Shown here piece after piece: positions 1 through 64,000 of a stretch of 64,000 nt of DNA; within the stretch, counting starts at the first letter, position 1, and every line of letters starts with the position of its first letter. Below the pieces are notes generated by a model. That model was not told the origin of the DNA. It saw only the letters and a list, made by a program, of their open reading frames with translations, and made no database searches. Made by a program: the position numbers and the translations under genes. This DNA comes from a virus: the IMG/VR virus record IMGVR_UViG_3300028025_000092. One strand, given 5' to 3'.

Positions 1-1
1 G

Positions 2-619
2 TCTGGTGCTGCTGGATCATCTGGATCTTCAGGTCAATCAGGATCATCTGGTTCTTCTGGACAGACAGGGTCATCTGGATCATCTGGTTCTTCTGGACAG
101 ACAGGATCATCTGGTTCTTCTGGTTCGACAGGAACTTCTGGTACTGGATTCTCTACGATAGCCAATGCAGGAACAAGTAGAATATTAACTTCTGACGGAA
201 CGTCAAATGCAGCAAATGCAGAGGCTAATTTAAAGTTTGATGGCACAACACTTACAATAGACGGACAAATAAGAAATGTTGCAAATAGACAAATAAACGT
301 TTCGGTTACACAACCAACGGCTGTTACCATTTTCACATTAAGCAAGACCTCGAATTATGCCATGTTTTTTGATTATTGGATTAAGGACGAAGCATCTCCT
401 TATGGGGGTAGAGCAGGAACAGTATTAGCAGGATGGGATGCTAGCACTAATAATATTCAGTACTCTGAAATATACACGCCTGATATAAACTCAGCAACTG
501 ATTTTTATCTTGAGCCTGTTATAAGTGGCAGTAACATAGTATTAAAACTTGGATTGATTAACCCAGGAACAAAACTATTTACCGTACTGATAAACGCAAG
601 AGCAATATATTCAGTATAA
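2..619 (+). CDS. 3' part of a Gly-Ser/Thr repeat (collagen-like) fibre protein, 5' end outside window
   Basis: Frame open from base 2 (SGAAGSSGSSGQ...) through the 362-619 ORF to TAA at 619. Confidence 0.8.
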   Translation, partial: SGAAGSSGSSGQSGSSGSSGQTGSSGSSGSSGQTGSSGSSGSTGTSGTGFSTIANAGTSRILTSDGTSNAANAEANLKFDGTTLTIDGQIRNVANRQINVSVTQPTAVTIFTLSKTSNYAMFFDYWIKDEASPYGGRAGTVLAGWDASTNNIQYSEIYTPDINSATDFYLEPVISGSNIVLKLGLINPGTKLFTVLINARAIYSV

Positions 620-637
620 AAATATAAGTAAAATTGG

Positions 638-3600
638 ATGCCAGGATTATTAATTAAGCAGCCCTTTGGATTAGGACATTTAAATCTAACAAGCAATTAT
701 ACAATATCAGCTTTACAAACAACTGGTATTTATAATATATTTAATTGTACAGCAGGAACGTTCACCGTAACACTTCCTTCAGCAAGTGTGGCTACCCCTG
801 GTTATTATTACACAATAAAAAACTCAGGTTCTGGTGTTATTACTATTAATTCAATAAGCGGAAGTATAGAGGGATTAAGTACAGCAACACTTAATCCCAA
901 TGGTAGTATACAGGCATTTAGTGACGGTACTAACTGGAATATCATGGGTGGAAGTCTTGCGGGCACATCAGGTTCTTCAGGCTCTTCTGGAATTTCAGGT
1001 TCTTCTGGATCCTCTGGAATATCTGGAACAGAAGGAACTTCTGGTACATCGGGGAACAATGGATCATCGGGATCATCGGGTACCTCAGGAGAATCGGGAT
1101 CATCAGGATCGTCAGGAAATAATGGGTCATCAGGATCGTCAGGAACATCAGGGGCTAATGGATCATCAGGATCATCAGGATCCTCTGGATCTAGTGGATC
1201 GGGGGGTTCATCAGGAACTACTGGTACATCGGGGTCTGCAGGATCATCAGGTACAACTGGAACTTCTGGATCTTCGGGATTAACTGGAACCTCCGGTCAA
1301 TCAGGATCATCGGGAAGCACAGGTACTTCAGGATCTTCAGGAACATCGGGTACTTCTGGACAAACAGGTACTTCTGGAACCTCTGGACAAACTGGTGCTT
1401 CTGGTACATCGGGTACTTCAGGACAAACCGGTGCTTCTGGTACATCCGGTACTTCTGGACAAACCGGTGCTTCTGGTACATCCGGTACTTCAGGTACTTC
1501 TCCAACAGGATTAGTTGCTTCTAATTATGTTGTCCAAGGTTACTTATCAACCTCTCAAAGTATTCCTTCGCAGATTGATACGGTAATTCAATTTATTGAT
1601 GATTTCGACCCAAATAACTGGTGGGACGCATCAACATATAGATTCACCCCAACAGTTGCTGGTTACTATAATGTAACTCTTGAGGTTTTATGGCAAAGTG
1701 GTACGACAACTACTAATCAATATAATTCACAAATTCGCAAAAACGGAAATCAAATATTCATTTGGCAAACTCAAATAACCGCAAATACAAATGTTGCTCA
1801 GGGTAATAGTAAAATAATTTACTTGAATGGTTCTAGTGATTATTTAGATTTCACTGGTTATAATGGAGATACTGTTAGTAGAAATATTGAGGGTAGTGCG
1901 AATAGAGGAACAACTTATTTCTCAGCATCTTTAATTGTTGGTGGTGGTACATCAGGTACTTCAGGAACTAATGGAACATCAGGATCTTCAGGGACTTCTG
2001 GTTTAAGTGGTTCTTCAGGAACATCAGGATCTTCTGGACAAAACGGAACATCAGGATCTTCAGGAACTTCTGGGTCAACAGGTACATCGGGTTCTACTGG
2101 ATCTTCCGGAACATCAGGTACCTCTGGACAATCAGGATCTTCAGGAACTTCCGGACAAACAGGTACTTCAGGTACTTCTGGTCAATCTGGTACTTCAGGT
2201 ACTTCTGGTCAATCTGGTACTTCCGGATCAACTGGCACTTCTGGATCAACCGGTACTTCAGGTACTTCTGGTCAATCTGGTACTTCAGGAACTTCCGGAC
2301 AAACAGGTACTTCAGGTAGTTCAGGTTCATCAGGAGCTAATGGTTCTTCAGGTTCAAGCGGAACTTCTGGTTCATCAGGATCAACAGGTTCTTCAGGTTC
2401 AACCGGAACTTCTGGTTCATCGGGATCAACTGGATCGTCAGGATCAACTGGTACCTCGGGTACATCAGGAGTAAGTGGAATTAGTGGTCTTGATGGTACA
2501 TCAGGAACTGCTGGAACATCCGGATCTTCCGGATCTACAGGATCTACAGGAACGTCAGGTAGTTCAGGTTCTTCCGGAACTGCTGGAACATCCGGATCTT
2601 CCGGTACATCGGGGAATTCTGGTACTTCAGGATCATCGGGCACATCGGGGAATTCTGGTACTTCAGGATCATCAGGGAGTTCAGGTACTTCTGGATCATC
2701 AGGAGCTGTTGGAACACCGGGATCTTCGGGAACATCAGGATCATCAGGAGCTGTTGGAACACCGGGATCTTCGGGAACATCAGGATCATCAGGAGCTGTT
2801 GGAACACCCGGATCTTCTGGAACATCCGGATCATCTGGATCATCAGGAAGCACAGGATCGTCTGGATCATCAGGTACATCTGGATCATCAGGTACATCTG
2901 GATCTTCAGGAAGCACAGGATCATCTGGATCATCAGGTACATCTGGATCTTCAGGAAGCACAGGATCATCTGGATCATCAGGTACATCTGGATCTTCAGG
3001 AAGCACAGGATCATCTGGATCATCAGGTACATCAGGATCTTCAGGAAGCACAGGTTCTTCAGGTTCATCAGGGGCTAACGGAGGAAATGGTTCTTCAGGT
3101 TCTTCAGGTTCATCAGGGGCTAACGGAGGAAATGGTTCTTCAGGTTCTTCAGGTTCTTCAGGTTCATCAGGGGCTAACGGAGGAAATGGTTCTTCAGGTT
3201 CTTCAGGTTCTTCAGGGGCTAACGGAGGAAATGGATCTTCAGGTTCTTCAGGTTCTTCAGGGGCTAACGGAGGAAATGGATCTTCAGGAACATCAGGAGC
3301 TAATGGAGCAGCAGGATCTTCCGGAACATCAGGAGCAGGTACAATTAGTGGAACAACAAACTATGTTTCTAAATTTACAGGTTCAACGACAATAGGAAAT
3401 TCACTAATCAGGGATGACGGATCCAATATAGGAATTAACACTGCCCCTGATGGTAGTTATCAAGTTAAGATTGCTACATCTATAAATGATGGAACTCTTG
3501 CATTAGATTCATCAGCAAGTATTAATGCTCTTTATTTCAATAAGAACGGAACTAAACAATTTGAAATTAGCTACGATACTGGAGGCGCAACTAAAATTTT

Positions 3601-4159
3601 AAGATTACTACCTTATCAAACCGGATCGATATTTCAAATAGGTAATCCTTCTAATGCAGCTAATAGCAATAGTGATTATATTTTTATTTCAGAGTCAACC
3701 TACGGAAACGTGATGATAGGACCTGGATTAGCAAACGGCCTTGGTAATTTAACAGGAGCTACAGCAGCAACACACAAAATTCAGCTTAAAGGAGCAGTTT
3801 TTGCCGACACATCAATAGCTTGTGCAGGTGATATCACAGCTTATTATTCATCTGATAGAAGATTTAAGGACGATATAGTAAAGATTGATAATCCATTAGG
3901 AAGAATCAATCAAATTAATGGGGTATTTTGGAAATGGAATGATAATGTATCAATCGACACAAAGAATTCTCCAAACACGGGATTGATAGCACAAGAAGTT
4001 CAAAATGTTTTACCTGAAGTTGTTAAGGAAAGAGCTGATGGATATTTAGCACTTGATTATCAAAAAATGGCAGGTTTATTTGTTGAATCGATCAAAGAAT
4101 TATATTCTATGGTTACAGATTTAAAAGAGGAATTAGAAAAAATAAAAAAGGAAAAATAA
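638..4159 (+). CDS. Tail/capsid fibre: Gly-X-Y (Ser/Thr) repeats, internal C1q-like domain, C-terminal peptidase S74 intramolecular chaperone
   Basis: Gly at every third residue over long tracts; WDASTYRFTPTVAGYYNV resembles C1q; SDRRFKDDIV...GLIAQEVQNVLPEVV...coiled coil is the S74 signature. Confidence 0.8.
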   Translation: MPGLLIKQPFGLGHLNLTSNYTISALQTTGIYNIFNCTAGTFTVTLPSASVATPGYYYTIKNSGSGVITINSISGSIEGLSTATLNPNGSIQAFSDGTNWNIMGGSLAGTSGSSGSSGISGSSGSSGISGTEGTSGTSGNNGSSGSSGTSGESGSSGSSGNNGSSGSSGTSGANGSSGSSGSSGSSGSGGSSGTTGTSGSAGSSGTTGTSGSSGLTGTSGQSGSSGSTGTSGSSGTSGTSGQTGTSGTSGQTGASGTSGTSGQTGASGTSGTSGQTGASGTSGTSGTSPTGLVASNYVVQGYLSTSQSIPSQIDTVIQFIDDFDPNNWWDASTYRFTPTVAGYYNVTLEVLWQSGTTTTNQYNSQIRKNGNQIFIWQTQITANTNVAQGNSKIIYLNGSSDYLDFTGYNGDTVSRNIEGSANRGTTYFSASLIVGGGTSGTSGTNGTSGSSGTSGLSGSSGTSGSSGQNGTSGSSGTSGSTGTSGSTGSSGTSGTSGQSGSSGTSGQTGTSGTSGQSGTSGTSGQSGTSGSTGTSGSTGTSGTSGQSGTSGTSGQTGTSGSSGSSGANGSSGSSGTSGSSGSTGSSGSTGTSGSSGSTGSSGSTGTSGTSGVSGISGLDGTSGTAGTSGSSGSTGSTGTSGSSGSSGTAGTSGSSGTSGNSGTSGSSGTSGNSGTSGSSGSSGTSGSSGAVGTPGSSGTSGSSGAVGTPGSSGTSGSSGAVGTPGSSGTSGSSGSSGSTGSSGSSGTSGSSGTSGSSGSTGSSGSSGTSGSSGSTGSSGSSGTSGSSGSTGSSGSSGTSGSSGSTGSSGSSGANGGNGSSGSSGSSGANGGNGSSGSSGSSGSSGANGGNGSSGSSGSSGANGGNGSSGSSGSSGANGGNGSSGTSGANGAAGSSGTSGAGTISGTTNYVSKFTGSTTIGNSLIRDDGSNIGINTAPDGSYQVKIATSINDGTLALDSSASINALYFNKNGTKQFEISYDTGGATKILRLLPYQTGSIFQIGNPSNAANSNSDYIFISESTYGNVMIGPGLANGLGNLTGATAATHKIQLKGAVFADTSIACAGDITAYYSSDRRFKDDIVKIDNPLGRINQINGVFWKWNDNVSIDTKNSPNTGLIAQEVQNVLPEVVKERADGYLALDYQKMAGLFVESIKELYSMVTDLKEELEKIKKEK

Positions 4160-5440
4160 ATGCCAGGATTATTAATTAAGAAGCCCTTCGGACTTGGTCA
4201 ATTAAATTTAACAGATACCTATGTAATATCGTCTCTACAGACAACCGGTATTTATGACATATTTAATTGTGTATCAGGAACGTTCACAGTAACACTTCCT
4301 TCAGCAAGTGCGGCTACATCCGGCTATTATTATACAATAAAAAACTCAGGGTCTGGTACTATAACAATTGATACACAGGGCGGAAATATAGACGGATTTT
4401 CTACTATCACTTTAAACGCTAAAGGAAGTTTACAGGCATTTAGTGACGGAAGCAACTGGATCGTAATGGGTGGAAGTGTAAGCAGTACTTCAGGTACAGC
4501 AGGAACCTCAGGTCCGTCAGGAACTTCAGGTATATCCGGAACTTCTGGATCGTCAGGATCTTCTGGAACAAGCGGATCTTCTGGCGCATCAGGTTCATCA
4601 GGATCTTCAGGTTCTTCCGGATCGTCAGGTGCCAACGGATCATCAGGATCGTCAGGATCTTCAGGAGCTGCAGGTACTTCAGGTTCATCAGGATCTTCAG
4701 GAACAACAGGATATTCGGGATCTTCAGGATCCTCTGGAACGACAGGATCTTCAGGATCTTCAGGAAGCACAGGAACATCTGGATCCTCGGGTTCTTCTGG
4801 AACCTCAGGAGCTAATGGCGGAAATGGATCATCAGGATCTAGTGGAGCATCCGGTGCTTCCGGAACATCTGGAACATCAGGAGCTAATGGAGGAAATGGA
4901 TCATCAGGATCTAGCGGAGCATCTGGTTCTTCGGGATCTTCCGGATCTTCAGGATCTAGCGGAGCATCTGGTTCTTCGGGATCATCAGGGGCATCTGGAA
5001 CTTCCGGTGCAAGCGGAACCTCAGGAACTGGGTTTAATACTATAACAAGTCCCGAAAACCTCAGGGTTCTTATTTCGAATGGCGGATCTAATACTGCATT
5101 TTGCAACACCAATATTTACGTCGATAATACAAATTCTTATGTTTATGCTAACGCATTCTTTCAAAATTCCAGCAGAAAATTAAAAACAAATATAGAATCT
5201 CTTAACTATTCTGCAATTGATCTTCTTTCTAAAGTTGATGTTGTTAAATTTAATTATCTTAATGATCTTATAAATCCTCATATAGGATTTATTGCAGAGG
5301 ACACGCCAGAAGAGCTTTCGACAAAATCACAAAATGCTATGGATACGAACTCAGTCGTTGGTGTTCTTATTAAAGCAGTACAGGAGCTTTCCGAAGAATT
5401 GAATAGAATTAAGAAATGGCAAGATCGACAAAAGCCTTAA
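4160..5440 (+). CDS. Paralogous Gly-Ser repeat fibre with S74 chaperone domain
   Basis: First ~105 aa very similar to 638-4159 (MPGLLIK.PFGLG.LNLT); SSRKLKTNI...HIGFIAED. Confidence 0.8.
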   Translation: MPGLLIKKPFGLGQLNLTDTYVISSLQTTGIYDIFNCVSGTFTVTLPSASAATSGYYYTIKNSGSGTITIDTQGGNIDGFSTITLNAKGSLQAFSDGSNWIVMGGSVSSTSGTAGTSGPSGTSGISGTSGSSGSSGTSGSSGASGSSGSSGSSGSSGANGSSGSSGSSGAAGTSGSSGSSGTTGYSGSSGSSGTTGSSGSSGSTGTSGSSGSSGTSGANGGNGSSGSSGASGASGTSGTSGANGGNGSSGSSGASGSSGSSGSSGSSGASGSSGSSGASGTSGASGTSGTGFNTITSPENLRVLISNGGSNTAFCNTNIYVDNTNSYVYANAFFQNSSRKLKTNIESLNYSAIDLLSKVDVVKFNYLNDLINPHIGFIAEDTPEELSTKSQNAMDTNSVVGVLIKAVQELSEELNRIKKWQDRQKP

Positions 5441-6276
5441 TAACAAGGCAGGATTTAATAGATATGAGTGAGGAAGGACTAGTTCTTCTTCGTCAGGGAT
5501 CGGGAATAGAGAATTCTGGAAACTATATTAACAAAATTCTAAGCAGGGAAGAGATTGCACAATTTGCTTATCTAGACGGTAGTCCATTCGACTTAGATGA
5601 TGGCAGTCTATTTTTATACAGAACAGAAATTACTGGTCCGGAAACATTTGGACCTATACCAGGATTTATAAATGATACGGCTACAATAGAAACCTTTGTA
5701 CAAGGACCTGTAATAGACGGAAAAAGAGCAAACGGAGGTTCAGTAACATCTAAAAGCGTAACTGTTCCCTCTAATAAAAATAGAATGACCCATTACGGGG
5801 TAGATCCTGCATTCCATGATACTATAGTATCTCCTACAGTATCACTTTACAGTAAAACAGTTTATATAAATAATCAAAGGGCTAATACTGGTCTTTTTAC
5901 TGCGTCGCTAACTGTAGGAAAAAGTGGAACTACCCCAACCGGAACTTATACAAGATCTACTGTTGGATCTACGGATTTATCCGGAAATATCAGATTGGGA
6001 AATCTAGTCAATTTTAGTTTAGCTCCACCATCAGTTTGGCTAACTGGTGGATTTTTGACAATGGAGGTGTTTGAAAATAGTGTCTTACAGTATAGTAAAA
6101 CTGTATACATTAGTGCAAATTCATCCACTGTTTTAACATTAAATGATTATAGAATTAAATTTGGGATAAATTATGAATTTAAAGGATCGTCGATAACAAT
6201 ATCTGAATTTACTGGGGCATATAGTAATGTAACTGGACAGAGAGCTTGTAATTCATATTTATTGAATGAAGCTTAG
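5416..6276 (+). CDS. Hypothetical virion-associated protein
   Basis: 286-aa beta-rich ORF overlapping the fibre gene stop. Confidence 0.6.
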   Translation: MARSTKALITRQDLIDMSEEGLVLLRQGSGIENSGNYINKILSREEIAQFAYLDGSPFDLDDGSLFLYRTEITGPETFGPIPGFINDTATIETFVQGPVIDGKRANGGSVTSKSVTVPSNKNRMTHYGVDPAFHDTIVSPTVSLYSKTVYINNQRANTGLFTASLTVGKSGTTPTGTYTRSTVGSTDLSGNIRLGNLVNFSLAPPSVWLTGGFLTMEVFENSVLQYSKTVYISANSSTVLTLNDYRIKFGINYEFKGSSITISEFTGAYSNVTGQRACNSYLLNEA

Positions 6277-6291
6277 TGTAAATAATTTAAA

Positions 6292-7983
6292 ATGGCAGCA
6301 ATAACATCAACTATAACATTTGATTTCACTAAAACTAATCCAGTAAAAAGATGGCAGTTTAATCCAAACGGAGCAGATGGTTATATTTTTAGTGACAATC
6401 AAATAACAGGACCCACTGCCCAAACCGTTGTTGATGGAAGTCTTTTCAAGGTATCAAGATCTAGCGATGAATACGACGGATTGACAGAGGGGGATGGTGC
6501 TTATATATACACAGTTGCATCCATCAACGAGTTACTTAACATAAACTCTCAGAATACATTTGTTAAGAGCATCTGTATAATTCCAAAATTTGCTACCAGA
6601 AACAATTATGGCGGTATGATTGTGGACAATACGCAACAGATATTTGATACATTTTTTGAAGGAAGATGGATTAATTCAGGAACAGGATTTTCGGAAATGT
6701 ACAGAGGAAGAATTAGATTTATAAACTGGTCTAATGATTATGTCCTAACCGGACCTCCCGATGAAGCTGATCCTAACAATCTTTTAGGAGGCACATATAA
6801 TACTTTTACTTTTAATGTTGGCTATAATTATTATTTTGCCACAGCCGGTCCGGCAGCATTTGCAGATCTTGGCTCTCAGGCAGGAAATGCAGTGGGTGGG
6901 GGATATGATAATTATTACGCTGCAGGAGCATTATGGGCCAATTATAGTGCTTTCAACAGCTATACAGTTCCTAATGCTTTTTATAGCTCCCGTGGCGGCA
7001 CTAATGGACAATTTAAATATTTAAATTTCACACCCGGTGTATCAGGTGCAGGATCGTCCAGACCATATGGGGATTTTTGGGATAAATCACTTATGACCTT
7101 TGAGACCGTTAGGTTTGAAATTCCGTTTGCAATAACTATCCCACAATTTCAGCACGTGTATGAGGGTTGGCCTTGGAATAAGTCAAGAAAAACTCTTACC
7201 ACGGATTTCATATTTACTAGTATCGATATTGTCGTTACATACGATACTGTAAGTGAATATAAATTAAAATTCTTTTCAGATCTAGATATCACGGCAGGTA
7301 ATAATTTTTCTTCCTCTACTGTTTATTTAGATAAAAACAAAACAAGAACAGTTCCCCAAGGATATTTAGCCACTGGGGGTAAACATTTTATAGTAAATGC
7401 CTCAGGTTTATTAACAGCGAAAAGAACATGTCAAGCTACGATCACTTTAACAGCATCCGTTAATGGGACAGTTTCATCAAGCTATCCTTCAGCAGCTAGT
7501 GGATATGGGAGTTATAGTTTTAACGAAGATGTTTCTTATATAACATTAGATGCCTCTCCAAACTATCCCATAATTTTCGATAGATGGGAGGCAATAGATT
7601 TTGACGGAAACACATCAACAATCAGTTACGATTCAACTATCAACGTTTATAACGGGCTTTATGCAAGTATACAACCAATATTCTCGGAATCAGCTCCGCC
7701 ACCGCCAACACCTCAATCCTATGAATATGCAATTGGACCAGCAGGTTCAAGTTCGGGCGAAGCATGTAGTTATTTTTCTTCATATTTACCAGAAGTTGTA
7801 TATGCTTCAGAGAGTCAGAGTTCGATAGTTACGAGATTCTTTACAGATTCTGGATTAACAACAGGATATGGTGGTTCGGGATTACATGCATGGAGAAGAG
7901 ATGTTGATTCAAATTCGCAACTTATCTATGGTGAGGTATCAGCTAGCGGATACACGAGCGGCATGGGATCATGTGTAATTTAA
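6292..7983 (+). CDS. Hypothetical virion-associated protein
   Basis: 563-aa Ser/Thr/Tyr/Gly-rich ORF in the fibre block. Confidence 0.6.
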   Translation: MAAITSTITFDFTKTNPVKRWQFNPNGADGYIFSDNQITGPTAQTVVDGSLFKVSRSSDEYDGLTEGDGAYIYTVASINELLNINSQNTFVKSICIIPKFATRNNYGGMIVDNTQQIFDTFFEGRWINSGTGFSEMYRGRIRFINWSNDYVLTGPPDEADPNNLLGGTYNTFTFNVGYNYYFATAGPAAFADLGSQAGNAVGGGYDNYYAAGALWANYSAFNSYTVPNAFYSSRGGTNGQFKYLNFTPGVSGAGSSRPYGDFWDKSLMTFETVRFEIPFAITIPQFQHVYEGWPWNKSRKTLTTDFIFTSIDIVVTYDTVSEYKLKFFSDLDITAGNNFSSSTVYLDKNKTRTVPQGYLATGGKHFIVNASGLLTAKRTCQATITLTASVNGTVSSSYPSAASGYGSYSFNEDVSYITLDASPNYPIIFDRWEAIDFDGNTSTISYDSTINVYNGLYASIQPIFSESAPPPPTPQSYEYAIGPAGSSSGEACSYFSSYLPEVVYASESQSSIVTRFFTDSGLTTGYGGSGLHAWRRDVDSNSQLIYGEVSASGYTSGMGSCVI

Positions 7984-7998
7984 AAATGCATTTTTATT

Positions 7999-8048
7999 GT
8001 AACTTTTTCTTATATTTGGATATAATTTAAATAGTTAAACGATATATA
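7999..8048 (+). promoter_or_regulatory. Stacked promoters for tRNA operon 1 leader (GTAAC-N17-TATAAT, host-type TATATTTG, GATATATA)
   Basis: GTAAC 7999-8003 / TATAAT 8021-8026; TATATTTG 8011-8018; GATATATA 8041-8048; all three motifs recur upstream of other genes. Confidence 0.6.
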
Positions 8049-8055
8049 AATCAAA

Positions 8056-8148
8056 ATGAACAAGAGCTTTAATATATTACCGCTTCATAGCACGTTATTA
8101 TCTTCATCAAGAAGACCGATAACTCCTGCGAAGATCCTAGGTAATTAA
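8056..8148 (+). CDS. Leader peptide of tRNA operon 1 (MNKSFNILPLHSTLLSSSRRPITPAKILGN)
   Basis: 30-codon ORF after an A-rich leader; codons 7-24 all encode amino acids of cluster-1 tRNAs; its 3' end is the antiterminator strand. Confidence 0.8.
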   Translation: MNKSFNILPLHSTLLSSSRRPITPAKILGN

Positions 8149-8173
8149 GAGAAACTTAAATTCATTTTCATCT

Positions 8174-8211
8174 AAAAAGCCTAGATCCTTAAAAAAGATT
8201 TAGGCTTTTTT
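8174..8211 (+). terminator. Attenuator terminator of tRNA operon 1
   Basis: GCCTAGATC/GATTTAGGC 9-bp stem then T6; its 5' strand can instead pair with AAGATCCTAGGT (8131-8142). Confidence 0.8.
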
Positions 8212-8216
8212 GTTGG

Positions 8217-8228
8217 GTTCTTTGACAT
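8217..8228 (+). promoter_or_regulatory. boxA-like antitermination element
   Basis: GTTCTTTGACAT resembles rrn boxA (GCTCTTTAACA); lies between the attenuator and the first tRNA. Confidence 0.55.
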
Positions 8229-8244
8229 GGTGTTAAATTAAAAA

Positions 8245-8329
8245 GGAGAGTTGGCAGAGCGGTCGATTGCGGCAGTCTTGAAAACTGTTGACTGTAAAAG
8301 GTCCCGGGGTTCGAATCCCTGACTCTCCG
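8245..8329 (+). tRNA. tRNA-Ser(TGA)
   Basis: GGAGAGT/ACTCTCC acceptor, GCAGT-CTTGAAA-ACTGT, long variable arm, TTCGAAT. Confidence 0.95.
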
Positions 8330-8334
8330 CAACT

Positions 8335-8407
8335 GCCTCCTTAGCTCAGCTGGTAGAGCGACGCACTTGTAATGCGTAGGTCATTGGTTCGATCCCGATA
8401 GGAGGCT
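8335..8407 (+). tRNA. tRNA-Thr(TGT)
   Basis: GCCTCCT/AGGAGGC, ACGCA-CTTGTAA-TGCGT. Confidence 0.95.
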
Positions 8408-8474
8408 CAACGCTAACGTAAAATACGTACGCTAACATAATATCTGTTAGAATACAAAAGTTCGGTAGCAAGCT

Positions 8475-8572
8475 TATTAGACCCCGCAGAGGCTGGCGCC
8501 ACCAGTATGGACGTAACGTTCATGCCATACTGAAAGCACGCGGAAACGCTGAAATGGTGGTCGGGTCTAATA
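8475..8572 (+). ncRNA. Candidate structured ncRNA (multi-way junction)
   Basis: TATTAGACCC/GGGTCTAATA closing stem; CCACCA/TGGTGG; GTATGG/CCATAC; GCG-GAAA-CGC GNRA hairpin. Confidence 0.6.
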
Positions 8573-8575
8573 CTT

Positions 8576-8665
8576 AGAGAGGTGTCCGAGAGGCTGATGG
8601 AGCACGCTTGGAAAGCGTGTTTACGAGTGATCGTAACAAGGGTTCGAATCCCTTTCTCTCTGCCA
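8576..8665 (+). tRNA. tRNA-Ser(GGA), CCA encoded
   Basis: AGAGAGG/TCTCTCT, CACGC-TTGGAAA-GCGTG, variable arm, GCCA end. Confidence 0.95.
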
Positions 8666-8675
8666 AAAGATATAT

Positions 8676-8796
8676 GCCGGTGTGGCGGAATGAATGATCT
8701 CGAATTCGAATAGAGATTATTAGACGTCCCGTAATTCTAGAAAAGGTGGTGAATCCGAAATGGACACCGTGGAGGTAGCCAGACCTCCCACCGGCA
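8676..8796 (+). ncRNA. tRNA-Leu-like RNA with D-loop hairpin insertion, unpaired anticodon region and non-canonical T-loop
   Basis: GCCGGTG/CACCGGC-A acceptor; TGGCGGAATG...AGACG Leu-type D arm; GGAGG-TAGCCAGA-CCTCC T arm. Confidence 0.7.
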
Positions 8797-8803
8797 CCTT
8801 TTT

Positions 8804-8889
8804 GCCTGGGTGTTGAAATAGGTAGACAAGACAGACTTAAAATCTGTTGGACTGTAAAGTCCGTGCGGGTTCGATTCCCGCCCCAGGTA
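8804..8889 (+). tRNA. tRNA-Leu(TAA)
   Basis: GCCTGGG/CCCAGGT-A, ACAGA-CTTAAAA-TCTGT, variable arm. Confidence 0.95.
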
Positions 8890-8892
8890 CAT

Positions 8893-8978
8893 CCTAATGA
8901 TAGCGTCAAGCCGGATTTTGCGACTTCGTTAGGTCAGATCTGTCCAATAGGAGAGCCGGCTGCGACCCTGGACAGATC
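8893..8978 (+). ncRNA. Candidate twin-hairpin ncRNA with repeated AGCCGG..TGCGAC loop motif
   Basis: CCTAATGA/TCGTTAGG and GATCTGTCCA/TGGACAGATC stems, each enclosing AGCCGG-(n)-TGCGAC. Confidence 0.5.
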
Positions 8979-8987
8979 ACTACATTT

Positions 8988-9061
8988 GGTTCTGTAGCTC
9001 AGCTGGATAGAGCGCCACCCTTCTAAGGTGGATGTCGTTGGTTCGAATCCAACCGGGATCA
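8988..9061 (+). tRNA. tRNA-Arg(TCT)
   Basis: CCACC-CTTCTAA-GGTGG, TTCGAAT. Confidence 0.95.
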
Positions 9062-9064
9062 CAA

Positions 9065-9199
9065 TTAAGGTTGATTGGGGAATGGTGATATGAAATACCT
9101 GGTAGAGGTGGGAAGTTAATATCATCGGAGTTTGAACTACCACTAGTAATGCCAGTTGTAAAAGAGATTGTCCACTGAACCATCTTTCTCTTTCCTTAA
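9065..9199 (+). ncRNA. Candidate structured ncRNA with possible pseudoknot
   Basis: TTAAGG/CCTTAA ends; ATGGT/ACCAT; GATAT/ATATC enclosing ACCT-GGTAG-AGGT; loop GGTAG complementary to CTACC (9137-9141). Confidence 0.45.
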
Positions 9200-9204
9200 A
9201 ATAT

Positions 9205-9278
9205 GTTGGATGTAGCTCAGTTGGCAGAGCACTAGCTTGTGGCGCTAGATGTCGCCGGTTCGATCCCGGTCGTTCAAC
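9205..9278 (+). tRNA. tRNA-His(GTG) with encoded G-1
   Basis: CTAGC-TTGTGGC-GCTAG; G-1:C73 identity pair. Confidence 0.95.
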
Positions 9279-9285
9279 CATTACT

Positions 9286-9362
9286 CGGGTAGTTCGGGAG
9301 TCAGGTCACCCGGCTTGGTTTGGGACCAAGACAACTCGCAAGTTCGAATCTTGCCTACCCGA
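9286..9362 (+). tRNA. tRNA-Pro(TGG)
   Basis: CGGGTAG/CTACCCG-A, CTTGG-TTTGGGA-CCAAG. Confidence 0.93.
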
Positions 9363-9364
9363 CA

Positions 9365-9432
9365 GAAAGATCAAAGAGACCGCTAAATCGAGTTAGTGAA
9401 AATCTACATTCTCTTTGGTCTTTTCGTTTTTT
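9365..9432 (+). terminator. Long hairpin with U-rich tail (terminator or processing site)
   Basis: AAAGATCAAAGAG/CTCTTTGGTCTTT stem followed by T runs. Confidence 0.45.
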
Positions 9433-9450
9433 ATTTTCGATGTTTTACTC

Positions 9451-9458
9451 TATATTTG
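9451..9458 (+). promoter_or_regulatory. Bacteroidota-type -7 promoter element TATATTTG
   Basis: Matches TAnnTTTG, 12 nt upstream of tRNA(CAT). Confidence 0.55.
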
Positions 9459-9470
9459 TAACATCAAAAA

Positions 9471-9544
9471 GGACTTGTAGCTCAGTTGGTTAGAGCAAAT
9501 GACTCATAATCATTAGGTCCCTGGTTCGAGCCCAGGCTGGTCCA
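9471..9544 (+). tRNA. tRNA(CAT), probably Ile2 (lysidine, reads ATA)
   Basis: GG-start acceptor, AATGA-CTCATAA-TCATT, A73; lacks initiator features; elongator Met not excluded. Confidence 0.85.
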
Positions 9545-9552
9545 CAAATTTA

Positions 9553-9634
9553 GGCCCTCTGTTGTAATTGGTAGCCAAGCCAGACTTAGGATCTGGTGTC
9601 GCAAGACGTGAGAGTTCGAGTCTCTCGGGGGTCA
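9553..9634 (+). tRNA. tRNA-Leu(TAG)
   Basis: CCAGA-CTTAGGA-TCTGG, variable arm GTC-GCAA-GAC. Confidence 0.93.
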
Positions 9635-9645
9635 CAACTTTTATT

Positions 9646-10680
9646 ATGAACAAACAAAGGGTATGTGCTATAATAGGGTCGTACACTAAAACCCATTTAG
9701 ACACGGCTCTTCTATCTCTAACAATAGAAGGTATAAAAAGAAGAGGCTATAAAACATGCCTCGCAACCCATGCTCCTGTTAGCCACGAGCTTCAAAAATC
9801 TGTAGATTATTTTATTTACACAGATGAGAATCAAATTCTAAATCCAGGGTTTGAGCAAATGGCCGGATATTATTATAATGGTTCGAATTTTTATTTCAGA
9901 AGTAATTATAGTAACACCAGCGGTGCACATTCTTTTGCAATATTAATGAACATCAAAAATTCATTATGGCTAATGGAAAAGAAAGGATTTACCCATTTTA
10001 TTTATTTTGAATCCGATTCTTTTCTGAATCAAAAAGACCACGAAAAATTAGAAGAAGCCTTATCAGATAAAATGCTAGATCTTGATTATTGGTTCATGAA
10101 CGAAACATATAATCTAGGTGATCAGATATTTCCTGTTACCTCAATATTTTCAGGAAGAATAGAATATTTCTCAAAGAACACAGATCAGATATTTAGCCCA
10201 GACGGTTATTTGGATTTCCTATCATCGGGTGGAAATTGCACATTAGAATCATTTTTTCTTAAATTAATAAACACATATCCCGGAAATGGAACCATTGAAA
10301 AAAATAGACCGAGAGATTTTTTTTCTAGTGAATGGATCGGGATTTCTAGCGGAGGTAATATAGCATTACCAGGATATGATAATCTAATTCTTGATCTTGT
10401 TGATGTAGTAAGAGATTATCACAGCAATGATTCATTCTTCCTTGTGTTCCCCTTTATAAACAGCGGAGAAAATGTTGGGGTTAAAGTATATCTAGATGGG
10501 GTATTAAATCACACAAGAGAAGTTATACCTAATGGGATATTTCATTATTTCAAATTTAATTTTGAAAAATCTTCAACGATAAAAGTAGAATTTCATTATT
10601 TAGGTTCTGTGCGTTATGTTATAGAAAAAAGCGTTGATTCTATAAGATCTAATCAACATTCATACTTTAAATTCAAGTAA
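9646..10680 (+). CDS. Putative glycosyltransferase-like protein
   Basis: Real start MNKQRV after the tRNA; VDYFIYTDEN and YFESD (DxD-like) motifs. Confidence 0.45.
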   Translation: MNKQRVCAIIGSYTKTHLDTALLSLTIEGIKRRGYKTCLATHAPVSHELQKSVDYFIYTDENQILNPGFEQMAGYYYNGSNFYFRSNYSNTSGAHSFAILMNIKNSLWLMEKKGFTHFIYFESDSFLNQKDHEKLEEALSDKMLDLDYWFMNETYNLGDQIFPVTSIFSGRIEYFSKNTDQIFSPDGYLDFLSSGGNCTLESFFLKLINTYPGNGTIEKNRPRDFFSSEWIGISSGGNIALPGYDNLILDLVDVVRDYHSNDSFFLVFPFINSGENVGVKVYLDGVLNHTREVIPNGIFHYFKFNFEKSSTIKVEFHYLGSVRYVIEKSVDSIRSNQHSYFKFK

Positions 10681-10744
10681 AGTATATTTGAATTGGGGGA
10701 ACTTATTTAATTTTTTTGATATAAATTTAGAATAATACCCACCA

Positions 10745-11056
10745 ATGAATAGAGGCAAATTTAAAAAAATAATCAAGGAATATAAAGATGCCTCAAAGTA
10801 TGAGGTATACGAGGGAGTTAGAGATAATTTTATTTTTGGATTTCTTGGTGCAACCCTAGTGGTCTTTATTTCAACAAGAATGGATTTAGCAGTTCTTTCT
10901 GGATATCTTGCTTATTATTTTTTCATGGGTAAAATAGTCAACAGGCCCAAGTATGTTACTTCTCTTGGTAAAATGATAGTGTTTCCTATTCCCTCTGCAC
11001 TTGGGGCTTTTGCTGGCTATAAATTAGCTTATTATCTGCACATTTGGATCTCTTAA
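10745..11056 (+). CDS. Small membrane protein
   Basis: Three hydrophobic segments; GGAAC-N17-TATAAA upstream. Confidence 0.7.
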   Translation: MNRGKFKKIIKEYKDASKYEVYEGVRDNFIFGFLGATLVVFISTRMDLAVLSGYLAYYFFMGKIVNRPKYVTSLGKMIVFPIPSALGAFAGYKLAYYLHIWIS

Positions 11057-11057
11057 A

Positions 11058-12029
11058 TTACCTTTGTTTAAATACGATTGAGGTATCTGGTGCAAATAAT
11101 ACCTTTCCGAATGGAGGTTTGTTATGTACCGTAGGACCACAGATAAACCAGAAAGTTTTGTTTGCGTATTTTGGTATTCCGTACTTCTTTGGATCTGGAT
11201 ATTGAGCCAGTGTGTCTGTTAAATAAATAAAGATTGAAGGATTAATTTTAGTCTTTAGAACATTTTTTTTATGAGCGCCATCAACAAATTCAAACGGAGG
11301 AATAAATCCTTTAGCATTACCCCCGGTGGATGCCCATTTTGAAAGATCCGGCATTTTACCCTTTTTAACTATATCAACATTATCGATATCATCGCTACAA
11401 TAAATGATGTAAGTTGTATCAGCATCGAATTGTTTGCAAAGATAAATTACTTCCTTTATGAAAGTATTGGACACTGTTTGAGAAATAGAACCTGACGTGT
11501 CTATAGCAGCTACGATTGTTCTAAGAGTATCCTTTCCAATAGGCTTTTGTCCGTATAGATATTTCCCACCAGCAACAAATCTTCTGTTTGGAAGAACAGT
11601 ATCTTTAGAACTAAATGAATTATCAAAGAATTTTTTTAATTCTTTTTTCCAATTAACTAAAGGCTCTGATGAAGATAATTTTTTTACCATATCTTTAAAT
11701 CTGCTACTATCAGATTTTGCCATCGCCTTTGCTGCTATGTTTTTCCAATCCGGTGTTGCTTTTTTGCCCTTGTAAATTGAAGACTTACCCTTCTTGGTGT
11801 ATTCAGTTGCTTTATTCTTTATGGATTTAGTTTTGTCGGTTACACTTCTTTGTGTGCTAATACCAGGTTTTTCCTGTCCGACCATAGGGATATCTTCCTT
11901 CCCAGTTGAATCCTCTGTAAATTTTGGTTTCCCTCCGCCACCTGGGGTATTACTATCTCCTTTACCTCGTGGGTTTTGAGTTATGGAATTTGGATCTATT
12001 AATGTATATTGTCCTAATTTTACTAGCAT
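11058..12029 (-). CDS. VWA-like (DUF2201 C-terminal) protein
   Basis: VNWKKELK...PNRR...IVAAIDTSGSIS MIDAS, TGG, IYLTD. Confidence 0.8.
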   Translation of the reverse strand: MLVKLGQYTLIDPNSITQNPRGKGDSNTPGGGGKPKFTEDSTGKEDIPMVGQEKPGISTQRSVTDKTKSIKNKATEYTKKGKSSIYKGKKATPDWKNIAAKAMAKSDSSRFKDMVKKLSSSEPLVNWKKELKKFFDNSFSSKDTVLPNRRFVAGGKYLYGQKPIGKDTLRTIVAAIDTSGSISQTVSNTFIKEVIYLCKQFDADTTYIIYCSDDIDNVDIVKKGKMPDLSKWASTGGNAKGFIPPFEFVDGAHKKNVLKTKINPSIFIYLTDTLAQYPDPKKYGIPKYANKTFWFICGPTVHNKPPFGKVLFAPDTSIVFKQR

Positions 12030-12045
12030 TTTCTGTGTTTTAGTA

Positions 12046-12414
12046 TTAAACTTCTATGTCACCATTAGGAAGTACTCTTTTGATTGTGGTTTCTGTCCCG
12101 TCAGATAGTATTACTCTATCACCAACGTTTGGTAATGAAGGTGGCGGGGTTTTATCCCCATCCTCGTCTCCTGGTTTTTCTCCCGGTAAACCTGGTATTG
12201 GTTTTTTTTCACCTAAGCCTGGTAATGGCTTTTCCCCAGGACCCTCGGTTACACCTGTAATAGTTTCTCCCCCACCTCCTCCTCCGTCTCCTTTGCCTTC
12301 CTGAGGATCTACTATAACATCAAATTCGTTTCTTTTTAAAGACATTTGACCCATAGTGCTTTCGTTTACTTCTTTTGATTTTGAAAATTCACCGAATGAA
12401 AATATTTTATTCAT
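12046..12414 (-). CDS. Small protein with N-terminal F-x-E-F..NE motif and C-terminal KOW/SH3-like module
   Basis: MNKIFSFGEF..VNES; NVGDRVILSDG..IKRV..NGDIEV. Confidence 0.65.
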   Translation of the reverse strand: MNKIFSFGEFSKSKEVNESTMGQMSLKRNEFDVIVDPQEGKGDGGGGGGETITGVTEGPGEKPLPGLGEKKPIPGLPGEKPGDEDGDKTPPPSLPNVGDRVILSDGTETTIKRVLPNGDIEV

Positions 12415-12425
12415 GTTTATAATTA

Positions 12426-13394
12426 TTATATCTCGTTAACATCTGCTAAATCAGAAAGATTAGATCTACCAGAGGATGCTGCTCTTTCCATCTTTACTTC
12501 TTCCTCTGTCATTTCATCTATATCATGGGTTCCGTCAGAATTGATGGATGTTATCTTTCCATATCTTCCGTCCTTACTTTTAATAAGATCTCCAACTTTA
12601 GCTTGATGAACTTTAGACCCACCGCCTGCTTCACCACCTCCTGCTTCATCATCTTCTTCACCATCTCCTGCTTCACCATTATCGTCTTCTTCAGATCCAC
12701 CCGGGGTATCATCATATTCATCCTCTCCGGTTTCTTCAAACTCGTCTTCCCCCTCTTCTATTTGTATTTCTAAACCTTCACTAGGTCCAGGAAGGGGAGT
12801 TCCTTCGTCTACGACATTTCCTAGATCCTGATTCTCTTGTTTTGGCAGTGGATTATCTTTGATTATTTCATAAATATCTTCTGCTCTCATTCCAGAATAC
12901 TTTTCCTCTAAAAGACCCATTCTAGATCCATCCGCATTTTTTGGCCATGCAGTTTCGTCTTTAGCTTGTCCAAAATCCTCCCCATCCAAAATAGGATTGA
13001 TGGCATAATCACAAGCATAGTTCCATATTAGTGGATTTCTATCTTGCCTTCTTTTCATATGATCTCCAATACAATGTAGTAATTCGTGTGCCAAAACTAG
13101 TCTTATAGCTGCATCAGTTTGGGATGCCACGAATTCCGGATGAAATATAATTCTTTTACCATCAGTGCACATTGTTTTGGGTCTAATTGCATCAGATCCA
13201 TATATGTCAATGTTTGATAATAGATCCGCATAATCTGCTTTTCGAAGATTCATCCAGATTATTGATCTGTTTATTCTTTTGGTGATTTCGACAGGATCAT
13301 AACCAAGATTGCTTTCGGAATAATCTGCATCTTCATTTTCGTTTATTGATTTAATAAACGACTTAAAAGATCCGTATTTTATGAATTTACTCAT
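12426..13394 (-). CDS. DUF2201-N putative metallopeptidase
   Basis: TMCTDG..I.F.PEF, LAHELLH (HExxH), WNYACDYAIN. Confidence 0.8.
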   Translation of the reverse strand: MSKFIKYGSFKSFIKSINENEDADYSESNLGYDPVEITKRINRSIIWMNLRKADYADLLSNIDIYGSDAIRPKTMCTDGKRIIFHPEFVASQTDAAIRLVLAHELLHCIGDHMKRRQDRNPLIWNYACDYAINPILDGEDFGQAKDETAWPKNADGSRMGLLEEKYSGMRAEDIYEIIKDNPLPKQENQDLGNVVDEGTPLPGPSEGLEIQIEEGEDEFEETGEDEYDDTPGGSEEDDNGEAGDGEEDDEAGGGEAGGGSKVHQAKVGDLIKSKDGRYGKITSINSDGTHDIDEMTEEEVKMERAASSGRSNLSDLADVNEI

Positions 13395-13400
13395 TATCGT

Positions 13401-14969
13401 TTATCTAATTTTAGCCTGCGCAGATGCTGTAACCATTTTTCCCATTTTATCTGCTAAATCATGATCCGGACTGGCACCATCTGTTACAGCAGCCAGTGAT
13501 TCTGGGAATTTATTGTGTATTGATTTCAATAACCAGCTTGATATTTCTGCCTGTCCGTATTGTACAAAATACTCCACGATATTATAAAGAGTTTGAATAT
13601 CATACGTTTTAACTTTCTTAATAACCATTTCGCCGACGCCTCTTAGAATACTCTTGTTTTTTTCTACCCCTGGTATTTTAATCGCTGCTGCTGGATTATT
13701 CATTATAGTCTCAATGTCTCTTTCTGAGATATTTCTTAAAACATCTAGATATGCATTAAAAGCTCCTGCTGCCTCTGGACCTACCTCACTTCTAAAAATA
13801 TTTAGAATTTCCTTACTTGGTACGTCTCTCCAGCTTTTACCCCCTACGAATTTAATCTCGTCTAATAAAATTAAAGCCCCATCTGTCCATGATCTTGGCG
13901 TTGGGAATGTTTTAGACTCCTCCGTTGGATCTAATCTATGGAAAAATTGTTTATTATCGCCTAAAAAGGATACCAGTTCTGGTAAGATTTTTCCTGCCAT
14001 TTTTCCTTCGGTTGAAGATGCCCACTCACCCCATTCTTCCACGGTAGGAACATAATTAACTATAGTGAATCTGTTCGCCAATGCAAAATCAAATTCTGTA
14101 ACATTCGGTGCTTCTGCCTCTCTGTTACCTGCTGCTATAATAACCCATTTTTCCGGAAGTTGATAATCGGGAAGTCTACCCATTTGAACGAATTGCATCA
14201 ATTTATTTAACACGTTTTTATCTGCTCTATTCATTTCATCAAGGAAAATAAATCCTCCCTTTCCTTCCTTTCCATTATCTGTTGGTAGATTTGCGGGTGC
14301 ATTAAATCTAGTAAATCCCTTTCCTTGAGAAGTCATTACCCTTTTCTTTATTACATTTCCCTCAGAATCTTCTGTCTCTATATCCTGGAATGTTGGTTCT
14401 TCTATATTGTGCTGACTTGGTACCCCAGAAAAATCTTCAGGATTCATAAACTGAACATCAAGATTTTTAAAGTCCATTAGCGGAATGCCTAATTCAGTCG
14501 CTACTTCACCAACTATTTGGGTCTTACCAATTCCAGGTGCTCCATAAACGAAAATTGGTTTTGCTCTACCTCCTGATATTTTCGAGGTATAAAGTCTTCT
14601 AATCATATTTTTAAATTCCGCAGTATTTATATCTCTTACACCTTCTCGCGGATTCGGATATTCAAGTCCTACAACATCAGCTACACCTTCCATCATTCCA
14701 CCAGATCCGTGAACTTCTTCTATCTGTTTATCAATTGGACCATTTTCTGGTAAATATAACATAACTGAAGGTTTACCTGCATAAGGTTGCCCTGCTGGGA
14801 TTTTTGGAATATCACCGTTTGTTAGCTTGTCATAGAATGACTTTGCCCATCCGGTTAGTTTGTCGATAACGTTATCCTTAATCCAAGAAAATACACCTTC
14901 GTTAACAGTGTTTCTGTTTACCTGTTGTCTATCTTTGATAAAGGTCTCAAAATTGGAAACTCTTCTCAT
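13401..14969 (-). CDS. MoxR-like AAA+ ATPase
   Basis: Walker A GAPGIGKT, Walker B IFLDE, AAGNR, ALANRF, TPRSW. Confidence 0.9.
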   Translation of the reverse strand: MRRVSNFETFIKDRQQVNRNTVNEGVFSWIKDNVIDKLTGWAKSFYDKLTNGDIPKIPAGQPYAGKPSVMLYLPENGPIDKQIEEVHGSGGMMEGVADVVGLEYPNPREGVRDINTAEFKNMIRRLYTSKISGGRAKPIFVYGAPGIGKTQIVGEVATELGIPLMDFKNLDVQFMNPEDFSGVPSQHNIEEPTFQDIETEDSEGNVIKKRVMTSQGKGFTRFNAPANLPTDNGKEGKGGFIFLDEMNRADKNVLNKLMQFVQMGRLPDYQLPEKWVIIAAGNREAEAPNVTEFDFALANRFTIVNYVPTVEEWGEWASSTEGKMAGKILPELVSFLGDNKQFFHRLDPTEESKTFPTPRSWTDGALILLDEIKFVGGKSWRDVPSKEILNIFRSEVGPEAAGAFNAYLDVLRNISERDIETIMNNPAAAIKIPGVEKNKSILRGVGEMVIKKVKTYDIQTLYNIVEYFVQYGQAEISSWLLKSIHNKFPESLAAVTDGASPDHDLADKMGKMVTASAQAKIR

Positions 14970-15099
14970 TTTTTATCTTTTTTGATTTATATATCTAAGT
15001 AAATTCGACCTATCTTTATAAAAGATGAGAAAATCTAAAAATCCATAAAAATTCAGGAAGACCCAATGTCTTAACCTGCTAATTAATTATAATGATTAT

Positions 15100-15127
15100 G
15101 AAACAAACCTCAAAAAAGATATATAAC
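15100..15127 (+). promoter_or_regulatory. Promoter for tRNA operon 2 leader
   Basis: GAAAC 15100-15104, 17-nt spacer, TATAAC; overlaps GATATATA 15118-15125. Confidence 0.6.
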
Positions 15128-15143
15128 ATTCAATCAATCAAAA

Positions 15144-15230
15144 ATGGTAAATCAGAGCACATATAATAATTGCTATCAAATGTCTGAACAAGGCAATGAG
15201 ATGGATTATATGCGCACGGATCTGGTTTAA
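15144..15230 (+). CDS. Leader peptide of tRNA operon 2 (MVNQSTYNNCYQMSEQGNEMDYMRTDLV)
   Basis: 28-codon ORF; 13 of codons 3-22 are N/Q/Y/C/E; last codons plus stop form the antiterminator strand. Confidence 0.8.
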   Translation: MVNQSTYNNCYQMSEQGNEMDYMRTDLV

Positions 15231-15252
15231 CATTTTTTTAAATATATTTTTT

Positions 15253-15284
15253 AAACCCAGATCTTAATAAGGTCTGGGTTTTTT
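15253..15284 (+). terminator. Attenuator terminator of tRNA operon 2
   Basis: AAACCCAGATCTT/AAGGTCTGGGTTT stem plus T tract; alternative 13-bp pairing of GGATCTGGTTTAA (15218-15230) with TTAAACCCAGATCT (15251-15264). Confidence 0.85.
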
Positions 15285-15291
15285 ATTTGAT

Positions 15292-15362
15292 GTCGATTTG
15301 GCCGAGAGGATAGGTAGGGGTCTGCAAAACCTCTCACACAGGTTCGAATCCTGTAGTCGACT
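15292..15362 (+). tRNA. tRNA-Cys(GCA)
   Basis: GTCGATT/AGTCGAC-T, GGGGT-CTGCAAA-ACCTC. Confidence 0.93.
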
Positions 15363-15370
15363 CAGAAATT

Positions 15371-15442
15371 GGGGATGTAGCTCAGTGGTAGAGCGGGTCA
15401 CTGTTAATGACTAGGTCGTAGGTTCGAACCCTTCCATCCCCG
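15371..15442 (+). tRNA. tRNA-Asn(GTT)
   Basis: GGGGATG/CATCCCC-G, GGTCA-CTGTTAA-TGACT. Confidence 0.95.
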
Positions 15443-15448
15443 CAAAAT

Positions 15449-15520
15449 GCTCCTATCGACTAGTGGTTAGGTCACATCCCTTTCACGGATGTAGCACGGG
15501 TTCGAATCCCGTTGGGAGTA
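15449..15520 (+). tRNA. tRNA-Glu(TTC)
   Basis: CATCC-CTTTCAC-GGATG, TTCGAAT. Confidence 0.95.
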
Positions 15521-15528
15521 CAAAAATT

Positions 15529-15610
15529 GGGAGCATCGTCTAGCGGCAATGACAAGTGACTGTAAATCACTCCTCTTTCGAGTTCGCAGGTTCGAGTCCT
15601 GCTGCTCCCA
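15529..15610 (+). tRNA. tRNA-Tyr(GTA)
   Basis: AGTGA-CTGTAAA-TCACT, variable arm. Confidence 0.95.
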
Positions 15611-15617
15611 CTAAAAT

Positions 15618-15688
15618 TGCCCGATGGTGTAACGGTAGCACAACTCCCTTTGACGGAGTTAGTTTAGGTTCGAATCCTAATCGGGCAT
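15618..15688 (+). tRNA. tRNA-Gln(TTG)
   Basis: TGCCCGA/TCGGGCA, ACTCC-CTTTGAC-GGAGT. Confidence 0.95.
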
Positions 15689-15693
15689 CAGAA

Positions 15694-16302
15694 TTACCAA
15701 TAATATTTTTCCCATTCAAAATTTTCGAGGGGGGTGAAATACTTATCATATTCTTTGCGTAACGGATTACTAACTAAATTTGGCCCATGAGGGAGAACGT
15801 GGGAAATACCATATTTAGAAGCAAATTCTTTAGCTTTTGCGATAATCTCTGGCATTTTTTTGATACCTTCTTCATCATTCTTGCTATAAAATTTTGCTTC
15901 CATGCTAAATTCTTTTCCTGAATCCCTCCTAGCTCCTGGTGCAAAAATTCTAATGGGATCATATGCCATCCTTCTGTAAATATACATAGGTCGGTAATAT
16001 ATGATCTCGCACTCAAGATCCTCTAGTTTATTTCCGATATACTCTCGTATATTTTTTTCAGCACACTCCGCTCTTTTAATCTCACTATCATCTAGTGTGT
16101 ACCTGGTTTGGAATGGATAGCAGCTATCAATCAATTTATATTGCTGATTATCACTGAATAGTTCTTTCACCGCATCCTCGTTCTGTATTAGTCCTTTTAT
16201 AATGGTTCTATTATGAAGAACCAACGTAAATGTGAGATCGAAAAAATCAATTACAGATGGTGAATTAACCCCGAAATTTTCATATATTGAAACGTGCTTC
16301 AT
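15694..16302 (-). CDS. Hypothetical protein with MKHVSIYENF N-terminus
   Basis: 202-aa ORF; GATATATA upstream on minus strand (16309-16316). Confidence 0.7.
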   Translation of the reverse strand: MKHVSIYENFGVNSPSVIDFFDLTFTLVLHNRTIIKGLIQNEDAVKELFSDNQQYKLIDSCYPFQTRYTLDDSEIKRAECAEKNIREYIGNKLEDLECEIIYYRPMYIYRRMAYDPIRIFAPGARRDSGKEFSMEAKFYSKNDEEGIKKMPEIIAKAKEFASKYGISHVLPHGPNLVSNPLRKEYDKYFTPLENFEWEKYYW

Positions 16303-16400
16303 GTTTTGTATATATCTGGTAGAATTCTACATGTTTCCCTGCCCATTACCGATGGAAAAAATGAAATATTTTAACTATCATATATAAAATAAAATCCCCA

Positions 16401-17174
16401 ATGTTTAAATATCTTACAAAGGAGGAAGTCCAACAGCTTTCCTTCGATTGGAAATATAAAGGATATTCTATTATAGATCTGATCACGCCAGAAGAAGCCG
16501 ATTTAATATCGGAGAATCTAGATAATTTAAGAAAGAAAAGAAATTCGGTAGATGATAAGTACGGTGAGTATGACCCTTACATGCACCCACACAAAGAATC
16601 CGAGTTAGTGTCTAAGATCCTTGGACATCCTAAAATATTAGAATCCGTGGAGTTTATAATAAATTCGGAGATTCAAGGAATACAAACGTGGGCTTATTTT
16701 AAACCACCCGGGGAACTTGGTAGGGATGCACACCAAGATGCTTTCTATGCTCAAACACAATGGAATAAAACTGCTAATGTTAGTATATCTCTAGATAATA
16801 CCGATGAGTCAAATGGTGGTATTTGGGTTTATGAGGCTTCTCATCTTCTACCAATTTTACCTATAGAGATAGATGAGGAAAGAGCTAAGCTCAATCCAAT
16901 CAGATGGAGGAACGAGAGGGGTAAGGCTTGTGTTATGCCAGAAGGACATAATTTTAGCAAAATAACACCACATGTTAACAAAGGACAAGCAATTTTTTTG
17001 CATTCTCATATAGTTCACGGATCGAATGAGAATAAAAGCAATCGATTCAGAAGATCTATATTGAGTGGATATACTGGAAAGGGATCGCCATTTAGAAGCG
17101 GGGAACACATGAAAAGGGAACCAATCGACGTTTATGAACTAAAATTAAAATATTGGGAGGTAAAAAAACTCTAA
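16401..17174 (+). CDS. PhyH-family Fe(II)/2-oxoglutarate dioxygenase
   Basis: FKPPG..HQD, ISLDN..ESNG, HGS..N.S..R. Confidence 0.85.
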   Translation: MFKYLTKEEVQQLSFDWKYKGYSIIDLITPEEADLISENLDNLRKKRNSVDDKYGEYDPYMHPHKESELVSKILGHPKILESVEFIINSEIQGIQTWAYFKPPGELGRDAHQDAFYAQTQWNKTANVSISLDNTDESNGGIWVYEASHLLPILPIEIDEERAKLNPIRWRNERGKACVMPEGHNFSKITPHVNKGQAIFLHSHIVHGSNENKSNRFRRSILSGYTGKGSPFRSGEHMKREPIDVYELKLKYWEVKKL

Positions 17175-17184
17175 TAGATTTTAC

Positions 17185-18396
17185 ATGAAGCTGATACAAA
17201 CGTTCGTTCCTAATAAGTTTGATCTAAAAAAAGAGAATGATAAAGATATAATCTGGAAGGATTTAATGTATGTTCAAATGCTCAGTGTTCTACTTGCTAA
17301 TAGGGAATATGGGGGTATTTCATTATACACTAATAGAAAAATAAAAAATCAAATATTAGACATAGGTGTTCCCTACACCAATATTGATACCGATATATTA
17401 CAGGACACTACATCCGATTTATTCTGTATACCAAAACTTAGAATATACAAAGAAATAAAGGAGCCATTTGTTCATATAGATACGGATACCCTCGTATACG
17501 ATAGAATAGATTTTTCTAAATATAATGCATCAGTAGTATATTCACATCCTGATCTTAGACCACCAGTTCATAAAAATTGTGACGATAAATTACTTGATAT
17601 CTTTAATAATTATCCATCATTGGGTGATTCTGACTCCTTTTTTAAATCTGCCAAGGTAACATACCTCGATTTATTTAATAAATTAACTAATGAACATTCG
17701 GAATTTAAATTAAATAACATTAGGATAGGGGATATTCCTAATATGAATGTAGTTATCGTTAATGATTATGATAGTTTTAATTTGGCAGCACAAATGTCAC
17801 TAGATCACTATATAAAAAATAAGGATCTAATAGACAATACTAAAAACGGGGAATGTTACATTGAACAGCTTATGATTCATTTAAACCTGATGGAAATAAG
17901 TCAAAAATACAGGGAAGAGGTAGGATTGAAACAAACATTCATTCTTAAAGATTCACCTCTCATGCTTGATGCTAATTTTGGAGCCAACTTAGATAGTATA
18001 GAATTTCCCTTCACTATGATACACAATTCACATAAAGATTCTGAAATAGATGAAACAATTCTTATTAATGGTGTATTATATTCAAAGAAAATGGAATATC
18101 ACGAGCATTACGGTAGAATAACTAGAATTAACACGACGGAGGACATTGTAAAACTCTTCGATTTTAATTTCTATGGTCTTTCTCATCTTTCCTTTTATAA
18201 ATGGTCTGAAATTTTTCAGGCAATAGTAATAGGGTATATTATAAAAAACTTTGGTGAAGAATATGTTAGAAATATTTATGAATATTACAAAACAATCTAT
18301 CCGTCGTTATATAATCTTCCTCCATTATCTAAAGGCGAAATATTATACCAAAAATTGACAGGATTTAAATTTGAAAGGATAAAAGGTTTGATCTGA
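17185..18396 (+). CDS. Putative glycosyltransferase (DUF6734-like)
   Basis: ISLYTN...PKLRIY...EPFVHIDTD (DxD), IEQ motif. Confidence 0.55.
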   Translation: MKLIQTFVPNKFDLKKENDKDIIWKDLMYVQMLSVLLANREYGGISLYTNRKIKNQILDIGVPYTNIDTDILQDTTSDLFCIPKLRIYKEIKEPFVHIDTDTLVYDRIDFSKYNASVVYSHPDLRPPVHKNCDDKLLDIFNNYPSLGDSDSFFKSAKVTYLDLFNKLTNEHSEFKLNNIRIGDIPNMNVVIVNDYDSFNLAAQMSLDHYIKNKDLIDNTKNGECYIEQLMIHLNLMEISQKYREEVGLKQTFILKDSPLMLDANFGANLDSIEFPFTMIHNSHKDSEIDETILINGVLYSKKMEYHEHYGRITRINTTEDIVKLFDFNFYGLSHLSFYKWSEIFQAIVIGYIIKNFGEEYVRNIYEYYKTIYPSLYNLPPLSKGEILYQKLTGFKFERIKGLI

Positions 18397-18404
18397 ATAA
18401 AAAT

Positions 18405-18477
18405 GCGGGAGTAGCTCATTTGGTAGAGCGATAGCCTTCCAAGCTATAGGTGGCCGGTTCGAGCCCGGTCTCCCGCT
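18405..18477 (+). tRNA. tRNA-Gly(TCC)
   Basis: GCGGGAG/CTCCCGC-T, ATAGC-CTTCCAA-GCTAT. Confidence 0.95.
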
Positions 18478-18574
18478 CACACTAAACCAGAATATGCATA
18501 ATAAACTATTCCGGTTTATTTATCAAAAATAGGTTTATTAGGTTACTGTAATATCGAAAATAAAATATAATAAA

Positions 18575-18808
18575 ATGTCACAATCAAGAGTAGTTAAAGC
18601 CTTACTAGCTGGTGCAATTGCTGAAAGAGAGCATGCTCTAATGTCTTTAGAACTTCTAACAGAAAAGTCAGTTGGAATTGGAGATCATACAGCAAACGAT
18701 TTTTTAAAAGATGCAGAGATTGCATTACAGAGGTTAGTAGATGCTGATGATAAGATAGAAGCCATCAATAAGTATTTTTCAGAAGGCAAATTAAGGGAAT
18801 CTGTTTAA
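18575..18808 (+). CDS. Hypothetical helical protein
   Basis: 77 aa, VGIGDH motif, A-rich leader. Confidence 0.7.
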   Translation: MSQSRVVKALLAGAIAEREHALMSLELLTEKSVGIGDHTANDFLKDAEIALQRLVDADDKIEAINKYFSEGKLRESV

Positions 18809-18843
18809 GAATATATAAATTTTATATTTAACACTAATTATAC

Positions 18844-19001
18844 TGGTCGGTGATGAAAAGCGTATGCACGGCAGACATGCCCTCCTGTCTCGAGGGTGCG
18901 GATAACGAGATAGATAAATGGTAATGGGTTGACCACACGCTTGCAAGCATAAGTGCCATTTATTGAATTGCCGCATGGGGGTTCGAATCCTTCCTGACCA
19001 G
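18844..19001 (+). tRNA. Giant (158 nt) tRNA-Asp(GTC)-like RNA with 80-nt variable arm
   Basis: TGGTCGG/CTGACCA-G73; CCCTC-CTGTCTC-GAGGG; GGGGG-TTCGAAT-CCTTC; long paired variable region. Confidence 0.75.
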
Positions 19002-19115
19002 CATTGAACATGGATTCAGCTCCTCCTACCTCTAGTAGTAAAAGTCATATGATGCGCAGTATGATGTTAGATGTTCACCCTCACTTATATTGGGGTTTAA
19101 GAGTAGGATACATTA

Positions 19116-19144
19116 AAAACCCAGATCTAAAAGATCTGGGTTTT
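19116..19144. terminator. Bidirectional intrinsic terminator
   Basis: AAAACCCAGATCT-AAA-AGATCTGGGTTTT between convergent units. Confidence 0.85.
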
Positions 19145-19173
19145 ATTTTTGGAATATTTAAATTACAATAGAA

Positions 19174-19776
19174 TTATTTATGATCCTTTGGACTGCAAAT
19201 CATTTCTAATTGATCCCATTTAAATTTTGGTTTTTCGTTTAGAAAAACAAAGCATCTCCATTTTTTCTGAGATTCAAAATAAATATGTTTTTGTAGATAT
19301 GAAGGAATGGCTGCATTAGTAGCAACTCTTTTTACCGGATTATCAAAAAATATTTTAATTAAAACTGTTAAATTTTCGGTGTCGTCCCATTTTCTAATCT
19401 GCTCTTCCAGCATTCTCCATTCCCCTCTATTTAAATATTGATTCTGCATTATACAATTAAGATAAGAAAAGGTTTGCTTTAAATTTTCCATGTTATCTGA
19501 AAATGTAGCGGCGGGTGCTCCGTGTCCTTTGTCATAAACATTCTTTATATAATCTTCACCATCGGATGTTTTAATTGTCTTCTCCGGGTAAAAATCCATT
19601 GATCCCCTATTAACATTAGTTGGTCTATTAGTAGATCTGTACTTAATCCATAAAGGTTGCTCTAATTTTTGAGAATAGAGTACTTCAAAAACCTGATTTT
19701 TTATTCTGACTGTATCCTGTGCTTTTAATCCAATTGATAGTGTAAGAATCAATAATAGCGTTAGAAATTTCTTCAT
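19174..19776 (-). CDS. Secreted DNA/RNA non-specific (beta-beta-alpha-Me) endonuclease
   Basis: Signal peptide MKKFLTLLLILTLSIGLKA; YDKGH (DRGH-like), TF..LN..Q...NRG.W..LE. Confidence 0.85.
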   Translation of the reverse strand: MKKFLTLLLILTLSIGLKAQDTVRIKNQVFEVLYSQKLEQPLWIKYRSTNRPTNVNRGSMDFYPEKTIKTSDGEDYIKNVYDKGHGAPAATFSDNMENLKQTFSYLNCIMQNQYLNRGEWRMLEEQIRKWDDTENLTVLIKIFFDNPVKRVATNAAIPSYLQKHIYFESQKKWRCFVFLNEKPKFKWDQLEMICSPKDHK

Positions 19777-21182
19777 TTTTTTAATTTTAATTTATTAATC
19801 GGAACATTTATATGTTTACCGAAGGGAATCCTACGATCAGTAGTTATTGCCCATATTATTTTTTTGTGCCAATTTGGTTTTTCAGGATCTTCGGCACCTC
19901 CATCCGTGAAATATATCATGCATGCTAGATCTTTGCCTTTTTTAATTAGGTTATTTTCCACCCATTTTATTGGGGGATTAAAACCCTCTTCGTTTCCTCC
20001 AGTGGATTTTTGTTTTTCCAAATCCAGCAATTGACCTGGCGATTTTAACCTGTCAATATCACCAGAAGGTGGCTCTATCCCATCGCTACAATAGATAATA
20101 TATATTTCTTTTGGGAGAAAACACTTTAATATGCTTCTAGATTCCTCTATAAAAGCATTGTACTCCTCTTTCCCTATACTTCCTGAGGTATCTATTGCTA
20201 TTACTATTGTACCAAGACCCTCCATTCTTCCTTTAAGCCCAGGAAGGTAAAGATCTTGAAAGATGTGTCTCCTGTTTGGTATCTTATACACAGAAAAATC
20301 ATCATCCATCTCTGAGGTGTATCTTTGTAGTGTTTTTTTCCAATCTACTTGTGGATTCATCAGATTGTCTATAAATTTTCTTAAAGCTGGGGATGTTCCG
20401 CCATTACCCGTTCCCTTATTAGACGATCTTTCTGTTATTTCCCTTATTTTTCTAGTCACCTCTCTTTTCTTTAATGTGTTATCTTTCAGAGGCTGGAATA
20501 ATTTTTTATTTTGACTACCACCAGAATCATCCCATCCTTTATCCGATGAACCTTTTTTATCCGAACTACCTTCGCCGGAATCCAAAACCTCGGTTTCTTT
20601 GTTCGTTTTTTTATCTAAGTTCTGTTTTTTATTTTCTTCTAAGGAACCCTCAGATTTTAATAAATCCCCTATTATAACCTCGTTGATATAGCTTTCATTT
20701 ATTTCCCCGGGATTTAAAACGTCACAATAAGACCTGTATTCTACTACTTGTTGGATTTTACCACTGAGTATATCATCATATATTTCTTCAGCTGAGCCAT
20801 TTATAAATCTCGAATCTTGGTATTCTTTAGGAAGAAAAGATTTACAAATTCCATCAAGATATTGATGGGAAATTATATCACAGGCCAGATTCCACTCGTG
20901 GAATAGATTATCATTCTTTCTATCAAAATGTTGTAATGCTAGGTGTATTATTCCCTGATTTATTGACCATGTTATCTCTTCGTCACTTATCTCCAAACAA
21001 TTTAGAGGGTTAAATATAAAAGCTGTACCGTCCGTCGAAAAAAATTGGCAATCATTGGACGAAGCTACAGGGATCTCAGAAAGAAAATTTCCAAAAAATC
21101 CTCCCTTCATTAAAATCTTGGAAACACATCTTTTTATCTTGATGACAGATTTTTCGTAGTTTTCTTTATCCGATATATTCAT
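19773..21182 (-). CDS. Fused DUF2201 metallopeptidase-like + VWA protein (degenerate HExxH)
   Basis: STDG..F.FNP, NQGIIH in place of HExxH, WNLACD, VDWK, PNRR, IDTSGS. Confidence 0.8.
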   Translation of the reverse strand: MNISDKENYEKSVIKIKRCVSKILMKGGFFGNFLSEIPVASSNDCQFFSTDGTAFIFNPLNCLEISDEEITWSINQGIIHLALQHFDRKNDNLFHEWNLACDIISHQYLDGICKSFLPKEYQDSRFINGSAEEIYDDILSGKIQQVVEYRSYCDVLNPGEINESYINEVIIGDLLKSEGSLEENKKQNLDKKTNKETEVLDSGEGSSDKKGSSDKGWDDSGGSQNKKLFQPLKDNTLKKREVTRKIREITERSSNKGTGNGGTSPALRKFIDNLMNPQVDWKKTLQRYTSEMDDDFSVYKIPNRRHIFQDLYLPGLKGRMEGLGTIVIAIDTSGSIGKEEYNAFIEESRSILKCFLPKEIYIIYCSDGIEPPSGDIDRLKSPGQLLDLEKQKSTGGNEEGFNPPIKWVENNLIKKGKDLACMIYFTDGGAEDPEKPNWHKKIIWAITTDRRIPFGKHINVPINKLKLKK

Positions 21183-21192
21183 TTAATGGCTA

Positions 21193-22443
21193 TTATACTT
21201 CCCTCATGAAATTTCTATACTTGGATACGAAAGGAGTAACATTTTTTTCCAGGGTTACGTCGCTAAGATAATCCTTAACCTCTGGGTGTGTTCTTTTAAT
21301 TAAATTTAAACCGCTCATCGCTATTTCGCCGGAATCTAGATTTATCAGATATTCAACAAAATTTATAAATTCTTCTTTCGATATAACTTTTCCATTTTTG
21401 TATTTGGATGTCATATACATTACAGCATACGACTTTCTAAGATCATAATTTCCGGAATCTAAAACGGGAAGAGATAGATCTGAATTTTTAGGATCGCTAA
21501 ATATTCTAGAGATTCTTTCAACTGGCCAAACTTTGGTTGTTTCTATAAAATCTGTTATAATCGAAGATACTTTTTTGCCGACATGCTTATTAAATATCTT
21601 ATTGATTTCTTTCTCCGATAGAATTTCATCTTTTGCTATTTTTTTTCTTTCGGAGTATTCCCTTGCTGCATAATCCCAGGATCTTGGCGTTACCCCCATT
21701 GTCGTGTCGAGTGTCGATATGGATTCAGGAGAGATGTAAAAATATTCTTGCATGAGTTCTACAAAAGAAACAACATCATCGTCGAGATCTCTGTTTCTTG
21801 CCCACTCTACCCAGCTAGATGGATCGGAGATAAGATTAATTTGTGCGAATCTATTTGCCAAAGCAAAACTCATCGGTTTTATAGATCCACCTGGTTCATC
21901 CTCCTGTCTATTTGCTGCGGCAACTATTAGCCATTTGTCTGGGATCTTATAATTTGCTCCTGCTATCTCCCGATCAAAAATAACTTTAAGCATTGCTGCT
22001 TGAACCGATGGATGTGCTCTATTGATCTCGTCCAAAAATATTATTCCGCCCTTCCCCTCAACCTTTGTTTTGTTTCCTGTATTGTCGATAATTTCTTTAT
22101 CTCCATTATCAATAGGCCATATTCTTGGAAGATAATTGACCGATCTTTTTATATCTGGTATTTTCTCGTCTGGGAGTATTCCAGGAAGTCCTACAACATC
22201 AGTCGGTTCCATAAGGCTAAGAATAACCTCGATCACAGGAACTTCTTTATTTTCTAGTCCAAAAGATTTTACTATTGAGGTTTTACCTATTCCAGGTGCT
22301 CCCCATATTAGCAGGGGTCTTCCTGATTCAGGATTTCTAAAATGATATTCTAGCTCATCTATGAGCTCCTTGGGGGTAAAATTATCAATTTCGGGGTCCT
22401 GAGTCTTTTGTGCAATTTTCCAAACTGGATCTAATTCATTCAT
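21193..22443 (-). CDS. MoxR-like AAA+ ATPase (second copy)
   Basis: GAPGIGKT, IFLDE, ALANRF, TPRSW; start revised to MNELDP after GATATATA (22450-22457). Confidence 0.9.
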   Translation of the reverse strand: MNELDPVWKIAQKTQDPEIDNFTPKELIDELEYHFRNPESGRPLLIWGAPGIGKTSIVKSFGLENKEVPVIEVILSLMEPTDVVGLPGILPDEKIPDIKRSVNYLPRIWPIDNGDKEIIDNTGNKTKVEGKGGIIFLDEINRAHPSVQAAMLKVIFDREIAGANYKIPDKWLIVAAANRQEDEPGGSIKPMSFALANRFAQINLISDPSSWVEWARNRDLDDDVVSFVELMQEYFYISPESISTLDTTMGVTPRSWDYAAREYSERKKIAKDEILSEKEINKIFNKHVGKKVSSIITDFIETTKVWPVERISRIFSDPKNSDLSLPVLDSGNYDLRKSYAVMYMTSKYKNGKVISKEEFINFVEYLINLDSGEIAMSGLNLIKRTHPEVKDYLSDVTLEKNVTPFVSKYRNFMREV

Positions 22444-22529
22444 TATTTTTATATATCGAAAAATAAAACCGCTCAATAATGAAATATTATTAAGGTTTAG
22501 GGATAGAAATAAAGAAATATCACACAACA

Positions 22530-23315
22530 ATGAAGGCTTTCGGTAAATTTGACGCAGCTATTAACTGGACTAAAGAGAAAATGCACGACTTTTGTTACGA
22601 GGTCCACACTGAAAAGTGGCAGGGAAAGGATATTAAAGGAGACGATAGGTTTGCAATGATTGAAATACTTAACCACTCTTTTACATGTACAATGGTAGAG
22701 GATCTCCCCACCCTAGTAGATCAGATCAAGCCCAATTTACCCTGGGCAAATGACCATTTTGAAGAAAGGGTCAGTGGAAGACCCCTAAATCCCCCTCCTT
22801 CCCATAATTGGTGGCCATTTGCTCAGAAGAACAATGCTGAATTCGGGGGGAACACTAAATTTTCACACACATATCCAGAAAGGATCTGGCCTAAATATGC
22901 AGATAAAAGTGTAGGGGTGGATCCACATAAAGGAATAAGATTTAATTACGGAGATTTTGATGATGTGATTAATCTAATGGTCAAGGAGCCATTTACTAGA
23001 CAGGCATTTCTTCCGATTTGGTTTCCTGAAGATACTGGAGGGGCAAACGGAGAAAGAGTACCTTGTACAATAGGATATCATTTCATTAGGAGACATAATT
23101 ACCTACATGTAGTTTACTATATTAGATCCTGTGATTTCTTTAGACATTTTAGAGACGACATTTATTTAGCGTGTAGGAAGGTTATTTGGGCACTGGAAAA
23201 ATTGAGAGAGAAAGATCCAGATTCATGGAATGATGTTAAGCCTGGGATGTATACGATGCATATAACATCACTACATGCATTCAAGCACGAAAAGGTTTTA
23301 TTAAAGAAGAAATAA
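22530..23315 (+). CDS. Thymidylate synthase-fold enzyme, possibly dCMP (hydroxy)methyltransferase
   Basis: TRQA, VPCT catalytic Cys, RSCDFFRHFRDDIY, SLHAF. Confidence 0.75.
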   Translation: MKAFGKFDAAINWTKEKMHDFCYEVHTEKWQGKDIKGDDRFAMIEILNHSFTCTMVEDLPTLVDQIKPNLPWANDHFEERVSGRPLNPPPSHNWWPFAQKNNAEFGGNTKFSHTYPERIWPKYADKSVGVDPHKGIRFNYGDFDDVINLMVKEPFTRQAFLPIWFPEDTGGANGERVPCTIGYHFIRRHNYLHVVYYIRSCDFFRHFRDDIYLACRKVIWALEKLREKDPDSWNDVKPGMYTMHITSLHAFKHEKVLLKKK

Positions 23316-23370
23316 ACTACGTTTTTATAATACGCTAAATAATTTTATCTTTACGTCTAAACAATAAAAA

Positions 23371-23619
23371 ATGGCAGATTTTTGCAATAAATGTTCAGTA
23401 GAAATGGGATTTCCTGAACCCGATATAGATGTCTATAAAATATGGGAATCTTTAGAACCTGGATTTTTTGAGGGTCATATTTGTGAAGGATGCGGATTTG
23501 TTGGAATAGCAAGAAGTGAAAATGACGAGCTTTTTGTGATACACCAAAACGGTGACGGCGAATCGGTTTTTTATGATTATGAAAAATATGAAGGATTAAA
23601 AATAGACGACAATGAGTGA
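23371..23619 (+). CDS. Small Zn-ribbon protein
   Basis: CNKC...CEGC. Confidence 0.65.
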   Translation: MADFCNKCSVEMGFPEPDIDVYKIWESLEPGFFEGHICEGCGFVGIARSENDELFVIHQNGDGESVFYDYEKYEGLKIDDNE

Positions 23620-24157
23620 TACACCAGCTTATCTTAGGGCTTCTTTAAAAACCGGAAAACCGGTTGTTTACATCGACATGGACGGGGTTCTATGTGACTT
23701 TGACAAAAGACACGAAAAACTAATGTCTAAGGGAATAAATCAATTTCAGGCTTTTAATCACACACTTGCATTTAAAGATCTTGATCCTATTCCGGGTGCT
23801 ATTGAAGCGTGGCATGCTTTACAAGAAAAATATGACACGTACATTCTTTCAACAGCTATGTGGTCTAACGTAGAAGCATGGACAGACAAAAGAGTATGGG
23901 TACAGAAGTTTCTTGGAAAAAGTGCAAATAAAAAATTAATACTTTCGCACAATAAGGGTCTTTTAAATGGAAGTTATCTGATAGACGATAGGATTGCTAA
24001 TGGTGTTGCAGATTTCGAGGGTGAACATATACATTTCGGAACAGAAAAATTCCCGACATGGAAAGAGGTTTTAGACTATTTACTAACCACACAGGAAGAA
24101 TATGATGAGGAAAATCAAGACAGCAATATTTTACAAGATAAAGAGATATCTCGGTAA
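23612..24157 (+). CDS. 5'(3')-deoxyribonucleotidase (NT5C, HAD family)
   Basis: YIDMDGVLCDF, PIPGA, K.W, LIDD. Confidence 0.9.
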   Translation: MSDTPAYLRASLKTGKPVVYIDMDGVLCDFDKRHEKLMSKGINQFQAFNHTLAFKDLDPIPGAIEAWHALQEKYDTYILSTAMWSNVEAWTDKRVWVQKFLGKSANKKLILSHNKGLLNGSYLIDDRIANGVADFEGEHIHFGTEKFPTWKEVLDYLLTTQEEYDEENQDSNILQDKEISR

Positions 24158-24518
24158 GAGAAGAAAGTCTCAATTAAGGAAAGCAACAAAAAGCCTTAAG
24201 GAAAATCAATCTAAAATAGTTGATATAGCAAACTATTTAATGCAAAGCCCAGAATCTAAATTGATTCATTCTGTTATATCTGGTACATTTTTCATAGAAT
24301 ATAGAGAGGTAATATGTAGAATAGAAAGCGATAGAATAGTAATAACCAATGGATTATATTCTTATGATATTTCAGTCCCTATAGAGATAAATTACGACAT
24401 ATCTAAAAGATTTTTAAATCATTTAGAATCAAGAAAAAGATCGGTAGAGAAAAAAATAAATAATAAATTGTCTGCATCCCTATCTAGGGTACATGAACAA
24501 ATAATTTTTGCCCGATAG
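24102..24518 (+). CDS. Hypothetical basic protein
   Basis: 138-aa ORF. Confidence 0.6.
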   Translation: MMRKIKTAIFYKIKRYLGKRRKSQLRKATKSLKENQSKIVDIANYLMQSPESKLIHSVISGTFFIEYREVICRIESDRIVITNGLYSYDISVPIEINYDISKRFLNHLESRKRSVEKKINNKLSASLSRVHEQIIFAR

Positions 24519-24564
24519 CATTAACTGAAACAAACCTTTTTCATTATAATATATAGTATTAGAT

Positions 24565-24637
24565 TTAGAGACTTACTCTAAGTTGCTTCCGGGTCTACAA
24601 GCCTTGGAGTGTCTTCACGAGGGACACAAAGGAAGTT
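24565..24637 (+). promoter_or_regulatory. Structured 5' UTR (candidate cis-regulatory RNA)
   Basis: TTAGAG/CTCTAA hairpin; GCTTCC/GGAAGT closing a junction with GGGT-CTACAA-GCCT and GTGTCTT/GGGACAC. Confidence 0.45.
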
Positions 24638-24657
24638 GCTAAATATAAGTGAAAATC

Positions 24658-25464
24658 ATGTACATCACTTCAACAAGTGGGTGGACAACAAGCAAGCCTT
24701 GTGTTGCCCAAATTACAAAAAAGAAAAACCGACTAAAGGTTTATCCATCAACAAAAGATCAGGTATATCTTAACGATGGCGACGAATTCGAAATCGAATT
24801 ATTCAATCCAAAAACATCCCCGGTCTTAGCTAAGATCAGTATTAACGGAAAAAGAATCTCTGAAAGAGGTATTATTCTTAATCCGGGACAAAGAGTTTTT
24901 TTAGAGAGATTCTTAGATTCCCCAGATAAACTTAAATTTTCAACCTATAAGGTAAATAATTCTCAAGAGGTTAAAGAAGCCATTGCTAATAATGGTTTAG
25001 TTAAAATTGAATTTTATGACGAGTGTCTTCCTTATCCCAGAACATACACAGGGACAATATCAACAGGGACAACCTGGACTACTCTCGGAAATCCTATTAC
25101 ATATACGAATACTAACACCTTCTATAATTCAGATTTAAATACGACCGGTGGTAGTTTTACATTAACATCGGGCATCTCTAATTCTTCTATAGCTGGATCT
25201 CTAGATACTACTCCAATAAAGAAAAGTAAAAGAGCAGATTCGCTAGAGACTGGAAGGGTAGAAGCAGGATCCAAGTCAGATCAAGATTTTCAAAACGGAC
25301 AGGGTAATTTCAGTTCTTATCCTTCGAACGTGGTTGAATTTCAGATCCTCCCTATTGCCCAAAAGAATATAGAGGCTAAAGAGATCAGATCATACTGCAC
25401 AGAATGCGGTACCAGAAACAAAAAAGATTGGAAATTCTGTCCAACCTGCGGTAATAAATTCTAA
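24658..25464 (+). CDS. Zinc-ribbon domain protein
   Basis: DEFEIELFNP N-domain; C-terminal CTEC...CPTC. Confidence 0.75.
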   Translation: MYITSTSGWTTSKPCVAQITKKKNRLKVYPSTKDQVYLNDGDEFEIELFNPKTSPVLAKISINGKRISERGIILNPGQRVFLERFLDSPDKLKFSTYKVNNSQEVKEAIANNGLVKIEFYDECLPYPRTYTGTISTGTTWTTLGNPITYTNTNTFYNSDLNTTGGSFTLTSGISNSSIAGSLDTTPIKKSKRADSLETGRVEAGSKSDQDFQNGQGNFSSYPSNVVEFQILPIAQKNIEAKEIRSYCTECGTRNKKDWKFCPTCGNKF

Positions 25465-25483
25465 ATAGTTTTAACTCGTGACG

Positions 25484-25512
25484 AAAGACCCACCCCCTTA
25501 GGTGGGTTTTTT
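25484..25512 (+). terminator. Intrinsic terminator
   Basis: ACCCACC/GGTGGGT stem + T tract. Confidence 0.8.
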
Positions 25513-25569
25513 GTGAAACATTTTTTAAACACGGAGAAATTACTTACATTTGAATCATAAAATAACATT

Positions 25570-25818
25570 ATGGATAATTTAAATAGAATTAACGAGGAAT
25601 TGGAATCTATAGAAGATTTTGAGGATCTTTCAATCATGGCATTTAATGATCTTTTTAAGTGCCTTACAGAGGGAAATCCTGTAAGAATCTTAAAAATGGA
25701 GGGTACTACAGAGATAATAAAGGAAATGATGGATCATTTTATAGGGAGGGAAGAATATGAAAAGTGTGCTAAAATAGCATCGATTTTAAAAAATCCAAAC
25801 AAATATCTGGATTTTTAA
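25570..25818 (+). CDS. Hypothetical protein with UVR-like EEYEKCAKI motif
   Basis: 82 aa; TACATTTG upstream. Confidence 0.65.
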   Translation: MDNLNRINEELESIEDFEDLSIMAFNDLFKCLTEGNPVRILKMEGTTEIIKEMMDHFIGREEYEKCAKIASILKNPNKYLDF

Positions 25819-25873
25819 AGAAATTTATAGTGATCTAGAATATATAAGCTGTAAAGAAATATAAAGTATTCTT

Positions 25874-26251
25874 ATGCAGAATTTAAAACAGATGGAGGAT
25901 TATAAAAAAGATAGGCTCTCCAAAGCAAATCAAGAAGGTGGCGACGAATCAGAATTAGATATGGATCTAATGGAAGTACCAGACGCTGAAGTAGAGGGAG
26001 ATGAGGAATTTGATTCACCAGAGGGCGATACATTCTCTGCTGAAATTCCAGCTGCTCCTGTTGAGGTAGAGGGTAACGGATCCAGACCTTATATGGTAAT
26101 AACCAACTTGAAGAAGATAGCAGATCATGCTAATCAACTAATAGGAATGGTCCAATCATCAGGTAAAGTTGAGGAATGGGCAGTAGATCATATTACAACT
26201 TCAGCAGACGATATTGAGGAGGTATTTAACTATTATAAGTATAAGGATTAA
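25874..26251 (+). CDS. Acidic hypothetical protein, possibly head-associated
   Basis: VEEWAVDHITTSADDIEEV; AATATATA upstream. Confidence 0.65.
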   Translation: MQNLKQMEDYKKDRLSKANQEGGDESELDMDLMEVPDAEVEGDEEFDSPEGDTFSAEIPAAPVEVEGNGSRPYMVITNLKKIADHANQLIGMVQSSGKVEEWAVDHITTSADDIEEVFNYYKYKD

Positions 26252-26272
26252 TTTTATTTAACTAATATTCAG

Positions 26273-26299
26273 AAGCCTCGGAAACCCCGGGGCTTTTTT
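26273..26299 (+). terminator. Intrinsic terminator overlapping the next promoter
   Basis: AAGCCTCGG/CCGGGGCTT + T tract; GAAAC-N18-TATAAT embedded. Confidence 0.75.
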
Positions 26300-26327
26300 A
26301 TTGTATAATAGTTAAATAAAAATACCA

Positions 26328-26597
26328 ATGAAAGATCGAAATTTTAGAAGGGTAAAGAATGTAGGGAAAGATCTACAAAAACATTACAGAGGGTACTTTG
26401 AAAGAAATGCAACAAAGTTTATCTGGAAATGGGAATATAAAATGGCTGACCTTGATGCAATCTTTATAAATGAGGGCGAAGAATATACTTTAATAGGCCA
26501 GGTAAGTGAAGCAACATTCCTTTTAAATAAAAACGATGATGAATCACAATGGTTTGTAGCAGGTCATATATTTCAAAACGAATTTAAGAGAAAATAA
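26328..26597 (+). CDS. Hypothetical protein
   Basis: 89-aa ORF. Confidence 0.6.
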   Translation: MKDRNFRRVKNVGKDLQKHYRGYFERNATKFIWKWEYKMADLDAIFINEGEEYTLIGQVSEATFLLNKNDDESQWFVAGHIFQNEFKRK

Positions 26598-26601
26598 AAA
26601 G

Positions 26602-27063
26602 GTGTCTTCCAGAATTTTCAAAAAAATAGGTAGTGACGAAACTGTGGATCTTTTAGATTATGTTAGATCCGTGATGGAGAAAAAACCAGGAACTAAGATC
26701 TATGTTGGGTGTGACAGCCAAAGTTATGCTAATAAAACTATTTACGTGACAACCGTTGTTTTTAGATACCATAAAAGGGGAGCACACGTAATTTATAAAA
26801 AAGAAATAGTGCCTAAAGTTAAAGATCTGTGGACTAAGCTTTGGGGTGAATTACAAAGATCTATAGATATTGCGGGCTATCTAAAAATAGAGGGTCAAAT
26901 AGAGATATACCAAATAGACCTTGATTATAACACAAATCCCAAACACAAATCAAACATGATAGTAAAAACTGCTATAGGATATATGGAAAGCATGGGATAT
27001 AATTACGCAATAAAACCCCAAACCCTTATTGCAATTAGTATTGCTAATGAACTTTGTCGATGA
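26602..27063 (+). CDS. RNase H-like YkuK (DUF458) family protein
   Basis: IYVGCDSQ...L..E...S...IDLDYN. Confidence 0.8.
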   Translation: MSSRIFKKIGSDETVDLLDYVRSVMEKKPGTKIYVGCDSQSYANKTIYVTTVVFRYHKRGAHVIYKKEIVPKVKDLWTKLWGELQRSIDIAGYLKIEGQIEIYQIDLDYNTNPKHKSNMIVKTAIGYMESMGYNYAIKPQTLIAISIANELCR

Positions 27064-27111
27064 AACAAACCACGATAAAGATATATAATGACTAAATTAA
27101 TAAATAAAAAC

Positions 27112-27300
27112 ATGAAAAAAGTATTAGGAATTTTATCAATTTTCGCAATAGTTGCTTTAGCTTCTTGCGGAAATAAAGCGAACCCAGAAACAGCTACAGG
27201 AACAGACTCAACTGCTGTTAATTTGGATTCCACTGCAGTAACGGCTACAGATTCTACGACAGCTCAAATCCCAGCGGAAAGCCCAGTGGAAACAAAATAA
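27112..27300 (+). CDS. Small lipoprotein
   Basis: MKKVLGILSIFAIVALASC lipobox; three DST repeats. Confidence 0.85.
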   Translation: MKKVLGILSIFAIVALASCGNKANPETATGTDSTAVNLDSTAVTATDSTTAQIPAESPVETK

Positions 27301-27316
27301 TCTGAACAAAAGATTG

Positions 27317-27343
27317 AAAAGCAGGCTTATGCCTGCTTTTTTT
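27317..27343 (+). terminator. Intrinsic terminator
   Basis: AAAAGCAGGC-TTAT-GCCTGCTTTTTTT. Confidence 0.85.
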
Positions 27344-27424
27344 GTGGGGTACTGTAAAATGATTGCATAAAATTGGAAATCTAATCAGTCTATAGTCTAT
27401 AATAACCAAACAATTAAAGAAATT

Positions 27425-28609
27425 ATGGCTAAAGAAAAATCATCTGTTAAAAAAGAATTCTCGTTTTTAGACCTTGATAAGCAACTTTCGAAGATCGAAG
27501 GATTTGAAGCAGGGTCCATTTTGGAAGAAAACGAATTCTCCGAAGTTACTGAGTGGATTGGAACTGGTAACTATGTTTTAAATGCTCAGCTTTCAGGAAG
27601 TCTTTTTGGAGGTGTGGCTAATAATAGGTCTATGGGAATCGCAGGAGATCCACAGACAGGGAAAAGCTTTTTATGCATGAACATAGTAAGGGAATCACAA
27701 AAACAAGGGTATAACGTGATCTATTGCGATACTGAAGGTGCTATTGATAGATCGATGGCTAAAAAATTCGGTATTGACACAAATACTGTTAGATATCAAC
27801 CAATTAAATCAATTTCAGATTTTAAAATCTTTGTTGCTAATCTAGTTGATCAAATTAAGAAAATCAGAAAGGAAGGAGCAGATCCTAAAGTTCTTTTAGT
27901 TCTAGATTCACTCGGTATGCTTACAACAATGAAAGAGTCTGCTGATGCACTTAAGGGCAAAACAGCGATGGATATGGGTATTAGATCTAAGGAAATGAGA
28001 GGATTATTCAGAGAGATCACATTAGATCTAACTGGGGTTAGAATTCCTTTAATCTGTACTAACCACACAACAACTGCTGGTATAGGAAGCTTTATGACAA
28101 CAAAAGAAGCCTCCGGTGGTGATGGACCTATTTTCTCTATGAGTAATGTTATTATGTTATCTAAAGCACAGCTTAAGGACAGTAACGATAAGAAAACAGG
28201 AATCATTGTTACCTCTACCCCAAAAAAGACAAGATTTACTAGACCTTATCCAACGAAATTCCATATTTCATTCATTAATGGTATGAATCCATACGTTGGA
28301 TTGGAGGAATTTATTTCTTGGGATGTGTGTGGAATTGAAAGAGGAAAATTAGAAGTTGACAAAAAGACTGGGGAATTGGAATTTACCCCAAGCGCTTCCT
28401 CTACAAAATGGGCAGTTGCTCATTTAGGTAAATCTATTTTTTCTTCCCAATTGTTTACCCCTGAGGTTTTCACAGAAGATGTATTAAGAAAAATTGATGA
28501 GAAGGCTATTAAGCCGCATTTCTTACTACCAGATTTATTTGACATGAAAGAACTTGATGCTGTCATTAACGGAGAAGAAATCGAGGAGGAAGAAGATGGA
28601 CAAGAATAA
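27425..28609 (+). CDS. uvsX: RecA-like recombinase
   Basis: GDPQTGKS Walker A, YCDTEGA, VLDSLGML, NHT. Confidence 0.9.
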   Translation: MAKEKSSVKKEFSFLDLDKQLSKIEGFEAGSILEENEFSEVTEWIGTGNYVLNAQLSGSLFGGVANNRSMGIAGDPQTGKSFLCMNIVRESQKQGYNVIYCDTEGAIDRSMAKKFGIDTNTVRYQPIKSISDFKIFVANLVDQIKKIRKEGADPKVLLVLDSLGMLTTMKESADALKGKTAMDMGIRSKEMRGLFREITLDLTGVRIPLICTNHTTTAGIGSFMTTKEASGGDGPIFSMSNVIMLSKAQLKDSNDKKTGIIVTSTPKKTRFTRPYPTKFHISFINGMNPYVGLEEFISWDVCGIERGKLEVDKKTGELEFTPSASSTKWAVAHLGKSIFSSQLFTPEVFTEDVLRKIDEKAIKPHFLLPDLFDMKELDAVINGEEIEEEEDGQE

Positions 28610-28886
28610 ATTAAAAATGAAATATCATATGGGAATATGGAAAGATCTTCCAGCATATCCCACGCCCGAGGATGTTATCTTTGAATTAAATAGTTATTTA
28701 GTTAGAGATGGTAGACCTCAGGGTGATTTTTCTGAGCAAACATTTAATTCTTTCTTCCCTACAGGCTGGGAGAAAAATAAACACGGTGAAATCGTAAGAT
28801 CCATGATAGAAAATGGGTCGTTCGAACAAAAATCAAAGTCTGGAAATAAAACAGTTTATAGAATCAAAGATAATCCACATTATTAA
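28596..28886 (+). CDS. Hypothetical protein
   Basis: MDKNKL start overlapping the uvsX end. Confidence 0.6.
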   Translation: MDKNKLKMKYHMGIWKDLPAYPTPEDVIFELNSYLVRDGRPQGDFSEQTFNSFFPTGWEKNKHGEIVRSMIENGSFEQKSKSGNKTVYRIKDNPHY

Positions 28887-28889
28887 AAA

Positions 28890-30194
28890 ATGATAAATTC
28901 CCATTTAGAAAATGTTTGGTTTTGTAGCATAGTATCTGACGCAATTTATATTGAGTCTGCGAAGCCATCCTTTTTCAAAGACCTTAGATATCAAGAGGCA
29001 TTTAAGATAGTAAAATCCTTTTGGAAAAAATATTCACAGATACCCTCAACCCAACAGGTTAAGGAGATAGTGAAAATGTTAAAACTTGGGGATAAGTTAC
29101 CAGAAAATCAGGTTGATACTATTTTTGATATAAAACTAAATGAGTATGATCCGGAATGGCTGAGAGAGAATACCGAATCATGGATAGAATGGAAGAATCT
29201 AGAGCAAAGCGCAATGGATGCTATCACCTATATTAAATCCACAGAGGTTAGTCCAGAAAATATCAAGGATGTCGTTAACACATTTAAAACCATAGTTAAT
29301 GAGAGAAACAGCTTAGATTTTTCTTTTGACCTCGGATTGGATTTTACTGATCCTGATAATCATAAACAACCAAGATCGAGTACTTTTTCTTCCGGATATG
29401 ATTTTATAGATCTTGTACTTGGAGGTGGATTTTCTGCAAAGAATCTATATGTATTTCTAGGACAACCCAAAGTCGGTAAGACCTTATGGTTAGGAAATAT
29501 AGCAGCTCAAGCAATTAGAGCATCTAACAACGTTGCTGTTATTACTCTAGAGCTTGGGGATAGAAAATATATGAAAAGGGTAGGCGCTAACCTTCTTGGG
29601 ATTAAGATGTCAGATTACAATAATGCAACAGAGGATGGGGAGATGATTAAGAAGAAGATTAGAAATATGGCATTCGACAACCTTTCTATTCCTGGACAGC
29701 TTTATATCAAAGAGTTTGGAACTAGCCAGGCTTCTGTATTGGACGTTGAAAAATGGTTAAGAAAGGTAGAAGAGGTTAAAGGTATTAAATTTAAGATAGT
29801 TGTTATTGACTATATCAATATCATGAAGAACTGGAGAAATCCTAACAGTGAAAATACCTACATGAAGATCAAACAAATTGCCGAGGATTTAAGAGCAATG
29901 GGGCAAAGAAATTTATGGGCTATTGTCACTGCAACCCAGACTAAACAATCGGAATTTGATGCAACAGATCTTTCCATGAATTCAGCATCAGAATCATCAG
30001 GTCTAGTTGCAACAGTTGATGGTATGTTCGGTATTATACAAGATCCTTTAATGTATTCAAATAATGAATACAAGCTTAAGGTATTAGCCAATAGAGACGA
30101 GGGATATAAAAACTCATATAAAAAATTTACAGTTGACTATAGTCACATGAGGATCGCAGAGGATCCCAACTCCCAAATAATGAATGAAAATTAA
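28890..30194 (+). CDS. DnaB-like replicative helicase (gp41-like)
   Basis: GQPKVGKT, ITLEL, IDYINI, IAEDLR, TATQ, SES.GL.AT.D. Confidence 0.92.
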   Translation: MINSHLENVWFCSIVSDAIYIESAKPSFFKDLRYQEAFKIVKSFWKKYSQIPSTQQVKEIVKMLKLGDKLPENQVDTIFDIKLNEYDPEWLRENTESWIEWKNLEQSAMDAITYIKSTEVSPENIKDVVNTFKTIVNERNSLDFSFDLGLDFTDPDNHKQPRSSTFSSGYDFIDLVLGGGFSAKNLYVFLGQPKVGKTLWLGNIAAQAIRASNNVAVITLELGDRKYMKRVGANLLGIKMSDYNNATEDGEMIKKKIRNMAFDNLSIPGQLYIKEFGTSQASVLDVEKWLRKVEEVKGIKFKIVVIDYINIMKNWRNPNSENTYMKIKQIAEDLRAMGQRNLWAIVTATQTKQSEFDATDLSMNSASESSGLVATVDGMFGIIQDPLMYSNNEYKLKVLANRDEGYKNSYKKFTVDYSHMRIAEDPNSQIMNEN

Positions 30195-30652
30195 TGAAAC
30201 AAAAAAAGCTAATAGAGGAGGTAGAAGTCCCGGAAACAGAAGCGATACCTATAGATCCCTCGTATGCGGAATATTTACAAGTAGAAGATACCTCAAAGGA
30301 TTACAAATCTTTTAAATCATCAAGGGATGAAGACGATGAGGATTACCTACACATTTCAGCATTGAACGATCTTGTTTATGAAATATTCCATAAATCAAGA
30401 TGGTGTGCACTTGGCCCAAATAAAAAAATACCAAAAGATTTAATACCATTTCTATTTCAGGATCTTTTGGAAGAAATGGAAACAACAGAATTTACTATGG
30501 TAGAAAAATTTGTTTCTATTTGTGATTTTATGAATGTTGGTTATCTAAAGGCATACGAATTGATTCATATGAAATACAAAGAAATTATAGTTAACGAAAT
30601 GGATCAAAAATTTGGAATAGTTTCCAGAAAAAAGATCAAGAAAATATTCTAG
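30194..30652 (+). CDS. Hypothetical; possible gp33-like late transcription coactivator
   Basis: C-terminal VEKFVSICDFMNV..AYELI..KYKEII pattern recalls gp33; weak. Confidence 0.35.
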   Translation: MKQKKLIEEVEVPETEAIPIDPSYAEYLQVEDTSKDYKSFKSSRDEDDEDYLHISALNDLVYEIFHKSRWCALGPNKKIPKDLIPFLFQDLLEEMETTEFTMVEKFVSICDFMNVGYLKAYELIHMKYKEIIVNEMDQKFGIVSRKKIKKIF

Positions 30653-30653
30653 A

Positions 30654-31751
30654 ATGAATGTAAAAGAAGCAAAGAGGTTATGGATCATAACCGATACCCA
30701 TTTAGGGATTAGAAACAGTTCAGAGGAATGGATTCAGATAATGAGAAAATACTTCTTTGAATGGTTCATTCCAACAGTAAAAAAAGAATATAAACCAGGA
30801 GACGTTTTACTACATCTTGGTGACGTTTATGATTCCAGACAAAGCATAAATCTGAAGGTTCTAAATCTTTGCGTTGAGATATTTGGAGAATTATCCAGAA
30901 TATTCAAGGACGGAACCTACGTTATAGTTGGTAATCATGACATATACTCAAAAGAATCAAATGAGATTAATTCACTTGCTTCTCTGAAGTGGATCCCAGG
31001 CATTCATATATTCGAGGATCCTTTAACTATTACCTTTGGTAAAAGAAAAGCTTTTATGATGCCATGGAGAGCTAATGAGGAAGTTGCTGTTGATCTACTT
31101 GCAGAAACTGAAAACCATGATTATTTATTCTGTCATTCTGATATTAGGGGATTAAGTTTTAATAAATTCACTAAGATAGAGGATGGTATAGGTTACAATA
31201 AATTAGAAAACTTTGACCGGGTTTATTCTGGGCACATACACTATTCACAAAATTTCGGAAAGGTAAGAATGTTGGGATCACCGTACCAGTTGACAAGATC
31301 TGATATGGACAACAAAAAAGCTATTATGCTTTTAGATTTAGAGACCAACGAAGAGACATTATTTGAAAACGATTTTTCTCCTAAATTTATAAAAATAGGA
31401 TTTGATCAGGTTCTCGAAAGAACACCAGCAGAACTTGAAATTCTATTTAAAAACAATTTTGTTGATGTTTTAATCGATCCAAAATTAGCAGTTAAAGCTT
31501 CACTAGGGGTATTGACCGAAATGGTCGCTACGCAGCTTAAAACCACCTTTACACCGATAAAAGAAATAGATGCTAGCAACCAAAATTTAGAGGAAGCACT
31601 TTTTAGTTTGGACGGTAAGAATTTTTCTATAGTTGATTTTTCAGATGAGTATATTAACTCACTCGATGAAAGTGAAGAGGTTAAAGATAAGATGAAAAAA
31701 ACAATCAGGGTATTATATAAAAGAACAACAGATAAAGAATCAGAATCATGA
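30654..31751 (+). CDS. Mre11/SbcD-like nuclease (gp47-like)
   Basis: DTHLG, GDVYD, GNHD, SGHIH. Confidence 0.92.
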   Translation: MNVKEAKRLWIITDTHLGIRNSSEEWIQIMRKYFFEWFIPTVKKEYKPGDVLLHLGDVYDSRQSINLKVLNLCVEIFGELSRIFKDGTYVIVGNHDIYSKESNEINSLASLKWIPGIHIFEDPLTITFGKRKAFMMPWRANEEVAVDLLAETENHDYLFCHSDIRGLSFNKFTKIEDGIGYNKLENFDRVYSGHIHYSQNFGKVRMLGSPYQLTRSDMDNKKAIMLLDLETNEETLFENDFSPKFIKIGFDQVLERTPAELEILFKNNFVDVLIDPKLAVKASLGVLTEMVATQLKTTFTPIKEIDASNQNLEEALFSLDGKNFSIVDFSDEYINSLDESEEVKDKMKKTIRVLYKRTTDKESES

Positions 31752-33412
31752 GATTAACCAAAATAGAATGGAGAAATTTTGCATCTTACGGAAACAAGAT
31801 ACAGTCTTTAACATTCGATGAAAACACCGGTCTATATTTAGTTGTTGGTGAGAACGGAGCAGGTAAATCAACAATCTCAGATGTTATAACTTATGGATTA
31901 TACGGGAAGCTAGATGGTAAAAAGTTAAAGGACATACCAAACAGAATAAACGGAAATGCATGGGTAAAAATAACATTTATTTCTAACGGTGAGGAATACA
32001 GTGTAGAGAGAGGTATTGATCCTTCAATTTTTAATCTCTATGTTAACGATACCCTTTATGATAAAGCAGGATCCAGATCTGTTCAGGAATATTTAACCGA
32101 TGATATTATTCAGATTCCAAATTACGTTTTTAATAATACGATTTCTCTTTCAATCAACGATTTTAAGAGCTTTCTTAAAATGTCACCAGCAGACAAGAAA
32201 TCTATTATTGATAAAATATTCGGATTCTATGTAATCAACGAGATGAGGGATCTTTTAAAGGACGAATCTAAAGCTATCAAAGAAAATATGGCTAGATTAA
32301 GTGGAGAAATAGATGGTCTCACACGTACACTTTCCAGAACTCAAGAAGAATTACAGTCTCTTTCAGAGAAGATAAAAGAGGATTCAAAGGGTAAAACCGA
32401 GGATTTGGAAGAAAAGATTTCAAAATTTTCTTCTCTTCTTGATATGCACAAAGAAAAGGTCTCACAGTTTAATTCATTAGAGACAGAGGTTTCTGATCAG
32501 GTAAAATCCGCATATAGAGCAGTAACAACGGCAAAAGAATCCAAGAGAACCATAGAGCAAAAAATTAGACTTTACGAAAACGATAAATGTCCGACATGCA
32601 CCACGGATCTTTCCGGATTATTTCACCAAGGATTAAAAGACGAACTTAATAAACAGTTATCTGATTTTAACTCTGTTATAGATTCACACCAAGAAAACTA
32701 TGATAGCGCATTAAAAAAAGAAGCAGAAATAAGAAAAGAAAAAACCTCAATAACGGAAAAAGGAAATAAAATCATAGTTAACATAAATTCTATTAAAGAG
32801 GAGCTTAAAAAACTAAAATCTGTATCAGCAGTGCGTGGTTTAGACTCTTTAAAGAAAATATCAGAAGATACAAGGGAAAGTATACAAGAATTCTCACAGG
32901 AAAGATCAAAGGAGGAGAAAAAATCCGAATGGATAAAGAAAATAGAGGATATACTAGGGGATAAGGGTGTTAAGCAATTGGCTCTAAGAACTATTCTTCC
33001 CTCATTAAACGGTAATATAGCAGAACTAATGGGGTCATTACATCTTCCTTATACTGTCACATTCGACGAAGATTTTAACGCATCTGTAGTTCATATGGGA
33101 GAGGAGATATCAACATCGACCCTCAGCACGGGCGAAATGAAAAAAGTTGACTTTGCAGTTTTGCTTTCTGTCATTAAATTAATGAAAATTAGATTTAGCA
33201 GCATAAATCTTTTGTTTTTGGATGAGATATTTAGCTCAGTTGACCCTGACGGGGTTTATACAATTCTAAACACGCTCAGAAAAATATGTGACGACTTAGG
33301 GTTAAATGTTTTTGTTATAAACCATGCTCCTATGCCGACAGAGATTTTTGATTACAAAATTGAGATCCAGAAAAGAAATAACTTCTCGGATCTCCTCGTA
33401 GAGAAGGTTTAA
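31748..33412 (+). CDS. Rad50/SbcC-like ATPase (gp46-like)
   Basis: GENGAGKS, zinc hook CPTC, LSTGE, FLDE. Confidence 0.93.
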   Translation: MRLTKIEWRNFASYGNKIQSLTFDENTGLYLVVGENGAGKSTISDVITYGLYGKLDGKKLKDIPNRINGNAWVKITFISNGEEYSVERGIDPSIFNLYVNDTLYDKAGSRSVQEYLTDDIIQIPNYVFNNTISLSINDFKSFLKMSPADKKSIIDKIFGFYVINEMRDLLKDESKAIKENMARLSGEIDGLTRTLSRTQEELQSLSEKIKEDSKGKTEDLEEKISKFSSLLDMHKEKVSQFNSLETEVSDQVKSAYRAVTTAKESKRTIEQKIRLYENDKCPTCTTDLSGLFHQGLKDELNKQLSDFNSVIDSHQENYDSALKKEAEIRKEKTSITEKGNKIIVNINSIKEELKKLKSVSAVRGLDSLKKISEDTRESIQEFSQERSKEEKKSEWIKKIEDILGDKGVKQLALRTILPSLNGNIAELMGSLHLPYTVTFDEDFNASVVHMGEEISTSTLSTGEMKKVDFAVLLSVIKLMKIRFSSINLLFLDEIFSSVDPDGVYTILNTLRKICDDLGLNVFVINHAPMPTEIFDYKIEIQKRNNFSDLLVEKV

Positions 33413-33433
33413 TAATTTTCAATATATAGGGAT

Positions 33434-33754
33434 ATGGCACTACTATCAAGAAACGATATAGAAAAATATTCCTATTTTTTTGTTACAAAAAATAACAAAA
33501 GAACCCTTTCTAGAATATCATTAAGTGAATTTTTTGTTTATAAATTCGAAAATCCGGTAACAGAGCAAAGGGGGAAAGCGTATCTAACTGACGAATACGT
33601 TACTAATGTTTACGCAATGTCTGACGATTTTTACAAAAAGGAATCTTTCCTTCATCCCAAGTATACAAACCAAAAAAACCTACCAATATTATTTAAGTAC
33701 ACGGAACTGCCCGTGACTGAGGTTAGCGTGGAAATGAGCAGAACACTAAAATAA
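33434..33754 (+). CDS. Hypothetical protein
   Basis: 106 aa; AATATATA at 33421. Confidence 0.6.
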   Translation: MALLSRNDIEKYSYFFVTKNNKRTLSRISLSEFFVYKFENPVTEQRGKAYLTDEYVTNVYAMSDDFYKKESFLHPKYTNQKNLPILFKYTELPVTEVSVEMSRTLK

Positions 33755-33758
33755 GCAT

Positions 33759-34556
33759 ATGAATTTTTTAGACAAATTTAACAGCGATGACATATTTTTC
33801 AGAGGAATGATTATAGGAATGCTAAAATCATTGAACGAAAAAATCACATATTTCCAAACAACATCAGCGGGAAAAATTCAAGAGATATACATCCCATTTT
33901 TTTATTCCTTAGCAGGAGATGAGTCATTTCTTCAAGATTTTTATCTTAATTACGGGGATTGTGACGGAAATCCAGCATTTGCGGAGGGTAACTATGATGT
34001 TATACCGAGAGGTATTTTAGAATACGCAAGCTCTAGAATAAACACGGCATCATCCACAAATAAATACGTAAGAGGAACCTACGAAAAAGAGATAGTACAA
34101 GATACTGGGGGATCCGAAATGAAGGCTTATTCTGCGTACCTATCCCCTATTCCGATTGATGCATCATTTAATCTAAAGATCAAGGTTGACACTAACACTG
34201 ATGCTATGAAGATACAGGCAAGGGTAATTGAGGTTCTATTTAAAAACTTTGTTTATTACTTTGAGTATAACGGATTTAGAGTTCCTGTACAGGTTTCTTT
34301 ACCCGACCAAGTCCCAGAAAAAAGCCCAAATCAATTTAATTTCAGCTATGGAAGTACTAGAGGAGAGGGCATAACATTAAGTTTATCGGTTAATGCTGAA
34401 ACCTACCTACCTCAATTAGATATGTCTACTGAAAGGTTCAGGGGTAATTTAATGCAAGGTGGGATTAGGGTTAAGACTGAACTTGGGGTAGTCCCGCCAG
34501 ATAATTCAGCAATACTAAAGGGCGTGGATATTCTTTCCAATAATACTATCAGATAA
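33759..34556 (+). CDS. Tail sheath stabiliser / tail terminator (gp15-like)
   Basis: IPF.Y, PR, SPIPIDASFNL.I pattern; position before neck and terminase genes. Confidence 0.6.
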   Translation: MNFLDKFNSDDIFFRGMIIGMLKSLNEKITYFQTTSAGKIQEIYIPFFYSLAGDESFLQDFYLNYGDCDGNPAFAEGNYDVIPRGILEYASSRINTASSTNKYVRGTYEKEIVQDTGGSEMKAYSAYLSPIPIDASFNLKIKVDTNTDAMKIQARVIEVLFKNFVYYFEYNGFRVPVQVSLPDQVPEKSPNQFNFSYGSTRGEGITLSLSVNAETYLPQLDMSTERFRGNLMQGGIRVKTELGVVPPDNSAILKGVDILSNNTIR

Positions 34557-34604
34557 TTACGGTCTTATAATAACCGTGATTTTTTTCGCTGATATATAGG
34601 AACA

Positions 34605-36761
34605 ATGACAGATCCTATTATTTTTTCAAGCATAGGTAACTATAGAATAATTAACTATAATTCCGCGTTCAAAGACGTTAACCGGTTTAGAGGGTGGATT
34701 ATAGAAACATCGGGAGAGGTTGAAAATTCTAGTTATCTATTAAAGGAATTCCGATGGAGTACCAATAACAGCAATTGGTCTCTGTGGATGCCTTTACTAC
34801 AGGAAAATATTGATGTGATAGAGCTAGATCCAGCTAAAGAATTTTATGTTGAATTTAAGTTTACTGCAAATTCGGACGAAGATTCTAGTCCTTATTTTCC
34901 GGAGGGTACTAACCTAGAAACACCAATAGTTCTAGAAAACTTCGACGTTGATTTAGTTTATAGGGAGATAGATTATAGGGATTTAGCGACAAAACCTGCT
35001 ATTCTTTGTTCGAAGGAACTTTATACAAAGTCCGTAATATTCAATCCAACTTGTACCGATAAATTATTTAAACCCTACGACGTAAATAAGGGAATAAATG
35101 TTTATCAGGATCTAAGCAGAACAGTAAACGAACTTTTTGGCCACGAAATTAATTATTACTCAATTCAGCCTAATGGAAGAGGTAAGGATGTAATATTAAA
35201 GGAATACAGTCTTTTTGATGTTGTTGCGGAGAAATGTGTTAAAGTTATGGTTCCAGGGAATAACTTCCCGGACAATAAGCCAATTTATGACACGTTCGGA
35301 ATACAATTTGAACAGCCATTAGAGATTCACATTGATAGAAAGTATTTTGAAAGTATATTCGGAAAAGGAGCATCACCAAGGAAGAGGGATATTATTTTCT
35401 TCCCACTTACAAACAGAATTTATCAAATAGAATCAACATATCTACATAGGGATTTTAATTTATATCCGGTATTTTTTAAATGCCAATTGATGAAGTATGA
35501 GGTTAAACAAAACACCCAATTTCTCAATCCTGTTGCAGAAAAAGAATTACACGATTACACGGTAAATACAAAAGATCTATTCGGCGAAGAGACACAAGAT
35601 GAAATAGAAAAAGTAACAAAGAAACAACAATACTTTATTTCGTCACAGAGAAGAAGTGAAGATCCTACTAGAGCTTATATAGACCATTATTTACCTATTA
35701 TAGAATTTGATTTAAACAACAACTACACGATCGTATTTAACAGTTATTATGATTTAGAAAGATATCTTTATGATGATCCTTTATCTAATTCAAAAACAGA
35801 AGAGCAAAGGGAAGCAGTTAGATATAAATCAGTTCCAATTTTAGGTGATAATGATGAATTGTCGTTTACCTGTTGGTTTAAAACAAGAAACTATATCGAC
35901 AAAACCAAACTTGTAAATAGGCCATCAGCAAAATTATCGATATCTTCATACGTTCAGGGTAGCGGAACTATAACATATTCATCATCAACCCCACATAAGT
36001 TAACTATGGCGGATGGGTATGTCTCGATACTTGCGGATTCGGCAAGATCTGGTGGATTCAAGATCTTAAGCATCCCTGATCAATATTCATTTAGGGTTGC
36101 AGATAATGGATCTACCATATCTGGATCGATAGCAACCTGGAAATTCCAAAAAGCACAGGCAAGAAATTTAATATACGGGAGAAAAGACGGAAATGGCATA
36201 TCAATACAAATGATATGGTCAGGATCTAATCTTACCCCAACAAGTACTGAATACTTACAAACAGGATCATTTAGAATACTAATTAACGACTTAGAAATAT
36301 TATCACCATTTGGTGCTGGTACTAATTCTCCGATAGGGAATTTTATACCTACTCTTGACGATTGGTACGGATTCGTATTTAATTTCTCAAATATATTTAA
36401 ACAATATTCTGTGAATGTTTGGCAAATGCTTTATGACCCCGAAAATCCTGATGCACAAACTTCAGATCTCGGTATAGTGCATTTTAAAGAAGGATTAATT
36501 TCTCAAAAATATACATATGAAATTCCTTCAGATATAGAACAAAGTAACCAGGTAGAAACATGGAAAAGTGATAATAACTCATATAAAATACTAGGAAGTC
36601 CTTTGTATTTGACTAATCTAAGAATTTTTCAAAATATGATTGAAAAAGAAAAGCAATCAGCAATTCTAAACCAGAACGTGGTAGGAGATTCCCAATTAGC
36701 AATAATTATTGATAATGCTAAACCAGTTCTTAAGCTTCCTAAAATAGCTAAAAACAGATAA
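34605..36761 (+). CDS. Extended neck protein (gp14-like core)
   Basis: LFGHEINYY...FGIQF...F...PRKRDIIFFPLTNRIYQI. Confidence 0.6.
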   Translation: MTDPIIFSSIGNYRIINYNSAFKDVNRFRGWIIETSGEVENSSYLLKEFRWSTNNSNWSLWMPLLQENIDVIELDPAKEFYVEFKFTANSDEDSSPYFPEGTNLETPIVLENFDVDLVYREIDYRDLATKPAILCSKELYTKSVIFNPTCTDKLFKPYDVNKGINVYQDLSRTVNELFGHEINYYSIQPNGRGKDVILKEYSLFDVVAEKCVKVMVPGNNFPDNKPIYDTFGIQFEQPLEIHIDRKYFESIFGKGASPRKRDIIFFPLTNRIYQIESTYLHRDFNLYPVFFKCQLMKYEVKQNTQFLNPVAEKELHDYTVNTKDLFGEETQDEIEKVTKKQQYFISSQRRSEDPTRAYIDHYLPIIEFDLNNNYTIVFNSYYDLERYLYDDPLSNSKTEEQREAVRYKSVPILGDNDELSFTCWFKTRNYIDKTKLVNRPSAKLSISSYVQGSGTITYSSSTPHKLTMADGYVSILADSARSGGFKILSIPDQYSFRVADNGSTISGSIATWKFQKAQARNLIYGRKDGNGISIQMIWSGSNLTPTSTEYLQTGSFRILINDLEILSPFGAGTNSPIGNFIPTLDDWYGFVFNFSNIFKQYSVNVWQMLYDPENPDAQTSDLGIVHFKEGLISQKYTYEIPSDIEQSNQVETWKSDNNSYKILGSPLYLTNLRIFQNMIEKEKQSAILNQNVVGDSQLAIIIDNAKPVLKLPKIAKNR

Positions 36762-36765
36762 ATTT

Positions 36766-37560
36766 ATGCCGAGAAGACCACCGAAAATTAAATCAACAAG
36801 TCTAAGTAAAGAAGATGCGTTGAAGAAAAAACAGGAGCTTGAGGATCTTATTTTTAATAACGAAACATTAGACGGACTTGGATCACCGGATATACCACCG
36901 ATGAAGCCTTTACGCGTTATGAATTTCGACAGTTTAAAAACTGAGGTAGAAACGGAATCCAAAAGTATATTAGGTTCATTGATCAAGTTCTATATGGACA
37001 CTGATATTATAGACGAAAACGATTATATCCATTTTAGAGCTAAGATAGATGCTTTAAGTATATCAACAATGGCATTTCAAATAAGAACAGCCCAACACGC
37101 TGTTACTAAAATGCTAGACGAAATAGATGCAGGAGGTCAATATCAGGCCAGAAACTTTGAGGTTCTTGCCCAGATGCAGAATCAGCTAATGCAAATGCCC
37201 TCCAAATTCCAGGCATATTTGGCAGAAATGGAAAAAACATATAAGACATTAAACACCGAATCCAAAAATTCTGACAATAGACAAAAACCCCTGATGACTG
37301 ATGATGATGGAAACACAGTTACTATTCCTGGTATATCTGGAGAGGGCGGAACTGTTAAGGTTCGTGGAAATAAGAATTTAATGGAGGGATTACAAAACGT
37401 AATCAAGACCGAAGTTATAGTAAAAAGAGCTCAGATAATAGATGGCCCAGATAAAAATTTGATAGATCCCAAGATGAAAGATCTTATCACTCCAGAAGAT
37501 GAGCTAAGACAAATGAAGGAGGAGGAAACAAAGATTGAACTCGACGAAGATCTATTTTAA
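36766..37560 (+). CDS. Putative terminase small subunit
   Basis: Helical ORF directly upstream of terL; ARNFEVLAQM motif. Confidence 0.5.
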   Translation: MPRRPPKIKSTSLSKEDALKKKQELEDLIFNNETLDGLGSPDIPPMKPLRVMNFDSLKTEVETESKSILGSLIKFYMDTDIIDENDYIHFRAKIDALSISTMAFQIRTAQHAVTKMLDEIDAGGQYQARNFEVLAQMQNQLMQMPSKFQAYLAEMEKTYKTLNTESKNSDNRQKPLMTDDDGNTVTIPGISGEGGTVKVRGNKNLMEGLQNVIKTEVIVKRAQIIDGPDKNLIDPKMKDLITPEDELRQMKEEETKIELDEDLF

Positions 37561-37562
37561 TT

Positions 37563-39371
37563 ATGGTAGAAGAAAAACAACAAAGTAATTATTGGACAAC
37601 CGAGAGGGTCAATAAAATTATACAGAATGCTGATGAAAATGGTGTAGACTTTAAAGATGTCGACAATCCATTCCATGAGAACGATCCCGAATTAAGACGG
37701 GGAGGAATATTATATGAGTATACAGAATGGGAAGTTGAAGAATTTAAAAAATGTGCTTCTGATGTTACCTATTTTGCCAATACCTATTGTAACGCAATGA
37801 CCGATGAGGGGATTAGAAAGATTACACTTAGAGATTATCAGGAGCAAATTCTAACACAATATCAGGAACATAGATTTAATATATTCTTAAGTCCGAGACA
37901 GAGTGGTAAGACAGTAACTTCTTCAATATTTCTTTTGTGGTATCTTCTTTTTAATTTCGACAAGAATGCGATGATCCTTGCGAACATCGGAGATACAGCA
38001 ACGGAATTGATGGATAAGATTAAGATTATCATGAAGGGTCTGCCATTCTTCTTAAAGCCCGGTGTATTTGTGTACAACGTCATGACCATGAAGTTTGATA
38101 ATGGATGTAGAATAATGGCTAAGACGACAACTAAACAGTCCTCTATCGGTTTTACTGTTCACTTTCTATACATGGATGAGTTTGCACACATTAATCCAAA
38201 CTTTATTGGGCAGTTCTTTAAATCTGTATATCCTACCATCTCATCTTCTAAAATATCAAGGATTATTATAACTTCAACCCCTAACGGGATGAATAAATTC
38301 TATGAGATATACAAATCTGCTATAGACGGGGAAAATGAATTTAACCCAATTAGAGTAGATTGGTGGCAAGTACCAGGAAGGGATGAAGAGTGGAAAAGAA
38401 AGGAAATTGCAAACTTAGGATCCGAAGAGGACTTTAACCAGGAATATGGTAATCAATTTTTAAGCTCTTCTAAATTATTGTTAGATTCATATACACTTAA
38501 AAAGTTAAAAAAGACCGAGGTAGAATTTGTACACAAAGAATTACTTCCTTTCCAAAATTCTATTGTTGATTATGCAGATCTTAAATGGCATCCCAATTTT
38601 GATCCTTCTAATTTATGGGAGGATGGAGAAAATAAAAGATTTGTAATCTCAGTCGATACCGCAGGAGGCGGGGGAGGTGATTATACAGCGGTTAATATAT
38701 TAAAGGTATCACCTAAACCTATATCTCTTATTGAAGAAAAAAAATTCTTCGAAGATGAGTCCGACTTTTTCTCCCTTTTACAAGTTGGACTTTACAAATC
38801 AAACACTATCCAGATAGAAGAGCTAAAAGTTTTTTTAGAAGTGCTTTGTACTGAGGTTTTTAATCCCGAACAGATAAAAGTTGCAGTAGAGGTTGATTAT
38901 AGGGGGGAATATTTGATAGAAAAACTTCTTTTGGGTGAGAAATTCTTTTCAGAAATGCTAGTATTTACAAGGCACACAGAGAGCTCGAAGCAAATGAAAA
39001 TGGGTGTTAAAATGACCCCAAAGACCAAGGAAAAATATTGTGAGGATCTAAAAATAAACACCAGAAATTCTAGAATAATTCCTACGGAAAAAACAACAAT
39101 AATGGAATTAAGTAATTTTGGGGAAACCAGCAAGGGAATATATCAAAGTCAGGTGGGTAAAGATGATATAGCTATGACCCTTGTAGTTGCCAATTCTGTG
39201 TTTGAATATCAGGATTTTAATTATCTGGTGATGGATATTTATGATAGTATACCAGAAAAATATAAAAATGCCATCAATAAAAAAATGGGTGAATCTGGGG
39301 AGAATGGCAATATTGGAGACCCTGCATCTAGGGAAATGGAAACATATAACGTTTTTAAGGACTTCTTTTAA
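37563..39371 (+). CDS. terL: Terminase large subunit (gp17-like)
   Basis: LRDYQ, PRQSGKT, YMDEFAH, TSTPNG, FNQEY, VDTAGG, DD. Confidence 0.95.
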   Translation: MVEEKQQSNYWTTERVNKIIQNADENGVDFKDVDNPFHENDPELRRGGILYEYTEWEVEEFKKCASDVTYFANTYCNAMTDEGIRKITLRDYQEQILTQYQEHRFNIFLSPRQSGKTVTSSIFLLWYLLFNFDKNAMILANIGDTATELMDKIKIIMKGLPFFLKPGVFVYNVMTMKFDNGCRIMAKTTTKQSSIGFTVHFLYMDEFAHINPNFIGQFFKSVYPTISSSKISRIIITSTPNGMNKFYEIYKSAIDGENEFNPIRVDWWQVPGRDEEWKRKEIANLGSEEDFNQEYGNQFLSSSKLLLDSYTLKKLKKTEVEFVHKELLPFQNSIVDYADLKWHPNFDPSNLWEDGENKRFVISVDTAGGGGGDYTAVNILKVSPKPISLIEEKKFFEDESDFFSLLQVGLYKSNTIQIEELKVFLEVLCTEVFNPEQIKVAVEVDYRGEYLIEKLLLGEKFFSEMLVFTRHTESSKQMKMGVKMTPKTKEKYCEDLKINTRNSRIIPTEKTTIMELSNFGETSKGIYQSQVGKDDIAMTLVVANSVFEYQDFNYLVMDIYDSIPEKYKNAINKKMGESGENGNIGDPASREMETYNVFKDFF

Positions 39372-39461
39372 CAAATTATTTGATATATACTTAAAGAGAA
39401 GGACTTTGAGACAACTCTAAAGTTCTCCCTCAAAAAGATATATACAAGTAAAAAATACAAA

Positions 39462-42400
39462 ATGGCAAAGAAGTTAACTCTGGATCTATCCGTTTTTAAA
39501 AGTTCTGGTGTTTACACCTTAGAATTTGACGCTTCTGAAAACATTGTAGTAAATCCTCAAACTGTTAGATTGGTAGTTGGTTTTTCAACTAAAGGACCTT
39601 TTAACACCCCGGTTTATGTACCTGACATTCAGACAGCTCTCAAAGTTTTTGGTGACATTGACAGAGCTTTAGAGAAAAAAGGATCATTCTTTCATCGATC
39701 TATATTCACGTGCTTAAACAGTGGACCTGTTTTCGCTTTGAATCTACTTAAATTAAATAATACGGTTACTGAAACAGGAACTCCTGACGTAGCAAATGGA
39801 TCAGACGTTGCTAGATATAGAGCGTTTTCTATTGATACAGCAGAAGCTAACGGTGCAAACTCTACAGCGGATTACACAAGATCCAATGCACTTTTACCAA
39901 AACAGGATAAGTTAGTTTCCTCCTATTATAATAAAGAAAAATTCTGGTTTCCTGATCCGAATATGCTTCTTGCCACTATAGATACCACGGAACAGTCCAA
40001 ATTATTCAGCTTAGTTAACCTTAGCCAAAATCCAATTAGTATTATAATCAAGAAATCCCTTGATGCTAGAATCCCTATCAAAGGATTCGATATTACTGCT
40101 CAGGAATACTTCGGGTCAAACAATGTTCCAGTATTTATGAATCCTAATGATTACGTCTCAGATTACTTTATAGACGTTATTGCAGTTAGCGGAAATTGGT
40201 CTAATTATTCAGATCTTTCTTTGGATCCTATTTATTCTTCCTACTTTACTTCTAAAGGATTTATAAAATCAAAAATTGATGATTTTCTATCATTAAATGA
40301 AGTAAACGTTGTTCTTACGACTACCGGATGTTTAATCCCAGATTTTGCAGATCAAAACGGTATAACACAATACATTAAAACACTTATCAATAATCAAGTT
40401 GGTCAGACCGGAATTCTTTGTGCAGTAAACGAAGAGGCACTTGACGATCTTGAAAGCAATACATCATTTATAGATTTGGTTGGTCACCACTTGACAGGAG
40501 CATTAGATCCTGGATCTATCCAGATTGACAATATAGATTTCTTAAGCTACAGTGCACCACTAATTGCTGATTTTTCATATTCAGTAAACAGTCAAACTGT
40601 AAGTGATCTAGTTTCACCAAACGCTCAGTTACTTGAAGTTGGTACCACATACGAAGATTCTTTAGCAAATCCTGGGGTTAGTGGGGTTGATTCGGCAGAT
40701 TTTGCAGCTTATAATTATCAAAATGCAGATGCTGGATTACCTTATATACAAACTAATTTCCAAGGAGCTACAGCAGGAGACAGAAAAACTGCATTAAGAG
40801 AATTCTTAGCAGTAACATCTACTTCAATCGGACCTAAGTTTATTTTAGGAAAAGTTACATCAACTTTAGCTGGAAATGTAGAGGCTAGAAAATATTTTGC
40901 CGACGGAGACGTAGTTAAACTAAAAATAGAGGAAGTTAAGGAAGTTACGGTTGCACCAGGAAACGTTCAGGTTAGAATTAAATGGTCACATCCATTATTT
41001 AAATCTACAACACATCTAGTTGAGCCTTATGACGAAACAAATTTATCATCTGGAAAATATCAATTCTGTAAATCAGATTATTTTGATATTGTAGATCCTC
41101 TTGAAACTAGCCCAGGTTCTTTAGGAAGTCCGGTAGTTATACCTAATCAAACGATAGGAAACTTTAATTATTTCGGATATTCAGAGTCTAAAATCTACAC
41201 AGATTGGGATGGTGGATTAATTAGCGACGGAGATGTTATAAATAAAACATATGATGGATCCCTACTTCAATATATTAAACTTGAAAAATCTATCGATAGA
41301 GATGGATTTGAAGTTCTTGAATTAAAGGCTTATGTAGATTCAGATTTAACAACACAGGAAACCGTGGTTGGAACTGGATTAAGCTATCTTACAAATGCAA
41401 CAGGTGTTGCAGATACGATAGACCAAAATGGATACGATCTAAACATTATATCCTTAGCAGGAAACTTAAATCAATTTATAGAAATCGAATCAATTCCTAC
41501 TCCGAACGTTCAGGTTGAAATGACATTAGAAAATGTTACCGCGTCAGGATTAGCAGTTGGGGATCTTTTAGTTTCCGAAGATATTGATCCTATCACAGGT
41601 TCAAATAGATTGGCTAGAGTAATAGTATCTAAGAGAAATACAACAGGACCAGGAGAATACAGTGTATATGTAACAACCGATAGACCTATTAAAATCTACT
41701 CAGGACAAAGAGTTAATAAATTTAGACCGATTCACAAATTCGTAACAAATCTTAACTTTACATATCTTCCTGGATTCCAATTAAAGAACACACATAAACC
41801 AAACGGTAATGATGATAGATTGGATGAGATCCTAAACGTATTGACAGAAACCAATATTGCTAACACCTTATCTGATAGAAACATTATCACATTTAGATAT
41901 GTTGTAGACACATTTGACGGACAGATACAAACAGATTCTAAGCAGCAGCTTGCAAATCTTGCTAAAAATAGACAAAAATGTCTAGCATTAATTAATGCTC
42001 CTTCAATGGAGAAATTTAAAAACTCTATTGATCCTAGATTTACTACTGCACCATCTGCTACTGATCCAGCACCTTTGCTAAGCGCAAGATATATCGCAGA
42101 CGGCGGTAACCTTGATCTGAATCCTTCATTTAGATTCACACTACCTAGCGAAGATAACGGAGCTAAATTCTGCGGTGTGTTTGCTCCATTCTTAACTATT
42201 AGAGAAAATGGTAAAAACTTTAATATCCCACCAGCAGCTCACGTAAGTAACAATTTCATTAGAAAATTCGTTACTGGTGAACCTTATTCCATCGTAGCTG
42301 GTCAAAAAAGAGGGGTACTTTCAGGATCTAACTTAGTTGGACTTGAATATGATTTCTCTCAAGAAGATAGAGATTTCTTAGAGCCATTTGGTATTAATCC

Positions 42401-42812
42401 GATAGTAAGAAAAAGAAACATTGGATTAGTAATCTTCGGTAACCAAACAGGATATCAAAGAACTAACTCTGCATTTAACAACTTGCACGTTAGAGATCTA
42501 TTAATTACACTTGAAGAAAGCGTAGAAGATATCTTAGCTAACTACTTATTCGATTTCAACGAAGATTCAATCAGACTTGAAATTAAGACTATAGTAGATA
42601 ACTACTTATCAGGGGTTAAGAATGTAGGAGGAATTTACAATTTCTTAACTATCATGGACTCTTCTAACAACACTCCTGCTGTTATCGACCAAAATATCGG
42701 TATTATCGATATAATCGTAGAACCAGCTAGAGGTATACACAAATTTATAAATAGAATGACAGTTGCTAGAACAGGTGGTATAGCTTCTGGTGGATTTATT
42801 CAATTCAGTTAA
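39462..42812 (+). CDS. Tail sheath protein (gp18-like)
   Basis: SSGVYTLEFD, KGPFNTP, PPAAHV, AGQKRG, GINPI, LHVRDL. Confidence 0.92.
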   Translation: MAKKLTLDLSVFKSSGVYTLEFDASENIVVNPQTVRLVVGFSTKGPFNTPVYVPDIQTALKVFGDIDRALEKKGSFFHRSIFTCLNSGPVFALNLLKLNNTVTETGTPDVANGSDVARYRAFSIDTAEANGANSTADYTRSNALLPKQDKLVSSYYNKEKFWFPDPNMLLATIDTTEQSKLFSLVNLSQNPISIIIKKSLDARIPIKGFDITAQEYFGSNNVPVFMNPNDYVSDYFIDVIAVSGNWSNYSDLSLDPIYSSYFTSKGFIKSKIDDFLSLNEVNVVLTTTGCLIPDFADQNGITQYIKTLINNQVGQTGILCAVNEEALDDLESNTSFIDLVGHHLTGALDPGSIQIDNIDFLSYSAPLIADFSYSVNSQTVSDLVSPNAQLLEVGTTYEDSLANPGVSGVDSADFAAYNYQNADAGLPYIQTNFQGATAGDRKTALREFLAVTSTSIGPKFILGKVTSTLAGNVEARKYFADGDVVKLKIEEVKEVTVAPGNVQVRIKWSHPLFKSTTHLVEPYDETNLSSGKYQFCKSDYFDIVDPLETSPGSLGSPVVIPNQTIGNFNYFGYSESKIYTDWDGGLISDGDVINKTYDGSLLQYIKLEKSIDRDGFEVLELKAYVDSDLTTQETVVGTGLSYLTNATGVADTIDQNGYDLNIISLAGNLNQFIEIESIPTPNVQVEMTLENVTASGLAVGDLLVSEDIDPITGSNRLARVIVSKRNTTGPGEYSVYVTTDRPIKIYSGQRVNKFRPIHKFVTNLNFTYLPGFQLKNTHKPNGNDDRLDEILNVLTETNIANTLSDRNIITFRYVVDTFDGQIQTDSKQQLANLAKNRQKCLALINAPSMEKFKNSIDPRFTTAPSATDPAPLLSARYIADGGNLDLNPSFRFTLPSEDNGAKFCGVFAPFLTIRENGKNFNIPPAAHVSNNFIRKFVTGEPYSIVAGQKRGVLSGSNLVGLEYDFSQEDRDFLEPFGINPIVRKRNIGLVIFGNQTGYQRTNSAFNNLHVRDLLITLEESVEDILANYLFDFNEDSIRLEIKTIVDNYLSGVKNVGGIYNFLTIMDSSNNTPAVIDQNIGIIDIIVEPARGIHKFINRMTVARTGGIASGGFIQFS

Positions 42813-42852
42813 TTTGATTAAAAACACTATAGAGAAATATATAAAATAAAAA

Positions 42853-43425
42853 ATGGCAGGATTACCACATTATACATCTTCTAAGGCGGCGGTTAATAAA
42901 TTCGAACCGATTTTTACGAACCAGTTCGAGGTGTTAATCTCCCCACCTGCTGCTGTAGTAGCTCCGCAGGGGAATCCAAATAATGGAAACATCCTATTAG
43001 AACATGTAAAGAGTATAGAAGGATTAGGTGTTGACCAAAACCCTGGTGAAGTCTTTCAACAGTATAAAAACGCTAAAAGGTATTATGCAGGTGCTAAACC
43101 TCAACAAACCGGATTTGATTTAGGGATAAACTTTGAAGTCAATCTGGATGAAAATAACTCAATGTACGTTTTTAAAACAATGAGACAGTGGGCGGATTTA
43201 ATTTACAACCCACTTACAGGAGCTCTTGGCCTTAAAAAAGACTATACAGGAACTATAGTAATAAGTGTTTTTAATAAAGCTGGAGATGTTCATAGAAGAA
43301 TAACTTGTAAAGATTGTTTTATTATGACTCCTTTATCTCAAATGGATTTAAATTATACAAATCAAAGTTTATTTTCATTAAAGGTTCAATGGGCAGTTGA
43401 TTATTTTGATGACGTATTCTTATAA
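42853..43425 (+). CDS. Tail tube protein (gp19-like) 1
   Basis: Follows sheath; NQFEV, RQWADL, DYF. Confidence 0.8.
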   Translation: MAGLPHYTSSKAAVNKFEPIFTNQFEVLISPPAAVVAPQGNPNNGNILLEHVKSIEGLGVDQNPGEVFQQYKNAKRYYAGAKPQQTGFDLGINFEVNLDENNSMYVFKTMRQWADLIYNPLTGALGLKKDYTGTIVISVFNKAGDVHRRITCKDCFIMTPLSQMDLNYTNQSLFSLKVQWAVDYFDDVFL

Positions 43426-43437
43426 TAAAATTAAAAA

Positions 43438-44016
43438 ATGGCAGGATTACCACATTTTACTAGTGCAAAAGCAGCAGTAAGTCTATACGAACCGGTATAC
43501 TTAAATCAGTTTGAGGTTATAATTCAACCACCCGCTGCGGTTTCCAATCCTGCAGGTAATGCTGGAAGAAGCTTATTGGTTGAAAATATCACCCAAATAT
43601 CTGGTCTAGAGGTTGACAAAACCCCAACACCAGTAGAGCAATTTTACAAATTTGCTAGAAGAAGATATGCAGGTGCTGGTGTAGATCAAACAGGGGTTAA
43701 ACTTAGAATCAACTTTCAAACCAATTTAGATGATAATAACTCCAATTATGTACACAAAACTTTAAGACAGTGGTCAGATTTAGTTTATAATCCTTTGACC
43801 GGTGCAATGGGGATTAAATCCAATTATGCTGGTGGTGCTTATGTTCTAGTTAGTATTTTTAATAAGCAAGGCGACGTTTTTAGAAGAATGAAATTCTTAA
43901 ATTGTTTCCCAACTAAAGCAATTGATCCTATGCCTTTAAGCTATGAGAACGTAGGGGGATTATACACAATTTCAGCAGAATTCAGAGCAGATTACTTTGA
44001 AGATGTGTTTAACTAA
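43438..44016 (+). CDS. Tail tube protein (gp19-like) 2
   Basis: Paralogue of the previous gene (MAGLPH..S.KAAV, YNPLTGA.G). Confidence 0.8.
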   Translation: MAGLPHFTSAKAAVSLYEPVYLNQFEVIIQPPAAVSNPAGNAGRSLLVENITQISGLEVDKTPTPVEQFYKFARRRYAGAGVDQTGVKLRINFQTNLDDNNSNYVHKTLRQWSDLVYNPLTGAMGIKSNYAGGAYVLVSIFNKQGDVFRRMKFLNCFPTKAIDPMPLSYENVGGLYTISAEFRADYFEDVFN

Positions 44017-44041
44017 TCAAAAATATACAAGATAGATATAT

Positions 44042-44071
44042 AAAAGGCTTATCCTACCGATAAGCCTTTTT
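44042..44071 (+). terminator. Intrinsic terminator
   Basis: AAAAGGCTTATC/GATAAGCCTTTT. Confidence 0.8.
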
Positions 44072-44118
44072 ATATGTTTGACATTTAAGAAGCCACCACT
44101 ATTAGCAAATGGACGAGA

Positions 44119-44373
44119 GTGATAGTAAAAACCATAAAAAAATTAAAGGAAAAAGAGAAAAGACTAACCCTTTACAAGGATACATCTCTTATGTTAGCAA
44201 TGTTCTTTCTTCCGCTTGGGTACGACGCCCTATTCAAACTAATAATGGATTTGAGTGGTTCATATTGGGTTGCAGATGTAATCTTTTACTCAATTTCAGG
44301 ATGTTTTTGGTTATCGTATATCTTGCTTACGAGGCATTTAAATAAAAATCCTAAATCTTCATCCAATTTTTGA
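44119..44373 (+). CDS. Small two-TM membrane protein
   Basis: Two hydrophobic helices, GTG start. Confidence 0.55.
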   Translation: MIVKTIKKLKEKEKRLTLYKDTSLMLAMFFLPLGYDALFKLIMDLSGSYWVADVIFYSISGCFWLSYILLTRHLNKNPKSSSNF

Positions 44374-44426
44374 ATTATATTTTATTCTAGATACTACAAT
44401 CAAAGATAGATAAAATATAAAAAGTC

Positions 44427-45407
44427 ATGGATAATAATTTAGATCAAATTGCTTTAGAACAGCTAAGTAGAAAAGAACAAGAAAGTGGCCTTGATTATTC
44501 AGATCTACCAAAAGAAACACAAACCCCTAAATCCCTAGGAAAAGCATCCTATGTAGAGGAAATGGAAAGCATCCAAGGGATGGAATCCCCATGGAAAAAG
44601 CTTCCTATAGAAAATCTTCCATCTGGAGGATTTGGATATCCTAGAGGAATGGAAATGAGCATCAGATCAGCAGAGGTTGGAGAAATTAGGCATTTTTCTA
44701 CTATAGACGAAAATGATCCAATAAACATTGATGAGAAAATTAATCATATAATCTCTAAGTGCTGTAATCTTAAATGGCCAGAAGGTGTTTTAAATTATAT
44801 GGACATTTATCAAGAGGATAGATTTTACATATTTATGGCAATAAGGGATCTAACATTTGTCAAAGGTGAAAATAGAATTTTTATACCAGTCAAAAAGGAT
44901 TGCGCTAAAGGTGATTGTCCTATTCCGTCAGACATTGAGTTAACCTCTGGTATTTTATCCTCCTTTAAATTAGATCCTAAAATCGTTAAATTCTACGACC
45001 AAGAAAATGGATATTTTAATTTAGTTCCAAAAAACGGGGACACAGCCATTCAGCTATTCATTCCAACCATTGGGGTTTCCACTAAAATCCGGAAAATTAT
45101 AAAGGATAAGGTGAAGGGCGGGAAAAAATACGATCAGACTTTTGCTAAAATATCCCCATATTTAATACCAAATTGGAGGGATTTGGACGAAAGAGCATAT
45201 GATGAGTATGAGTTCAATTCTAAAAATTGGACATATACGCAATTTGTTTTAGCTGATAGTATATCAGAGCAAGTAACTTTTGCAACTAAAAACTCTTTAG
45301 AAATAACTTGCAGTAAATGCGGTGCCGAGGTCACTGCTCCTATCCGATTTCGCGGAGGAATCCGATCCCTTTACATTATTTCAGATATCTTTGGACAACT
45401 ACTTTGA
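44427..45407 (+). CDS. Baseplate hub assembly protein (gp26-like)
   Basis: LPSGG..YP, DRFYIFMAIR, PTIG, CSKCG. Confidence 0.65.
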   Translation: MDNNLDQIALEQLSRKEQESGLDYSDLPKETQTPKSLGKASYVEEMESIQGMESPWKKLPIENLPSGGFGYPRGMEMSIRSAEVGEIRHFSTIDENDPINIDEKINHIISKCCNLKWPEGVLNYMDIYQEDRFYIFMAIRDLTFVKGENRIFIPVKKDCAKGDCPIPSDIELTSGILSSFKLDPKIVKFYDQENGYFNLVPKNGDTAIQLFIPTIGVSTKIRKIIKDKVKGGKKYDQTFAKISPYLIPNWRDLDERAYDEYEFNSKNWTYTQFVLADSISEQVTFATKNSLEITCSKCGAEVTAPIRFRGGIRSLYIISDIFGQLL

Positions 45408-45585
45408 GATTAAACTCAAATTTGCAAAGGATTATAATATCCCATTCTCAGAACTAGAAAAGCTCCCCTATTTTGAATACCAAATTCTTTTAGAAAAGCT
45501 TAATAAAGAAATAGAGGAAAAAAACAAAAAGATAGTAAAAGAGAAAGATGGCATGGTTCCTTTATTTAATTTAGGCAACTCTTAA
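45391..45585 (+). CDS. Baseplate hub assembly catalyst (gp51-like)
   Basis: SLDNYF...FSELEKLPYFE; probable TTG start overlapping the previous gene. Confidence 0.55.
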   Translation: MDNYFEIKLKFAKDYNIPFSELEKLPYFEYQILLEKLNKEIEEKNKKIVKEKDGMVPLFNLGNS

Positions 45586-45620
45586 CTCCCTTTAATATAT
45601 ACAGGAAATAAGTTCCAATT

Positions 45621-47102
45621 TTGGCAGATTCATTAGAAACAGAACAGGGTAGGTTTGAATACTACAAGAAAAAGCTTGAGGAAGAAAAAGCTAATGTTCC
45701 TCAATTAACCGAGGCTTCCTCTAAAGTTGTAGAATTAGCAATGCATGAGGCAAATAGGGATATATTCCCCCCTATGGGCTTTATAAATTTTAATAAGGTT
45801 CCAGCGGGGGTAGATGCAGAGAAATTCATAGGATATAAGATTGATGATATCCTTAGAGGAACAGTTAAATACATTGAAGAGTTAGAAGAGCAACCACCCG
45901 CATATTTACAAGGATGGGGTATTGCAAATCTTCCTGTTTTTGAAGATTCTGCAGCAGTTAAAGATCTGGTTGCAAAAACAAAAACAGATTATAGCAAGAT
46001 TTCAGAGGAAATATACAATCTAGAAGACGGTGATGAAGCTGATTTCAATAATCCTGTGATGAAAAATTTGAACTCTAAAGATCTTCACGATCTTTTAGAT
46101 TCCACCATGTTAAATTTTCTTAAAGAAATTGGGGTTGAAAGATCAGAATCTGGGGTATCTAATGACAACTATATTCTAGAAAAATCACAAATGCTTTATG
46201 ATTTTTTAACCAAAGCAAATTCCCAAACACAGACAATACCATCAGTAGAACCAAGTGCTACTAAAACAGAGGAAACCCCAACAAGTGTTAAAGAGGCAGA
46301 GAAAATAGAACCAGTTCCTACTTCTCCTATTATCCCAGTAGAAATACCGCAAGCACCGCAAGTTGTTGTAGCGGAAAAAATACAGAATAACGTCGTTGAA
46401 AAATCACAGCCTCCTATAGAACCTCCAAAATCTGAGGTTATACAACCAGTACAAAATATTGAATCCACCCAAACCGTTAGTATAGCAACTCCGGAGACTG
46501 CAAATCAACCAGTATCTCCCTTAGCAGCGGAATCGCCTATGGAATCTAGCTCAACAACAGAATCCTCCGTTAGTACTCCTCTTTTAGATATGCTTGCTAA
46601 TTCTTCTGGTATGAGCTCAGAAGAAATAGCTAAAATGTTTCAGGATCCAGATGCAGCTGGTAACTTACAAAAATCGTTGGATATTTCTTTACCTGGATTA
46701 CCAGAGGGTTTAGCACCAGAAACTGCTAATACAGGATCACCTGCTGCTATTGAAGCAGGCGCACAGACATTAAACCAAACGCAAACAGCAGAGGTAGCAT
46801 CAAAGGTTTCTGAAACTATCAAAATGGCAGAGCCTATTCAGGCTCCCCCAATTACCCCAGTTATTCAACAGGAAAATACCCCTAAACCCGCATCAGCTGA
46901 ATCCCCGGTGTCACAAGAGCAAAAAGTATCAACTGAGGAAAATAAGGAAACCACACCGGCACCAGAAACTAAATCGATGGAGGATAATAAGGACAAAGAG
47001 CAGGATCAGACTAATGCTGAGCTTCTTAAAGTCATGAGAGACGTGTTGAAGACACTACAGGGTCCTTTGATCTTTACTGACGGTAAGCACAACTTTTCAT
47101 AA
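45621..47102 (+). CDS. Hypothetical protein with Pro/Glu/Thr-rich disordered C-terminal half
   Basis: 493 aa, TTG start, AATATATA upstream. Confidence 0.6.
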   Translation: MADSLETEQGRFEYYKKKLEEEKANVPQLTEASSKVVELAMHEANRDIFPPMGFINFNKVPAGVDAEKFIGYKIDDILRGTVKYIEELEEQPPAYLQGWGIANLPVFEDSAAVKDLVAKTKTDYSKISEEIYNLEDGDEADFNNPVMKNLNSKDLHDLLDSTMLNFLKEIGVERSESGVSNDNYILEKSQMLYDFLTKANSQTQTIPSVEPSATKTEETPTSVKEAEKIEPVPTSPIIPVEIPQAPQVVVAEKIQNNVVEKSQPPIEPPKSEVIQPVQNIESTQTVSIATPETANQPVSPLAAESPMESSSTTESSVSTPLLDMLANSSGMSSEEIAKMFQDPDAAGNLQKSLDISLPGLPEGLAPETANTGSPAAIEAGAQTLNQTQTAEVASKVSETIKMAEPIQAPPITPVIQQENTPKPASAESPVSQEQKVSTEENKETTPAPETKSMEDNKDKEQDQTNAELLKVMRDVLKTLQGPLIFTDGKHNFS

Positions 47103-47159
47103 TTACGTTTTTTTATTACGAAACTTTTCTTGTATATTTGTGTAGTATACTAAAAAGAG

Positions 47160-47408
47160 ATGCCTGAGACAAAAAAAATCTACACAGTTACGGAAGATTT
47201 AAGAAAAATTATCTCTGATTTTTTAGAAAGTCCCTTTGATAACACAAAGGAATCGATCGAAATGATCAGAAGTAAACGGTCGTTTACTGAAGAGGAAATA
47301 AATCAAATTATTAATCTTCTTGGTAAGTTTCCTGCTTATTTAGTTTATCCCATAATAGATTCTTTTAAAGGAAACTTAAAAATAGAAGAAATTGATCAAC
47401 CAGAATAA
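47160..47408 (+). CDS. Hypothetical protein
   Basis: 82 aa; TATATTTG and GAAAC-N18-TAGTAT upstream. Confidence 0.6.
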   Translation: MPETKKIYTVTEDLRKIISDFLESPFDNTKESIEMIRSKRSFTEEEINQIINLLGKFPAYLVYPIIDSFKGNLKIEEIDQPE

Positions 47409-47862
47409 CTACAAAGAGCACACAGAGGAAAATTGTCCAGACCTAAAACAATTCAGTCTGGATGTAGTGTATCTAAGAATGGCAAGGGAATGGGCTAAAA
47501 ATTCACATTGCAGAAGAAGCCAGGTAGGATGTTTGGTTGTTAAAAATAAAACGATAATTTCTGATGGATATAACGGAACTCCAACAGGATTTCCCAATAT
47601 TTGCGAAGATCTAGAAAATAATACTTTAGCATCAGTTCTTCATGCAGAAGCTAATGCTATTACTAAGTTAGCAATGAATACTGTTTCGTCACACGGTGGT
47701 ACGATGTATGTTACTCTTTCACCTTGTTTCGATTGTTCTAAATTGATTATACAATCCGGGATAAAGAGAATAGTATTTTCAGAGCTTTATAGAAAAATTG
47801 AATCACTAGATTTGCTTTCACAAGCAGGAATAGAAATTGTTTATATTAACTTACAACCATAA
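47392..47862 (+). CDS. dCMP deaminase
   Basis: VGC, GYNG.P.G, HAEANAI, SPCFDC. Confidence 0.93.
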   Translation: MINQNNYKEHTEENCPDLKQFSLDVVYLRMAREWAKNSHCRRSQVGCLVVKNKTIISDGYNGTPTGFPNICEDLENNTLASVLHAEANAITKLAMNTVSSHGGTMYVTLSPCFDCSKLIIQSGIKRIVFSELYRKIESLDLLSQAGIEIVYINLQP

Positions 47863-47874
47863 ACCAAACTAACA

Positions 47875-48498
47875 ATGGCAAAAAGCATCCAAGAATTAGC
47901 AGAGAAATTTTTAGAAACCTCTCAAGAAAAAGATTTTAAATCTCTTTATGATAGAATTAAACCTGGATTGCTTAACCATTGTAAATCTATATTAATAGAC
48001 GAAGAAGTTGCACAGGATGCTGTTTCTAAAACATTTGAAAAGATATGGGTTAAGGTAGCTCAGTATGATCCAGCAAGGGGTAATTTTTCTACCTGGGCAT
48101 ACAATATAGCAAGAAATGAATCCTTGCTAATTAAGAAAAATTCTAAAAAATTCACGCCTCTTGTTTATGAATCTGTCGAACTTGATGGAAGAGACTATGA
48201 TGAATTTATCCCTCTTTCTCATATTACGCCAGAAGGTATTTTCTCTGAACCCGAGTGGGAGATAAATAATCAAGAGGGTGGTTTTGATGATTTATACGAA
48301 GTAGTTCTAGAAAAAATGAGACACCTTCCTGCGATTTATAAGGATATTCTTATGGATAGAGAAATTCATAAAATGAAATATCAAGATATTGCAGATAAGT
48401 ATGACATGAAAAAAAGAGCAGTTGCAACAAGAATCAGAAGAGCTAGAATTAAAATCAGGGAAATGTTTCCAGGTATCAAATTAAATTTTATTGACTAA
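47875..48498 (+). CDS. Phage sigma70-family (ECF-like) RNA polymerase sigma factor
   Basis: Region 2 AQDAV..F..YDP..FSTWAYNIARN; region 4 YQDIA..AVATRIRRAR. Confidence 0.88.
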   Translation: MAKSIQELAEKFLETSQEKDFKSLYDRIKPGLLNHCKSILIDEEVAQDAVSKTFEKIWVKVAQYDPARGNFSTWAYNIARNESLLIKKNSKKFTPLVYESVELDGRDYDEFIPLSHITPEGIFSEPEWEINNQEGGFDDLYEVVLEKMRHLPAIYKDILMDREIHKMKYQDIADKYDMKKRAVATRIRRARIKIREMFPGIKLNFID

Positions 48499-48499
48499 T

Positions 48500-48961
48500 A
48501 TGTTTTCAAATCCTTTTAAAATTTTCGGGGTTATCAGAGACATTAGAAATTATTTTTTTCTAAGAAAGATAATCAAAAGAGAGATGATAAATTCACCTCT
48601 GTGGACAAAAAATAATCTTAGAGTGGATTGGATAGGCAGGATCTACACTGTTGTGAATCTTCCTCCAGAGGTTACTATGTCACCAGATCTACCTAGGGAG
48701 CTCTGGCCAGCATATCTTGTCGACCAATCCAAGGGATTGAACGAGTATCTAACCTCTCTCAATCTCCATGAGATTATCATACCCGAGTACAAAGAAATAC
48801 CAGAATCTACATCATATTTGCTAATTTATTATCCATACTTTAGAAATCTTACCAAATGGTGGATTATATCAAGGACTATTTTTTGGACAAGTGCTATAAT
48901 AATAGAATCAAAAACCCATTGGATATCAAATGGGTTTAATTGGATAATATCATTTTTTTAA
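48500..48961 (+). CDS. Hypothetical protein, C-terminal hydrophobic segment
   Basis: LRVDWIGRIYTVVNLPPE. Confidence 0.65.
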   Translation: MFSNPFKIFGVIRDIRNYFFLRKIIKREMINSPLWTKNNLRVDWIGRIYTVVNLPPEVTMSPDLPRELWPAYLVDQSKGLNEYLTSLNLHEIIIPEYKEIPESTSYLLIYYPYFRNLTKWWIISRTIFWTSAIIIESKTHWISNGFNWIISFF

Positions 48962-49708
48962 TTGGAGTCAGAAGAAATTGTAAGAGAAAGTTATCCGTGG
49001 GGCAGAGCGTACGTTGTAACAAAATCAGATGGGACTAAGCTAGTTTTTCCTTCAGTCACTACCGTTTTAAAGCTCATTACTGAGCCTAAATTTAGACCAT
49101 TAAGAGAAAAGTTCGGTGAAGCTAGATGGCAAAAAATACTCGATGATGCATCTTTTAGGGGAACTGTTATGCACAATATGCTTGAGCATTTTCTTTTAGA
49201 GTATGCTGAATCTAGATCGGTAGAAAAGAGTTTAGTCATTGCGCAGGATATAGCGAAAGGAGAGGAGGTAAGTTCCCCAGATAAATTACCGTTAATCAAA
49301 AGGGGAAGAGACCTTTTTTGGAATTTTTATCACGAAGAATTTTGGGGCAATATTAAAAAGGTATTGCATAATGAGCTTTTTCTATGGACAGACTTTAGAG
49401 GTGGATGGGCAGGAGCAACAGATTTTATCTATTTAGATCTAAACGATTTAACGGTAGTGATAGATTTTAAATCATCAAGCTCACCGAAAGACGAAGAAGA
49501 TATCCTATCATACAAGTGTCAAATATCTGCCTACATGTTTGCATATGCTGAAAGATACGGAGTAATCCCAGACCGAGGTGAAATATGGATCGCAAACGAA
49601 AAGGATTCAAAACTACAAAGATTTATAGTTACGAAAGATGAGTTCAAAATATACCTTAGAAAATTCTTAGGTTTACTTGGGGAATTCAGAGAAATAAACG
49701 GGATTTAA
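48962..49708 (+). CDS. PD-(D/E)XK exonuclease
   Basis: PSVTTVL, RGT..H, AGATD, IDFKSS, QISAY. Confidence 0.85.
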   Translation: MESEEIVRESYPWGRAYVVTKSDGTKLVFPSVTTVLKLITEPKFRPLREKFGEARWQKILDDASFRGTVMHNMLEHFLLEYAESRSVEKSLVIAQDIAKGEEVSSPDKLPLIKRGRDLFWNFYHEEFWGNIKKVLHNELFLWTDFRGGWAGATDFIYLDLNDLTVVIDFKSSSSPKDEEDILSYKCQISAYMFAYAERYGVIPDRGEIWIANEKDSKLQRFIVTKDEFKIYLRKFLGLLGEFREINGI

Positions 49709-49755
49709 CGAAACTTAACCCCCACAAAAACTAAAATATAAATAAAATTAAAAAC

Positions 49756-50208
49756 ATGTCAGAAGAATTTTTACAAGAGGTAGTTGTTGACGAAGCTAAA
49801 GTAGCTGCACTACAAAAAGCATTAGAAACTAAAATGTCCGAACTTTCTAATAAAGTTTATGCCGTTTCTATGAATGCAGAATCCTTAGAGGTTTATTCTA
49901 ATGTTATTGAATCAATTACATGGAAAGGTAAAGAGGGATTAGGTATCTTAGAAATTACTAAGAAGCTAAAGGAAGTTACTAAAAACGGTATATCAAACGA
50001 TGTAATTTTCCTAAACGCACTTACTATAGAAGCAAGTCATTATTTTTTAAACAGATTTGAATCGTCCGGTAGTAGTGTTGCTGAGTCTTTTATTGATTTA
50101 TTCAAAAAGTTAGAGCAAGCATTATCTGCAGTTTCACAGGATAACAAAGATTTAGAAGATCTTAACAAGGATTTAGCTGCTGCACAACAGGGATTAGAAG
50201 CAGTATAG
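49756..50208 (+). CDS. Hypothetical helical protein
   Basis: 150 aa; GAAAC-N17-TAAAAT upstream. Confidence 0.65.
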   Translation: MSEEFLQEVVVDEAKVAALQKALETKMSELSNKVYAVSMNAESLEVYSNVIESITWKGKEGLGILEITKKLKEVTKNGISNDVIFLNALTIEASHYFLNRFESSGSSVAESFIDLFKKLEQALSAVSQDNKDLEDLNKDLAAAQQGLEAV

Positions 50209-50233
50209 GATAATTTTTACAACCAATTCATAC

Positions 50234-50266
50234 AAAAAGGTCCATTCTTAAGAGTGGACCTTTTTT
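50234..50266 (+). terminator. Intrinsic terminator
   Basis: AAAAAGGTCCATTC/GAGTGGACCTTTTT. Confidence 0.8.
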
Positions 50267-50302
50267 CTGCGGATATATATCGATTAAGAAATATAATAAA
50301 GA

Positions 50303-51682
50303 ATGAAAGAAAACAAAATTTTCCCTTGGCTTGTGGCAATTGCTGCTGCTAGCATATCCTTTTCGGCTGCTTTCTATTCTATTTTCGGTATAGGTAAGAT
50401 GTTCGCTGGGGCTTCGACAAATGTGATGGTAATGGCTGCTAGCCTAGAATTTGCTAAATTAGTTATTGCATCATTTTTATACAGATTTTGGGATGACGTA
50501 AATAAAGGATTAAGAGCTTACCTAACAATTGCTTGTTTTATCCTAATTGTAATAACATCCGGTGGTATTTATGGCTTCCTGTCTTCTGCTTATCAAGAAA
50601 CCGCAAATAAGGTAGAAAACATTGATAAAAACACAACAGTGCTTGTTAAGCAAAAGGATATGATCCAAAAGCAGCTAACACAAGCAGAAAAACAATTAGA
50701 ATTTAAGAGTACCAGACAGAATACACTGTCTGATATGAGAAATAGGCAGCAATCAAACGCAGATAATCTTATATCACAAAATAAATCTGCATCATCCGTT
50801 AGAACACAGATGAATTCACTTGGTAAGGAATCAAAAGATCTTGATAATGATATTAAGATCCTCCAGGACACAATCTCTTCAAAAAATCAGCAGATTAGTG
50901 ACATTGAAATGAAAATTTTAAACGTTTCAACAAACAACGATCTTGCTAATGAGGTTGGTCCATTAAAGTACATAGCTAAGCTAACGGGAAAATCTTTAGA
51001 TCAAGTAGTTAACTGGTTTATCATCGCTTTAATGCTGGTCTTTGACCCCCTAGCGATAGCTTTAGTAGTTGCAGCTAACTTTGTCTTCTCGTATATTAGT
51101 AAGGATAAGACTGAACCAAAGAAAGAAGAAAAATCGGAAGATCCTAAAGAACCAGAAGTAGAAGAAACAGCGGATGAAGAAGTTGAAGAAGCCGTAGAAG
51201 AAGTTAATGAAGTCACTAAAGAAGAAACTACGATAAAACCTACTATTTTTATGATAGGGGATACACCTATAAAAAGTGTAGAAGATTCTATCGATTATTT
51301 TTCTGAAGATTATATTAAGAACGAACCTCTTTCTAATTCAACAGAGCCCGAAGAAGCTGAAGATGAAGTTAAAATATCTGAACCAGTTAATGACGATTAC
51401 GAATATGATGTATTCTCTCCGGATTTTACATATGATGAAATATACCCCACAGATTTTACTGAAGATGAAATTGTAGCAGAAGAAGAAATCCAAGAGGAAG
51501 TAATTAAGGAAGAAGAAATCCAAGAGGAAGTAATTAAAGATGCAGAGGATGGAGAATTTGGGGGATATAAACTTGGAAACGTTTATAATTCTAAAAGAAG
51601 TACCAATATAAAAGATTACAAGGATAGAAAAGATACTCCATTAGAGATTCTATTCACTAAGGGTGATCCAACAAGATTATAA
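50303..51682 (+). CDS. Multi-TM membrane protein with coiled coil and acidic tail
   Basis: SLEFAKLV, TSGGIYGFLS, EVGPLKYI, VFDPLA; EEEIQEEVIK duplicated. Confidence 0.75.
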   Translation: MKENKIFPWLVAIAAASISFSAAFYSIFGIGKMFAGASTNVMVMAASLEFAKLVIASFLYRFWDDVNKGLRAYLTIACFILIVITSGGIYGFLSSAYQETANKVENIDKNTTVLVKQKDMIQKQLTQAEKQLEFKSTRQNTLSDMRNRQQSNADNLISQNKSASSVRTQMNSLGKESKDLDNDIKILQDTISSKNQQISDIEMKILNVSTNNDLANEVGPLKYIAKLTGKSLDQVVNWFIIALMLVFDPLAIALVVAANFVFSYISKDKTEPKKEEKSEDPKEPEVEETADEEVEEAVEEVNEVTKEETTIKPTIFMIGDTPIKSVEDSIDYFSEDYIKNEPLSNSTEPEEAEDEVKISEPVNDDYEYDVFSPDFTYDEIYPTDFTEDEIVAEEEIQEEVIKEEEIQEEVIKDAEDGEFGGYKLGNVYNSKRSTNIKDYKDRKDTPLEILFTKGDPTRL

Positions 51683-51690
51683 TTTGTAAT

Positions 51691-52245
51691 ATGCCAAACG
51701 TACTGTCAACTGACCCAAGATTTATTAGATATGCTAATTGTGATCCAGAAAAGCAGAAGAAAATAGTTTTCGAAGGATCTTTTTTAAAAATCATCATGGG
51801 ATCACAGGTATTAGACATGGTGGATCTTTCCAATTTTTTTCATCCAGCGTCCATAAACGGTGGGAGTTTTAAGAAAAGAGTTTATATTCCATCCGGGGGA
51901 TCTTATAATTTATATGGAGGAAATATTGCCCAGGATCAGGGAGAGGTTTCTATGATTGCTATTAGAGTAAAGTATGATCCATCCCTACCAGAGGTAGAAA
52001 AATTAATCTATTGGGAATACGAAGGAAATTTGTCACCGTGTAAAAATCTTTTATTTCTAACGGGTAAAACCCTTGATCATGTGAAACATCATGGATGGGA
52101 CTTGGAACCATATTCACCAGAGGCATCAACATTTTCCCCAGTATTAAGTCCGCAGCCAACATCACCAGATCTTAGCCTAGGCGGTATAGTACTTAAAAAT
52201 ACAACATTAAAAGAGGTTGAGGTAGAAATATTAGTAATGAATTAA
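51691..52245 (+). CDS. Hypothetical structural protein
   Basis: 184 aa; architecture similar to the next gene. Confidence 0.6.
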   Translation: MPNVLSTDPRFIRYANCDPEKQKKIVFEGSFLKIIMGSQVLDMVDLSNFFHPASINGGSFKKRVYIPSGGSYNLYGGNIAQDQGEVSMIAIRVKYDPSLPEVEKLIYWEYEGNLSPCKNLLFLTGKTLDHVKHHGWDLEPYSPEASTFSPVLSPQPTSPDLSLGGIVLKNTTLKEVEVEILVMN

Positions 52246-52877
52246 TGGCAACAGCACCACTTATATGTCAAGCAGATCTAGCAAACACCCTAATAGAAGG
52301 GGGACATTTCGACAAATGTACGCTGCTAGTAACCAAGGATTCAACTATAGTTAATTCGTTTAATTTCTGCGATTTCTCTTTGGACATTGATGAATTTTTC
52401 ACACAGAATTTAACGCTTGGACCTGGAAGTGCGTTTCTCCTCGACGATGGTGGCTTATCAAATTCTTTTGGTGAGGTTAAATTTCTCCTAATTAAAGTCA
52501 CATACCCGCAATCTTTCACAAAAGACAGCGACAAATACATCAATCTGGTACACGAAAATGTAACCTACCCAATCGGGGAATTACATGTTTGGACTGGAAA
52601 TCCTGGCGATTCAGCAGGAATGGGAATAGCAGTATCCCCTTCAGGAAGCCCACAATATAGTTCAGGCGGAATAGTGTTACATAATCCACACCTTAATTCA
52701 GTTAGTATTAAAATTATACTGGCATCAAGTGAGATTCAGGGAATTTATACTACTGCAGGGACAAGTGGAACATCGGGGGGTACTTCAGGATCATCTGGAT
52801 CATCCGGATCTAGCGGAATTGCAATTAATGCCGATTACTATGGAACTAGCGTTAATACAATAACAATACCAACATAA
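52245..52877 (+). CDS. Hypothetical structural protein with short GS repeat
   Basis: GEVKFLLIKVTY / GGIVL.N shared with 51691-52245. Confidence 0.6.
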   Translation: MATAPLICQADLANTLIEGGHFDKCTLLVTKDSTIVNSFNFCDFSLDIDEFFTQNLTLGPGSAFLLDDGGLSNSFGEVKFLLIKVTYPQSFTKDSDKYINLVHENVTYPIGELHVWTGNPGDSAGMGIAVSPSGSPQYSSGGIVLHNPHLNSVSIKIILASSEIQGIYTTAGTSGTSGGTSGSSGSSGSSGIAINADYYGTSVNTITIPT

Positions 52878-52885
52878 GAGAAAAA

Positions 52886-53926
52886 ATGCCATATTCCAAT
52901 ATATCACTAGTCACCGATCCTAATCTTCTGTTTCAGCAGTATGATTTTATACAACTGTCACATGACGCAAATAATTATATTATAGGAAGGGTTGTTAGTT
53001 ATAACCCAAATTCCGGGGAAATTGTTTTTACACCTTTGCAGATAAACGGATCTGGAACATACAGTTCGTGGAACATATCTTTAACAGGTTCCCCTGGACC
53101 GAGCGGAACTTCTGGCATTTCTTCATTGGTACCAGGTACCCCAAATGGCGTTATAAAAATTAATTCAGCAGGAACTGATATAGAGACCGATGGTAATTTA
53201 ACATTTGACGGACATACACTAACTATAGACCCATTTTCCTACAGCTTTGGTGGGGATCCTGTTTATAGGATAGTTTATCACGATGACGGAACTTCAGGAA
53301 AAGCAGGTATAGTAGTAAGAGGAGCAGTTCCGGGACAGCCATATGATGGAATTATAGAAAATACGGTACCACACGAATACCAGCATCAATTTGTCGTTGG
53401 AAGTAATAATATAGCTCACATAGATGCGCAGGGATTACATATTCAACAAGCATTAATAACCGATGGGGCAACACATTTTCAATATTTGGAAGAGGACACT
53501 TCCGCTAATAAATTTTTGGTTTGGAATCAAGGAACTAGCGGGGGATTAGTGGGTAAAGTCGGATGGACTACTTCTGGAACTGCAGGGGCTCAAGGACCAG
53601 CAGGGTCTTCGGGAACTAGCGGATCTAGTAATCTACCTGCATCAACGGGATGGAATATTAACAAGGAATATCAAATCAGCAACACAGAACAATTTACATT
53701 CTCTGGCGACTATGTTCTTGACGATTCCTATTTATATATAGAAGGTAGTAACGAACAAGTAGAATATTCAGCAAATAAATTTTTTAAAAAAACTGGTAAA
53801 ATTTTCATCGGAGGTAATTTATTACTCAAGAATTCACAGATAGAAAACGACGGAGAAATAAGTGTTGGAGGTGAAGTTATATTAACAGGTAATTCACAAA
53901 TAACAGGAACAGGAACAATAATATAA
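52886..53926 (+). CDS. Fibre-associated protein
   Basis: GRVVSYN..SG...GSGTYSSWNISLTG module; short GTSG repeats. Confidence 0.6.
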   Translation: MPYSNISLVTDPNLLFQQYDFIQLSHDANNYIIGRVVSYNPNSGEIVFTPLQINGSGTYSSWNISLTGSPGPSGTSGISSLVPGTPNGVIKINSAGTDIETDGNLTFDGHTLTIDPFSYSFGGDPVYRIVYHDDGTSGKAGIVVRGAVPGQPYDGIIENTVPHEYQHQFVVGSNNIAHIDAQGLHIQQALITDGATHFQYLEEDTSANKFLVWNQGTSGGLVGKVGWTTSGTAGAQGPAGSSGTSGSSNLPASTGWNINKEYQISNTEQFTFSGDYVLDDSYLYIEGSNEQVEYSANKFFKKTGKIFIGGNLLLKNSQIENDGEISVGGEVILTGNSQITGTGTII

Positions 53927-53932
53927 AAAGAT

Positions 53933-56251
53933 ATGCAATACATACAATTACAGGGACAAGTAGCAGCAGGATTGGACACCCCACTTGCTGGAGGTTTTAA
54001 TCTATTTGTCGACACGGCTGATAATACTATAAAAATAAAAGATTCTGAAGGCAATCTAACTGGTAGTGGAATTTCATTGGTCGAAATAACACGTGCAGAA
54101 TTATTGACAGCAATAGGTGATGAGGAATTAGTACCTGGTGCATTTTATAAAATATCGGGGGTAGCAACAGGTTCTGATGAGATTCTGCTACAAGAAGGAG
54201 GCACCACTATTATTTTACAAGCAATAACATCGTCTCTCCTTAGCTCAAAGGGATTTGGTTTATTCTGGAATCCTAATTACGACACTATAGATGTTTGGGA
54301 TAACACATTTCGTCTTGAAATGGCTGCAGGTGTTACTGGTCCATTTTTTGATATGGAAGAGCTTCTTAACTGTGATGCACCTTCAAACGTTGTTCTAAAA
54401 CCTAATGTTTATGATGTTTATGCAACCGTAACTTTAACCGATTACAGTGCTTCTGATTTCTTTACTGAACCAGATAATTATCCAATCTCATTTATAAGCG
54501 ATAACACTGGAATAGAGGGAGATTTCATTTCAGCAAGCTACACATCCTCTTATACCGTAGGGGATTTTGCTATTTGGGGTGGTAGAGTTTGGGGAAATTT
54601 ATCAGGAAATATTGGAAGCGTTGTAGATGAATTTGAACTTAACGAAGAAGATTGGCAATTAGTTCCTTTTGCAGAAGGTCCTTGTTATAATTTAGTAATA
54701 GACGAAATTGAATACGACTCTGCTAATAATCACATATCATACAGAAGAAATGCAAAGAATAATATCACTGTAATTTATCAATACAATTCTGGAGATACCG
54801 GAACAAGCGGAATTAGAAAATTTCCTTGGGGACACGGAGACGTAAAGAATGTGTATTTAGAAAATTCAGACACACAGAATCTAGTAAACTTACACAATTC
54901 GAATAGTATCAATAGCCTTCATATGAAAAACGATAGCAGATTTGAAGCAGACTATTGGGGCAGAAATAACGATTTTAATGACATATATGGGGATGTTGAT
55001 AGCGATATTGAAGGACTAAGATTAGGAAGCGGAACAGGAATTAATAATGTGAGACTTGGAATTAATACTACTCTTGGCGGCGGGGATCCTATCTATATGG
55101 CTGGTAACGACGGTGATAATGGATTATACGATCTTACCCTAGGAAATGACGTTGATATCTACGGGATTGAACTTTATGAGGATTCGTATATTACAAACTG
55201 TGTTTTATCTAACGATGCTGATATTTACAACATGGTTATGTATAATGGGTCATATTTGCAAGATATTATTATGGAATCTGACGGAACAATTAACTCCGTA
55301 GAGATGGGCGATGGTTCTCGTATTAACAATGCCAGGTTGGAAGAAAACGCATCTCTAAGCAATCTTAATCTGGATAAAAATTCTTATATTCAAAATGCTT
55401 CTATTGGAATTAGTTCCAATATAGAATACAGTTCTCTTGGAGAATCTTGTTATATCGACGAAGTTCATTTAGGCATAGATTCATCAATCAATTGCGTTAC
55501 CTTATCAAGACAGAATTCGTATAGCCCTTATATTCAAGGCGTTTCTTTAGGATCAAATTCTTCAATGTCTAACATAAATTTATCTAACAATACTTACATC
55601 AGTTCTGTTAAATTCTCAGACGATTGCGGGATTGGACAGATATCTATAAGCGGGGCAAGTGGGGGTTATATTTCTAATTTTGAAGTTGAACAAAACGGAG
55701 GATTTGGTAGTTTCGAGATCGACGCTTCAGAAGGAACCGCATTTCTTGATAATTTTAAAATAGGCCAAGACTCCGGATTTGGTAATATACCTGATGTAAC
55801 GTCAGGCGTAGAATCCAAAACAATTAGCAGAGAATTTAACAATCTTGGAGCAAGTGATTTTATTGCTGGGTTAACAGGTTCATTCGGAACTGGTGACATA
55901 TCTGCTATGCCACAATTAGATCCTACTAAAACCTTCCACATATTGGATACGACAGGATGGGACGGACAGGTAAATGCCTTAAATTATCATTTACCTGATG
56001 GAAACTGGGATGGTCAGACTGTTAAATTCTTTACAACGGACAATGGTATTAATATGGGTAATTTAGAAGATATTAGAATTTATCTAAATCTCGGAACACC
56101 TTTTAACGTTAGTAATAGTCCAATACTAGACTCTTGGTATCCTTTTATTACATATGATAGAGGAATTGGCGAAATTGTTCGTAGAAATGACGTACCAACT
56201 GCAATTTGGCTTGGTGATAGATGGATCATAGATAACGATCAGTGGGATTAA
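53933..56251 (+). CDS. Putative beta-helix spike/fibre protein
   Basis: ELVPGAFYKI N-motif; ~11-residue repeats (I.N..L..DS.I) through the central region. Confidence 0.6.
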   Translation: MQYIQLQGQVAAGLDTPLAGGFNLFVDTADNTIKIKDSEGNLTGSGISLVEITRAELLTAIGDEELVPGAFYKISGVATGSDEILLQEGGTTIILQAITSSLLSSKGFGLFWNPNYDTIDVWDNTFRLEMAAGVTGPFFDMEELLNCDAPSNVVLKPNVYDVYATVTLTDYSASDFFTEPDNYPISFISDNTGIEGDFISASYTSSYTVGDFAIWGGRVWGNLSGNIGSVVDEFELNEEDWQLVPFAEGPCYNLVIDEIEYDSANNHISYRRNAKNNITVIYQYNSGDTGTSGIRKFPWGHGDVKNVYLENSDTQNLVNLHNSNSINSLHMKNDSRFEADYWGRNNDFNDIYGDVDSDIEGLRLGSGTGINNVRLGINTTLGGGDPIYMAGNDGDNGLYDLTLGNDVDIYGIELYEDSYITNCVLSNDADIYNMVMYNGSYLQDIIMESDGTINSVEMGDGSRINNARLEENASLSNLNLDKNSYIQNASIGISSNIEYSSLGESCYIDEVHLGIDSSINCVTLSRQNSYSPYIQGVSLGSNSSMSNINLSNNTYISSVKFSDDCGIGQISISGASGGYISNFEVEQNGGFGSFEIDASEGTAFLDNFKIGQDSGFGNIPDVTSGVESKTISREFNNLGASDFIAGLTGSFGTGDISAMPQLDPTKTFHILDTTGWDGQVNALNYHLPDGNWDGQTVKFFTTDNGINMGNLEDIRIYLNLGTPFNVSNSPILDSWYPFITYDRGIGEIVRRNDVPTAIWLGDRWIIDNDQWD

Positions 56252-56276
56252 CAATAAAAAATAAAAAATAAATAAA

Positions 56277-56558
56277 ATGGCAAAGTACGAAAAGAGAGAC
56301 AGAGCAGCATTTGTAATAAATTTTGACGAGCCGGTTACCGAAAGTGTAATTGGGGGAAATGCTCTTAAAACTAAAAAGATCTTGATTGCAAAAATAATCG
56401 ACAATCCAGGAACAAAAACAGTGGCAGTAATGACTCTTAAGAATAAATTATATGTTCTATGGAGAGGAGATGCATACGATGCTATCGGAAACTGGACAAA
56501 CGAGCAAGTAGAGTCAAGAGTAAGAGAACTTGTTTTAGCAGGTCAAATGGGTGAATAA
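56277..56558 (+). CDS. Hypothetical fibre-assembly-like protein
   Basis: LWRGDAYDAIGNWT.EQV. Confidence 0.6.
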   Translation: MAKYEKRDRAAFVINFDEPVTESVIGGNALKTKKILIAKIIDNPGTKTVAVMTLKNKLYVLWRGDAYDAIGNWTNEQVESRVRELVLAGQMGE

Positions 56559-56571
56559 ATAACACAAACAA

Positions 56572-58353
56572 ATGTTTGAAAGTAAATTAAATAGGGGAAG
56601 AGCAAACGGCTACGCTCCATTAGATTCTGAAGGCAAAGTCCCTTTAGATAAAACATACGTTGGTGCTAATGGAACGTCCGGGGTATCTGGTACATCCGGA
56701 ACATCAGGAGCTCAGGGTTCTTCTGGTAATTCAGGTTCTTCGGGAACATCCGGAGAAACCGGTACTTCTGGTGAATCTGGTACTTCTGGTACTTCTGGGC
56801 AAAACGGTACTTCAGGAACATCGATCTTATTGGACTCTATTTTAACATTTAATGACAATACAATACAAGGCGGTAATATTGGTGCAACTGGAACTAAAAT
56901 CACAATAAATCAATCCTATAATGCACAAACCAGCATGAACGGTAATGGTGTATTGGTAACTAATAACCCAACAAACAGTCAGGTACAGGTTGGATGGATT
57001 GTTAGATTTTATGACAACACAGTAAGAACAGTAATAGGGGCATCTGTACCTGTTGGGCAAAGCTATTTTAATATTCAGATAGATTCTAATGTAAATATAG
57101 ATCCAGGTTATCCTCTAACCGTAGAAAGTCCAGATTACTTCGAAGGTGACGATCCTTTTGTAGAGATTAAAGCTGGGAATAACAGTTTAGTTTTAGCTAA
57201 TGATGGAATTACAACATTTCCGGGTAGTATACATAAAACAACAGACGCATCGATTATAGTAGGTTCATTCCCAGTAGCAGAGAATATTATAGTATATGGA
57301 ATAGACTATCAAGCACCATTTTGGCGTATGTTTTTTCTCAGCCCTGTATATCCCAATCTTGGTACAGATGTTACAGTAGGTACTACGGTAACTACAACTT
57401 GGGGTACACCAGTAACTGCTACAGTACAAGAGGTGATAGACGACACAGGGTCTTCCTTTTGGGTGTTTCTCGTTGATGAAGATGTGCTTACGGGATTTGT
57501 TGGTGCAACAGGTTTAACAGTTACATTTGGTAATATACCTAAAACCTGGACATTCGGCACAAGTGGCTTGCTAACCTTACCTAATGGTGATGTGATACCA
57601 GGTTCTGCCGTTAATGGTACATCAGGTACAAGTGGTAGTGATGGTACTTCGGGACAAAATGGAACATCAGGTGAATCTGGTACTTCGGGTGAATCTGGAA
57701 CTTCAGGTTCATCAGGTAGTGCGGGATCTTCAGGATCGTCGGGTTCTACAGGAACGTCGGGAGTTAATGGATCTTCGGGATCTTCAGGGCAATCCGGTGC
57801 TGTTGGAACATCAGGTACATCAGGAAGCGCAGGATCTTCTGGATCAACGGGTGCTTCTGGATCTTCAGGATCATCCGGGTTATCTGGTAGTTCAGGTTCA
57901 ACAGGAACTTCAGGTTCATCAGGAACTAGTGGAAGCACCGGATCTTCTGGTAGTTCAGGTTCAACAGGAACTTCAGGATCTACTGGGACATCAGGAACAG
58001 CAGGTACTTCTTTTAGCTCTCCCTATTCTGGAAATTTTAACGGAACCTCAGGACAGGCTTGGATTTCATCATACGGTGCTACTACCTCAATTAACTGGAA
58101 TAATAGCAACGTTCAAACACGAACTCTTGCAGCTAGCGAGACTTTTACTTTTGCAAATCCTAATAATGGTGCGACTTATATACTAATAGTAAGACAGGCA
58201 GCTGCCGGAAGTTATACCATCACTTGGCCGTCAGTTTCGTGGAGTGGCGGATCCGCTCCTACTATGACAGCTACTGCCAATAAATATGATGTCTATACAT
58301 TCGTGTATGCTAATAGCATCTATTATGGATCATATGTACAAAACTTCACATAA
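56572..58353 (+). CDS. Gly-Ser repeat fibre protein
   Basis: ANGYAPLDSEGKVP N-motif, GS repeats, C-terminal INWN..N..GATYILIVRQ..ITWP domain. Confidence 0.75.
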   Translation: MFESKLNRGRANGYAPLDSEGKVPLDKTYVGANGTSGVSGTSGTSGAQGSSGNSGSSGTSGETGTSGESGTSGTSGQNGTSGTSILLDSILTFNDNTIQGGNIGATGTKITINQSYNAQTSMNGNGVLVTNNPTNSQVQVGWIVRFYDNTVRTVIGASVPVGQSYFNIQIDSNVNIDPGYPLTVESPDYFEGDDPFVEIKAGNNSLVLANDGITTFPGSIHKTTDASIIVGSFPVAENIIVYGIDYQAPFWRMFFLSPVYPNLGTDVTVGTTVTTTWGTPVTATVQEVIDDTGSSFWVFLVDEDVLTGFVGATGLTVTFGNIPKTWTFGTSGLLTLPNGDVIPGSAVNGTSGTSGSDGTSGQNGTSGESGTSGESGTSGSSGSAGSSGSSGSTGTSGVNGSSGSSGQSGAVGTSGTSGSAGSSGSTGASGSSGSSGLSGSSGSTGTSGSSGTSGSTGSSGSSGSTGTSGSTGTSGTAGTSFSSPYSGNFNGTSGQAWISSYGATTSINWNNSNVQTRTLAASETFTFANPNNGATYILIVRQAAAGSYTITWPSVSWSGGSAPTMTATANKYDVYTFVYANSIYYGSYVQNFT

Positions 58354-59480
58354 TGTTTACATTTCCAATAAGTTTTATAAAAAGTTCAGTTCCGACATTT
58401 ACATCTGCAACCTTCACGGCAGTTGGTAGTACTTCATGGGTTGCACCTACTGGAGTTACTTCAATAGAGTATCTTGTAGTCGCTGGTGGTGGAGGTGGAG
58501 GCAATGGCTATGATAATGCTGGTGGCGGCGGAGGTGGAGCCGGTATGGTACTTACAGGAACACTATCGGTGACCCCAGGAAATTCTTACACGGTCACTAT
58601 TGGAGATGGCGGAGAAGGTGGTGCAAATGCTAGAGCTAATAATGCCGGTTCGTCAGGTAATAATAGTGTCTTAGATTCAATAACCGCTCTTGGTGGTGGT
58701 GCTGGACAAGGCAGTCGCACCGGCGGATCTGTTGGTGCTGCACAAATATCCAATACGACTGCACCAACAGGTGGAACAGGCACCGGCGGAGGTTTTGGCG
58801 GAAAGGGGGGTGGTGGCGCAGGCGGCGCTGGTAGTGCTAACTCTGGAACTACCGGTGGTGCAGGAGGTGCAGGTTTAGCGTCATCTCTAAGCGGAGCTTC
58901 GGTAACGTACGGAATAGGCGGTGCTGGTGCAAACAGCGGTACACAAAATGGTGGTGCAGCTGGATCAGCCAACACCGGTAATGGTGGGCAAGCTGGTGGT
59001 GCTGCATCTGCTAGCTCAGTAGGTGGCGGTAAAGGAGGCTCTGGTATAGTTATTATCAGAAATAGAGCAGTAACATTTTCTCAAGCATTTGTAGGCGGTG
59101 TTGCACCTTTATCAGCAGTAGAAACTGCATGGAATACTTTTAGAGCAGCACTTACTGGTACTTACACAAGTTTCACATGGTCGAGTACGAATGGTAGTTC
59201 ACTAACAGTATCGGATCCTACTAAAGTTCAAACCCTTGCAAATAATTTAAGAACCGCAACTGTAGGGAATGTTACTATTGGATCTACCCTATGGGCAGTA
59301 GGAACCGGTTGCGGTACACCTAAAATAGGTGGTGTTGCAGTTGAATTTTCTAATATTGGATCTTGTAGCGCTTCTAGTACCTATGCGCTAAGACCGATGA
59401 TCAACAATGCTAACTGGGGAGGTACTAATCAATCGACAGTCAACGCACCGTCACAGACAATAACATTAACATTCTTCTAA
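58353..59480 (+). CDS. Glycine-rich fibre-tip protein
   Basis: WVAPTGVTSIEYLVVAGGGGGG...GGKGGSGIVIIR. Confidence 0.75.
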   Translation: MFTFPISFIKSSVPTFTSATFTAVGSTSWVAPTGVTSIEYLVVAGGGGGGNGYDNAGGGGGGAGMVLTGTLSVTPGNSYTVTIGDGGEGGANARANNAGSSGNNSVLDSITALGGGAGQGSRTGGSVGAAQISNTTAPTGGTGTGGGFGGKGGGGAGGAGSANSGTTGGAGGAGLASSLSGASVTYGIGGAGANSGTQNGGAAGSANTGNGGQAGGAASASSVGGGKGGSGIVIIRNRAVTFSQAFVGGVAPLSAVETAWNTFRAALTGTYTSFTWSSTNGSSLTVSDPTKVQTLANNLRTATVGNVTIGSTLWAVGTGCGTPKIGGVAVEFSNIGSCSASSTYALRPMINNANWGGTNQSTVNAPSQTITLTFF

Positions 59481-59481
59481 A

Positions 59482-59619
59482 ATGTACTATATAGCAAGAA
59501 CAAATAATTTATCTACCCCGGTAGACCCTACACTCGATAATTTAACTTACGAAGCTGCAATGGATTGGATACAGAACGTGGGCAACATAGTAGAATACAC
59601 TATTGTTCAAAGAAACTAG
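59482..59619 (+). CDS. Small hypothetical protein (45 aa), below the ORF-track cutoff
   Basis: ATG 1 nt after the previous stop; MYYIARTNN...IVQRN. Confidence 0.55.
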   Translation: MYYIARTNNLSTPVDPTLDNLTYEAAMDWIQNVGNIVEYTIVQRN

Positions 59620-59721
59620 CCTTATATTTTTGATATATAATGGATATACTGACTTTAAACTCAGAATGCTTAAAAAATGGTTTTAGAACATAGATATATA
59701 CAATAAAATAAATCCCTCAAA

Positions 59722-61980
59722 ATGGATAGAATTAATTTCGACGATAATCTGTCACAGATAAAAATGGAAAAAGCGAAAGCTGCTGCCGCTCTTTTAAACG
59801 AAAGCTGGGGTGGCAATGGCGGTTTTACATCAGGTGCTGCTGGCTCATATACAGACGGTTTACAAAAAGAGATTGAAAACATGTCTACAGAACACAGAAA
59901 AGCAATAAAATCTTCTTTTTCTGTTGGAGTTTTAGAGACTGCAATGGCTTTAAATAATACCTCTTTTGTTGAATTAGCAGAAGCTAAAATCTTAGTTGAC
60001 AAATACATCAATCACGTATCAATCAAAGGTCTTTCCGAGGCATTCCTTATAGAAGCAATGATCTCAGAATTGGAAAACTTTGCTTGGGAAAAGAACGTAA
60101 AACCAGCTTTATCTAATCTAAAAAAAGCATTCGAAAGCAACAGAAAAGAGATTGAGGTTGCTAAAGCAATCGAAGAAATCAACGGATCTGGCGGTAGAGA
60201 CTTATACTCTTCTATTGTTGAAACTATGAGAAATTGGTTAGCATCTGAAGACAGAGTTTCTGAAAAACTTTTGATGGATCTTAAGAAATGGGCATTTAAT
60301 CCATCTGTTAGATCCCTTGTTGAGAGAGTATCTAATTTACAAAACGAAACTGGAAATAAATTTAATGTTAAAGTTAATTCTTCTAACTGTGATGTCCAAT
60401 CTATCATCGCTCCAAGTCTAGTTACAGAAAACTCTTCGGTTTTCGTAACGTCAAATAGATTCTTTAGAGCAACAGAGGATGGTGTAAGAATCATGAAAAG
60501 AGAAGAAGCTGGAAGACTTTCAGGTAAATTCCTAAAAGCTGTTTTAGCTCTTTCTAACCCTAATGTTAAAATTAATGAAAGTGGTTTAGATCTTTATGTT
60601 GGTAAAAATAAATTATCAGTTGTATTTGAAAGCGAAACTGACACTAAGAATATTTTCTTTAATGGTAGAAGAGTAGCAGAAGATAAATTAGGATTTACAC
60701 TTTCTTTTGAATTAAGAAATGGATTTCAAGGATCTGCTAATGCAATAGAGCATGCAGTACAAGTAGTAGAAGCTGCTAACTACCTTTCTGAGATTGATTT
60801 TGGAAAGAAAATCGTTTCTAAAATATACGAGGGCGTAGAAGCTAACGTATTTAAATTTGAAAACAGGGTCTTTGTACACAAGGTAAACCCTGCTATGAAG
60901 AAGAATGAACTTTTAGAGGGTAACGGTAGTCAGGCAGTTAATGCAGTAAAAGAATTCTTAGGATTTGATCTTTCTGAGTCGATGACACAGATTTTAGACA
61001 AAGAAGATAGGATTCTTTCCATTATGAAAAACGACAAAAATGAAATTAGAAAGAATTTAGAAATAGTAGAAAGTGAAATTAGTAAAATAAACAAAGCACT
61101 AGAAACAAACCCATCTCTTCAGAATTCGGACGAAATCAAAGAGGCACAAAAAATGCTTTCTTCAGAATCTAACGTGTTAAAGGAAAAATGGAATCAGATC
61201 TCAGTAGAAATCGAAAGATTCGAAAAAGGAGCTAAAAAGACTGTAGTTACAGAAAGCGAGGGATATGGTATAAACACTGATGTTAAAATTAACAGAAACG
61301 GAGAAAAAGGTAAAGTAGTAGGTGTAAATGGAAATTCTAAAACATACACTGTTATGTTTGAAAATGGAAAAACCGGAGAATTTTTCTTTAACGATGTGAC
61401 TGATATCTCAGACGAAATTAGAAATATAGAATTAACTAGAGTTAATGATTTAGAGGAAGATCTTGATGAGACTAACGAAGGATTAGAAGCAGATATGGAA
61501 TTAGCAGAAGCACCGGACGCAACTGCAGCAGGCTCATCAAAAGATATTGAGGATTTAAAATCTCATAATTTAGCAGACTTAGACGTTAAGAGCGGTAAAA
61601 AATTAAAAGAAGATCCAAAAGGAACTTCAGGTAAACATGAATTAGCAGTTGCTCCTGGGCACACAGCAAAAACTGGAAAGAAATTCGTTCAAAAAGAAAA
61701 GAATGCTAATTTAGCTGATGCACCACACAGTACAGCTGCTGGATCTTCTAAAGATATTGAGGATTTAAAAGCTCACAATTTAGCAATTATCGAATCTCAA
61801 AAGAATGCTAACTACGAAAAAGCACCTTCTGGAAAGAAAGAAAAAGTTAAAAAATTAGTTCTTGGCAAAAAAGGAACTTTAGCTAAAGCACCAGGTAACA
61901 GCAAGTTAAATGGTAAAGGTGACCACGAGCCTCTTAATAGAGCAACTCTATCTAAAGCACCTTCTACAAAAAAAAAGTAA
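59722..61980 (+). CDS. Large head-associated (core/scaffold-like) protein
   Basis: GATATATA upstream, coiled coils, repeated TAAGSSKDIEDLK.HNLA; located next to gp55/gp4/gp2/portal. Confidence 0.5.
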   Translation: MDRINFDDNLSQIKMEKAKAAAALLNESWGGNGGFTSGAAGSYTDGLQKEIENMSTEHRKAIKSSFSVGVLETAMALNNTSFVELAEAKILVDKYINHVSIKGLSEAFLIEAMISELENFAWEKNVKPALSNLKKAFESNRKEIEVAKAIEEINGSGGRDLYSSIVETMRNWLASEDRVSEKLLMDLKKWAFNPSVRSLVERVSNLQNETGNKFNVKVNSSNCDVQSIIAPSLVTENSSVFVTSNRFFRATEDGVRIMKREEAGRLSGKFLKAVLALSNPNVKINESGLDLYVGKNKLSVVFESETDTKNIFFNGRRVAEDKLGFTLSFELRNGFQGSANAIEHAVQVVEAANYLSEIDFGKKIVSKIYEGVEANVFKFENRVFVHKVNPAMKKNELLEGNGSQAVNAVKEFLGFDLSESMTQILDKEDRILSIMKNDKNEIRKNLEIVESEISKINKALETNPSLQNSDEIKEAQKMLSSESNVLKEKWNQISVEIERFEKGAKKTVVTESEGYGINTDVKINRNGEKGKVVGVNGNSKTYTVMFENGKTGEFFFNDVTDISDEIRNIELTRVNDLEEDLDETNEGLEADMELAEAPDATAAGSSKDIEDLKSHNLADLDVKSGKKLKEDPKGTSGKHELAVAPGHTAKTGKKFVQKEKNANLADAPHSTAAGSSKDIEDLKAHNLAIIESQKNANYEKAPSGKKEKVKKLVLGKKGTLAKAPGNSKLNGKGDHEPLNRATLSKAPSTKKK

Positions 61981-62002
61981 ATACAATTTCTGAACATAGA
62001 GC

Positions 62003-62045
62003 AGAGTTCGTTTCCGAAGGAATGGGAGACGAACTCTCTTTTTTT
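62003..62045 (+). terminator. 13-bp hairpin + T7 (terminator-like)
   Basis: AGAGTTCGTTTCC/GGAGACGAACTCT then CTTTTTTT. Confidence 0.6.
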
Positions 62046-62237
62046 GCGGGGGATCTTGCACAAACCATAGGTAAATTAAAAGAATTAGAAACATCCAGTC
62101 ACTCTAACAGTAAGATAGGATTAAAGACTATACAAGAAACCATTAAGAAACTTGAGGCTTTAGAGGAAGATATTTCTAGACAGATTGAAAAACTAGAAAA
62201 TAGCTTTGCAAACGAAAATAATTCACACCAAAACTGA
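62022..62237 (+). CDS. Coiled-coil ORF, probably a -1 frameshift extension of 59722-61980
   Basis: Frame open back to A-AAA-AAG at 61971-61977. Confidence 0.5.
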   Translation: MGDELSFFAGDLAQTIGKLKELETSSHSNSKIGLKTIQETIKKLEALEEDISRQIEKLENSFANENNSHQN

Positions 62238-62593
62238 TGGAGTATGTTAAAAACAAAGAGCTAAAAAGAGCATTATTGGAATCAAAAGAAAGTGGAAAAT
62301 TAACAGCGGAAACTGTTAAAATGTTCACATTGATAGTAAATGGACTTTCAAAAACCAAATCATATCGAGATATAGAGGATAAAGAAGACTGTATAGCATT
62401 TGGAATGGAGGATCTTATTAAATATTGGGATAGATTCGATCCTAATAAATCTGACAATCCTTTTGCTTTCATTTCACAAATTGCTAAAAACGGAATGCAG
62501 AAGGGATGGAAAAAAATACACTCAACAAGGTCTATAAAAACCATACCTTTCTCAAGACTCACTAGGGACGATAATCAAAATTATAATGTCTAA
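62237..62593 (+). CDS. Late-transcription sigma factor (gp55-like)
   Basis: YVKNKEL, EDCI, FDPNKSDNPFAFISQI. Confidence 0.85.
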   Translation: MEYVKNKELKRALLESKESGKLTAETVKMFTLIVNGLSKTKSYRDIEDKEDCIAFGMEDLIKYWDRFDPNKSDNPFAFISQIAKNGMQKGWKKIHSTRSIKTIPFSRLTRDDNQNYNV

Positions 62594-63080
62594 GACAGAT
62601 ATAAAGAATGTTAAGCCTAACGGAAGATACAAATCCGGAAAATTCGTTCCAAGGAAACCTGAAAAATATATTGGAGATATTCATAATATAATTTATAGGT
62701 CTTCCTGGGAAGGGAGATTCTGCTTGTATTGTGATCAAAATCCTAATATTATTAAATGGTCATCAGAGCCCGTACAAATAGAGTATTGGAACCCTATAGA
62801 TAAAAAAACGCACACCTACCATCCAGACTACTACATAAAGGTTCAAAAAATAGACGGAAGCACTGAGGATTGGATTCTAGAAATTAAACCATCAGCTCAA
62901 TACCAATTAGAGAAAAAACCAGTATTGACTGGGGCATTAACAGAGAAAAGAATTAGATCACATAATGAACAGATGCAAACATGGATAGTAAATAGAGCCA
63001 AGTTTGATGCTGCTATGAAGTTTGCTAAGTTCAATGGTTATAAATTTGGTGCAATAGACGAAAAATTTATTTTTAGATAA
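62586..63080 (+). CDS. Head completion nuclease (gp4-like)
   Basis: PEKYIGD..IIYRSSWE, WSSE, YHPDY, EIKP. Confidence 0.9.
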   Translation: MSKTDIKNVKPNGRYKSGKFVPRKPEKYIGDIHNIIYRSSWEGRFCLYCDQNPNIIKWSSEPVQIEYWNPIDKKTHTYHPDYYIKVQKIDGSTEDWILEIKPSAQYQLEKKPVLTGALTEKRIRSHNEQMQTWIVNRAKFDAAMKFAKFNGYKFGAIDEKFIFR

Positions 63081-63652
63081 TGGACTTTAAAAGGGAAATA
63101 AGAGATGCTATAGAAAAAGCAGGATCCCCAGCAAAATTATCGGAAGAAAGCTTTATCAATTATACTAATAATTATTCTGTTCTTAAATCGTCAGATTCTA
63201 TTAGAAGCCTAATACAGGGTAAAATTTATACTTTTTATTATAATTCAGAGGTAAAGGCAGAGAGAGGGTTTATAAACAGAAGACCTGTTATTTTTTTAGA
63301 CTCAAGGGAAATAACGCCATCTAAAAGTATTATTAAAGGATTAGATTTAATTCTAATAACACCGAGAGATAGAATAAATTTTTTTATTAGACTTCATTCA
63401 ATTTACGGTAAAATCATGGATCAAAACGACGGAAAAGAGGCAGCTTCACAGATGCCTTTAAGATTTGATCCCCAATTATTAGAAACTTTAATGGGAGGTA
63501 TCAAGTATAATCATGCATATACAGGTTATAAGATAGAGAAAATTAAGGGATTAAAGGAAATACCAAGAGACGAATGGAAGCATTTAGTTTACTTAAACAC
63601 TAAATCTATCGAGGGGGCTGCTATAGACGATATATACAATAAATACAAATAA
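63080..63652 (+). CDS. DNA end protector (gp2-like)
   Basis: GKIYTFYY, P.I, GL.L..I.P..R, EIP..EW; gene order. Confidence 0.6.
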   Translation: MDFKREIRDAIEKAGSPAKLSEESFINYTNNYSVLKSSDSIRSLIQGKIYTFYYNSEVKAERGFINRRPVIFLDSREITPSKSIIKGLDLILITPRDRINFFIRLHSIYGKIMDQNDGKEAASQMPLRFDPQLLETLMGGIKYNHAYTGYKIEKIKGLKEIPRDEWKHLVYLNTKSIEGAAIDDIYNKYK

Positions 63653-64000
63653 TGGCCGGATTTTTAGGAGACAATAGGGTTAATCCTTTTTTTAGTAACA
63701 TGCTAACCAATCTTAGAAAAATAGGATCGTTTGGCATGAGCTATGGAGACATGGTTGTTAAAAACTCACAAGCTGTGGGTACAACAGAGGCCTTATTCCT
63801 TAAAAATGGTGGAATAGAGGATGAAAATTTCCTATATTCAATCAGAAAGGCAGATACTACAGCTAAACAATACATAGCATATTTTGACCGGGATTATATT
63901 AACAAAAAAACATATCTTAGGAATTTTTCAATTAATCCCGAAATAGAATTTATTTTAGATACCGTTTGTGACGAGGCTATAGTTTATGATGATAAGAATT
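63652..64000 (+). CDS. Portal protein (gp20-like), 5' part
   Basis: MAGFLG...LRNFSINPEIEFILDTVCDEAIVYDD resembles T4-type portal; runs off the window end. Confidence 0.75.
   Translation, partial: MAGFLGDNRVNPFFSNMLTNLRKIGSFGMSYGDMVVKNSQAVGTTEALFLKNGGIEDENFLYSIRKADTTAKQYIAYFDRDYINKKTYLRNFSINPEIEFILDTVCDEAIVYDDKN

Follow-up and report, generated by a model that had tools for sequence, protein, structure and literature searches.

Candidate leader-peptide attenuators in front of the two tRNA arrays of an uncultured freshwater phage

Transcription of each of two tRNA arrays in a phage genome is probably controlled by a ribosome-dependent switch, a leader-peptide attenuator. Upstream of each array lie a tiny gene that uses the codons of that array's tRNAs and a switchable transcriptional stop, and therefore the block of tRNAs is probably made only while that gene is being read slowly. 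Attenuation had been put forward in a preliminary description of this DNA, and it is now supported by co-variation between leaders and arrays, by signatures of translation and by the presence of a predicted antiterminator, all of them computational. Computation likewise establishes the anatomy of the cassettes, the codon match, their conservation and the existence of alternative helices.

Both tRNA arrays follow a short ORF and a predicted terminator

The source of both tRNA blocks is an uncultured freshwater phage, and by the window we mean the whole stretch of 64,000 nucleotides that was analyzed. The elements of both cassettes lie on the + strand. Upstream of cassette 1, a consensus scan (10/12 matches) located a sigma-70-like site (TTGTAA, 18 nt, TATAAT) at 7997..8026, a putative promoter; most relatives have kept it, L003 being an exception. 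The site is followed by a copy of the GATATATAA box (8041..8049), 6 nt 5′ of the start codon, and by leader ORF 1 (8056..8148), a 30-codon frame identified by ORF search and represented by 10 distinct homologues. Codons 7-24 of the leader (8074..8127) form a putative sensor stretch of 18 consecutive Ile, Leu, Pro, His, Ser, Thr or Arg codons, and codons 25-29 carry the 5′ strand of an antiterminator (8130..8142) whose partner in the predicted fold is 8179-8190. Predicted intrinsic terminator 1 (8174..8211) consists of a 14-bp stem (8174-8210, -15.3 kcal/mol) with arms at 8174-8187 and 8197-8210, followed by a T run. After a spacing of 33 nt comes array 1 (8245..9635), in which ARAGORN and Rfam identified nine tRNAs: Ser(UGA), Thr(UGU), Ser(GGA), Leu(UAA), Arg(UCU), His(GUG), Pro(UGG), a CAU tRNA and Leu(UAG). 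The CAU tRNA is probably Ile2, its best matches being CAU-anticodon genes annotated as tRNA-Ile in RefSeq.

Cassette 2 has the same order of elements. Its GATATATAA box (15118..15126) lies 17 nt 5′ of the start codon of leader ORF 2 (15144..15230), a 28-codon frame found by ORF search with homologues in five lineages, and the putative sensor codons (Asn, Gln, Tyr, Cys and Glu) are mainly at codons 3-12, 15-19 and 22. The predicted antiterminator 5′ strand comprises the last codons and the stop (15218..15230; partner 15251-15264), and it is followed by predicted intrinsic terminator 2 (15253..15287), a 13-bp stem (15253-15281, -16.7 kcal/mol) with a T run (TTTTTT). The first gene of array 2 (15292..15689; ARAGORN and Rfam) is tRNA-Cys(GCA), spaced by 10 nt from the terminator, and the others are Asn(GUU), Glu(UUC), Tyr(GUA) and Gln(UUG). 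The hairpin sequence of terminator 2 recurs at a convergent gene junction (19117-19143), and a generic terminator scan returned no enrichment in the region (7 found, 7.3 expected).

The layout that the preliminary description had given to both tRNA operons, an ORF followed by a predicted intrinsic terminator and an array, was recovered in each. Neither terminator leaves room for a promoter 3′ of it, and in both cassettes the one plausible promoter region is separated from the array by the terminator. Because the upstream neighbor gene is on the opposite strand, array-2 transcripts must cross terminator 2. By prediction, then, both cassettes place a terminator between leader ORF and cargo, as an attenuator does.

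The GATATATAA box is probably a phage promoter element, judging from its distribution. It occurs 7 times in the window where 1.9 copies are expected (its 8-mer 15 times, with 5.9 expected), and it precedes several phage genes as well as a tmRNA gene in L005. The copy in cassette 1 is invariant across the homologues of the A5 alignment and shows one change in L042. One 152-nt RNA-library contig covers 8078-8228 and is the sole contig across leader 1 and its terminator, and array 1 plus spacers is covered by RNA-library contigs; transcript ends are not visible in these contigs, and DNA carry-over is possible.

Leader codons match the tRNAs of the adjacent array

Codon content was compared with windows drawn from the long ORFs of the phage itself (15,820 for leader 1 and 15,900 for leader 2). 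In leader 1, 18/29 codons are matched to the array that follows (background 0.34) and all nine of its tRNA species are represented, a combination of count and coverage reached in 2/15,820 null windows; the longest matched run, 12 codons, was reached in none of the 15,820. For leader 2 the match is 13/27 codons (background 0.20) with 5/5 species represented, both of which were reached in 8/15,900 windows, and its longest run of 6 codons in 0/15,900. Swapped leader/array pairings are depleted, with 3/29 and 4/27 codons matched.

The match extends to relatives. In the window and in four further lineages, no tRNA species is without a cognate codon in the leader of its array, giving coverages of 9/9, 5/5, 10/10, 6/6, 7/7, 4/4, 10/10, 5/5, 10/10 and 6/6 over ten leaders. 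The matched run of leader 1 lengthens to 18 codons in L003, L024 and L042, whose arrays include tRNA-Ser(GCU), a length found in no null window, and 19/26 codons of the L003 leader 2 are matched. The claim that leader 1 lacks Cys, Tyr, Gln and Glu and that leader 2 lacks His, Pro and Ile holds. Enrichment of each leader for its own array, claimed earlier at the level of amino acids, stands at codon level against null windows and swaps but does not extend to every codon: the AGC codons of leader 1 have no serving tRNA in the window's array, and leader 2 also contains Ser, Thr, Arg, Leu, Met and Asp codons for which array 2 has no tRNA. As in an attenuator, the regulatory codons of each leader fit the role of the genes that follow it. 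Since most tRNAs have one to three scattered codons and not long tandem runs, single stalls may be brief.

The leaders are conserved as short reading frames

Both cassettes are kept in six lineages at 76-91% DNA identity, compared with 51-54% for the adjacent gene; for cassette 1 against L003 and L005, the values are 86-91% and, over the last 300 nt of that gene, 51-54%. Leader 1 has 30 codons and no indels in all 10 distinct homologues, and leader 2 has 27-28 codons in five lineages with a single indel of 3 nt. Indels within the ORFs are in-frame only, whereas the flanks carry indels of 1-2 nt. Variable sites of leader 1 fall 4/7/16 by codon position (third position 16/27, P = 0.005), and amino-acid changes in its sensor stretch all stay inside the amino-acid set of the array; leader 2 showed no third-position excess among its variable sites (7/10/10). 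Both leaders start in an A-rich context without a Shine-Dalgarno sequence and behind the same upstream box, as do real genes of this phage. The fixed lengths, the 3-nt-only indel, the third-position bias of leader 1 and the gene-like start contexts agree with one another, and from them translation of the leaders is inferred. Each cassette, like an attenuator, has a conserved short 5′ ORF with credible start signals.

The preliminary description held that the two leaders share no sequence. This proved incorrect for the cassettes as wholes, which have the GATATATAA promoter box and a homologous antiterminator/terminator module in common (alignment z of 4.2 for the two cassettes of the window and of 7.0 for cassette 1 of L030 against cassette 2 of L003).

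The end of each leader can pair with the terminator

The 3′ end of the ORF is complementary to the 5′ arm of the terminator in 15/15 cassettes, with duplex energies of -10.8 to -21.0 kcal/mol, and random windows average -5 to -7 kcal/mol for the same complementarity. The leader-1 duplex of the window (-10.8 kcal/mol, P about 0.06) has the least favorable energy in the family, with values to -20.5 in relatives; the leader-2 duplex has -12.5 to -13.5 (P = 0.003-0.006), and relatives -14.9 to -21.0. Folding of the leader-1 RNA as it would stand before the 3′ arm is made gave an antiterminator of -11.6 kcal/mol, and the leader-2 antiterminator hairpin has -11.0 kcal/mol. These helix energies resemble those of the trp attenuator.

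Pairing is retained as sequences change, for example in the leader/arm combinations CUAGG/CCUAG and CUGGG/CCCAG. In the A5 alignment, 92.6% of cells of the leader-1 antiterminator are paired, against at most 49% with the partner slid, and two pairs are changed on both sides; covariation support is modest, with 24-33 of 500 shuffles reaching the observed value. Terminator 1 shows compensatory double changes at three pairs in the L030/L031 lineage.

When a ribosome was placed on the RNA in simulation, the antiterminator formed with the A site on codons 2-22 of leader 1 or 2-21 of leader 2, and it was lost when the masking ribosome stood anywhere between about codon 23 and the stop (the window, L003 and L030 were simulated). 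The predicted state without a ribosome varies among homologues (0.09 to 0.99). These models bear out an antiterminator built from the last codons of the leader, present in all 15 cassettes and, in those simulated, abolished by masking at the stop; as in an attenuator, it would be mutually exclusive with the terminator, and a ribosome finishing the ORF would cover its 5′ strand.

Leader codons change with tRNA content

All 7 leader variants that belong to an array with tRNA-Leu(UAA) contain UUA codons, none of the 3 from arrays without it does, and UUA UUA is replaced by UCA UCA in exactly the lineages whose arrays lack this tRNA. In leader 2, a Cys codon occurs only in the two lineages with tRNA-Cys (the window and L042 clades) and not in L003, L005 or L024. 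L042, which has tRNA-Lys, carries a GAG to AAG change that puts Lys in place of Glu in an otherwise invariant G-N-E; the Cys and Lys codons of this leader were predicted before it was read, and both were found. There are exceptions: L004 and L034 have no Thr tRNA yet retain three Thr codons, L005 has neither Gln nor Asp tRNA yet retains three Gln codons, and leader 2 of the window retains three Met and two Asp codons with no Met or Asp tRNA in array 2. The leader/array co-variation expected in homologues was therefore found for Leu(UAA), Cys and Lys in imperfect form, and the events are few, perhaps one each, among related lineages.

A model for supply of tRNAs on demand, and its alternatives

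In the model, transcription would start at a phage promoter directly upstream of the 28-30-codon ORF, which would be translated while RNA polymerase approaches the strong intrinsic terminator directly before the tRNAs. A ribosome at the last codons or the stop would cover the strand able to pair with the terminator 5′ arm, so that the terminator forms and the tRNAs stay untranscribed. Were a matching tRNA scarce or uncharged, the ribosome would linger on a sensor codon, leaving the antiterminator strand free to pair with the emerging 5′ arm, block the terminator and let polymerase enter the array. Since the products of the array decode the sensor codons, this would be a negative feedback loop supplying tRNAs on demand. 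We infer that transcription and translation are coupled, that the terminators are efficient and that the response runs in this direction; the array would be on, as suggested previously, only when its tRNAs are depleted, with host anticodon nucleases or starvation as the suggested trigger.

A different account needs no translation. The conserved RNA could be a structured 5′ leader serving pre-tRNA processing or stability (e.g., by shielding the 5′ end or by offering a site to RNase III or RNase E) or the target of a phage protein antiterminator. Its folds are unusually stable (z = -3.1 for leader 1 and -5.4 for leader 2), the entire cassette is conserved including its non-coding parts, third-position bias is absent in leader 2, and part of the "synonymous" variation in leader 1 consists of paired substitutions in the leader hairpin (pair 49:112). 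We nevertheless think this unlikely, given the fixed ORF length with in-frame-only indels beside 1-2-nt indels in the flanks, the third-position excess in leader 1 and the confinement of replacements to the amino-acid set of the array, as well as a codon-anticodon inventory and co-variation that are unexplained without decoding. Direct sensing of tRNA by the leader RNA, in the ribosome-free manner of a T-box, would suit a system in which tRNAs are both cargo and signal and in which a terminator/antiterminator pair exists. Yet no T-box or other Rfam family matched up to E = 1 apart from the weak L20-leader hit given below, 5 to 10 different tRNAs are beyond the reach of a single specifier, and the reading frame is conserved, which makes this highly improbable.

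The elements might also be independent small units, i.e., a promoter, a small-protein gene with a function of its own and a terminator, with tRNAs arising from constitutive leakage and the codon match a by-product of composition. Such units would not account for full representation of the tRNA species in each lineage or depletion in the swaps, for codon change alongside tRNA gain and loss, or for the constant complementarity between ORF 3′ end and terminator 5′ arm, which is retained even where the C-terminal residues differ, as in L042 with Asn for Ile. The strong conservation of the leader-1 peptide in sequence, beyond composition, is what a functional small protein would show, the hairpin serves as an ordinary terminator at 19117-19143, and several leader codons are unserved by the array; even so, we rate this explanation as quite improbable.

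Leader-peptide attenuation remains our preferred reading. A broader proposal, which we offer tentatively and hold to be possible but doubtful, is that these are codon-inventory attenuators: modular devices that combine a conserved promoter/switch scaffold with a sensor stretch rewritten upon tRNA gain or loss, in which sensing of decoding speed would turn on the supply of substitute tRNAs once those of the host run short, for example through anticodon nucleases or the phage's own codon demand. If true, such an attenuator would be a form of regulated counter-defense and not a constitutive supply. No published case of leader-peptide attenuation controlling tRNA genes was found in the literature.

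Comparison with known attenuators

Within the presumed host phylum, Bacteroidota, the Bacteroid-trp leader motif (an Rfam family) places Trp codons upstream of trp genes, which by analogy suggests that leader-peptide attenuation operates there; the motif itself had no match in the region. None of the Rfam leader families (Thr, Leu, His, Trp, Phe and others) reached its gathering score in the region, where the only weak leader match was to the L20 leader (24.5 bits, where the gathering score is 58.7; E = 0.31). T-box riboswitches also use transcription attenuation to answer to the state of a tRNA, but they bind it directly and need neither ribosome nor ORF, whereas the phage leaders have a conserved ORF; the Rfam model for the specifier loop and T-box sequence found nothing between 7000 and 19000 at E values up to 1.

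The E. coli pheST attenuator, with its pheM leader, controls the synthetase gene of one amino acid. The phage cassettes would resemble it in that leader-peptide attenuation ties the expression of a translation component to the availability of charged tRNA, but here the tRNAs themselves would be controlled, and many at once. Enterobacterial attenuators include trpL, hisL, pheL and leuL and the multivalent leaders of ilvGMEDA (Ile, Leu and Val codons) and thr (Thr and Ile codons). The phage cassettes share with them a short ORF with many regulatory codons, a cargo preceded by an intrinsic terminator, an antiterminator that overlaps the terminator 5′ arm and would be masked by a ribosome at the stop, and the apparent sensing of several amino acids by one leader. 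Unlike them, the phage element is viral, has putative translation starts without a Shine-Dalgarno sequence and inventories 5 to 10 tRNA species, mostly with one to three codons each. Because the cargo is tRNA genes here and enzymes in the enterobacterial operons, its product would act directly on the sensor.

Both tRNA arrays are preceded by a leader cassette

The window belongs to a phage contig with a G+C content of 36%, in which ARAGORN and Rfam agreed on two tRNA arrays located downstream of tail-fibre-like genes. Array 1 (8245-9635) encodes nine tRNAs (Ser-UGA, Thr-UGU, Ser-GGA, Leu-UAA, Arg-UCU, His-GUG, Pro-UGG, a CAU tRNA and Leu-UAG), and array 2 (15292-15689) encodes five (Cys, Asn, Glu, Tyr and Gln). 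Ahead of each array we found a GATATATAA box (at 8041 in cassette 1 and 15118 in cassette 2), a short leader ORF (leader 1, 8056-8148, 30 codons; leader 2, 15144-15230, 28 codons) and a terminator consisting of a strong hairpin and a T run (8174-8211, -15.3 kcal/mol; 15253-15287, -16.7 kcal/mol), with a gap of only 33 nt to the first tRNA of array 1 and 10 nt to that of array 2. Array 2 has its upstream neighbouring gene on the opposite strand, and therefore array-2 transcripts must initiate within the 14970-15143 gap and pass through the terminator.

The GATATATA(A) box 8-mer occurs 15 times in the window against 5.9 copies expected, mostly 5-30 nt ahead of start codons [examples are 14988-14995 (-), 16309-16316 (-), 34591, 39437, 50272 and 59693], and a near-identical box lies ahead of the tmRNA gene in L005, a 245-kb relative. 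Based on this over-representation and positioning, the box is a probable phage promoter element. The copy at 44035 is directly followed by a terminator-like hairpin. Shine-Dalgarno sequences are present in 3 of 35 window genes, and start regions are A-rich. The sequence of the leader-2 terminator also occurs as a perfect palindromic hairpin at a convergent gene junction (19117-19143), which looks like a generic, ordinary phage terminator, possibly bidirectional.

Contigs from four freshwater RNA libraries cover array 1 plus its spacers, and one 152-nt contig corresponds to 8078-8228, taking in leader and terminator sequence and ending 17 nt past the latter, although contigs of this kind do not reveal where transcripts end and may stem from carried-over DNA. 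These contigs are weak evidence that the cassette-1/array-1 region is transcribed. No contigs from the four RNA runs covered the protein-coding DNA that separates the arrays, a lack of cover that is uninformative.

Array 1 contains long spacers of 98-168 nt (8409-8575, 8666-8803, 8891-8987, 9063-9205 and 9364-9470), several of them under RNA-library contig cover. Some show conservation, such as 80% identity between the Arg-His spacer and its L005 counterpart, but are missing from another relative, L003 (9 nt). Between the arrays, 11058-14969 (-) is a three-gene module for a MoxR-like AAA ATPase, a DUF2201_N putative metallopeptidase and a DUF2201 VWA-like protein; the arrays of L003 and L005 lie almost side by side, with the module located elsewhere. 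Further downstream, an element of ~160 nt [18843-19004 (+)] has ends whose pairing resembles a tRNA acceptor stem, and a T-arm-like GGTTCGAATCC in its 3′ part, with a fold z-score of only -1.1. Neither ARAGORN, Rfam nor folding gave it a name, and it possibly represents an atypical or decayed RNA of tRNA-like or tmRNA-like type.

Leader codons match the tRNAs of their own arrays

Leader codons were compared with array anticodons under standard wobble rules, with U34 allowed to read every codon in a four-codon family box, and the null comprised every same-length window in this phage's 40 long ORFs, so that phage codon usage was kept. Since null windows overlap, the following null counts are not exact probabilities: leader 1 matched at 18/29 codons (background 0.34) with a longest run of 12, found in 0/15,820 null windows, and represented 9/9 tRNA species, with two null windows reaching both its count and coverage, and leader 2 matched at 13/27 codons (background 0.20) with a longest run of 6, found in 0/15,900 null windows, and represented 5/5 species, with eight null windows reaching both. 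When the pairings were swapped, only 3/29 and 4/27 codons matched, below most null windows. The array-1 CAU tRNA has its best matches among CAU-anticodon genes annotated tRNA-Ile in RefSeq, which agrees with leader 1 having two AUA codons that never vary; the array-2 CAU tRNA of L003 had no match among E. coli genomes. We predict Ile2 identity for the array-1 CAU tRNA and elongator Met for those in array 2 of L003 and L005.

The match is fuller in some relatives. Leader 1 of L003, L024 and L042, whose arrays also carry tRNA-Ser(GCU), matches at 18/18 core codons and represents 10/10 tRNAs, and leader 2 of L003 matches at 19/26 codons with 6/6 tRNAs represented; none of the null windows equalled either. 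The codon-match signal is clearly above chance and recurs in other lineages. The preliminary description had reported this shared layout and codon match, and both hold: a box, an ORF and a terminator precede each array, with codon runs absent from the null windows.

Cassette homologues occur in six lineages

IMG/VR and metagenome scans yielded six lineages with the same synteny, mostly from lake water and including contigs of 219 and 245 kb. New lineages were retrieved only by the DNA pattern of the switch module; the MoxR-like ATPase as query returned only one related contig, and a leader-2 peptide scan of IMG/VR added none. Near and distant DNA searches of GenBank phages gave tRNA matches and no cassette homologue, and no relative of the leader peptide was found in bacterial and archaeal genomes. 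Flavobacterium phage immuto has a 92%-identical tRNA-Ser but no such cassette, its upstream 51-aa ORF being ordinary, and no cassette lies upstream of the CAU tRNA of crAss-like phage cr7_1. Contig L010 was rejected as a chance match to the terminator word, as it has no tRNAs.

Cassette 1 is 86-91% identical to its counterparts in L003 and L005, against 51-54% identity for the neighbouring gene over its final 300 nt, and conservation of some tRNA genes is also below that of the cassette in this comparison. Leader 1 has exactly 30 codons in 10/10 distinct sequences, free of indels, and its non-coding flanks carry 1-2-nt indels. Of its variable sites, 4, 7 and 16 lie at first, second and third codon positions, respectively (P = 0.005), and all amino-acid changes in its sensor stretch, the codon run corresponding to the array tRNAs, stay within the array's own set (Ser/Thr, Leu/Ser, Pro/His). 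Leader 2 has 27-28 codons and a sole indel of 3 nt; its variable sites have no third-position excess.

In L042, inserted DNA splits array 1, and the leader still lists the separated tRNAs; stretches of ~0.8-0.9 kb part the last of these (CAU, Leu-UAG and Arg-ACG; L042:5345-8170), with protein-coding ORFs extending to the next tRNA. Isolated tRNAs in L042 and L044 come after protein genes and have no cassette upstream. In L005, a tmRNA is followed by a CAU-anticodon tRNA (2583-3088), and no leader cassette lies upstream of the tmRNA.

Leader codons co-vary with array content

The proposal that leaders and arrays would co-vary in homologues was supported, with exceptions. At least one UUA is present in 7/7 leader-1 variants whose array has tRNA-Leu(UAA), and codons 14-15, UUA UUA, are UCA UCA in exactly those lineages whose array is without it (L004, L005 and L032-L034). 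A leader-2 Cys codon is confined to the clades of the window and of L042, the sole two with tRNA-Cys. The L042 clade also has tRNA-Lys in array 2; Cys and Lys codons were predicted in its leader 2 before it was read, and both are present, the latter as a GAG to AAG change within an otherwise invariant Gly-Asn-Glu. As exceptions, L004 lacks a Thr tRNA yet retains three Thr codons, three Gln codons persist in L005 even though it has neither a Gln nor an Asp tRNA, and leader 2 of the window retains Met and Asp codons whose tRNAs are found only in relatives. Rfam confirmed the absences in L004 and L005, and we rejected the idea that ARAGORN had missed these genes. Because the lineages are related and the events few, we regard the co-variation as supportive evidence rather than proof. 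That the Leu UUA, Cys and Lys codons follow their tRNAs suggests that the sensor is rewritten when arrays change.

The leader end is complementary to the terminator

The 3′-terminal 30 nt of the leader ORF are complementary to the terminator 5′ arm in 15/15 cassettes, forming a putative antiterminator that would exclude the terminator, at -10.8 to -21.0 kcal/mol compared with averages of -5 to -7 kcal/mol in random windows; leader 1 of the window is the weakest of the 15. The partners vary together, CUAGG and CUGGG in the leader being accompanied by CCUAG and CCCAG, respectively, in the arm. Across the cassette-1 alignment, pairing at the 12 antiterminator positions is 92.6%, versus at most 49% with the partner slid. 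Two of these pairs change on both sides, for which shuffle support is modest (24-33/500), and the terminator has three compensatory double changes.

We modelled folding of the nascent RNA up to the point at which the 3′ arm emerges, with a 28-nt ribosome footprint forced single-stranded. The antiterminator was predicted to form with the A site on codons 2-22 of leader 1, on codons 2-12 and 19-21 of leader 2 in the window, and on codons 2-21 of leader 2 in L003. As anticipated in the preliminary description, a ribosome near the leader end removed it, from about codon 23 through the stop (window, L003 and L030), a boundary that matches where the sensor stretch ends. Ribosome-free leaders fold as a long hairpin (-23.8 and -29.2 kcal/mol), and the predicted ribosome-free outcome varies between homologues.

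The earlier statement that the two leaders share no sequence did not stand. Cassettes 1 and 2 have the box and the antiterminator/terminator module in common (z = 4.2 within the window; z = 7.0 for the module of L030 cassette 1, which carries a cassette-2 type terminator, against L003 cassette 2). Only the sensor stretch differs between them, suggesting that the two cassettes are a duplicated scaffold with a rewritten sensor.

A known mechanism in a probable new setting

Why phages carry tRNAs, and when these are used, is debated, with compensation for codon usage, replacement of a degraded host pool and evasion of tRNA-cleaving defences all having been suggested. Comparative and folding evidence support the attenuation reading put forward earlier, and we think it probable that leader-peptide attenuation gates the tRNA arrays; host defence or starvation may be the trigger, as the preliminary description proposed. 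An attenuator that senses decoding speed at exactly the codons served by its own cargo would tie tRNA supply to demand and render it self-limiting, and the leader sequence should list the tRNAs important for a given array. Such a cassette would be a compact, re-writable sensor for the availability of specific tRNAs.

The cassettes matched no Rfam leader family and no T-box. In the full-text literature searched, coverage of which is incomplete, we found no description of attenuation control of tRNA genes, from phage or otherwise, and direct feedback from product to sensor would likewise be undescribed there for tRNA genes. The ilvGMEDA and thr leaders are multivalent leader-peptide attenuators, and pheST is also attenuator-controlled. 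All four defining features of leader-peptide attenuators that are open to computation were found in the phage tRNA cassettes, which follow the same logic as the multivalent ilvGMEDA and thr leaders and the pheST attenuator and would be a new use of a known attenuation mechanism.

Follow-up and report, generated by a model that had tools for sequence, protein, structure and literature searches.

A candidate leader-peptide attenuator ahead of a tRNA array in a large uncultured phage, with similar units in its relatives

The tRNA arrays and the elements in front of them

The window, meaning the whole stretch of 64,000 nucleotides that was analysed, has a GC content of 36% and belongs to a large uncultured myovirus encoding collagen-repeat tail fibres, a tail sheath, a large terminase and a DnaB-type helicase. 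The large terminase is 31–38% identical to those of uncultured huge phages, Sphingomonas phage PAU, Tenacibaculum and Flavobacterium phages and Lak phages, and the nearest relatives of the tRNA(cat) of the window are found in crAss-like and Cellulophaga phages. Taken together, these two lines of relationship make a Bacteroidota host likely, though unproven.

ARAGORN and Rfam identify 15 tRNA genes in the window, all on the plus strand: nine at 8245–9635, five at 15292–15689 and a single tRNA-Gly at 18405. Beyond tRNAs, Rfam detected no family in the window, either at the gathering threshold or at E-values up to 1. The first group is separated by very stable structured spacers, with folding energies of -49 (8409–8575), -45 (8666–8803), -32 (8891–8987) and -29 kcal/mol (9063–9205). 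These spacers match no Rfam family, nor does ARAGORN recognise in them a tRNA, with or without an intron, or a tmRNA. The spacer at 8666–8803 is closed by a perfect 7-bp acceptor-like stem followed by ACC, and its 23-nt core is kept in distant phages, where it was used as a search anchor.

The solitary tRNA-Gly(tcc) is part of a conserved trio (16401–18478 in the window, also present in L002, L003, L004 and L014), which consists of a PhyH-type dioxygenase gene, a DUF6734 gene and the tRNA gene. The DUF6734 gene is 71–82% identical among the relatives; the tRNA gene begins 3–16 nt past its stop codon and has neither a leader nor a terminator of its own. A MoxR-like AAA ATPase gene occurs twice on the minus strand of the window (11058–14969 and 19773–22530), beside genes for DUF2201 metallopeptidase/VWA-like domains; two separate ORFs make up the DUF2201 part of the first copy.

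Each of the two larger tRNA groups is preceded by a unit with the same order of elements: promoter-like sites, a short ORF, a segment in its last codons that can pair with the terminator (region 2), a hairpin with a T-run, and finally the tRNA genes (Table 1). In unit 1, the ORF is the only open frame on the plus strand between the upstream gene, which ends at 7983, and the first tRNA.

Table 1. Features of the two units and of the tRNA genes behind them; positions are those of the window.
Feature	Position	Strand	Basis or remark
Promoter-like region	7997–8026	+	Sigma-70-type match, 10/12; includes TATATTTG at 8011–8018, a Bacteroidota -7 type motif
GATATATAA motif	8041–8049	+	7 nt 5' of the leader 1 start codon; invariant in close relatives, variant in the L069 lineage
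GATATATAA copies	8041, 15118, 27080, 44035, 59632	+	
GATATATAA copies	14987, 22449	-	
Leader ORF 1, 30 codons	8056–8148	+	ORF listing; conserved in 5 lineages, pN/pS 0.07–0.54
Putative regulatory codon run, codons 7–24, all I/L/P/H/S/T/R	8074–8127	+	Codon reading, run scan, alignment
Region 1, pairs with 8140–8145 in the untranslated leader fold	8076–8081	+	Minimum-energy fold; putative anti-antiterminator
Region 2, antiterminator strand, last sense codons of leader 1	8132–8143	+	Ends 3 nt 5' of the stop codon
Segment complementary to the start-codon region 8053–8060	8161–8168	+	Helix 2, 92.5% paired, no covariation
Intrinsic terminator of unit 1 (regions 3 and 4)	8174–8211	+	Stem 8174–8187 with 8197–8210; T-run 8206–8211; stem kept in relatives
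GTTCTTTGA box between terminator and first tRNA	8217–8225	+	Conserved even in distant lineages
tRNA array 1, proposed to be gated	8245–9363	+	Ser(tga), Thr(tgt), Ser(gga), Leu(taa), Arg(tct), His(gtg), Pro(tgg); structured spacers between genes
Hairpin 9365–9424, T-rich tract, TATATTTG at 9451–9458	9365–9458	+	Folding and motif search
tRNA(cat), putative Ile2, and tRNA-Leu(tag)	9471–9635	+	ARAGORN; two CAT kinds in relatives
Leader ORF 2, 28 codons	15144–15230	+	13 of codons 3–22 are N, Q, Y, E or C
Region 2 of putative attenuator 2, pairs with terminator 5' arm 15256–15265	15217–15226	+	-12.5 kcal/mol, reached by 0.4% of shuffles
Intrinsic terminator of putative attenuator 2	15253–15284	+	tRNA-Cys starts 7 nt past the T-run
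tRNA array 2, proposed to be gated	15292–15689	+	Cys, Asn, Glu, Tyr, Gln

The -10-like hexamer of the promoter-like region is kept in all relatives. Within the window, neither the sigma-70-type motif nor TATATTTG (TAnnTTTG) is enriched, and the promoter assignment is consequently tentative. The motif GATATATAA, with seven copies in the window against 1.9 expected, lies 7–20 nt before both leader start codons (the copy of leader 2 occupies 15118–15126) and 18 nt before the gene at 13401–14969. This placement suggests that it may be a phage-specific promoter giving rise to very short 5' UTRs. The GTTCTTTGA box, which is neither recurrent nor enriched within the window, may be an element of the pre-tRNA 5' leader.

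The terminator of unit 1 folds with -16 kcal/mol (z = -4.1). Its T-run is separated from the first tRNA by 33 nt, and the corresponding distance in unit 2 is that given in Table 1; no promoter-like site is listed between the T-run and the first tRNA in either unit of the window. Gaps of this length leave no room for a promoter, and both arrays must therefore be transcribed through the terminators. The competing pairing was described in the first-pass annotation as a 12-nt match between the end of the leader and the 5' strand of the terminator. Such a pairing does exist, but it comprises 9 bp with one bulge, formed by 8133–8135 and 8137–8142 with 8179–8187. Its energy of -9.7 kcal/mol is equalled by 3% of shuffles, and the terminator that it would have to displace lies between -10 and -16 kcal/mol. 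In the fold predicted for the untranslated leader, region 1 instead holds region 2, and the segment at 8161–8168 covers the start-codon region; this segment may shut off repeated initiation on leader 1.

Codon composition of the two leaders

Codons 7–24 of leader 1 read exactly as the first-pass annotation had listed them, and all 18 encode amino acids of the set served by the tRNA genes at 8245–9635. At the level of codon boxes, 17 of the 18 can be read by the anticodons of this cluster; the exception, AGC, interrupts the run. The chance estimate attached to the run, (31/61)^18 or about 5e-6, is to be understood as an amino-acid-level figure. When it is recalculated with the phage's own amino-acid usage, in which the set has a frequency of 0.398, it falls to about 6e-8 per position. 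Scanning all six frames of the 64-kb window for runs of at least 18 set codons yields only one other case, a repeat in a non-coding frame at 12617–12679.

A further claim had been that the match extends to individual isoacceptors. The codons in question are indeed present, but their choice is what the codon bias of the phage would already lead one to expect: in its genes ATA accounts for 43% of Ile codons, AGA for 77% of Arg codons and TTA for 41% of Leu codons. Because this bias already favours ATA, AGA and TTA, the isoacceptor match adds nothing to it, and the signal of leader 1 resides in the set of amino acids rather than in the choice of isoacceptor.

The length of the run depends in part on the identity of the tRNA(cat) at 9471, since it shortens to 14 codons when this tRNA is not counted as Ile2. 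The first-pass annotation had taken it as Ile2, whereas ARAGORN calls it Met. A BLAST comparison with phage records returned neighbours labelled mostly as tRNA-Met and settles neither identity. The relatives carry two distinct kinds of tRNA(cat), exemplified by L013 5414–5488 and L011 6730–6804 as against 9471–9545 in the window. The kind found in cluster 1 accompanies leaders that contain ATA and lack internal ATG codons, and the kind found in cluster 2 accompanies leaders with internal ATG and no ATA. This association suggests that the tRNA(cat) at 9471 is Ile2. The window lacks the cluster-2 kind, a tRNA with a weak 1:72 pair, yet its leader 2 retains three internal ATG codons.

The same tRNA, together with tRNA-Leu(tag), had also been flagged as possibly having a promoter of its own. 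Both the hairpin at 9365–9424 and the TATATTTG motif behind it are present, and the region may be a second transcription start for these two genes. Its elements occur separately in relatives, with L004 retaining the hairpin without the motif and L002 the motif without the hairpin.

Among the open 20-codon windows of the 64 kb, leader 2 ranks first for the set Asn/Gln/Tyr/Glu/Cys. In a matrix of z-scores, each leader is depleted in the amino-acid set of the other.

One alternative is that the match in leader 1 is a compositional coincidence, in which a low-complexity ORF rich in Ser, Thr, Leu and Pro occupies by chance an AT-rich spacer ahead of tRNA genes that serve common amino acids. Ranked by its overall set fraction, leader 1 is only tenth among the 238 small ORFs of the window, its isoacceptor match is no more than codon bias predicts, and the region was chosen post hoc. 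The near uniqueness of the run length and the agreement of a second unit with a disjoint set of amino acids both speak against coincidence. The comparison with relatives described below, where substitutions preserve the set and the permutation and Fisher tests across lineages link leaders to their own blocks, renders this explanation very improbable.

Comparison with close and distant relatives

Relatives were found by means of a flanking protein, the conserved DUF6734 marker protein, one metagenome scan and the conserved inter-tRNA element. When patterns derived from the leaders were run against viral contigs in two additional scans, nothing came up except chance matches and lineages that were already known. 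Leader 1 is kept in four close lineages (L002, L003, L004 and the L069 group) and leader 2 in three of them (L002, L004 and the L069 group). The DNA from leader to terminator is about 89% identical across lineages, while the flanking protein is just 50–54% identical. The pN/pS values of leader 1 across five lineages (Table 1) indicate coding constraint, and the window differs from L002 by eight synonymous and two non-synonymous substitutions.

The pattern of these substitutions follows the codon run. At each of the six variable positions within codons 7–24, the residue stays inside the group Ser/Thr/Leu/His/Pro; positions outside the run vary freely. All five lineages share AGA AGA CCG ATA (8110–8121) unchanged. 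Where tRNA-Leu(taa) is missing, as it is in two lineages, TCA TCA stands in place of TTA TTA; the odd AGC/AGT codon corresponds to a Ser(gct) tRNA found in L002 and L069. Leader 2 behaves similarly: its Cys codon occurs only where tRNA-Cys is present (both present in two lineages, both absent in two), and two Lys codons appear solely in the one lineage with tRNA-Lys. The tracking is imperfect. The window has no Ser(gct) tRNA to go with its AGC, L003 retains Thr codons although it lacks tRNA-Thr, and the Met, Asp and Gln codons of leader 2 persist regardless of whether the matching tRNA is there.

The RNA elements are conserved as well. In five sequences, 95.6% of the cells in the pairing between region 2 and the terminator are paired, with one compensatory pair, and the helix of region 1 is about 95% paired, with one compensatory pair at 8079:8142 (A-U, G-C, G-U). 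The counts of compensatory changes in the five close sequences, one each in the 1:2 and 2:3 helices, do not exceed those of shuffles. As the sequences are few and close, the helices are taken as conserved rather than proven. In the L069 lineage, two pairs of the terminator stem have changed on both sides and region 2 has changed too (CTA to CTG, CCTAG to CCCAG); L004 carries the G-U intermediate of this change.

More distant lineages contain units of the same kind before other tRNA blocks. L036 has two, the first preceding an Ile-Phe-Lys-Trp-Arg-Cys-His-Asp-Ser-Glu block and the second a Leu-Arg-Pro-Asn-Leu-Tyr-Met-Thr-Gly-Gln-Ser block. In the same lineage, a tRNA-like sequence with a T arm, a CCA-like end and a possible TGC anticodon lies at 3229–3299, directly 5' of tRNA-Ile(gat); it is not called by ARAGORN and may be a degenerate or unusual tRNA-Ala. 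L070 has one unit ahead of a block of 13 tRNAs, and 27 of the 29 residues of its leader belong to the set of that block, with all 13 types represented and Phe, Lys, Cys and Ser missing. The L070 leader and the first L036 leader are homologous: their ends are common and their middles differ in line with their own tRNA blocks.

A layout of this type also occurs in a cultivated phage, Cellulophaga phage phi4:1 (L117, KC821632.1), where positions 3428–3558 precede a Pro-Glu-Gln-His-Leu-Leu-Arg block. The leader has 22 codons, of which 11 consecutive ones specify residues of the Pro/Glu/Gln/His/Leu/Arg set, and the terminator abuts tRNA-Pro. At 4352–4532, a second small ORF and a terminator stand before the next tRNA block of phi4:1. 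Residues of that block's amino-acid set are frequent in the annotated gp075, which shares its upstream sequence with the first ORF but has no ATG start.

Across all 12 leader-block pairs that were examined, the leader covers every amino-acid type of its own block. With the leaders reduced to five types, the pairing of each with its own block is the best of 120 permutations. Amino acids that have a tRNA in the block are present in the leader in 45 of 45 cases, as against 24 of 50 for those that have none (Fisher 8e-10).

These numbers also bear on the possibility that the terminators are ordinary, partly leaky terminators or insulators, or that they are overcome by a phage protein acting as antiterminator. 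Leak-through or other promoters would then account for tRNA expression, and the ORF would encode an unrelated, conserved micro-protein. Distant lineages do have a promoter-like TATATTTG between the terminator and the first tRNA, as the tRNA(cat) of the window has before it, and some tRNA blocks of relatives occur without any leader, both of which would fit such an arrangement. This possibility is nevertheless distinctly unlikely, since it leaves unexplained why five unrelated leaders each contain all amino acids of their own block, why the presence of Cys and Lys codons goes together with that of the tRNA genes, and why the last codons of the ORF copy the 3' arm of the terminator.

For 11 of the 12 leaders, the strongest pairing available to the terminator 5' arm is with the last codons of the ORF, at an energy reached by 0–5.6% of shuffles. 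Counted from the first base of the stop codon, the 3' end of this partner, region 2, falls somewhere from 14 nt upstream to 1 nt downstream. No convincing antiterminator was found in L036_A, a distant leader. The placement of region 2 bears on a further alternative, in which translation of the leader matters but follows a non-classical logic: stalling might expose the nascent RNA to Rho or a nuclease and so reduce tRNA output, or the leader might do no more than load a ribosome that pushes the polymerase through the terminator. The coding constraint on the ORF and its match to the tRNA set fit any mechanism coupled to translation, and unit 1 has an antiterminator of only moderate stability. 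A region 2 placed just before or at the stop codon is nevertheless what classical attenuation specifically needs, and region 2 changes together with the terminator arm. Moreover, the feed-forward behaviour that would result, with fewer tRNAs made when they are scarce, has no obvious benefit. A non-classical logic is thus considered unlikely.

Proposed mechanism and relation to known systems

The first-pass annotation had read unit 1 as a leader-peptide attenuator, and the present analysis supports this reading: candidates for all architectural elements are there and are kept in relatives, and the composition of the leader tracks the tRNA set. We assign a probability of roughly 0.7 to the interpretation that unit 1 is a ribosome-mediated transcription attenuator that controls the phage tRNA array by sensing the supply of those same tRNAs. 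This assignment is made from sequence comparison, from which we infer the start site, the stalling and the direction of the switch as follows.

Transcription would start just 5' of 8056, and the 30-codon leader would be translated immediately. When charged Ile2, Leu, Pro, His, Ser, Thr or Arg tRNA is scarce, decoding would be slow between 8074 and about 8118, and the ribosome would stall 5' of region 2. Region 2 would then be free to pair with the 5' arm of the terminator (8179–8187), which would keep the terminator from forming and let the polymerase enter the array at 8245. When decoding is fast, the ribosome would reach the stop codon (8146) and cover region 2, so that the terminator forms and the transcript ends near 8211. 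If the leader is not translated at all, region 1 would hold region 2, and termination would likewise follow. Effective stalls would be expected at about codons 7–21. The last three codons of the run would be ineffective because a ribosome stalled there is too near to region 2 to leave it free. The outcome would be a negative feedback in which tRNAs are made on demand. Possible occasions for it are early infection of a host poor in tRNAs for A-ending codons, or a later stage after depletion of the host tRNA pool.

The layout is that of the enterobacterial amino-acid operon attenuators, in which a short translated ORF with regulatory codons is combined with mutually exclusive antiterminator and terminator hairpins. 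Among these, the trpL, hisL, pheL and leuL leaders respond to a single amino acid, the ilvGMEDA and ilvBN leaders to Ile, Leu and Val, and the thr leader to Thr and Ile. The multivalent ilv and thr leaders resemble the phage units, where one leader would likewise sense several amino acids. In other respects they differ. The phage units would regulate tRNAs instead of biosynthetic enzymes, so that the molecule sensed would be the product. Their leaders name up to 7–13 amino acids once or a few times each, whereas enterobacterial leaders use one to three in long runs. Region 2 lies inside the ORF in the phage units and after it in the enterobacterial attenuators. Finally, the phage probably infects a member of the Bacteroidota, unlike the carriers of the enterobacterial leaders.

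Attenuation of a component of the translation apparatus has a precedent in E. coli pheST, where a leader-peptide attenuator controls phenylalanyl-tRNA synthetase. The pheST case differs from the phage units in that its target is a cellular gene for a synthetase and only one amino acid is involved. T-box riboswitches also sense tRNA status and operate a terminator/antiterminator switch before translation-related genes. A T-box binds uncharged tRNA directly and needs neither ribosome nor ORF, whereas the phage units possess an ORF. A T-box identity was considered for the units of the window and rejected, since neither the gathering threshold nor an E-value limit of 1 produced an Rfam match. The tRNA cluster of T4 and other phage arrays resemble the window in being clustered, in carrying tRNAs for preferred codons, in being co-transcribed and processed, and in having small stable RNAs between the genes. 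We know of no leader-peptide control described for them. Full-text literature searches retrieved leader-peptide attenuation for amino-acid operons and related cases, and none for tRNA genes or phage tRNA clusters. An older paper on E. coli pheV may describe an attenuator-like leader before a tRNA gene.

To our knowledge, the regulation of phage-carried tRNA genes is essentially unknown, and the reason why phages carry them is debated. An attenuator whose product is the very molecule that it senses would represent a novel circuit in tRNA gene regulation, and would mean that phages gauge decoding speed codon by codon. With up to 13 amino acids covered, the leaders would constitute a compact natural sensor of tRNA availability, and they would predict which tRNAs are limiting in the host. 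Cellulophaga phage phi4:1 provides a cultivated experimental system for this idea.

Taken beyond the window, the comparisons make it reasonably probable that giant phages of Bacteroidota possess a modular family of such attenuators, in which the leader is a 'checklist' of the amino acids of its tRNA block and evolves with the gain and loss of tRNA genes. If this is true, the phage would maintain homeostasis of its own tRNA pool by a direct reading by the ribosome. In addition, such leaders could sense the depletion of host tRNAs, whether caused by host defences or by phage nucleases, and switch the phage tRNAs on in response.

Follow-up and report, generated by a model that had tools for sequence, protein, structure and literature searches.

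A probable leader-peptide attenuator in front of a five-tRNA array of an uncultured freshwater virus

The five tRNA genes of array 2 in the viral DNA analysed here are probably controlled by a trp-type, ribosome-mediated transcription attenuator, which would place tRNA supply under negative feedback. This reading, for which there are no experimental data, concerns a stretch of 64,000 nucleotides from the virus record IMGVR_UViG_3300028025_000092 of IMG/VR, referred to throughout as the window. A leader-peptide attenuator had been proposed at this place in the original prediction, and the proposal is supported in that all of its sequence-level features are present and are kept in 12 further homologues, its function being inferred. 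At the level of DNA sequence, the features that can be established are a short open reading frame (ORF), three alternative helices, a terminator, their conservation and a correspondence between the codons of the ORF and the tRNAs that follow it.

The array consists of tRNA-Cys(GCA), tRNA-Asn(GTT), tRNA-Glu(TTC), tRNA-Tyr(GTA) and tRNA-Gln(TTG), arranged head to tail on the plus strand at 15292-15689 and called by ARAGORN and Rfam. DNA and protein searches of the GenBank phage collection found no close relative of the window; the best protein match, at 30% identity, was to an uncultured phage of 462 kb, and matches at the DNA level reflected generic tRNA similarity only. The nearest record is an IMG/VR contig that has 44% of sampled words in common with the window and is identical to it over 14900-15800. 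The family of leaders and arrays is found on lake and freshwater contigs, the largest of which reach 219-245 kb, and is abundant in lake metagenomes. A Shine-Dalgarno-like tetramer precedes only three of the 49 long ORFs of the window, and the bases before their start codons are A-rich and G-poor, a start context that matches the initiation style of Bacteroidota hosts; the host itself was not identified.

The next gene upstream of the array encodes a MoxR-like AAA ATPase (13401-14969, minus strand) and is divergent from it. The intergenic stretch between them, 14970-15291, must therefore hold the start of tRNA transcription, and, given that the upstream gene lies on the opposite strand, the hairpin found before tRNA-Cys has no upstream gene to terminate. 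This stretch contains, in this order, promoter-like blocks, an ORF of 28 codons and a 13-pair hairpin with a T tract. Only one promoter-like site is visible for the array-2 tRNAs, and the terminator stands between that site and the tRNAs. The site, at 15100-15126 on the plus strand and 17 nt before the ATG of the leader, is composed of GAAAC, a 13-nt spacer and GATATATAA, and both blocks are kept in 13 of 13 aligned homologues. The nine-base block GATATATAA has seven copies in the window, against 1.9 expected, and lies 5-23 nt before leader 1 (the leader of the sister attenuator before array 1), the AAA ATPase gene and other genes, including those at 22457(-) and 27080(+). It is inferred to be a phage promoter element, its promoter function being likewise an inference. 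At 27051-27088, a gene of 62 codons stands behind the same extended element as the leader of array 2 (ATGAAACAAACC, spacer, GATATATAA), which points to a shared promoter class.

The ORF, called leader 2, occupies 15144-15230 on the plus strand and has 28 sense codons and a TAA stop; its start context is A-rich and without a Shine-Dalgarno sequence, like that of the real genes of the window. It is followed by an intrinsic terminator at 15253-15288, composed of a 13-pair hairpin (stem 15253-15281; -16.7 kcal/mol) and a T-rich tract. The stem had been predicted to end 7 nt before tRNA-Cys, a distance that is correct for the end of the run of six Ts, while the stem itself ends 10 nt before the tRNA. 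Segment 1 (15140-15156) covers the start-codon region and codons 2-5 and pairs with 15221-15237, forming the anti-antiterminator helix 1:2. Segment 2 (15218-15230), the 5' arm of the antiterminator, covers the final four and a half codons plus the TAA, and segment 3 (15251-15264) can pair either with segment 2, giving the antiterminator, or with segment 4, giving the terminator; all of these segments are on the plus strand. The antiterminator of the original prediction is reproduced, with 13 pairs between 15218-15230 and 15251-15264, one bulged C, the stop codon inside the helix and a stability of -11.0 kcal/mol.

Three helices compete, namely 1:2, 2:3 and 3:4, the last being the terminator, and the ORF, antiterminator, terminator and tRNA array follow one another in the order and with the spacing that an attenuator calls for. 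Helix 1:2 is present in the minimum free energy (MFE) fold of the leader, and the leader RNA folds much more stably than shuffled sequences, with a z of -5.8. Ribosome stalling was modelled by folding with the ribosome-covered RNA masked. With the ribosome at the stop codon, segment 2 is hidden and the terminator alone is formed. A ribosome stalled at codon 8 or 15 allows all 13 pairs of the antiterminator to assemble while segment 4 is still to be transcribed, and one stalled at the last Tyr codon leaves the antiterminator weakened, at -5.4. No curated Rfam family covers the leader, the best hit being L20_leader at 24.5 bits against a cut-off of 58.7. A T-box riboswitch was also considered and rejected, with no match at E<=1 in 14900-19200 and a conserved ORF in its place. 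The core of the hairpin (CCCAGATC...) is reused elsewhere: at 19116-19144 of the window it serves as the ordinary terminator of a convergent gene near tRNA-Gly, similar reuse is seen in the homologous loci L032, L065, L078, L084 and L104, and in relatives CCCAGATC is also the terminator of attenuator 1, of which the window has a co-varied version.

From these elements the following mechanism can be proposed, in which the promoter, the translation of the ORF, the stalling and the translation-dependent read-through are all inferred. Transcription would start at the promoter-like motif and a ribosome would load on the 28-codon leader. If the codons for Asn, Gln, Tyr, Glu and Cys (and for Met, Asp and Gly) were decoded smoothly, the ribosome would reach the TAA and cover segment 2, the 3:4 terminator would form and RNA polymerase would halt about 10 nt before tRNA-Cys. 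If the ribosome stalled in the core for want of a usable cognate tRNA, segment 2 would be free to pair with segment 3, and this pairing would block the terminator and let the Cys-Asn-Glu-Tyr-Gln array be transcribed. When the leader is not translated, segment 1 would pair with segment 2, making termination the default. The predicted outcome is a negative feedback in which the tRNA set is made on demand and switched off once decoding of those codons is fast again. The geometry is the weak point of this proposal and counts against it: segment 1 occupies codons 1-5 and could be masked only by a ribosome stalled at about codons 4-10, and how stalls at codons 14-22 stop segment 1 from recapturing segment 2 is unexplained. 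A queued second ribosome or steric hindrance might offer a way out, and both are guesses.

The conservation of the element was assessed in homologues reached via the neighbouring ATPase, via the hairpin pattern in metagenomes and via IMG/VR, from which an alignment (A1) of 13 distinct versions, the window and 12 others, was built with sequences of lake metagenomes and IMG/VR. The promoter blocks, the ATG, the open frame, the stop in segment 2 and the terminator are kept in all 12 others. Their frame is open over 26-27 sense codons, with one in-frame 3-nt indel, and the distance from the stop codon, which falls within segment 2 in every homologue, to the terminator core is always 24-26 nt. In three loci the frame is extended by upstream ATGs, which overlap the promoter blocks and probably do not serve as starts. 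The terminator sequence was a fixed part of the pattern used to search the metagenomes; the loci L011, L013 and L016, found through the neighbouring protein and not through the hairpin, have the same terminator, so its conservation is not just an effect of the pattern. Further searches of IMG/VR, whether with the neighbouring protein, a tRNA-Cys 3' pattern or a leader pattern, yielded only the near-identical G001 and leader types already in the set, and among distant AAA ATPase homologues (51-63% identity) synteny with tRNA arrays is lost and no further leaders were found.

Nucleotide identity among the homologues is 81%. In helix 1:2, 81% of cells are paired over the 13 homologues, compared with 26-45% in slid controls, three pairs change on both sides and none of 500 shuffles matches the covariation score; one of the compensatory pairs joins the base before the ATG to the base immediately 3' of a conserved ACAT, which comes after the stop. 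Helix 2:3 has 76% of cells paired and is almost invariant, and there is therefore little covariation to read in it. A three-way covariation cannot be read for attenuator 2, because the terminator is near-invariant and was fixed by the metagenome pattern.

The codon content of the leader is the second line of evidence. Its regulatory core, codons 3-22, is rich in Asn, Gln, Tyr, Glu and Cys and also has Met, Asp and Gly. The count given in the original prediction, 13 of these 20 codons for amino acids of the array (four Asn, three Gln, three Tyr, two Glu and one Cys), is exact. Over the 27 codons after the start, 13 are among the ten codons read by the five array tRNAs, with a binomial P of 1.5e-3 to 4.3e-3 under nulls of window or local base composition. 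Codons of this set make up 20.7% of the real genes of the window, and only two of its 238 small ATG ORFs match the share found in leader 2. Leader 1, at 8056-8148, has 18 of 29 codons in the array-1 set and 3 in the array-2 set, and leader 2 has 4 and 13, respectively, giving a leader-by-array cross table with a Fisher P of 2e-4.

The way in which the leader varies among homologues is less simple to interpret. Its variable sites are distributed as 14/13/15 over the three codon positions, without third-position excess, so that translation of the leader is not proven by the usual signature. This pattern is compatible with a leader selected for codon class and not for peptide, and equally with a non-coding element. 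Several residues are invariant, and single alignment columns hold C/Y/F, E/K/G, M/G/E or D/N/Y; as judged from this alignment, the codon class is kept and the peptide sequence as such is not conserved. When the tRNAs present in any homologous array are taken as a family set (C, N, M, E, K, Y, Q, D, G and F), 17 of the 20 core codons of the window leader belong to it (P 2.5e-4), as do 16-19 of 20 in all 13 homologues. Moreover, replacements at in-set columns stay in the family set in 15 of 18 cases, against a null of 0.45 (P 4e-4). Under the strict set of the five amino acids of the window the same comparison fails, with 2 of 8 retained, as the substitutions are to Lys, Gly and Phe. The chance that the 56 observed changes would make no stop is P 0.02-0.05, which, in codons that are stop-prone, is only modestly significant.

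Four leader types can be distinguished by the residues around codons 7-11, YNNCYQ, YNCNQ, YNYYQ and YNFNQ. The two types that bear Cys precede arrays that start with tRNA-Cys (nine loci) and the two without Cys precede arrays that start with tRNA-Asn (five loci), the Cys codon having been swapped for Tyr in one clade and for Phe in another. The locus L011 is discordant, with two Cys codons and a Lys codon, yet without tRNA-Cys and tRNA-Lys. An internal Lys codon is present in the leaders of all seven arrays with tRNA-Lys, in differing columns, compared with two of the eight arrays without this tRNA, and in the homologue loci the presence of tRNA-Met does not track the Met codons of the leader. 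On a tree of the shared tRNAs, the tracking of Cys and Lys amounts to only two or three independent contrasts, all in the same direction, and significance is impossible at this sample size. The locus L013 is a mosaic, in which a leader of the window type is joined to tRNAs that group with the L085 type, so there has been recombination of leader and array modules between lineages.

The sister attenuator before array 1 varies in a manner that can be read. Between the window type and relatives, its segments 2, 3 and 4 change together, from CTAGG / CCTAG / TTAGG to CTGGG / CCCAG / CTGGG, with G-U intermediates in L016 and L022, a three-way covariation that would not be expected unless segment 3 paired with both partners. 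Most of the changes in leader 1 are synonymous or remain within the array-1 set. Two AGC codons of leader 1 have no reader in array 1 of the window, and array 1 of relatives has a tRNA-Ser(GCT), which reads them. A gap of 107 nt from tRNA-Pro to tRNA-Met(CAT) in the window (9364-9470) lies where relatives hold this tRNA-Ser(GCT), and it resembles that gene only weakly and locally, around the anticodon.

The alternative that survives best, although we regard it as unlikely, is an attenuator that senses general translation capacity or the coupling of transcription and translation, the codons being incidental to an A-rich leader; what is sensed could then be ribosome availability or the take-over of translation by the phage, and not the supply of specific tRNAs. 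It accepts the alternative helices and the ORF as real, and the position of segment 1 at the start codon suits a simple switch between translated and not translated. The leader region has 74% A+T, which alone raises the number of NAN codons, but composition-aware nulls still give P values of 0.002-0.004 and 2.5e-4, leader 1 has a complementary codon set that fits its own array although it lies in equally A+T-rich DNA, and replacements in leader 2 stay inside the family tRNA set.

The history of the array also bears on the codons of the leader. The original prediction inferred that the array was once longer, and this inference gains support from relatives in which tRNA-Gly, tRNA-Asp, tRNA-Met and tRNA-Lys are contiguous with it. 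The comparison it had suggested, for contiguous Gly, Asp and Met tRNAs, found tRNA-Gly in L032 (contiguous with Asn-Glu-Tyr-Gln), tRNA-Asp in L053 and L084, and tRNA-Met(CAT) in six relatives; tRNA-Lys is present in seven. Array 2 of the window is therefore a reduced version. Downstream of it, the predicted tRNA-Gly was found by both ARAGORN and Rfam as tRNA-Gly(TCC) at 18405-18478 on the plus strand, and the predicted Asp-like tRNA could not be sustained, as 18844-19001 gave no call by ARAGORN and none by Rfam at E<=1. Three genes, one of which has the opposite orientation, separate the tRNA-Gly from array 2, and it is probably a former member of the array, cut off by the insertion of these genes.

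Other arrays of the family have rearrangements of their own. In L013, a gene for a 231-aa DUF559 / MTES_1575 protein (Vsr-like endonuclease) lies between tRNA-Cys and tRNA-Asn (8838-9533), and L085 has about 750 nt between these two tRNAs, at the same insertion place; the DUF559 gene looks like an insertion of the homing-endonuclease type that splits the operon. At 2760-2890 of L022, a tRNA-like element of about 130 nt follows tRNA-Tyr, where relatives hold tRNA-Gln; the element possesses an acceptor-like stem as well as a T arm, is not called by ARAGORN and could be a tRNA that contains a long insert, comparable to the odd element reported at 18844-19001 of the window. In the same 245-kb IMG/VR contig, arrays 1 and 2 are adjacent, with attenuator 2 directly between them (L022:1013-2760), so the MoxR / DUF2201 block of about 5.6 kb that stands between the two arrays in the window is an insertion or rearrangement relative to L022.

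This adjacency allows a second alternative, namely that the element is non-coding, either a terminator of upstream transcription or a processing hairpin that stabilises the tRNA precursor, with the ORF as a chance frame. In L022 the element does stand directly after array 1, the hairpin core also serves, at 19116-19144 and in relatives, as the ordinary terminator of a convergent gene, and at 81% nucleotide identity the ORF could persist passively, the probability of no stop arising being only 0.02-0.05. We give this alternative very little credence, since the upstream gene is divergent in the window and in most relatives, and since it accounts neither for the in-frame indel, the constant length of the frame and the position of the stop in segment 2 nor for the in-set replacements, the tracking of Cys and Lys and the compensatory pairing of the start-codon region with the region after the stop. 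Least credible of all is that the ORF encodes a functional micro-peptide and has a leaky terminator of its own, with the tRNAs co-transcribed by constitutive read-through, for although the ORF is conserved with a promoter-like motif, a normal start context and several invariant residues, it has no third-position bias and undergoes radical replacements (C/Y/F, E/K/G, M/G/E, D/N/Y), its stop always falls within the antiterminator arm, with constant spacing to the terminator, and a hairpin of -16.7 kcal/mol with a U tract, placed 10 nt ahead of the first tRNA, would, if unregulated, make most transcription unproductive.

RNA data are limited to assembled contigs of four lake or freshwater metatranscriptome runs, from which levels, ends and strand cannot be read, and the absence of contig cover at 14993-15116 carries no meaning. 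One 157-nt contig of a lake metatranscriptome spans 15146-15302, and thus the leader, the hairpins and the first bases of tRNA-Cys; a second record, flanked by adaptor letters, starts at 15272 in the 3' arm of the terminator and runs into tRNA-Cys. Both are compatible with read-through precursors, a weak hint at most, with carry-over of DNA not excluded. No RNA contig of the four runs bridges the termination point with 31 letters on both sides. Additionally, in contigs of two lake metatranscriptome runs 15365 is followed directly by 15524, with an 8-letter repeat at the junction and 158 nt, including tRNA-Asn and tRNA-Glu, left out, which could be a deletion variant of the array or a jump of reverse transcription or assembly between similar tRNA spacers.

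Leader-peptide attenuators that respond to several amino acids are well known, such as the ilvGMEDA leader (Ile/Leu/Val) and the thr leader (Thr/Ile), in addition to trpL, hisL, leuL and pheL. The proposed phage attenuator is similar to these enterobacterial systems in its short translated leader with regulatory codons for several amino acids, in its 1:2, 2:3 and 3:4 helices, in the intrinsic terminator directly before the regulated genes, in the masking of segment 2 by a ribosome at the stop and in an antiterminator weaker than the terminator. It differs from them in that it regulates five tRNAs instead of biosynthetic enzymes, so that its output would be the very molecule it senses, and in that its leader covers five to ten amino acids without long runs of a single codon. 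It is also phage-borne, starts without a Shine-Dalgarno sequence and includes the start codon in segment 1, and it has no relation in sequence or Rfam leader family to trpL, hisL, ilvL and others.

Among regulators of the translation apparatus, the pheST operon of E. coli, with its pheM leader, is comparable in that leader-peptide attenuation controls a component of that apparatus by sensing its own cognate codons, but pheST encodes a synthetase for one amino acid in a cellular genome, whereas the phage element precedes whole blocks of tRNAs. T-box elements likewise use a terminator and an antiterminator to read a specific tRNA pool and adjust the genes that serve that tRNA; unlike the element described here, they bind uncharged tRNA through a specifier codon and the T-box motif, without translation. 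The clustering of tRNA genes in an A+T-rich genome is common to T4, T5 and other large phages. Such clusters are read either as compensation for codon usage or as replacement of tRNAs cut by defence nucleases, a matter under debate, and tRNA genes are usually regarded as controlled by growth rate or constitutive. Among the papers open to full-text search there was no description of leader-peptide control of phage tRNA clusters, or of tRNA genes in phages or cells. What would be new is not the mechanism, which is old, but the class of regulated gene and a loop whose product is the sensed molecule.

If a codon-mirroring leader and a conditional terminator do act together in this way, the phage would gauge the decoding speed of defined sets of codons and adjust its tRNA output, and the leaders would be a direct read-out of the tRNAs that limit infection. 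Leader-peptide attenuation would then extend from metabolism to the translation machinery itself, and the element would serve as a compact natural sensor of how well specific tRNAs are supplied. A more specific reading, which is possible and remains tentative, is that both leaders sense tRNA depletion through the decoding speed of two complementary codon sets and resupply the missing block of tRNAs. Under this reading, host tRNAs that are scarce for an A+T-rich phage or are cut by anticodon nucleases would be replaced on demand; the array-2 set (Asn, Tyr, Asp, Lys, Glu and Gln) overlaps the known targets of such nucleases. Should depletion sensing be true, these viruses would carry a closed-loop controller of the tRNA pool and, possibly, a counter-defence switch.

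Follow-up and report, generated by a model that had tools for sequence, protein, structure and literature searches.

A predicted tRNA-Asp-like RNA with a giant variable arm, encoded by large phages and bacterial chromosomes

The locus and its predicted fold

The window, as we call the whole stretch of 64,000 nucleotides that was analyzed, belongs to a large tailed phage, with genes for a tail sheath, tail fibres, an SbcC-like nuclease and a DnaB-like helicase, and it carries three tRNA arrays in which ARAGORN identified 15 tRNA genes. At 18844-19001 (+), downstream of an array member, lies a 158-nt RNA gene with a tRNA-Asp-like fold and an extra arm of approximately 80 nt (Table 1).

Table 1. 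Position of the RNA, its parts and its immediate neighbours in the window
Feature	Position	Strand	Remarks
tRNA-Gly(UCC), array member upstream of the RNA	18405-18478	+	ARAGORN and Rfam
77-aa ORF between tRNA-Gly(UCC) and the RNA	18575-18808	+	
Acceptor stem, 5' strand TGGTCGG	18844-18850	+	7/7 pairs with 18994-19000; begins U1 G2
U8 G9, Leu-type D arm, then position 26	18851-18879	+	
D stem ATG/CAT, 3 bp	18853-18855 with 18876-18878	+	Encloses 20-nt loop
Anticodon arm	18880-18896	+	Stem CCCTC/GAGGG, loop CUGUCUC
Anticodon GUC	18887-18889	+	U37 is 18890
Variable arm, 79 nt	18897-18975	+	Helices predicted independently by RNAalifold
Arm basal helix (T)GCGG/CCGC(A)	18898-18901 with 18971-18974	+	
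Arm 3-bp helix	18906-18908 with 18968-18970	+	From family covariation
Arm long helix GATAAATGGTA/TGCCATTTATT	18913-18923 with 18954-18964	+	
Two apical arm hairpins	18925-18937 and 18939-18948	+	From family covariation
Single base between variable arm and T stem	18976	+	
T arm GGGGG-TTCGAAT-CCTTC	18977-18993	+	
Acceptor stem, 3' strand CTGACCA (18994-19000), and discriminator G73 (19001)	18994-19001	+	Followed by CA, not CCA
Conserved 3' trailer and intrinsic terminator	19002-19144	+	Hairpin 19116-19144, then T run; terminator scan

The preliminary description of this DNA had reported an intact acceptor stem, G73, GTC anticodon stem and T arm, together with a Leu/Ser-type D arm in which ATG and CAT surround a 20-nt loop and a U at position 37, and all of these are present in the sequence at the positions of Table 1. 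The variable region that it delimited (18897-18976, 80 nt) does hold the arm helices, but the arm itself ends at 18975 and the base at 18976 is separate from it. Similarly, both arm helices that it had listed were found, but the 3-bp helix and the two apical hairpins were missing from its list. The geometry is that of a class II tRNA, with a D stem of 3 bp formed by positions 10-12 and 23-25 and with a basal arm helix whose first base pair lies 1 base past the anticodon stem and whose end lies 2 bases short of the T stem. The D loop of the window copy contains a 2-bp mini-hairpin (GC-GTAT-GC) in addition to the invariant G18 and G19 (18870-18871), and the copy has U33, A10 instead of G10, and G3-C70. 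When the window copy was folded alone, its minimum free energy (MFE) was not significantly different from that of shuffled sequences (z = -0.84), and in the MFE structure the cloverleaf gave way to a competing helix of 8 bp in which the anticodon loop (CUGUCUCG) pairs with the arm (CGAGAUAG). Because of these two results, a single sequence is unable to decide the structure.

The nearest record in IMG/VR (G001) has an identical copy of the RNA. Between the two phages, identity is 99% from the RNA up to the terminator and approximately 94% in the flanking coding DNA. The trailer at 19002-19115, with 98-99% identity to G001 and likewise preserved in the relative L064, could belong to a longer RNA or could be a small ORF that starts with the ATG at 19021 and continues through the terminator. 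In L064 and in the close relative L070, the genes stand in the same order, Gly(tcc) followed by the long RNA. An Endonuclease_NS gene (19174-19776) abuts the terminator of the RNA, and two modules with AAA+ (MoxR-like) and DUF2201 metallopeptidase/VWA genes (11058-14969 and 19773-22530, -) flank the tRNA region.

All 15 other tRNA genes of the window end in N73-C-A, as does the RNA, and not in CCA. The tRNA genes at 8245-18478 and those in the arrays of the relatives have C-A after the discriminator everywhere, never CCA. Because of this ending, the tRNA genes of these arrays rely on a CCA-adding/repair enzyme, and the identical ending of the RNA points to the same maturation route. Within the 64-kb window we found no canonical tRNA-Asp, and the RNA is the sole gene with a GUC anticodon among 16 tRNA-type genes. 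A canonical tRNA-Asp(GUC) gene of L070, located between a tRNA-Gln and a PhyH gene, is missing at that place in the window; the site is occupied there by a 202-aa ORF without Pfam match (15694-16302, -).

Homologues and covariation

When related phages were searched at the DNA level, a copy with 73% identity came up in G003, a complete 274-kb phage, where it follows immediately on tRNA-Ser(UGA) within a tRNA array. Compared by eye with the window, this copy has compensatory changes in the acceptor, D and anticodon stems and in both arm helices, and its apical arm sequence is unchanged. We used the conserved arm apex, expressed as the pattern GGTTGACCNNNNGCTTGCAAGC, for a motif scan of IMG/VR. 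The scan returned 52 loci, versus an estimated number of approximately 3 expected by chance; 50 of these belong to the family, and 2 are chance matches within coding sequence. Full-length copies were obtained from 48 loci, and 35 of these copies are distinct. Neither the window copy nor a copy close to the consensus matched any GenBank phage in blastn searches.

The 35 distinct phage copies were aligned with MAFFT (alignment A2) and the alignment was folded with RNAalifold, which recovered the acceptor, anticodon, T and arm helices with double changes in 22 of 41 pairs and also predicted the 3-bp arm helix and the two apical hairpins. When the D stem is included, 98.8% of the cells are paired and double changes occur in 23 of 44 pairs and in 209 cells. 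In controls in which the 3' partners were slid by 1 to 3 columns, 42-54% of the cells were paired and double changes were limited to 4-11 pairs and at most 22 cells, and none of 500 shuffles reached the observed pairing and covariation. The acceptor stem is a perfect 7-bp helix in 35/35 copies, built from 17 different sequences, so that 100% of its cells are paired, and 5 of its 7 pairs covary. Covariation was also found in the D arm at pair 10-25 (GC in 23 copies, AU in 5, GU in 2), in 4 of the 5 anticodon-stem pairs, and in the T stem at pairs 50-64 and 51-63 (94% of T-stem cells paired, with G53-C61 conserved). The preliminary description had named homologues lacking compensatory changes in the long arm as a finding that would refute it. 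Double changes are in fact present in 3 of 4 pairs of the basal helix, 2 of 3 pairs of the 3-bp helix and 5 of 10 pairs of the long helix. On the covariation we rejected chance or decay as the origin of the fold. The competing helix of the MFE structure was rejected as a conserved structure as well, since it is paired in 71% of the cells, has no double changes and does no better than shuffles. Because the homologues covary, and not on the ground of folding energy, we take the predicted cloverleaf with its giant arm to be real and to be the structure under selection.

The core tertiary nucleotides U8, A14, G18 and G19, G53-C61 and T54-A58 are present, the T loop has the consensus TTCRANT, and the columns T8, G27/G28 (which correspond to G18 and G19) and GGTTC.A are invariant in the alignment. 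U1-A72 and G73 were found in 35/35 phage copies and G2-C71 in 34/35, the remaining one having a G-U pair. The anticodon loop (consensus YYGUCUM) has G34-U35-C36-U37 in 35/35 copies and C38 in 33/35; position 33 is a C in 27/35, and G10 is present in 25/35. The apical arm sequence GGGTTGACCAC..GCTTGCAAGC is invariant across the phage copies while the arm stems covary, and so is the arm apex GGGUUGACCAC..GCUUGCAAGC in the alignment. The size of the D-loop hairpin varies, from the 2 bp of the window to 4-7 bp in many other copies.

In the phage arrays the RNA is located at or near the 3' end, usually as the last element and often right after tRNA-Ser(UGA). A canonical tRNA-Asp(GUC) gene accompanies it in 8 of the 9 loci with a substantial array, G003 and L070 included; the exception is L044. 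The L044 array also contains a tRNA with the anticodon CTA (an amber suppressor, labelled Pyl by ARAGORN), which hints at TAG recoding in that phage, and a tRNA-like ARAGORN call at L038 has no anticodon assigned. The only recurrent neighbour of the phage copies is a conserved putative two-TM protein of approximately 80 aa (..YYxICxIYCFYQL..APVDxSLTW..), encoded upstream of the RNA or of the array in 16 of the 35 distinct phage loci. It lies, for example, 4-6 nt upstream of the RNA in L036, L043, L066 and L077 and 132 nt upstream in L064 and L070, and it is unrelated to the 77-aa ORF of the window (18575-18808). We considered this protein as a conserved partner of the RNA and rejected it, reading the association as probable synteny and not as function.

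None of five related phage records encodes an AspRS/AsnRS-type synthetase. An Asn_synthase-domain protein of 476-488 aa (e.g. at L143) is encoded by G002, G003 and G004; no RNA copy was found in G002 by the DNA search. A covariance model built from the phage family (R1, which gives its members approximately 160 bits) has a weak full-length match in G002 (L026, 1899-2004, +; 15.8 bits, E 0.07), in a 106-nt spacer between tRNA-Ser(GGA) and tRNA-Leu(UAA) that is equivalent to 8666-8803 in the window; the match may represent a tRNA-like element that is degenerate or unusual. At loci L011, L012 and L013 of related large phages, ARAGORN called a 387-nt tmRNA (984-1370, +; tag ending in ...GADLAVAA*) approximately 1.6 kb from the Endonuclease_NS gene.

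A scan of 185,579 prokaryote genomes for the apical motif gave 27 matches, 1 of them real. It lies in a MAG titled 'Bacteroidetes', on a contig of 3.6 kb that holds a complete copy of the family (161.6 bits) and that we suspect to be mis-binned phage DNA. With the covariance model, we searched the genome of this MAG and 150 genomes sampled from its phylum at E ≤ 1e-6 and found matches in 14 of the 150 other genomes, with 57-116 bits in 13 of them, on large chromosomal contigs of up to 5 Mb. As only 1 of the 27 motif matches was real, the bacterial copies were missed by the motif alone and were found by the model. One positive genome has only a copy truncated at a contig end, which scored 42 bits, and 67 on re-search. 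In the bacterial copies the fold is preserved, with 93% pairing and double changes in 24 pairs, and 16/16 have U1-A72 and G2-C71. Their arms range from approximately 30 to 130 nt, with a conserved base and a length that is free to vary. Most retain the apical sequence (GGGTTGACCAC/GGGUUGACCAC); the shortest arms, those of G142, lack it, with the tRNA core kept. The copies of G142 are arranged in tandem (L122, 1501-1610 and 1723-1831; 109-110 nt), and in their loop, CUUUCUC, the glutamate anticodon UUC replaces GUC. In 9 of 14 bacterial loci, a divergent gene for an Lrp/AsnC regulator is located 120-540 nt upstream. By sequence and predicted fold, the family occurs both in a clade of large phages and in bacterial chromosomes from the phylum to which the Bacteroidetes MAG belongs.

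Relation to tRNAs and other tRNA-like RNAs

ARAGORN, run on the window, did not call the RNA at 18844-19001, and Rfam 15, with its tRNA model RF00005 included, gave no match to it at the gathering score or at E ≤ 10; over 18700-19200, the matches at E ≤ 10 were chance-level ones to unrelated families. The best matches of the family model outside the family are class II tRNAs, with the window's own tRNA-Leu(UAA) at 39.6 bits, the T4 tRNA-Leu at 37.4 bits and then other Leu and Ser tRNAs; the tRNA-Leu matches scored 33-40 bits. No tmRNA was detected in the window by ARAGORN or by Rfam, and the window copy has G3-C70 where tmRNA has G3-U70.

Because of these next-best matches and of a D arm close to that of tRNA-Leu, we consider the body to be a class II, Leu-type tRNA. 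Like tRNA-Leu (RF00005), the RNA has a 7-bp acceptor stem, a 3-bp D stem with a 13:22 mismatch, a standard T loop, the D-arm sequence UG-RUG-AAA..GG.AGA-CAY and a variable arm between the anticodon and T stems. Unlike tRNA-Leu, it has an arm of approximately 80 nt (30-130 nt in bacteria) versus at most approximately 21 nt, G73 (35/35) versus A73, the anticodon GUC, U37, mostly C33 and, in many phage copies, the extra D-loop hairpin. Its loop breaks the rule of U33 and a purine at 37 that RF00005 elongators follow, and with 158 nt in the window it is well outside their range of approximately 70-95 nt. The family shares G73, G2-C71, G34-U35-C36, C38 and mostly G10 with canonical tRNA-Asp(GUC), and differs from it in its class II body, its pyrimidine at 37 and its U1-A72 in place of the G1-C72 of the phage tRNA-Asp genes. 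We detected no sequence homology between the RNA and neighbouring canonical phage tRNA-Asp genes. The predicted molecule is thus a Leu-type body joined to an aspartate-type anticodon loop and discriminator.

The closest described analogue from phages is the T4 species 1 RNA (rnaC, 139 nt), a stable RNA at the end of the T4 tRNA cluster. Its T arm is of the tRNA type (CCGGG-TTCGAAT-CCCGG), a helix resembling an acceptor stem closes the molecule, and a large insert lies inside it; these likenesses are architectural only. Unlike the family, it has no recognisable Asp anticodon arm, and its closing helix contains two U-U mismatches. The model gave no match to rnaC at E ≤ 10 in the T4 region (rnaC is L082:2909-3047), and we detected no homology between the two. 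Allo-tRNAs and tRNA-Sec are long-armed, non-canonical cloverleaves mined from metagenomes, some of them in phages (PMC5389517). They have 8/4 or 9/3 geometry and arms below approximately 25 nt, whereas the family has 7/5 geometry and a far larger, branched arm. A full-text literature search found no paper describing this RNA family, and the family is absent from Rfam 15. A catalogue of viral structured RNAs gives 27 IMG/VR instances for the motif DNAVirus_1850, one of them overlapping an ARAGORN tRNA-Asp call (PMC10690425); DNAVirus_1850 may be the same family.

Possible functions

We think it probable, though by no means certain, that the window RNA is a genuine, conserved and so far uncatalogued giant-armed tRNA-like RNA, one that would be processed and could probably be charged with aspartate but would not serve as an ordinary decoder. 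It would be transcribed with the phage tRNA array, cut by RNase P and trimmed at the 3' end, and would then receive its CCA from the host enzyme, as the neighbouring N73-CA tRNAs would. Host AspRS would probably charge it with aspartate, it would be kept out of ordinary decoding, and its arm would offer a sequence-specific site to a putative partner. In E. coli, the AspRS identity set consists of G73, G2-C71, G10, G34 U35 C36 and C38. Judged by these E. coli rules, from which those of Bacteroidota may differ, the phage copies carry most of the set (G73 and GUC in 35/35, G2-C71 in 34/35, C38 in 33/35, G10 in 25/35). Against an E. coli-type Asp identity of the window copy stands its A10. AspRS is a class II synthetase and approaches its tRNA on the variable-loop side, and for this reason an arm of 80 nt might get in the way of charging. 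Nearly all elongator tRNAs have U33 and a purine at 37, and we know of no ribosomal tRNA with a variable arm above approximately 21 nt. We regard the RNA as not an ordinary decoder on four grounds: a pyrimidine at 37 in every copy, a C at 33 in 27/35 copies, an arm 4 times the known maximum, and a canonical tRNA-Asp alongside wherever the array is well covered. The preliminary description had foreseen neither that the anticodon loop speaks against normal decoding, nor the usual coexistence with canonical tRNA-Asp, nor the cellular members of the family.

The same observations bear on the idea that the RNA is a working elongator, a tRNA-Asp isoacceptor reading GAC/GAU whose arm is an add-on, for example for protection from a host anticodon nuclease or as a handle for a phage factor. 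The complete tRNA core and the invariant GUC would suit such a role, and so would the U33 of the window copy. Moreover, the RNA is the only GUC gene among the 16 tRNA-type genes of the window, where the canonical tRNA-Asp of L070 is missing, so this particular copy may have a decoding role. We nevertheless consider an elongator unlikely for a family that has U37 in all 35 copies and C33 in 27, against the near-universal U33 and purine 37, and whose arm exceeds the maximum of known ribosomal tRNAs. Furthermore, canonical tRNA-Asp genes accompany the RNA in 8 loci, including the complete genome of G003, and cellular genomes with their own tRNA-Asp keep the RNA too. Rather improbable, in our judgement, is an uncharged mimic of tRNA-Asp that acts as a decoy or sponge and titrates a host protein binding the tRNA-Asp anticodon loop, which might be an anticodon nuclease of a defence system, a toxin like colicin E5 or a modifying enzyme. 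Some phage tRNAs are known to counteract defences directed at tRNAs. The RNA is carried by phages, and the GUCU loop is invariant in an otherwise variable RNA. However, a decoy of the loop would need no U1-A72, G2-C71 or G73, yet these are invariant or nearly so, and chromosomal copies beside an amino-acid-responsive regulator fit an anti-defence role poorly.

The arm is at the centre of the two other alternatives. The tRNA part might be a scaffold for processing and stability, as in engineered tRNA-scaffold RNAs, with the arm as the active part (an aptamer, a protein-binding site or a base-pairing sRNA). The invariant apical motif on covarying stems, the recurrence of GGGTTGACCAC in most bacterial copies and the precedent of the T4 species 1 RNA, a tRNA-ended RNA with a large insert in a phage tRNA operon, are all in line with a scaffold. 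Such a role would not explain why the anticodon loop, U1-A72 and G73 are invariant, and among the bacterial arms of approximately 30-130 nt the shortest (G142) lacks the apical motif while the tRNA core is intact; we hold it to be quite improbable. The arm could also be an intron-like insert that is excised from a precursor, with ligation of the halves into a normal 76-nt tRNA-Asp, as the preliminary description had proposed. Removal of 18898-18974 would indeed leave a variable loop of approximately 3-4 nt, and some phages encode RNA repair enzymes. Yet we found no bulge-helix-bulge, no other intron-like junction and no group I/II signature, Rfam detected nothing, and the arm leaves the core with the junction geometry of a class II variable arm. 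Excision would leave U37 and C33 in place, and the base of the arm is conserved although arm length varies freely. The proposal of an excised insert is hardly credible on these grounds. Of the three readings in the preliminary description, a tRNA with an extra functional domain fits best, as the arm stems covary around the invariant GGGTTGACCAC..GCTTGCAAGC.

Starting from the probably chargeable, non-decoding RNA that we favour, one may speculate further that it is a non-translational aminoacyl carrier whose aspartate would be amidated by GatCAB, and that phages would bring extra copies to exploit the host amidation pathway. U1-A72 is a reported determinant of GatCAB. It is present in 35/35 phage and 16/16 bacterial copies, a likeness to tRNA-Asn and tRNA-Gln as GatCAB substrates (tRNA-dependent amidation; transamidosome of Thermus/Deinococcus); among the phage tRNAs, tRNA-Gln has U1-A72, and tRNA-Asp and tRNA-Asn have G1-C72. 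Further likenesses to the GatCAB route are the anticodon for an acidic amino acid (GUC, and UUC in one bacterium) and the AsnC-family neighbour in bacteria. The invariant U1-A72 and this neighbour suggest a carrier for the conversion of Asp to Asn. AspRS would charge the RNA, GatCAB would amidate it via U1-A72, and the arm, the pyrimidine at 37 and C33 would bar the Asn-RNA from EF-Tu and the ribosome. On this view, it would serve in Bacteroidota as a dedicated, AsnC-controlled cofactor for asparagine supply or transfer, and their large phages would have copied it to reprogramme host amino-acid metabolism. We consider this full scheme of low probability. Unlike the GatCAB substrates, the family has an anticodon for Asp and not for Asn, and the extra D-loop hairpin of the phage copies may conflict with the D-loop size measurement reported for GatCAB. 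Gene content gives no specific support: GatB is encoded in all RNA-positive genomes, yet also in 126 of the 151 sampled overall; AsnB-type genes are present in 12/14 RNA-positive versus 11/14 RNA-negative genomes; and AsnA is absent from all 28 genomes of these two sets. None of the three tests discriminates, and gene content neither supports nor refutes amidation, in a comparison that is confounded without taxonomy.

Few tRNA-shaped RNAs outside decoding are known, among them tmRNA, YrlA, the tRNA-like ends of viral RNAs and the T4 species 1 RNA, and each is informative on how cells reuse the tRNA machinery. The family described here is large and strongly constrained, and it is found both in a bacterial phylum and in the phages of that phylum. 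It retains the marks needed for charging and amidation but breaks the rules of decoding, and it has been overlooked by standard tRNA and RNA annotation tools. New in this work are the covariation across 35 phage copies, the co-residence with tRNA-Asp, the ruling out of the alternative helix and the finding that gene content does not discriminate. If charged, the RNA would represent a new class of aminoacyl carrier; an uncharged RNA would be a tRNA mimic of a new type. In both cases it offers a sequence marker that ties uncultured large phages to Bacteroidota hosts.
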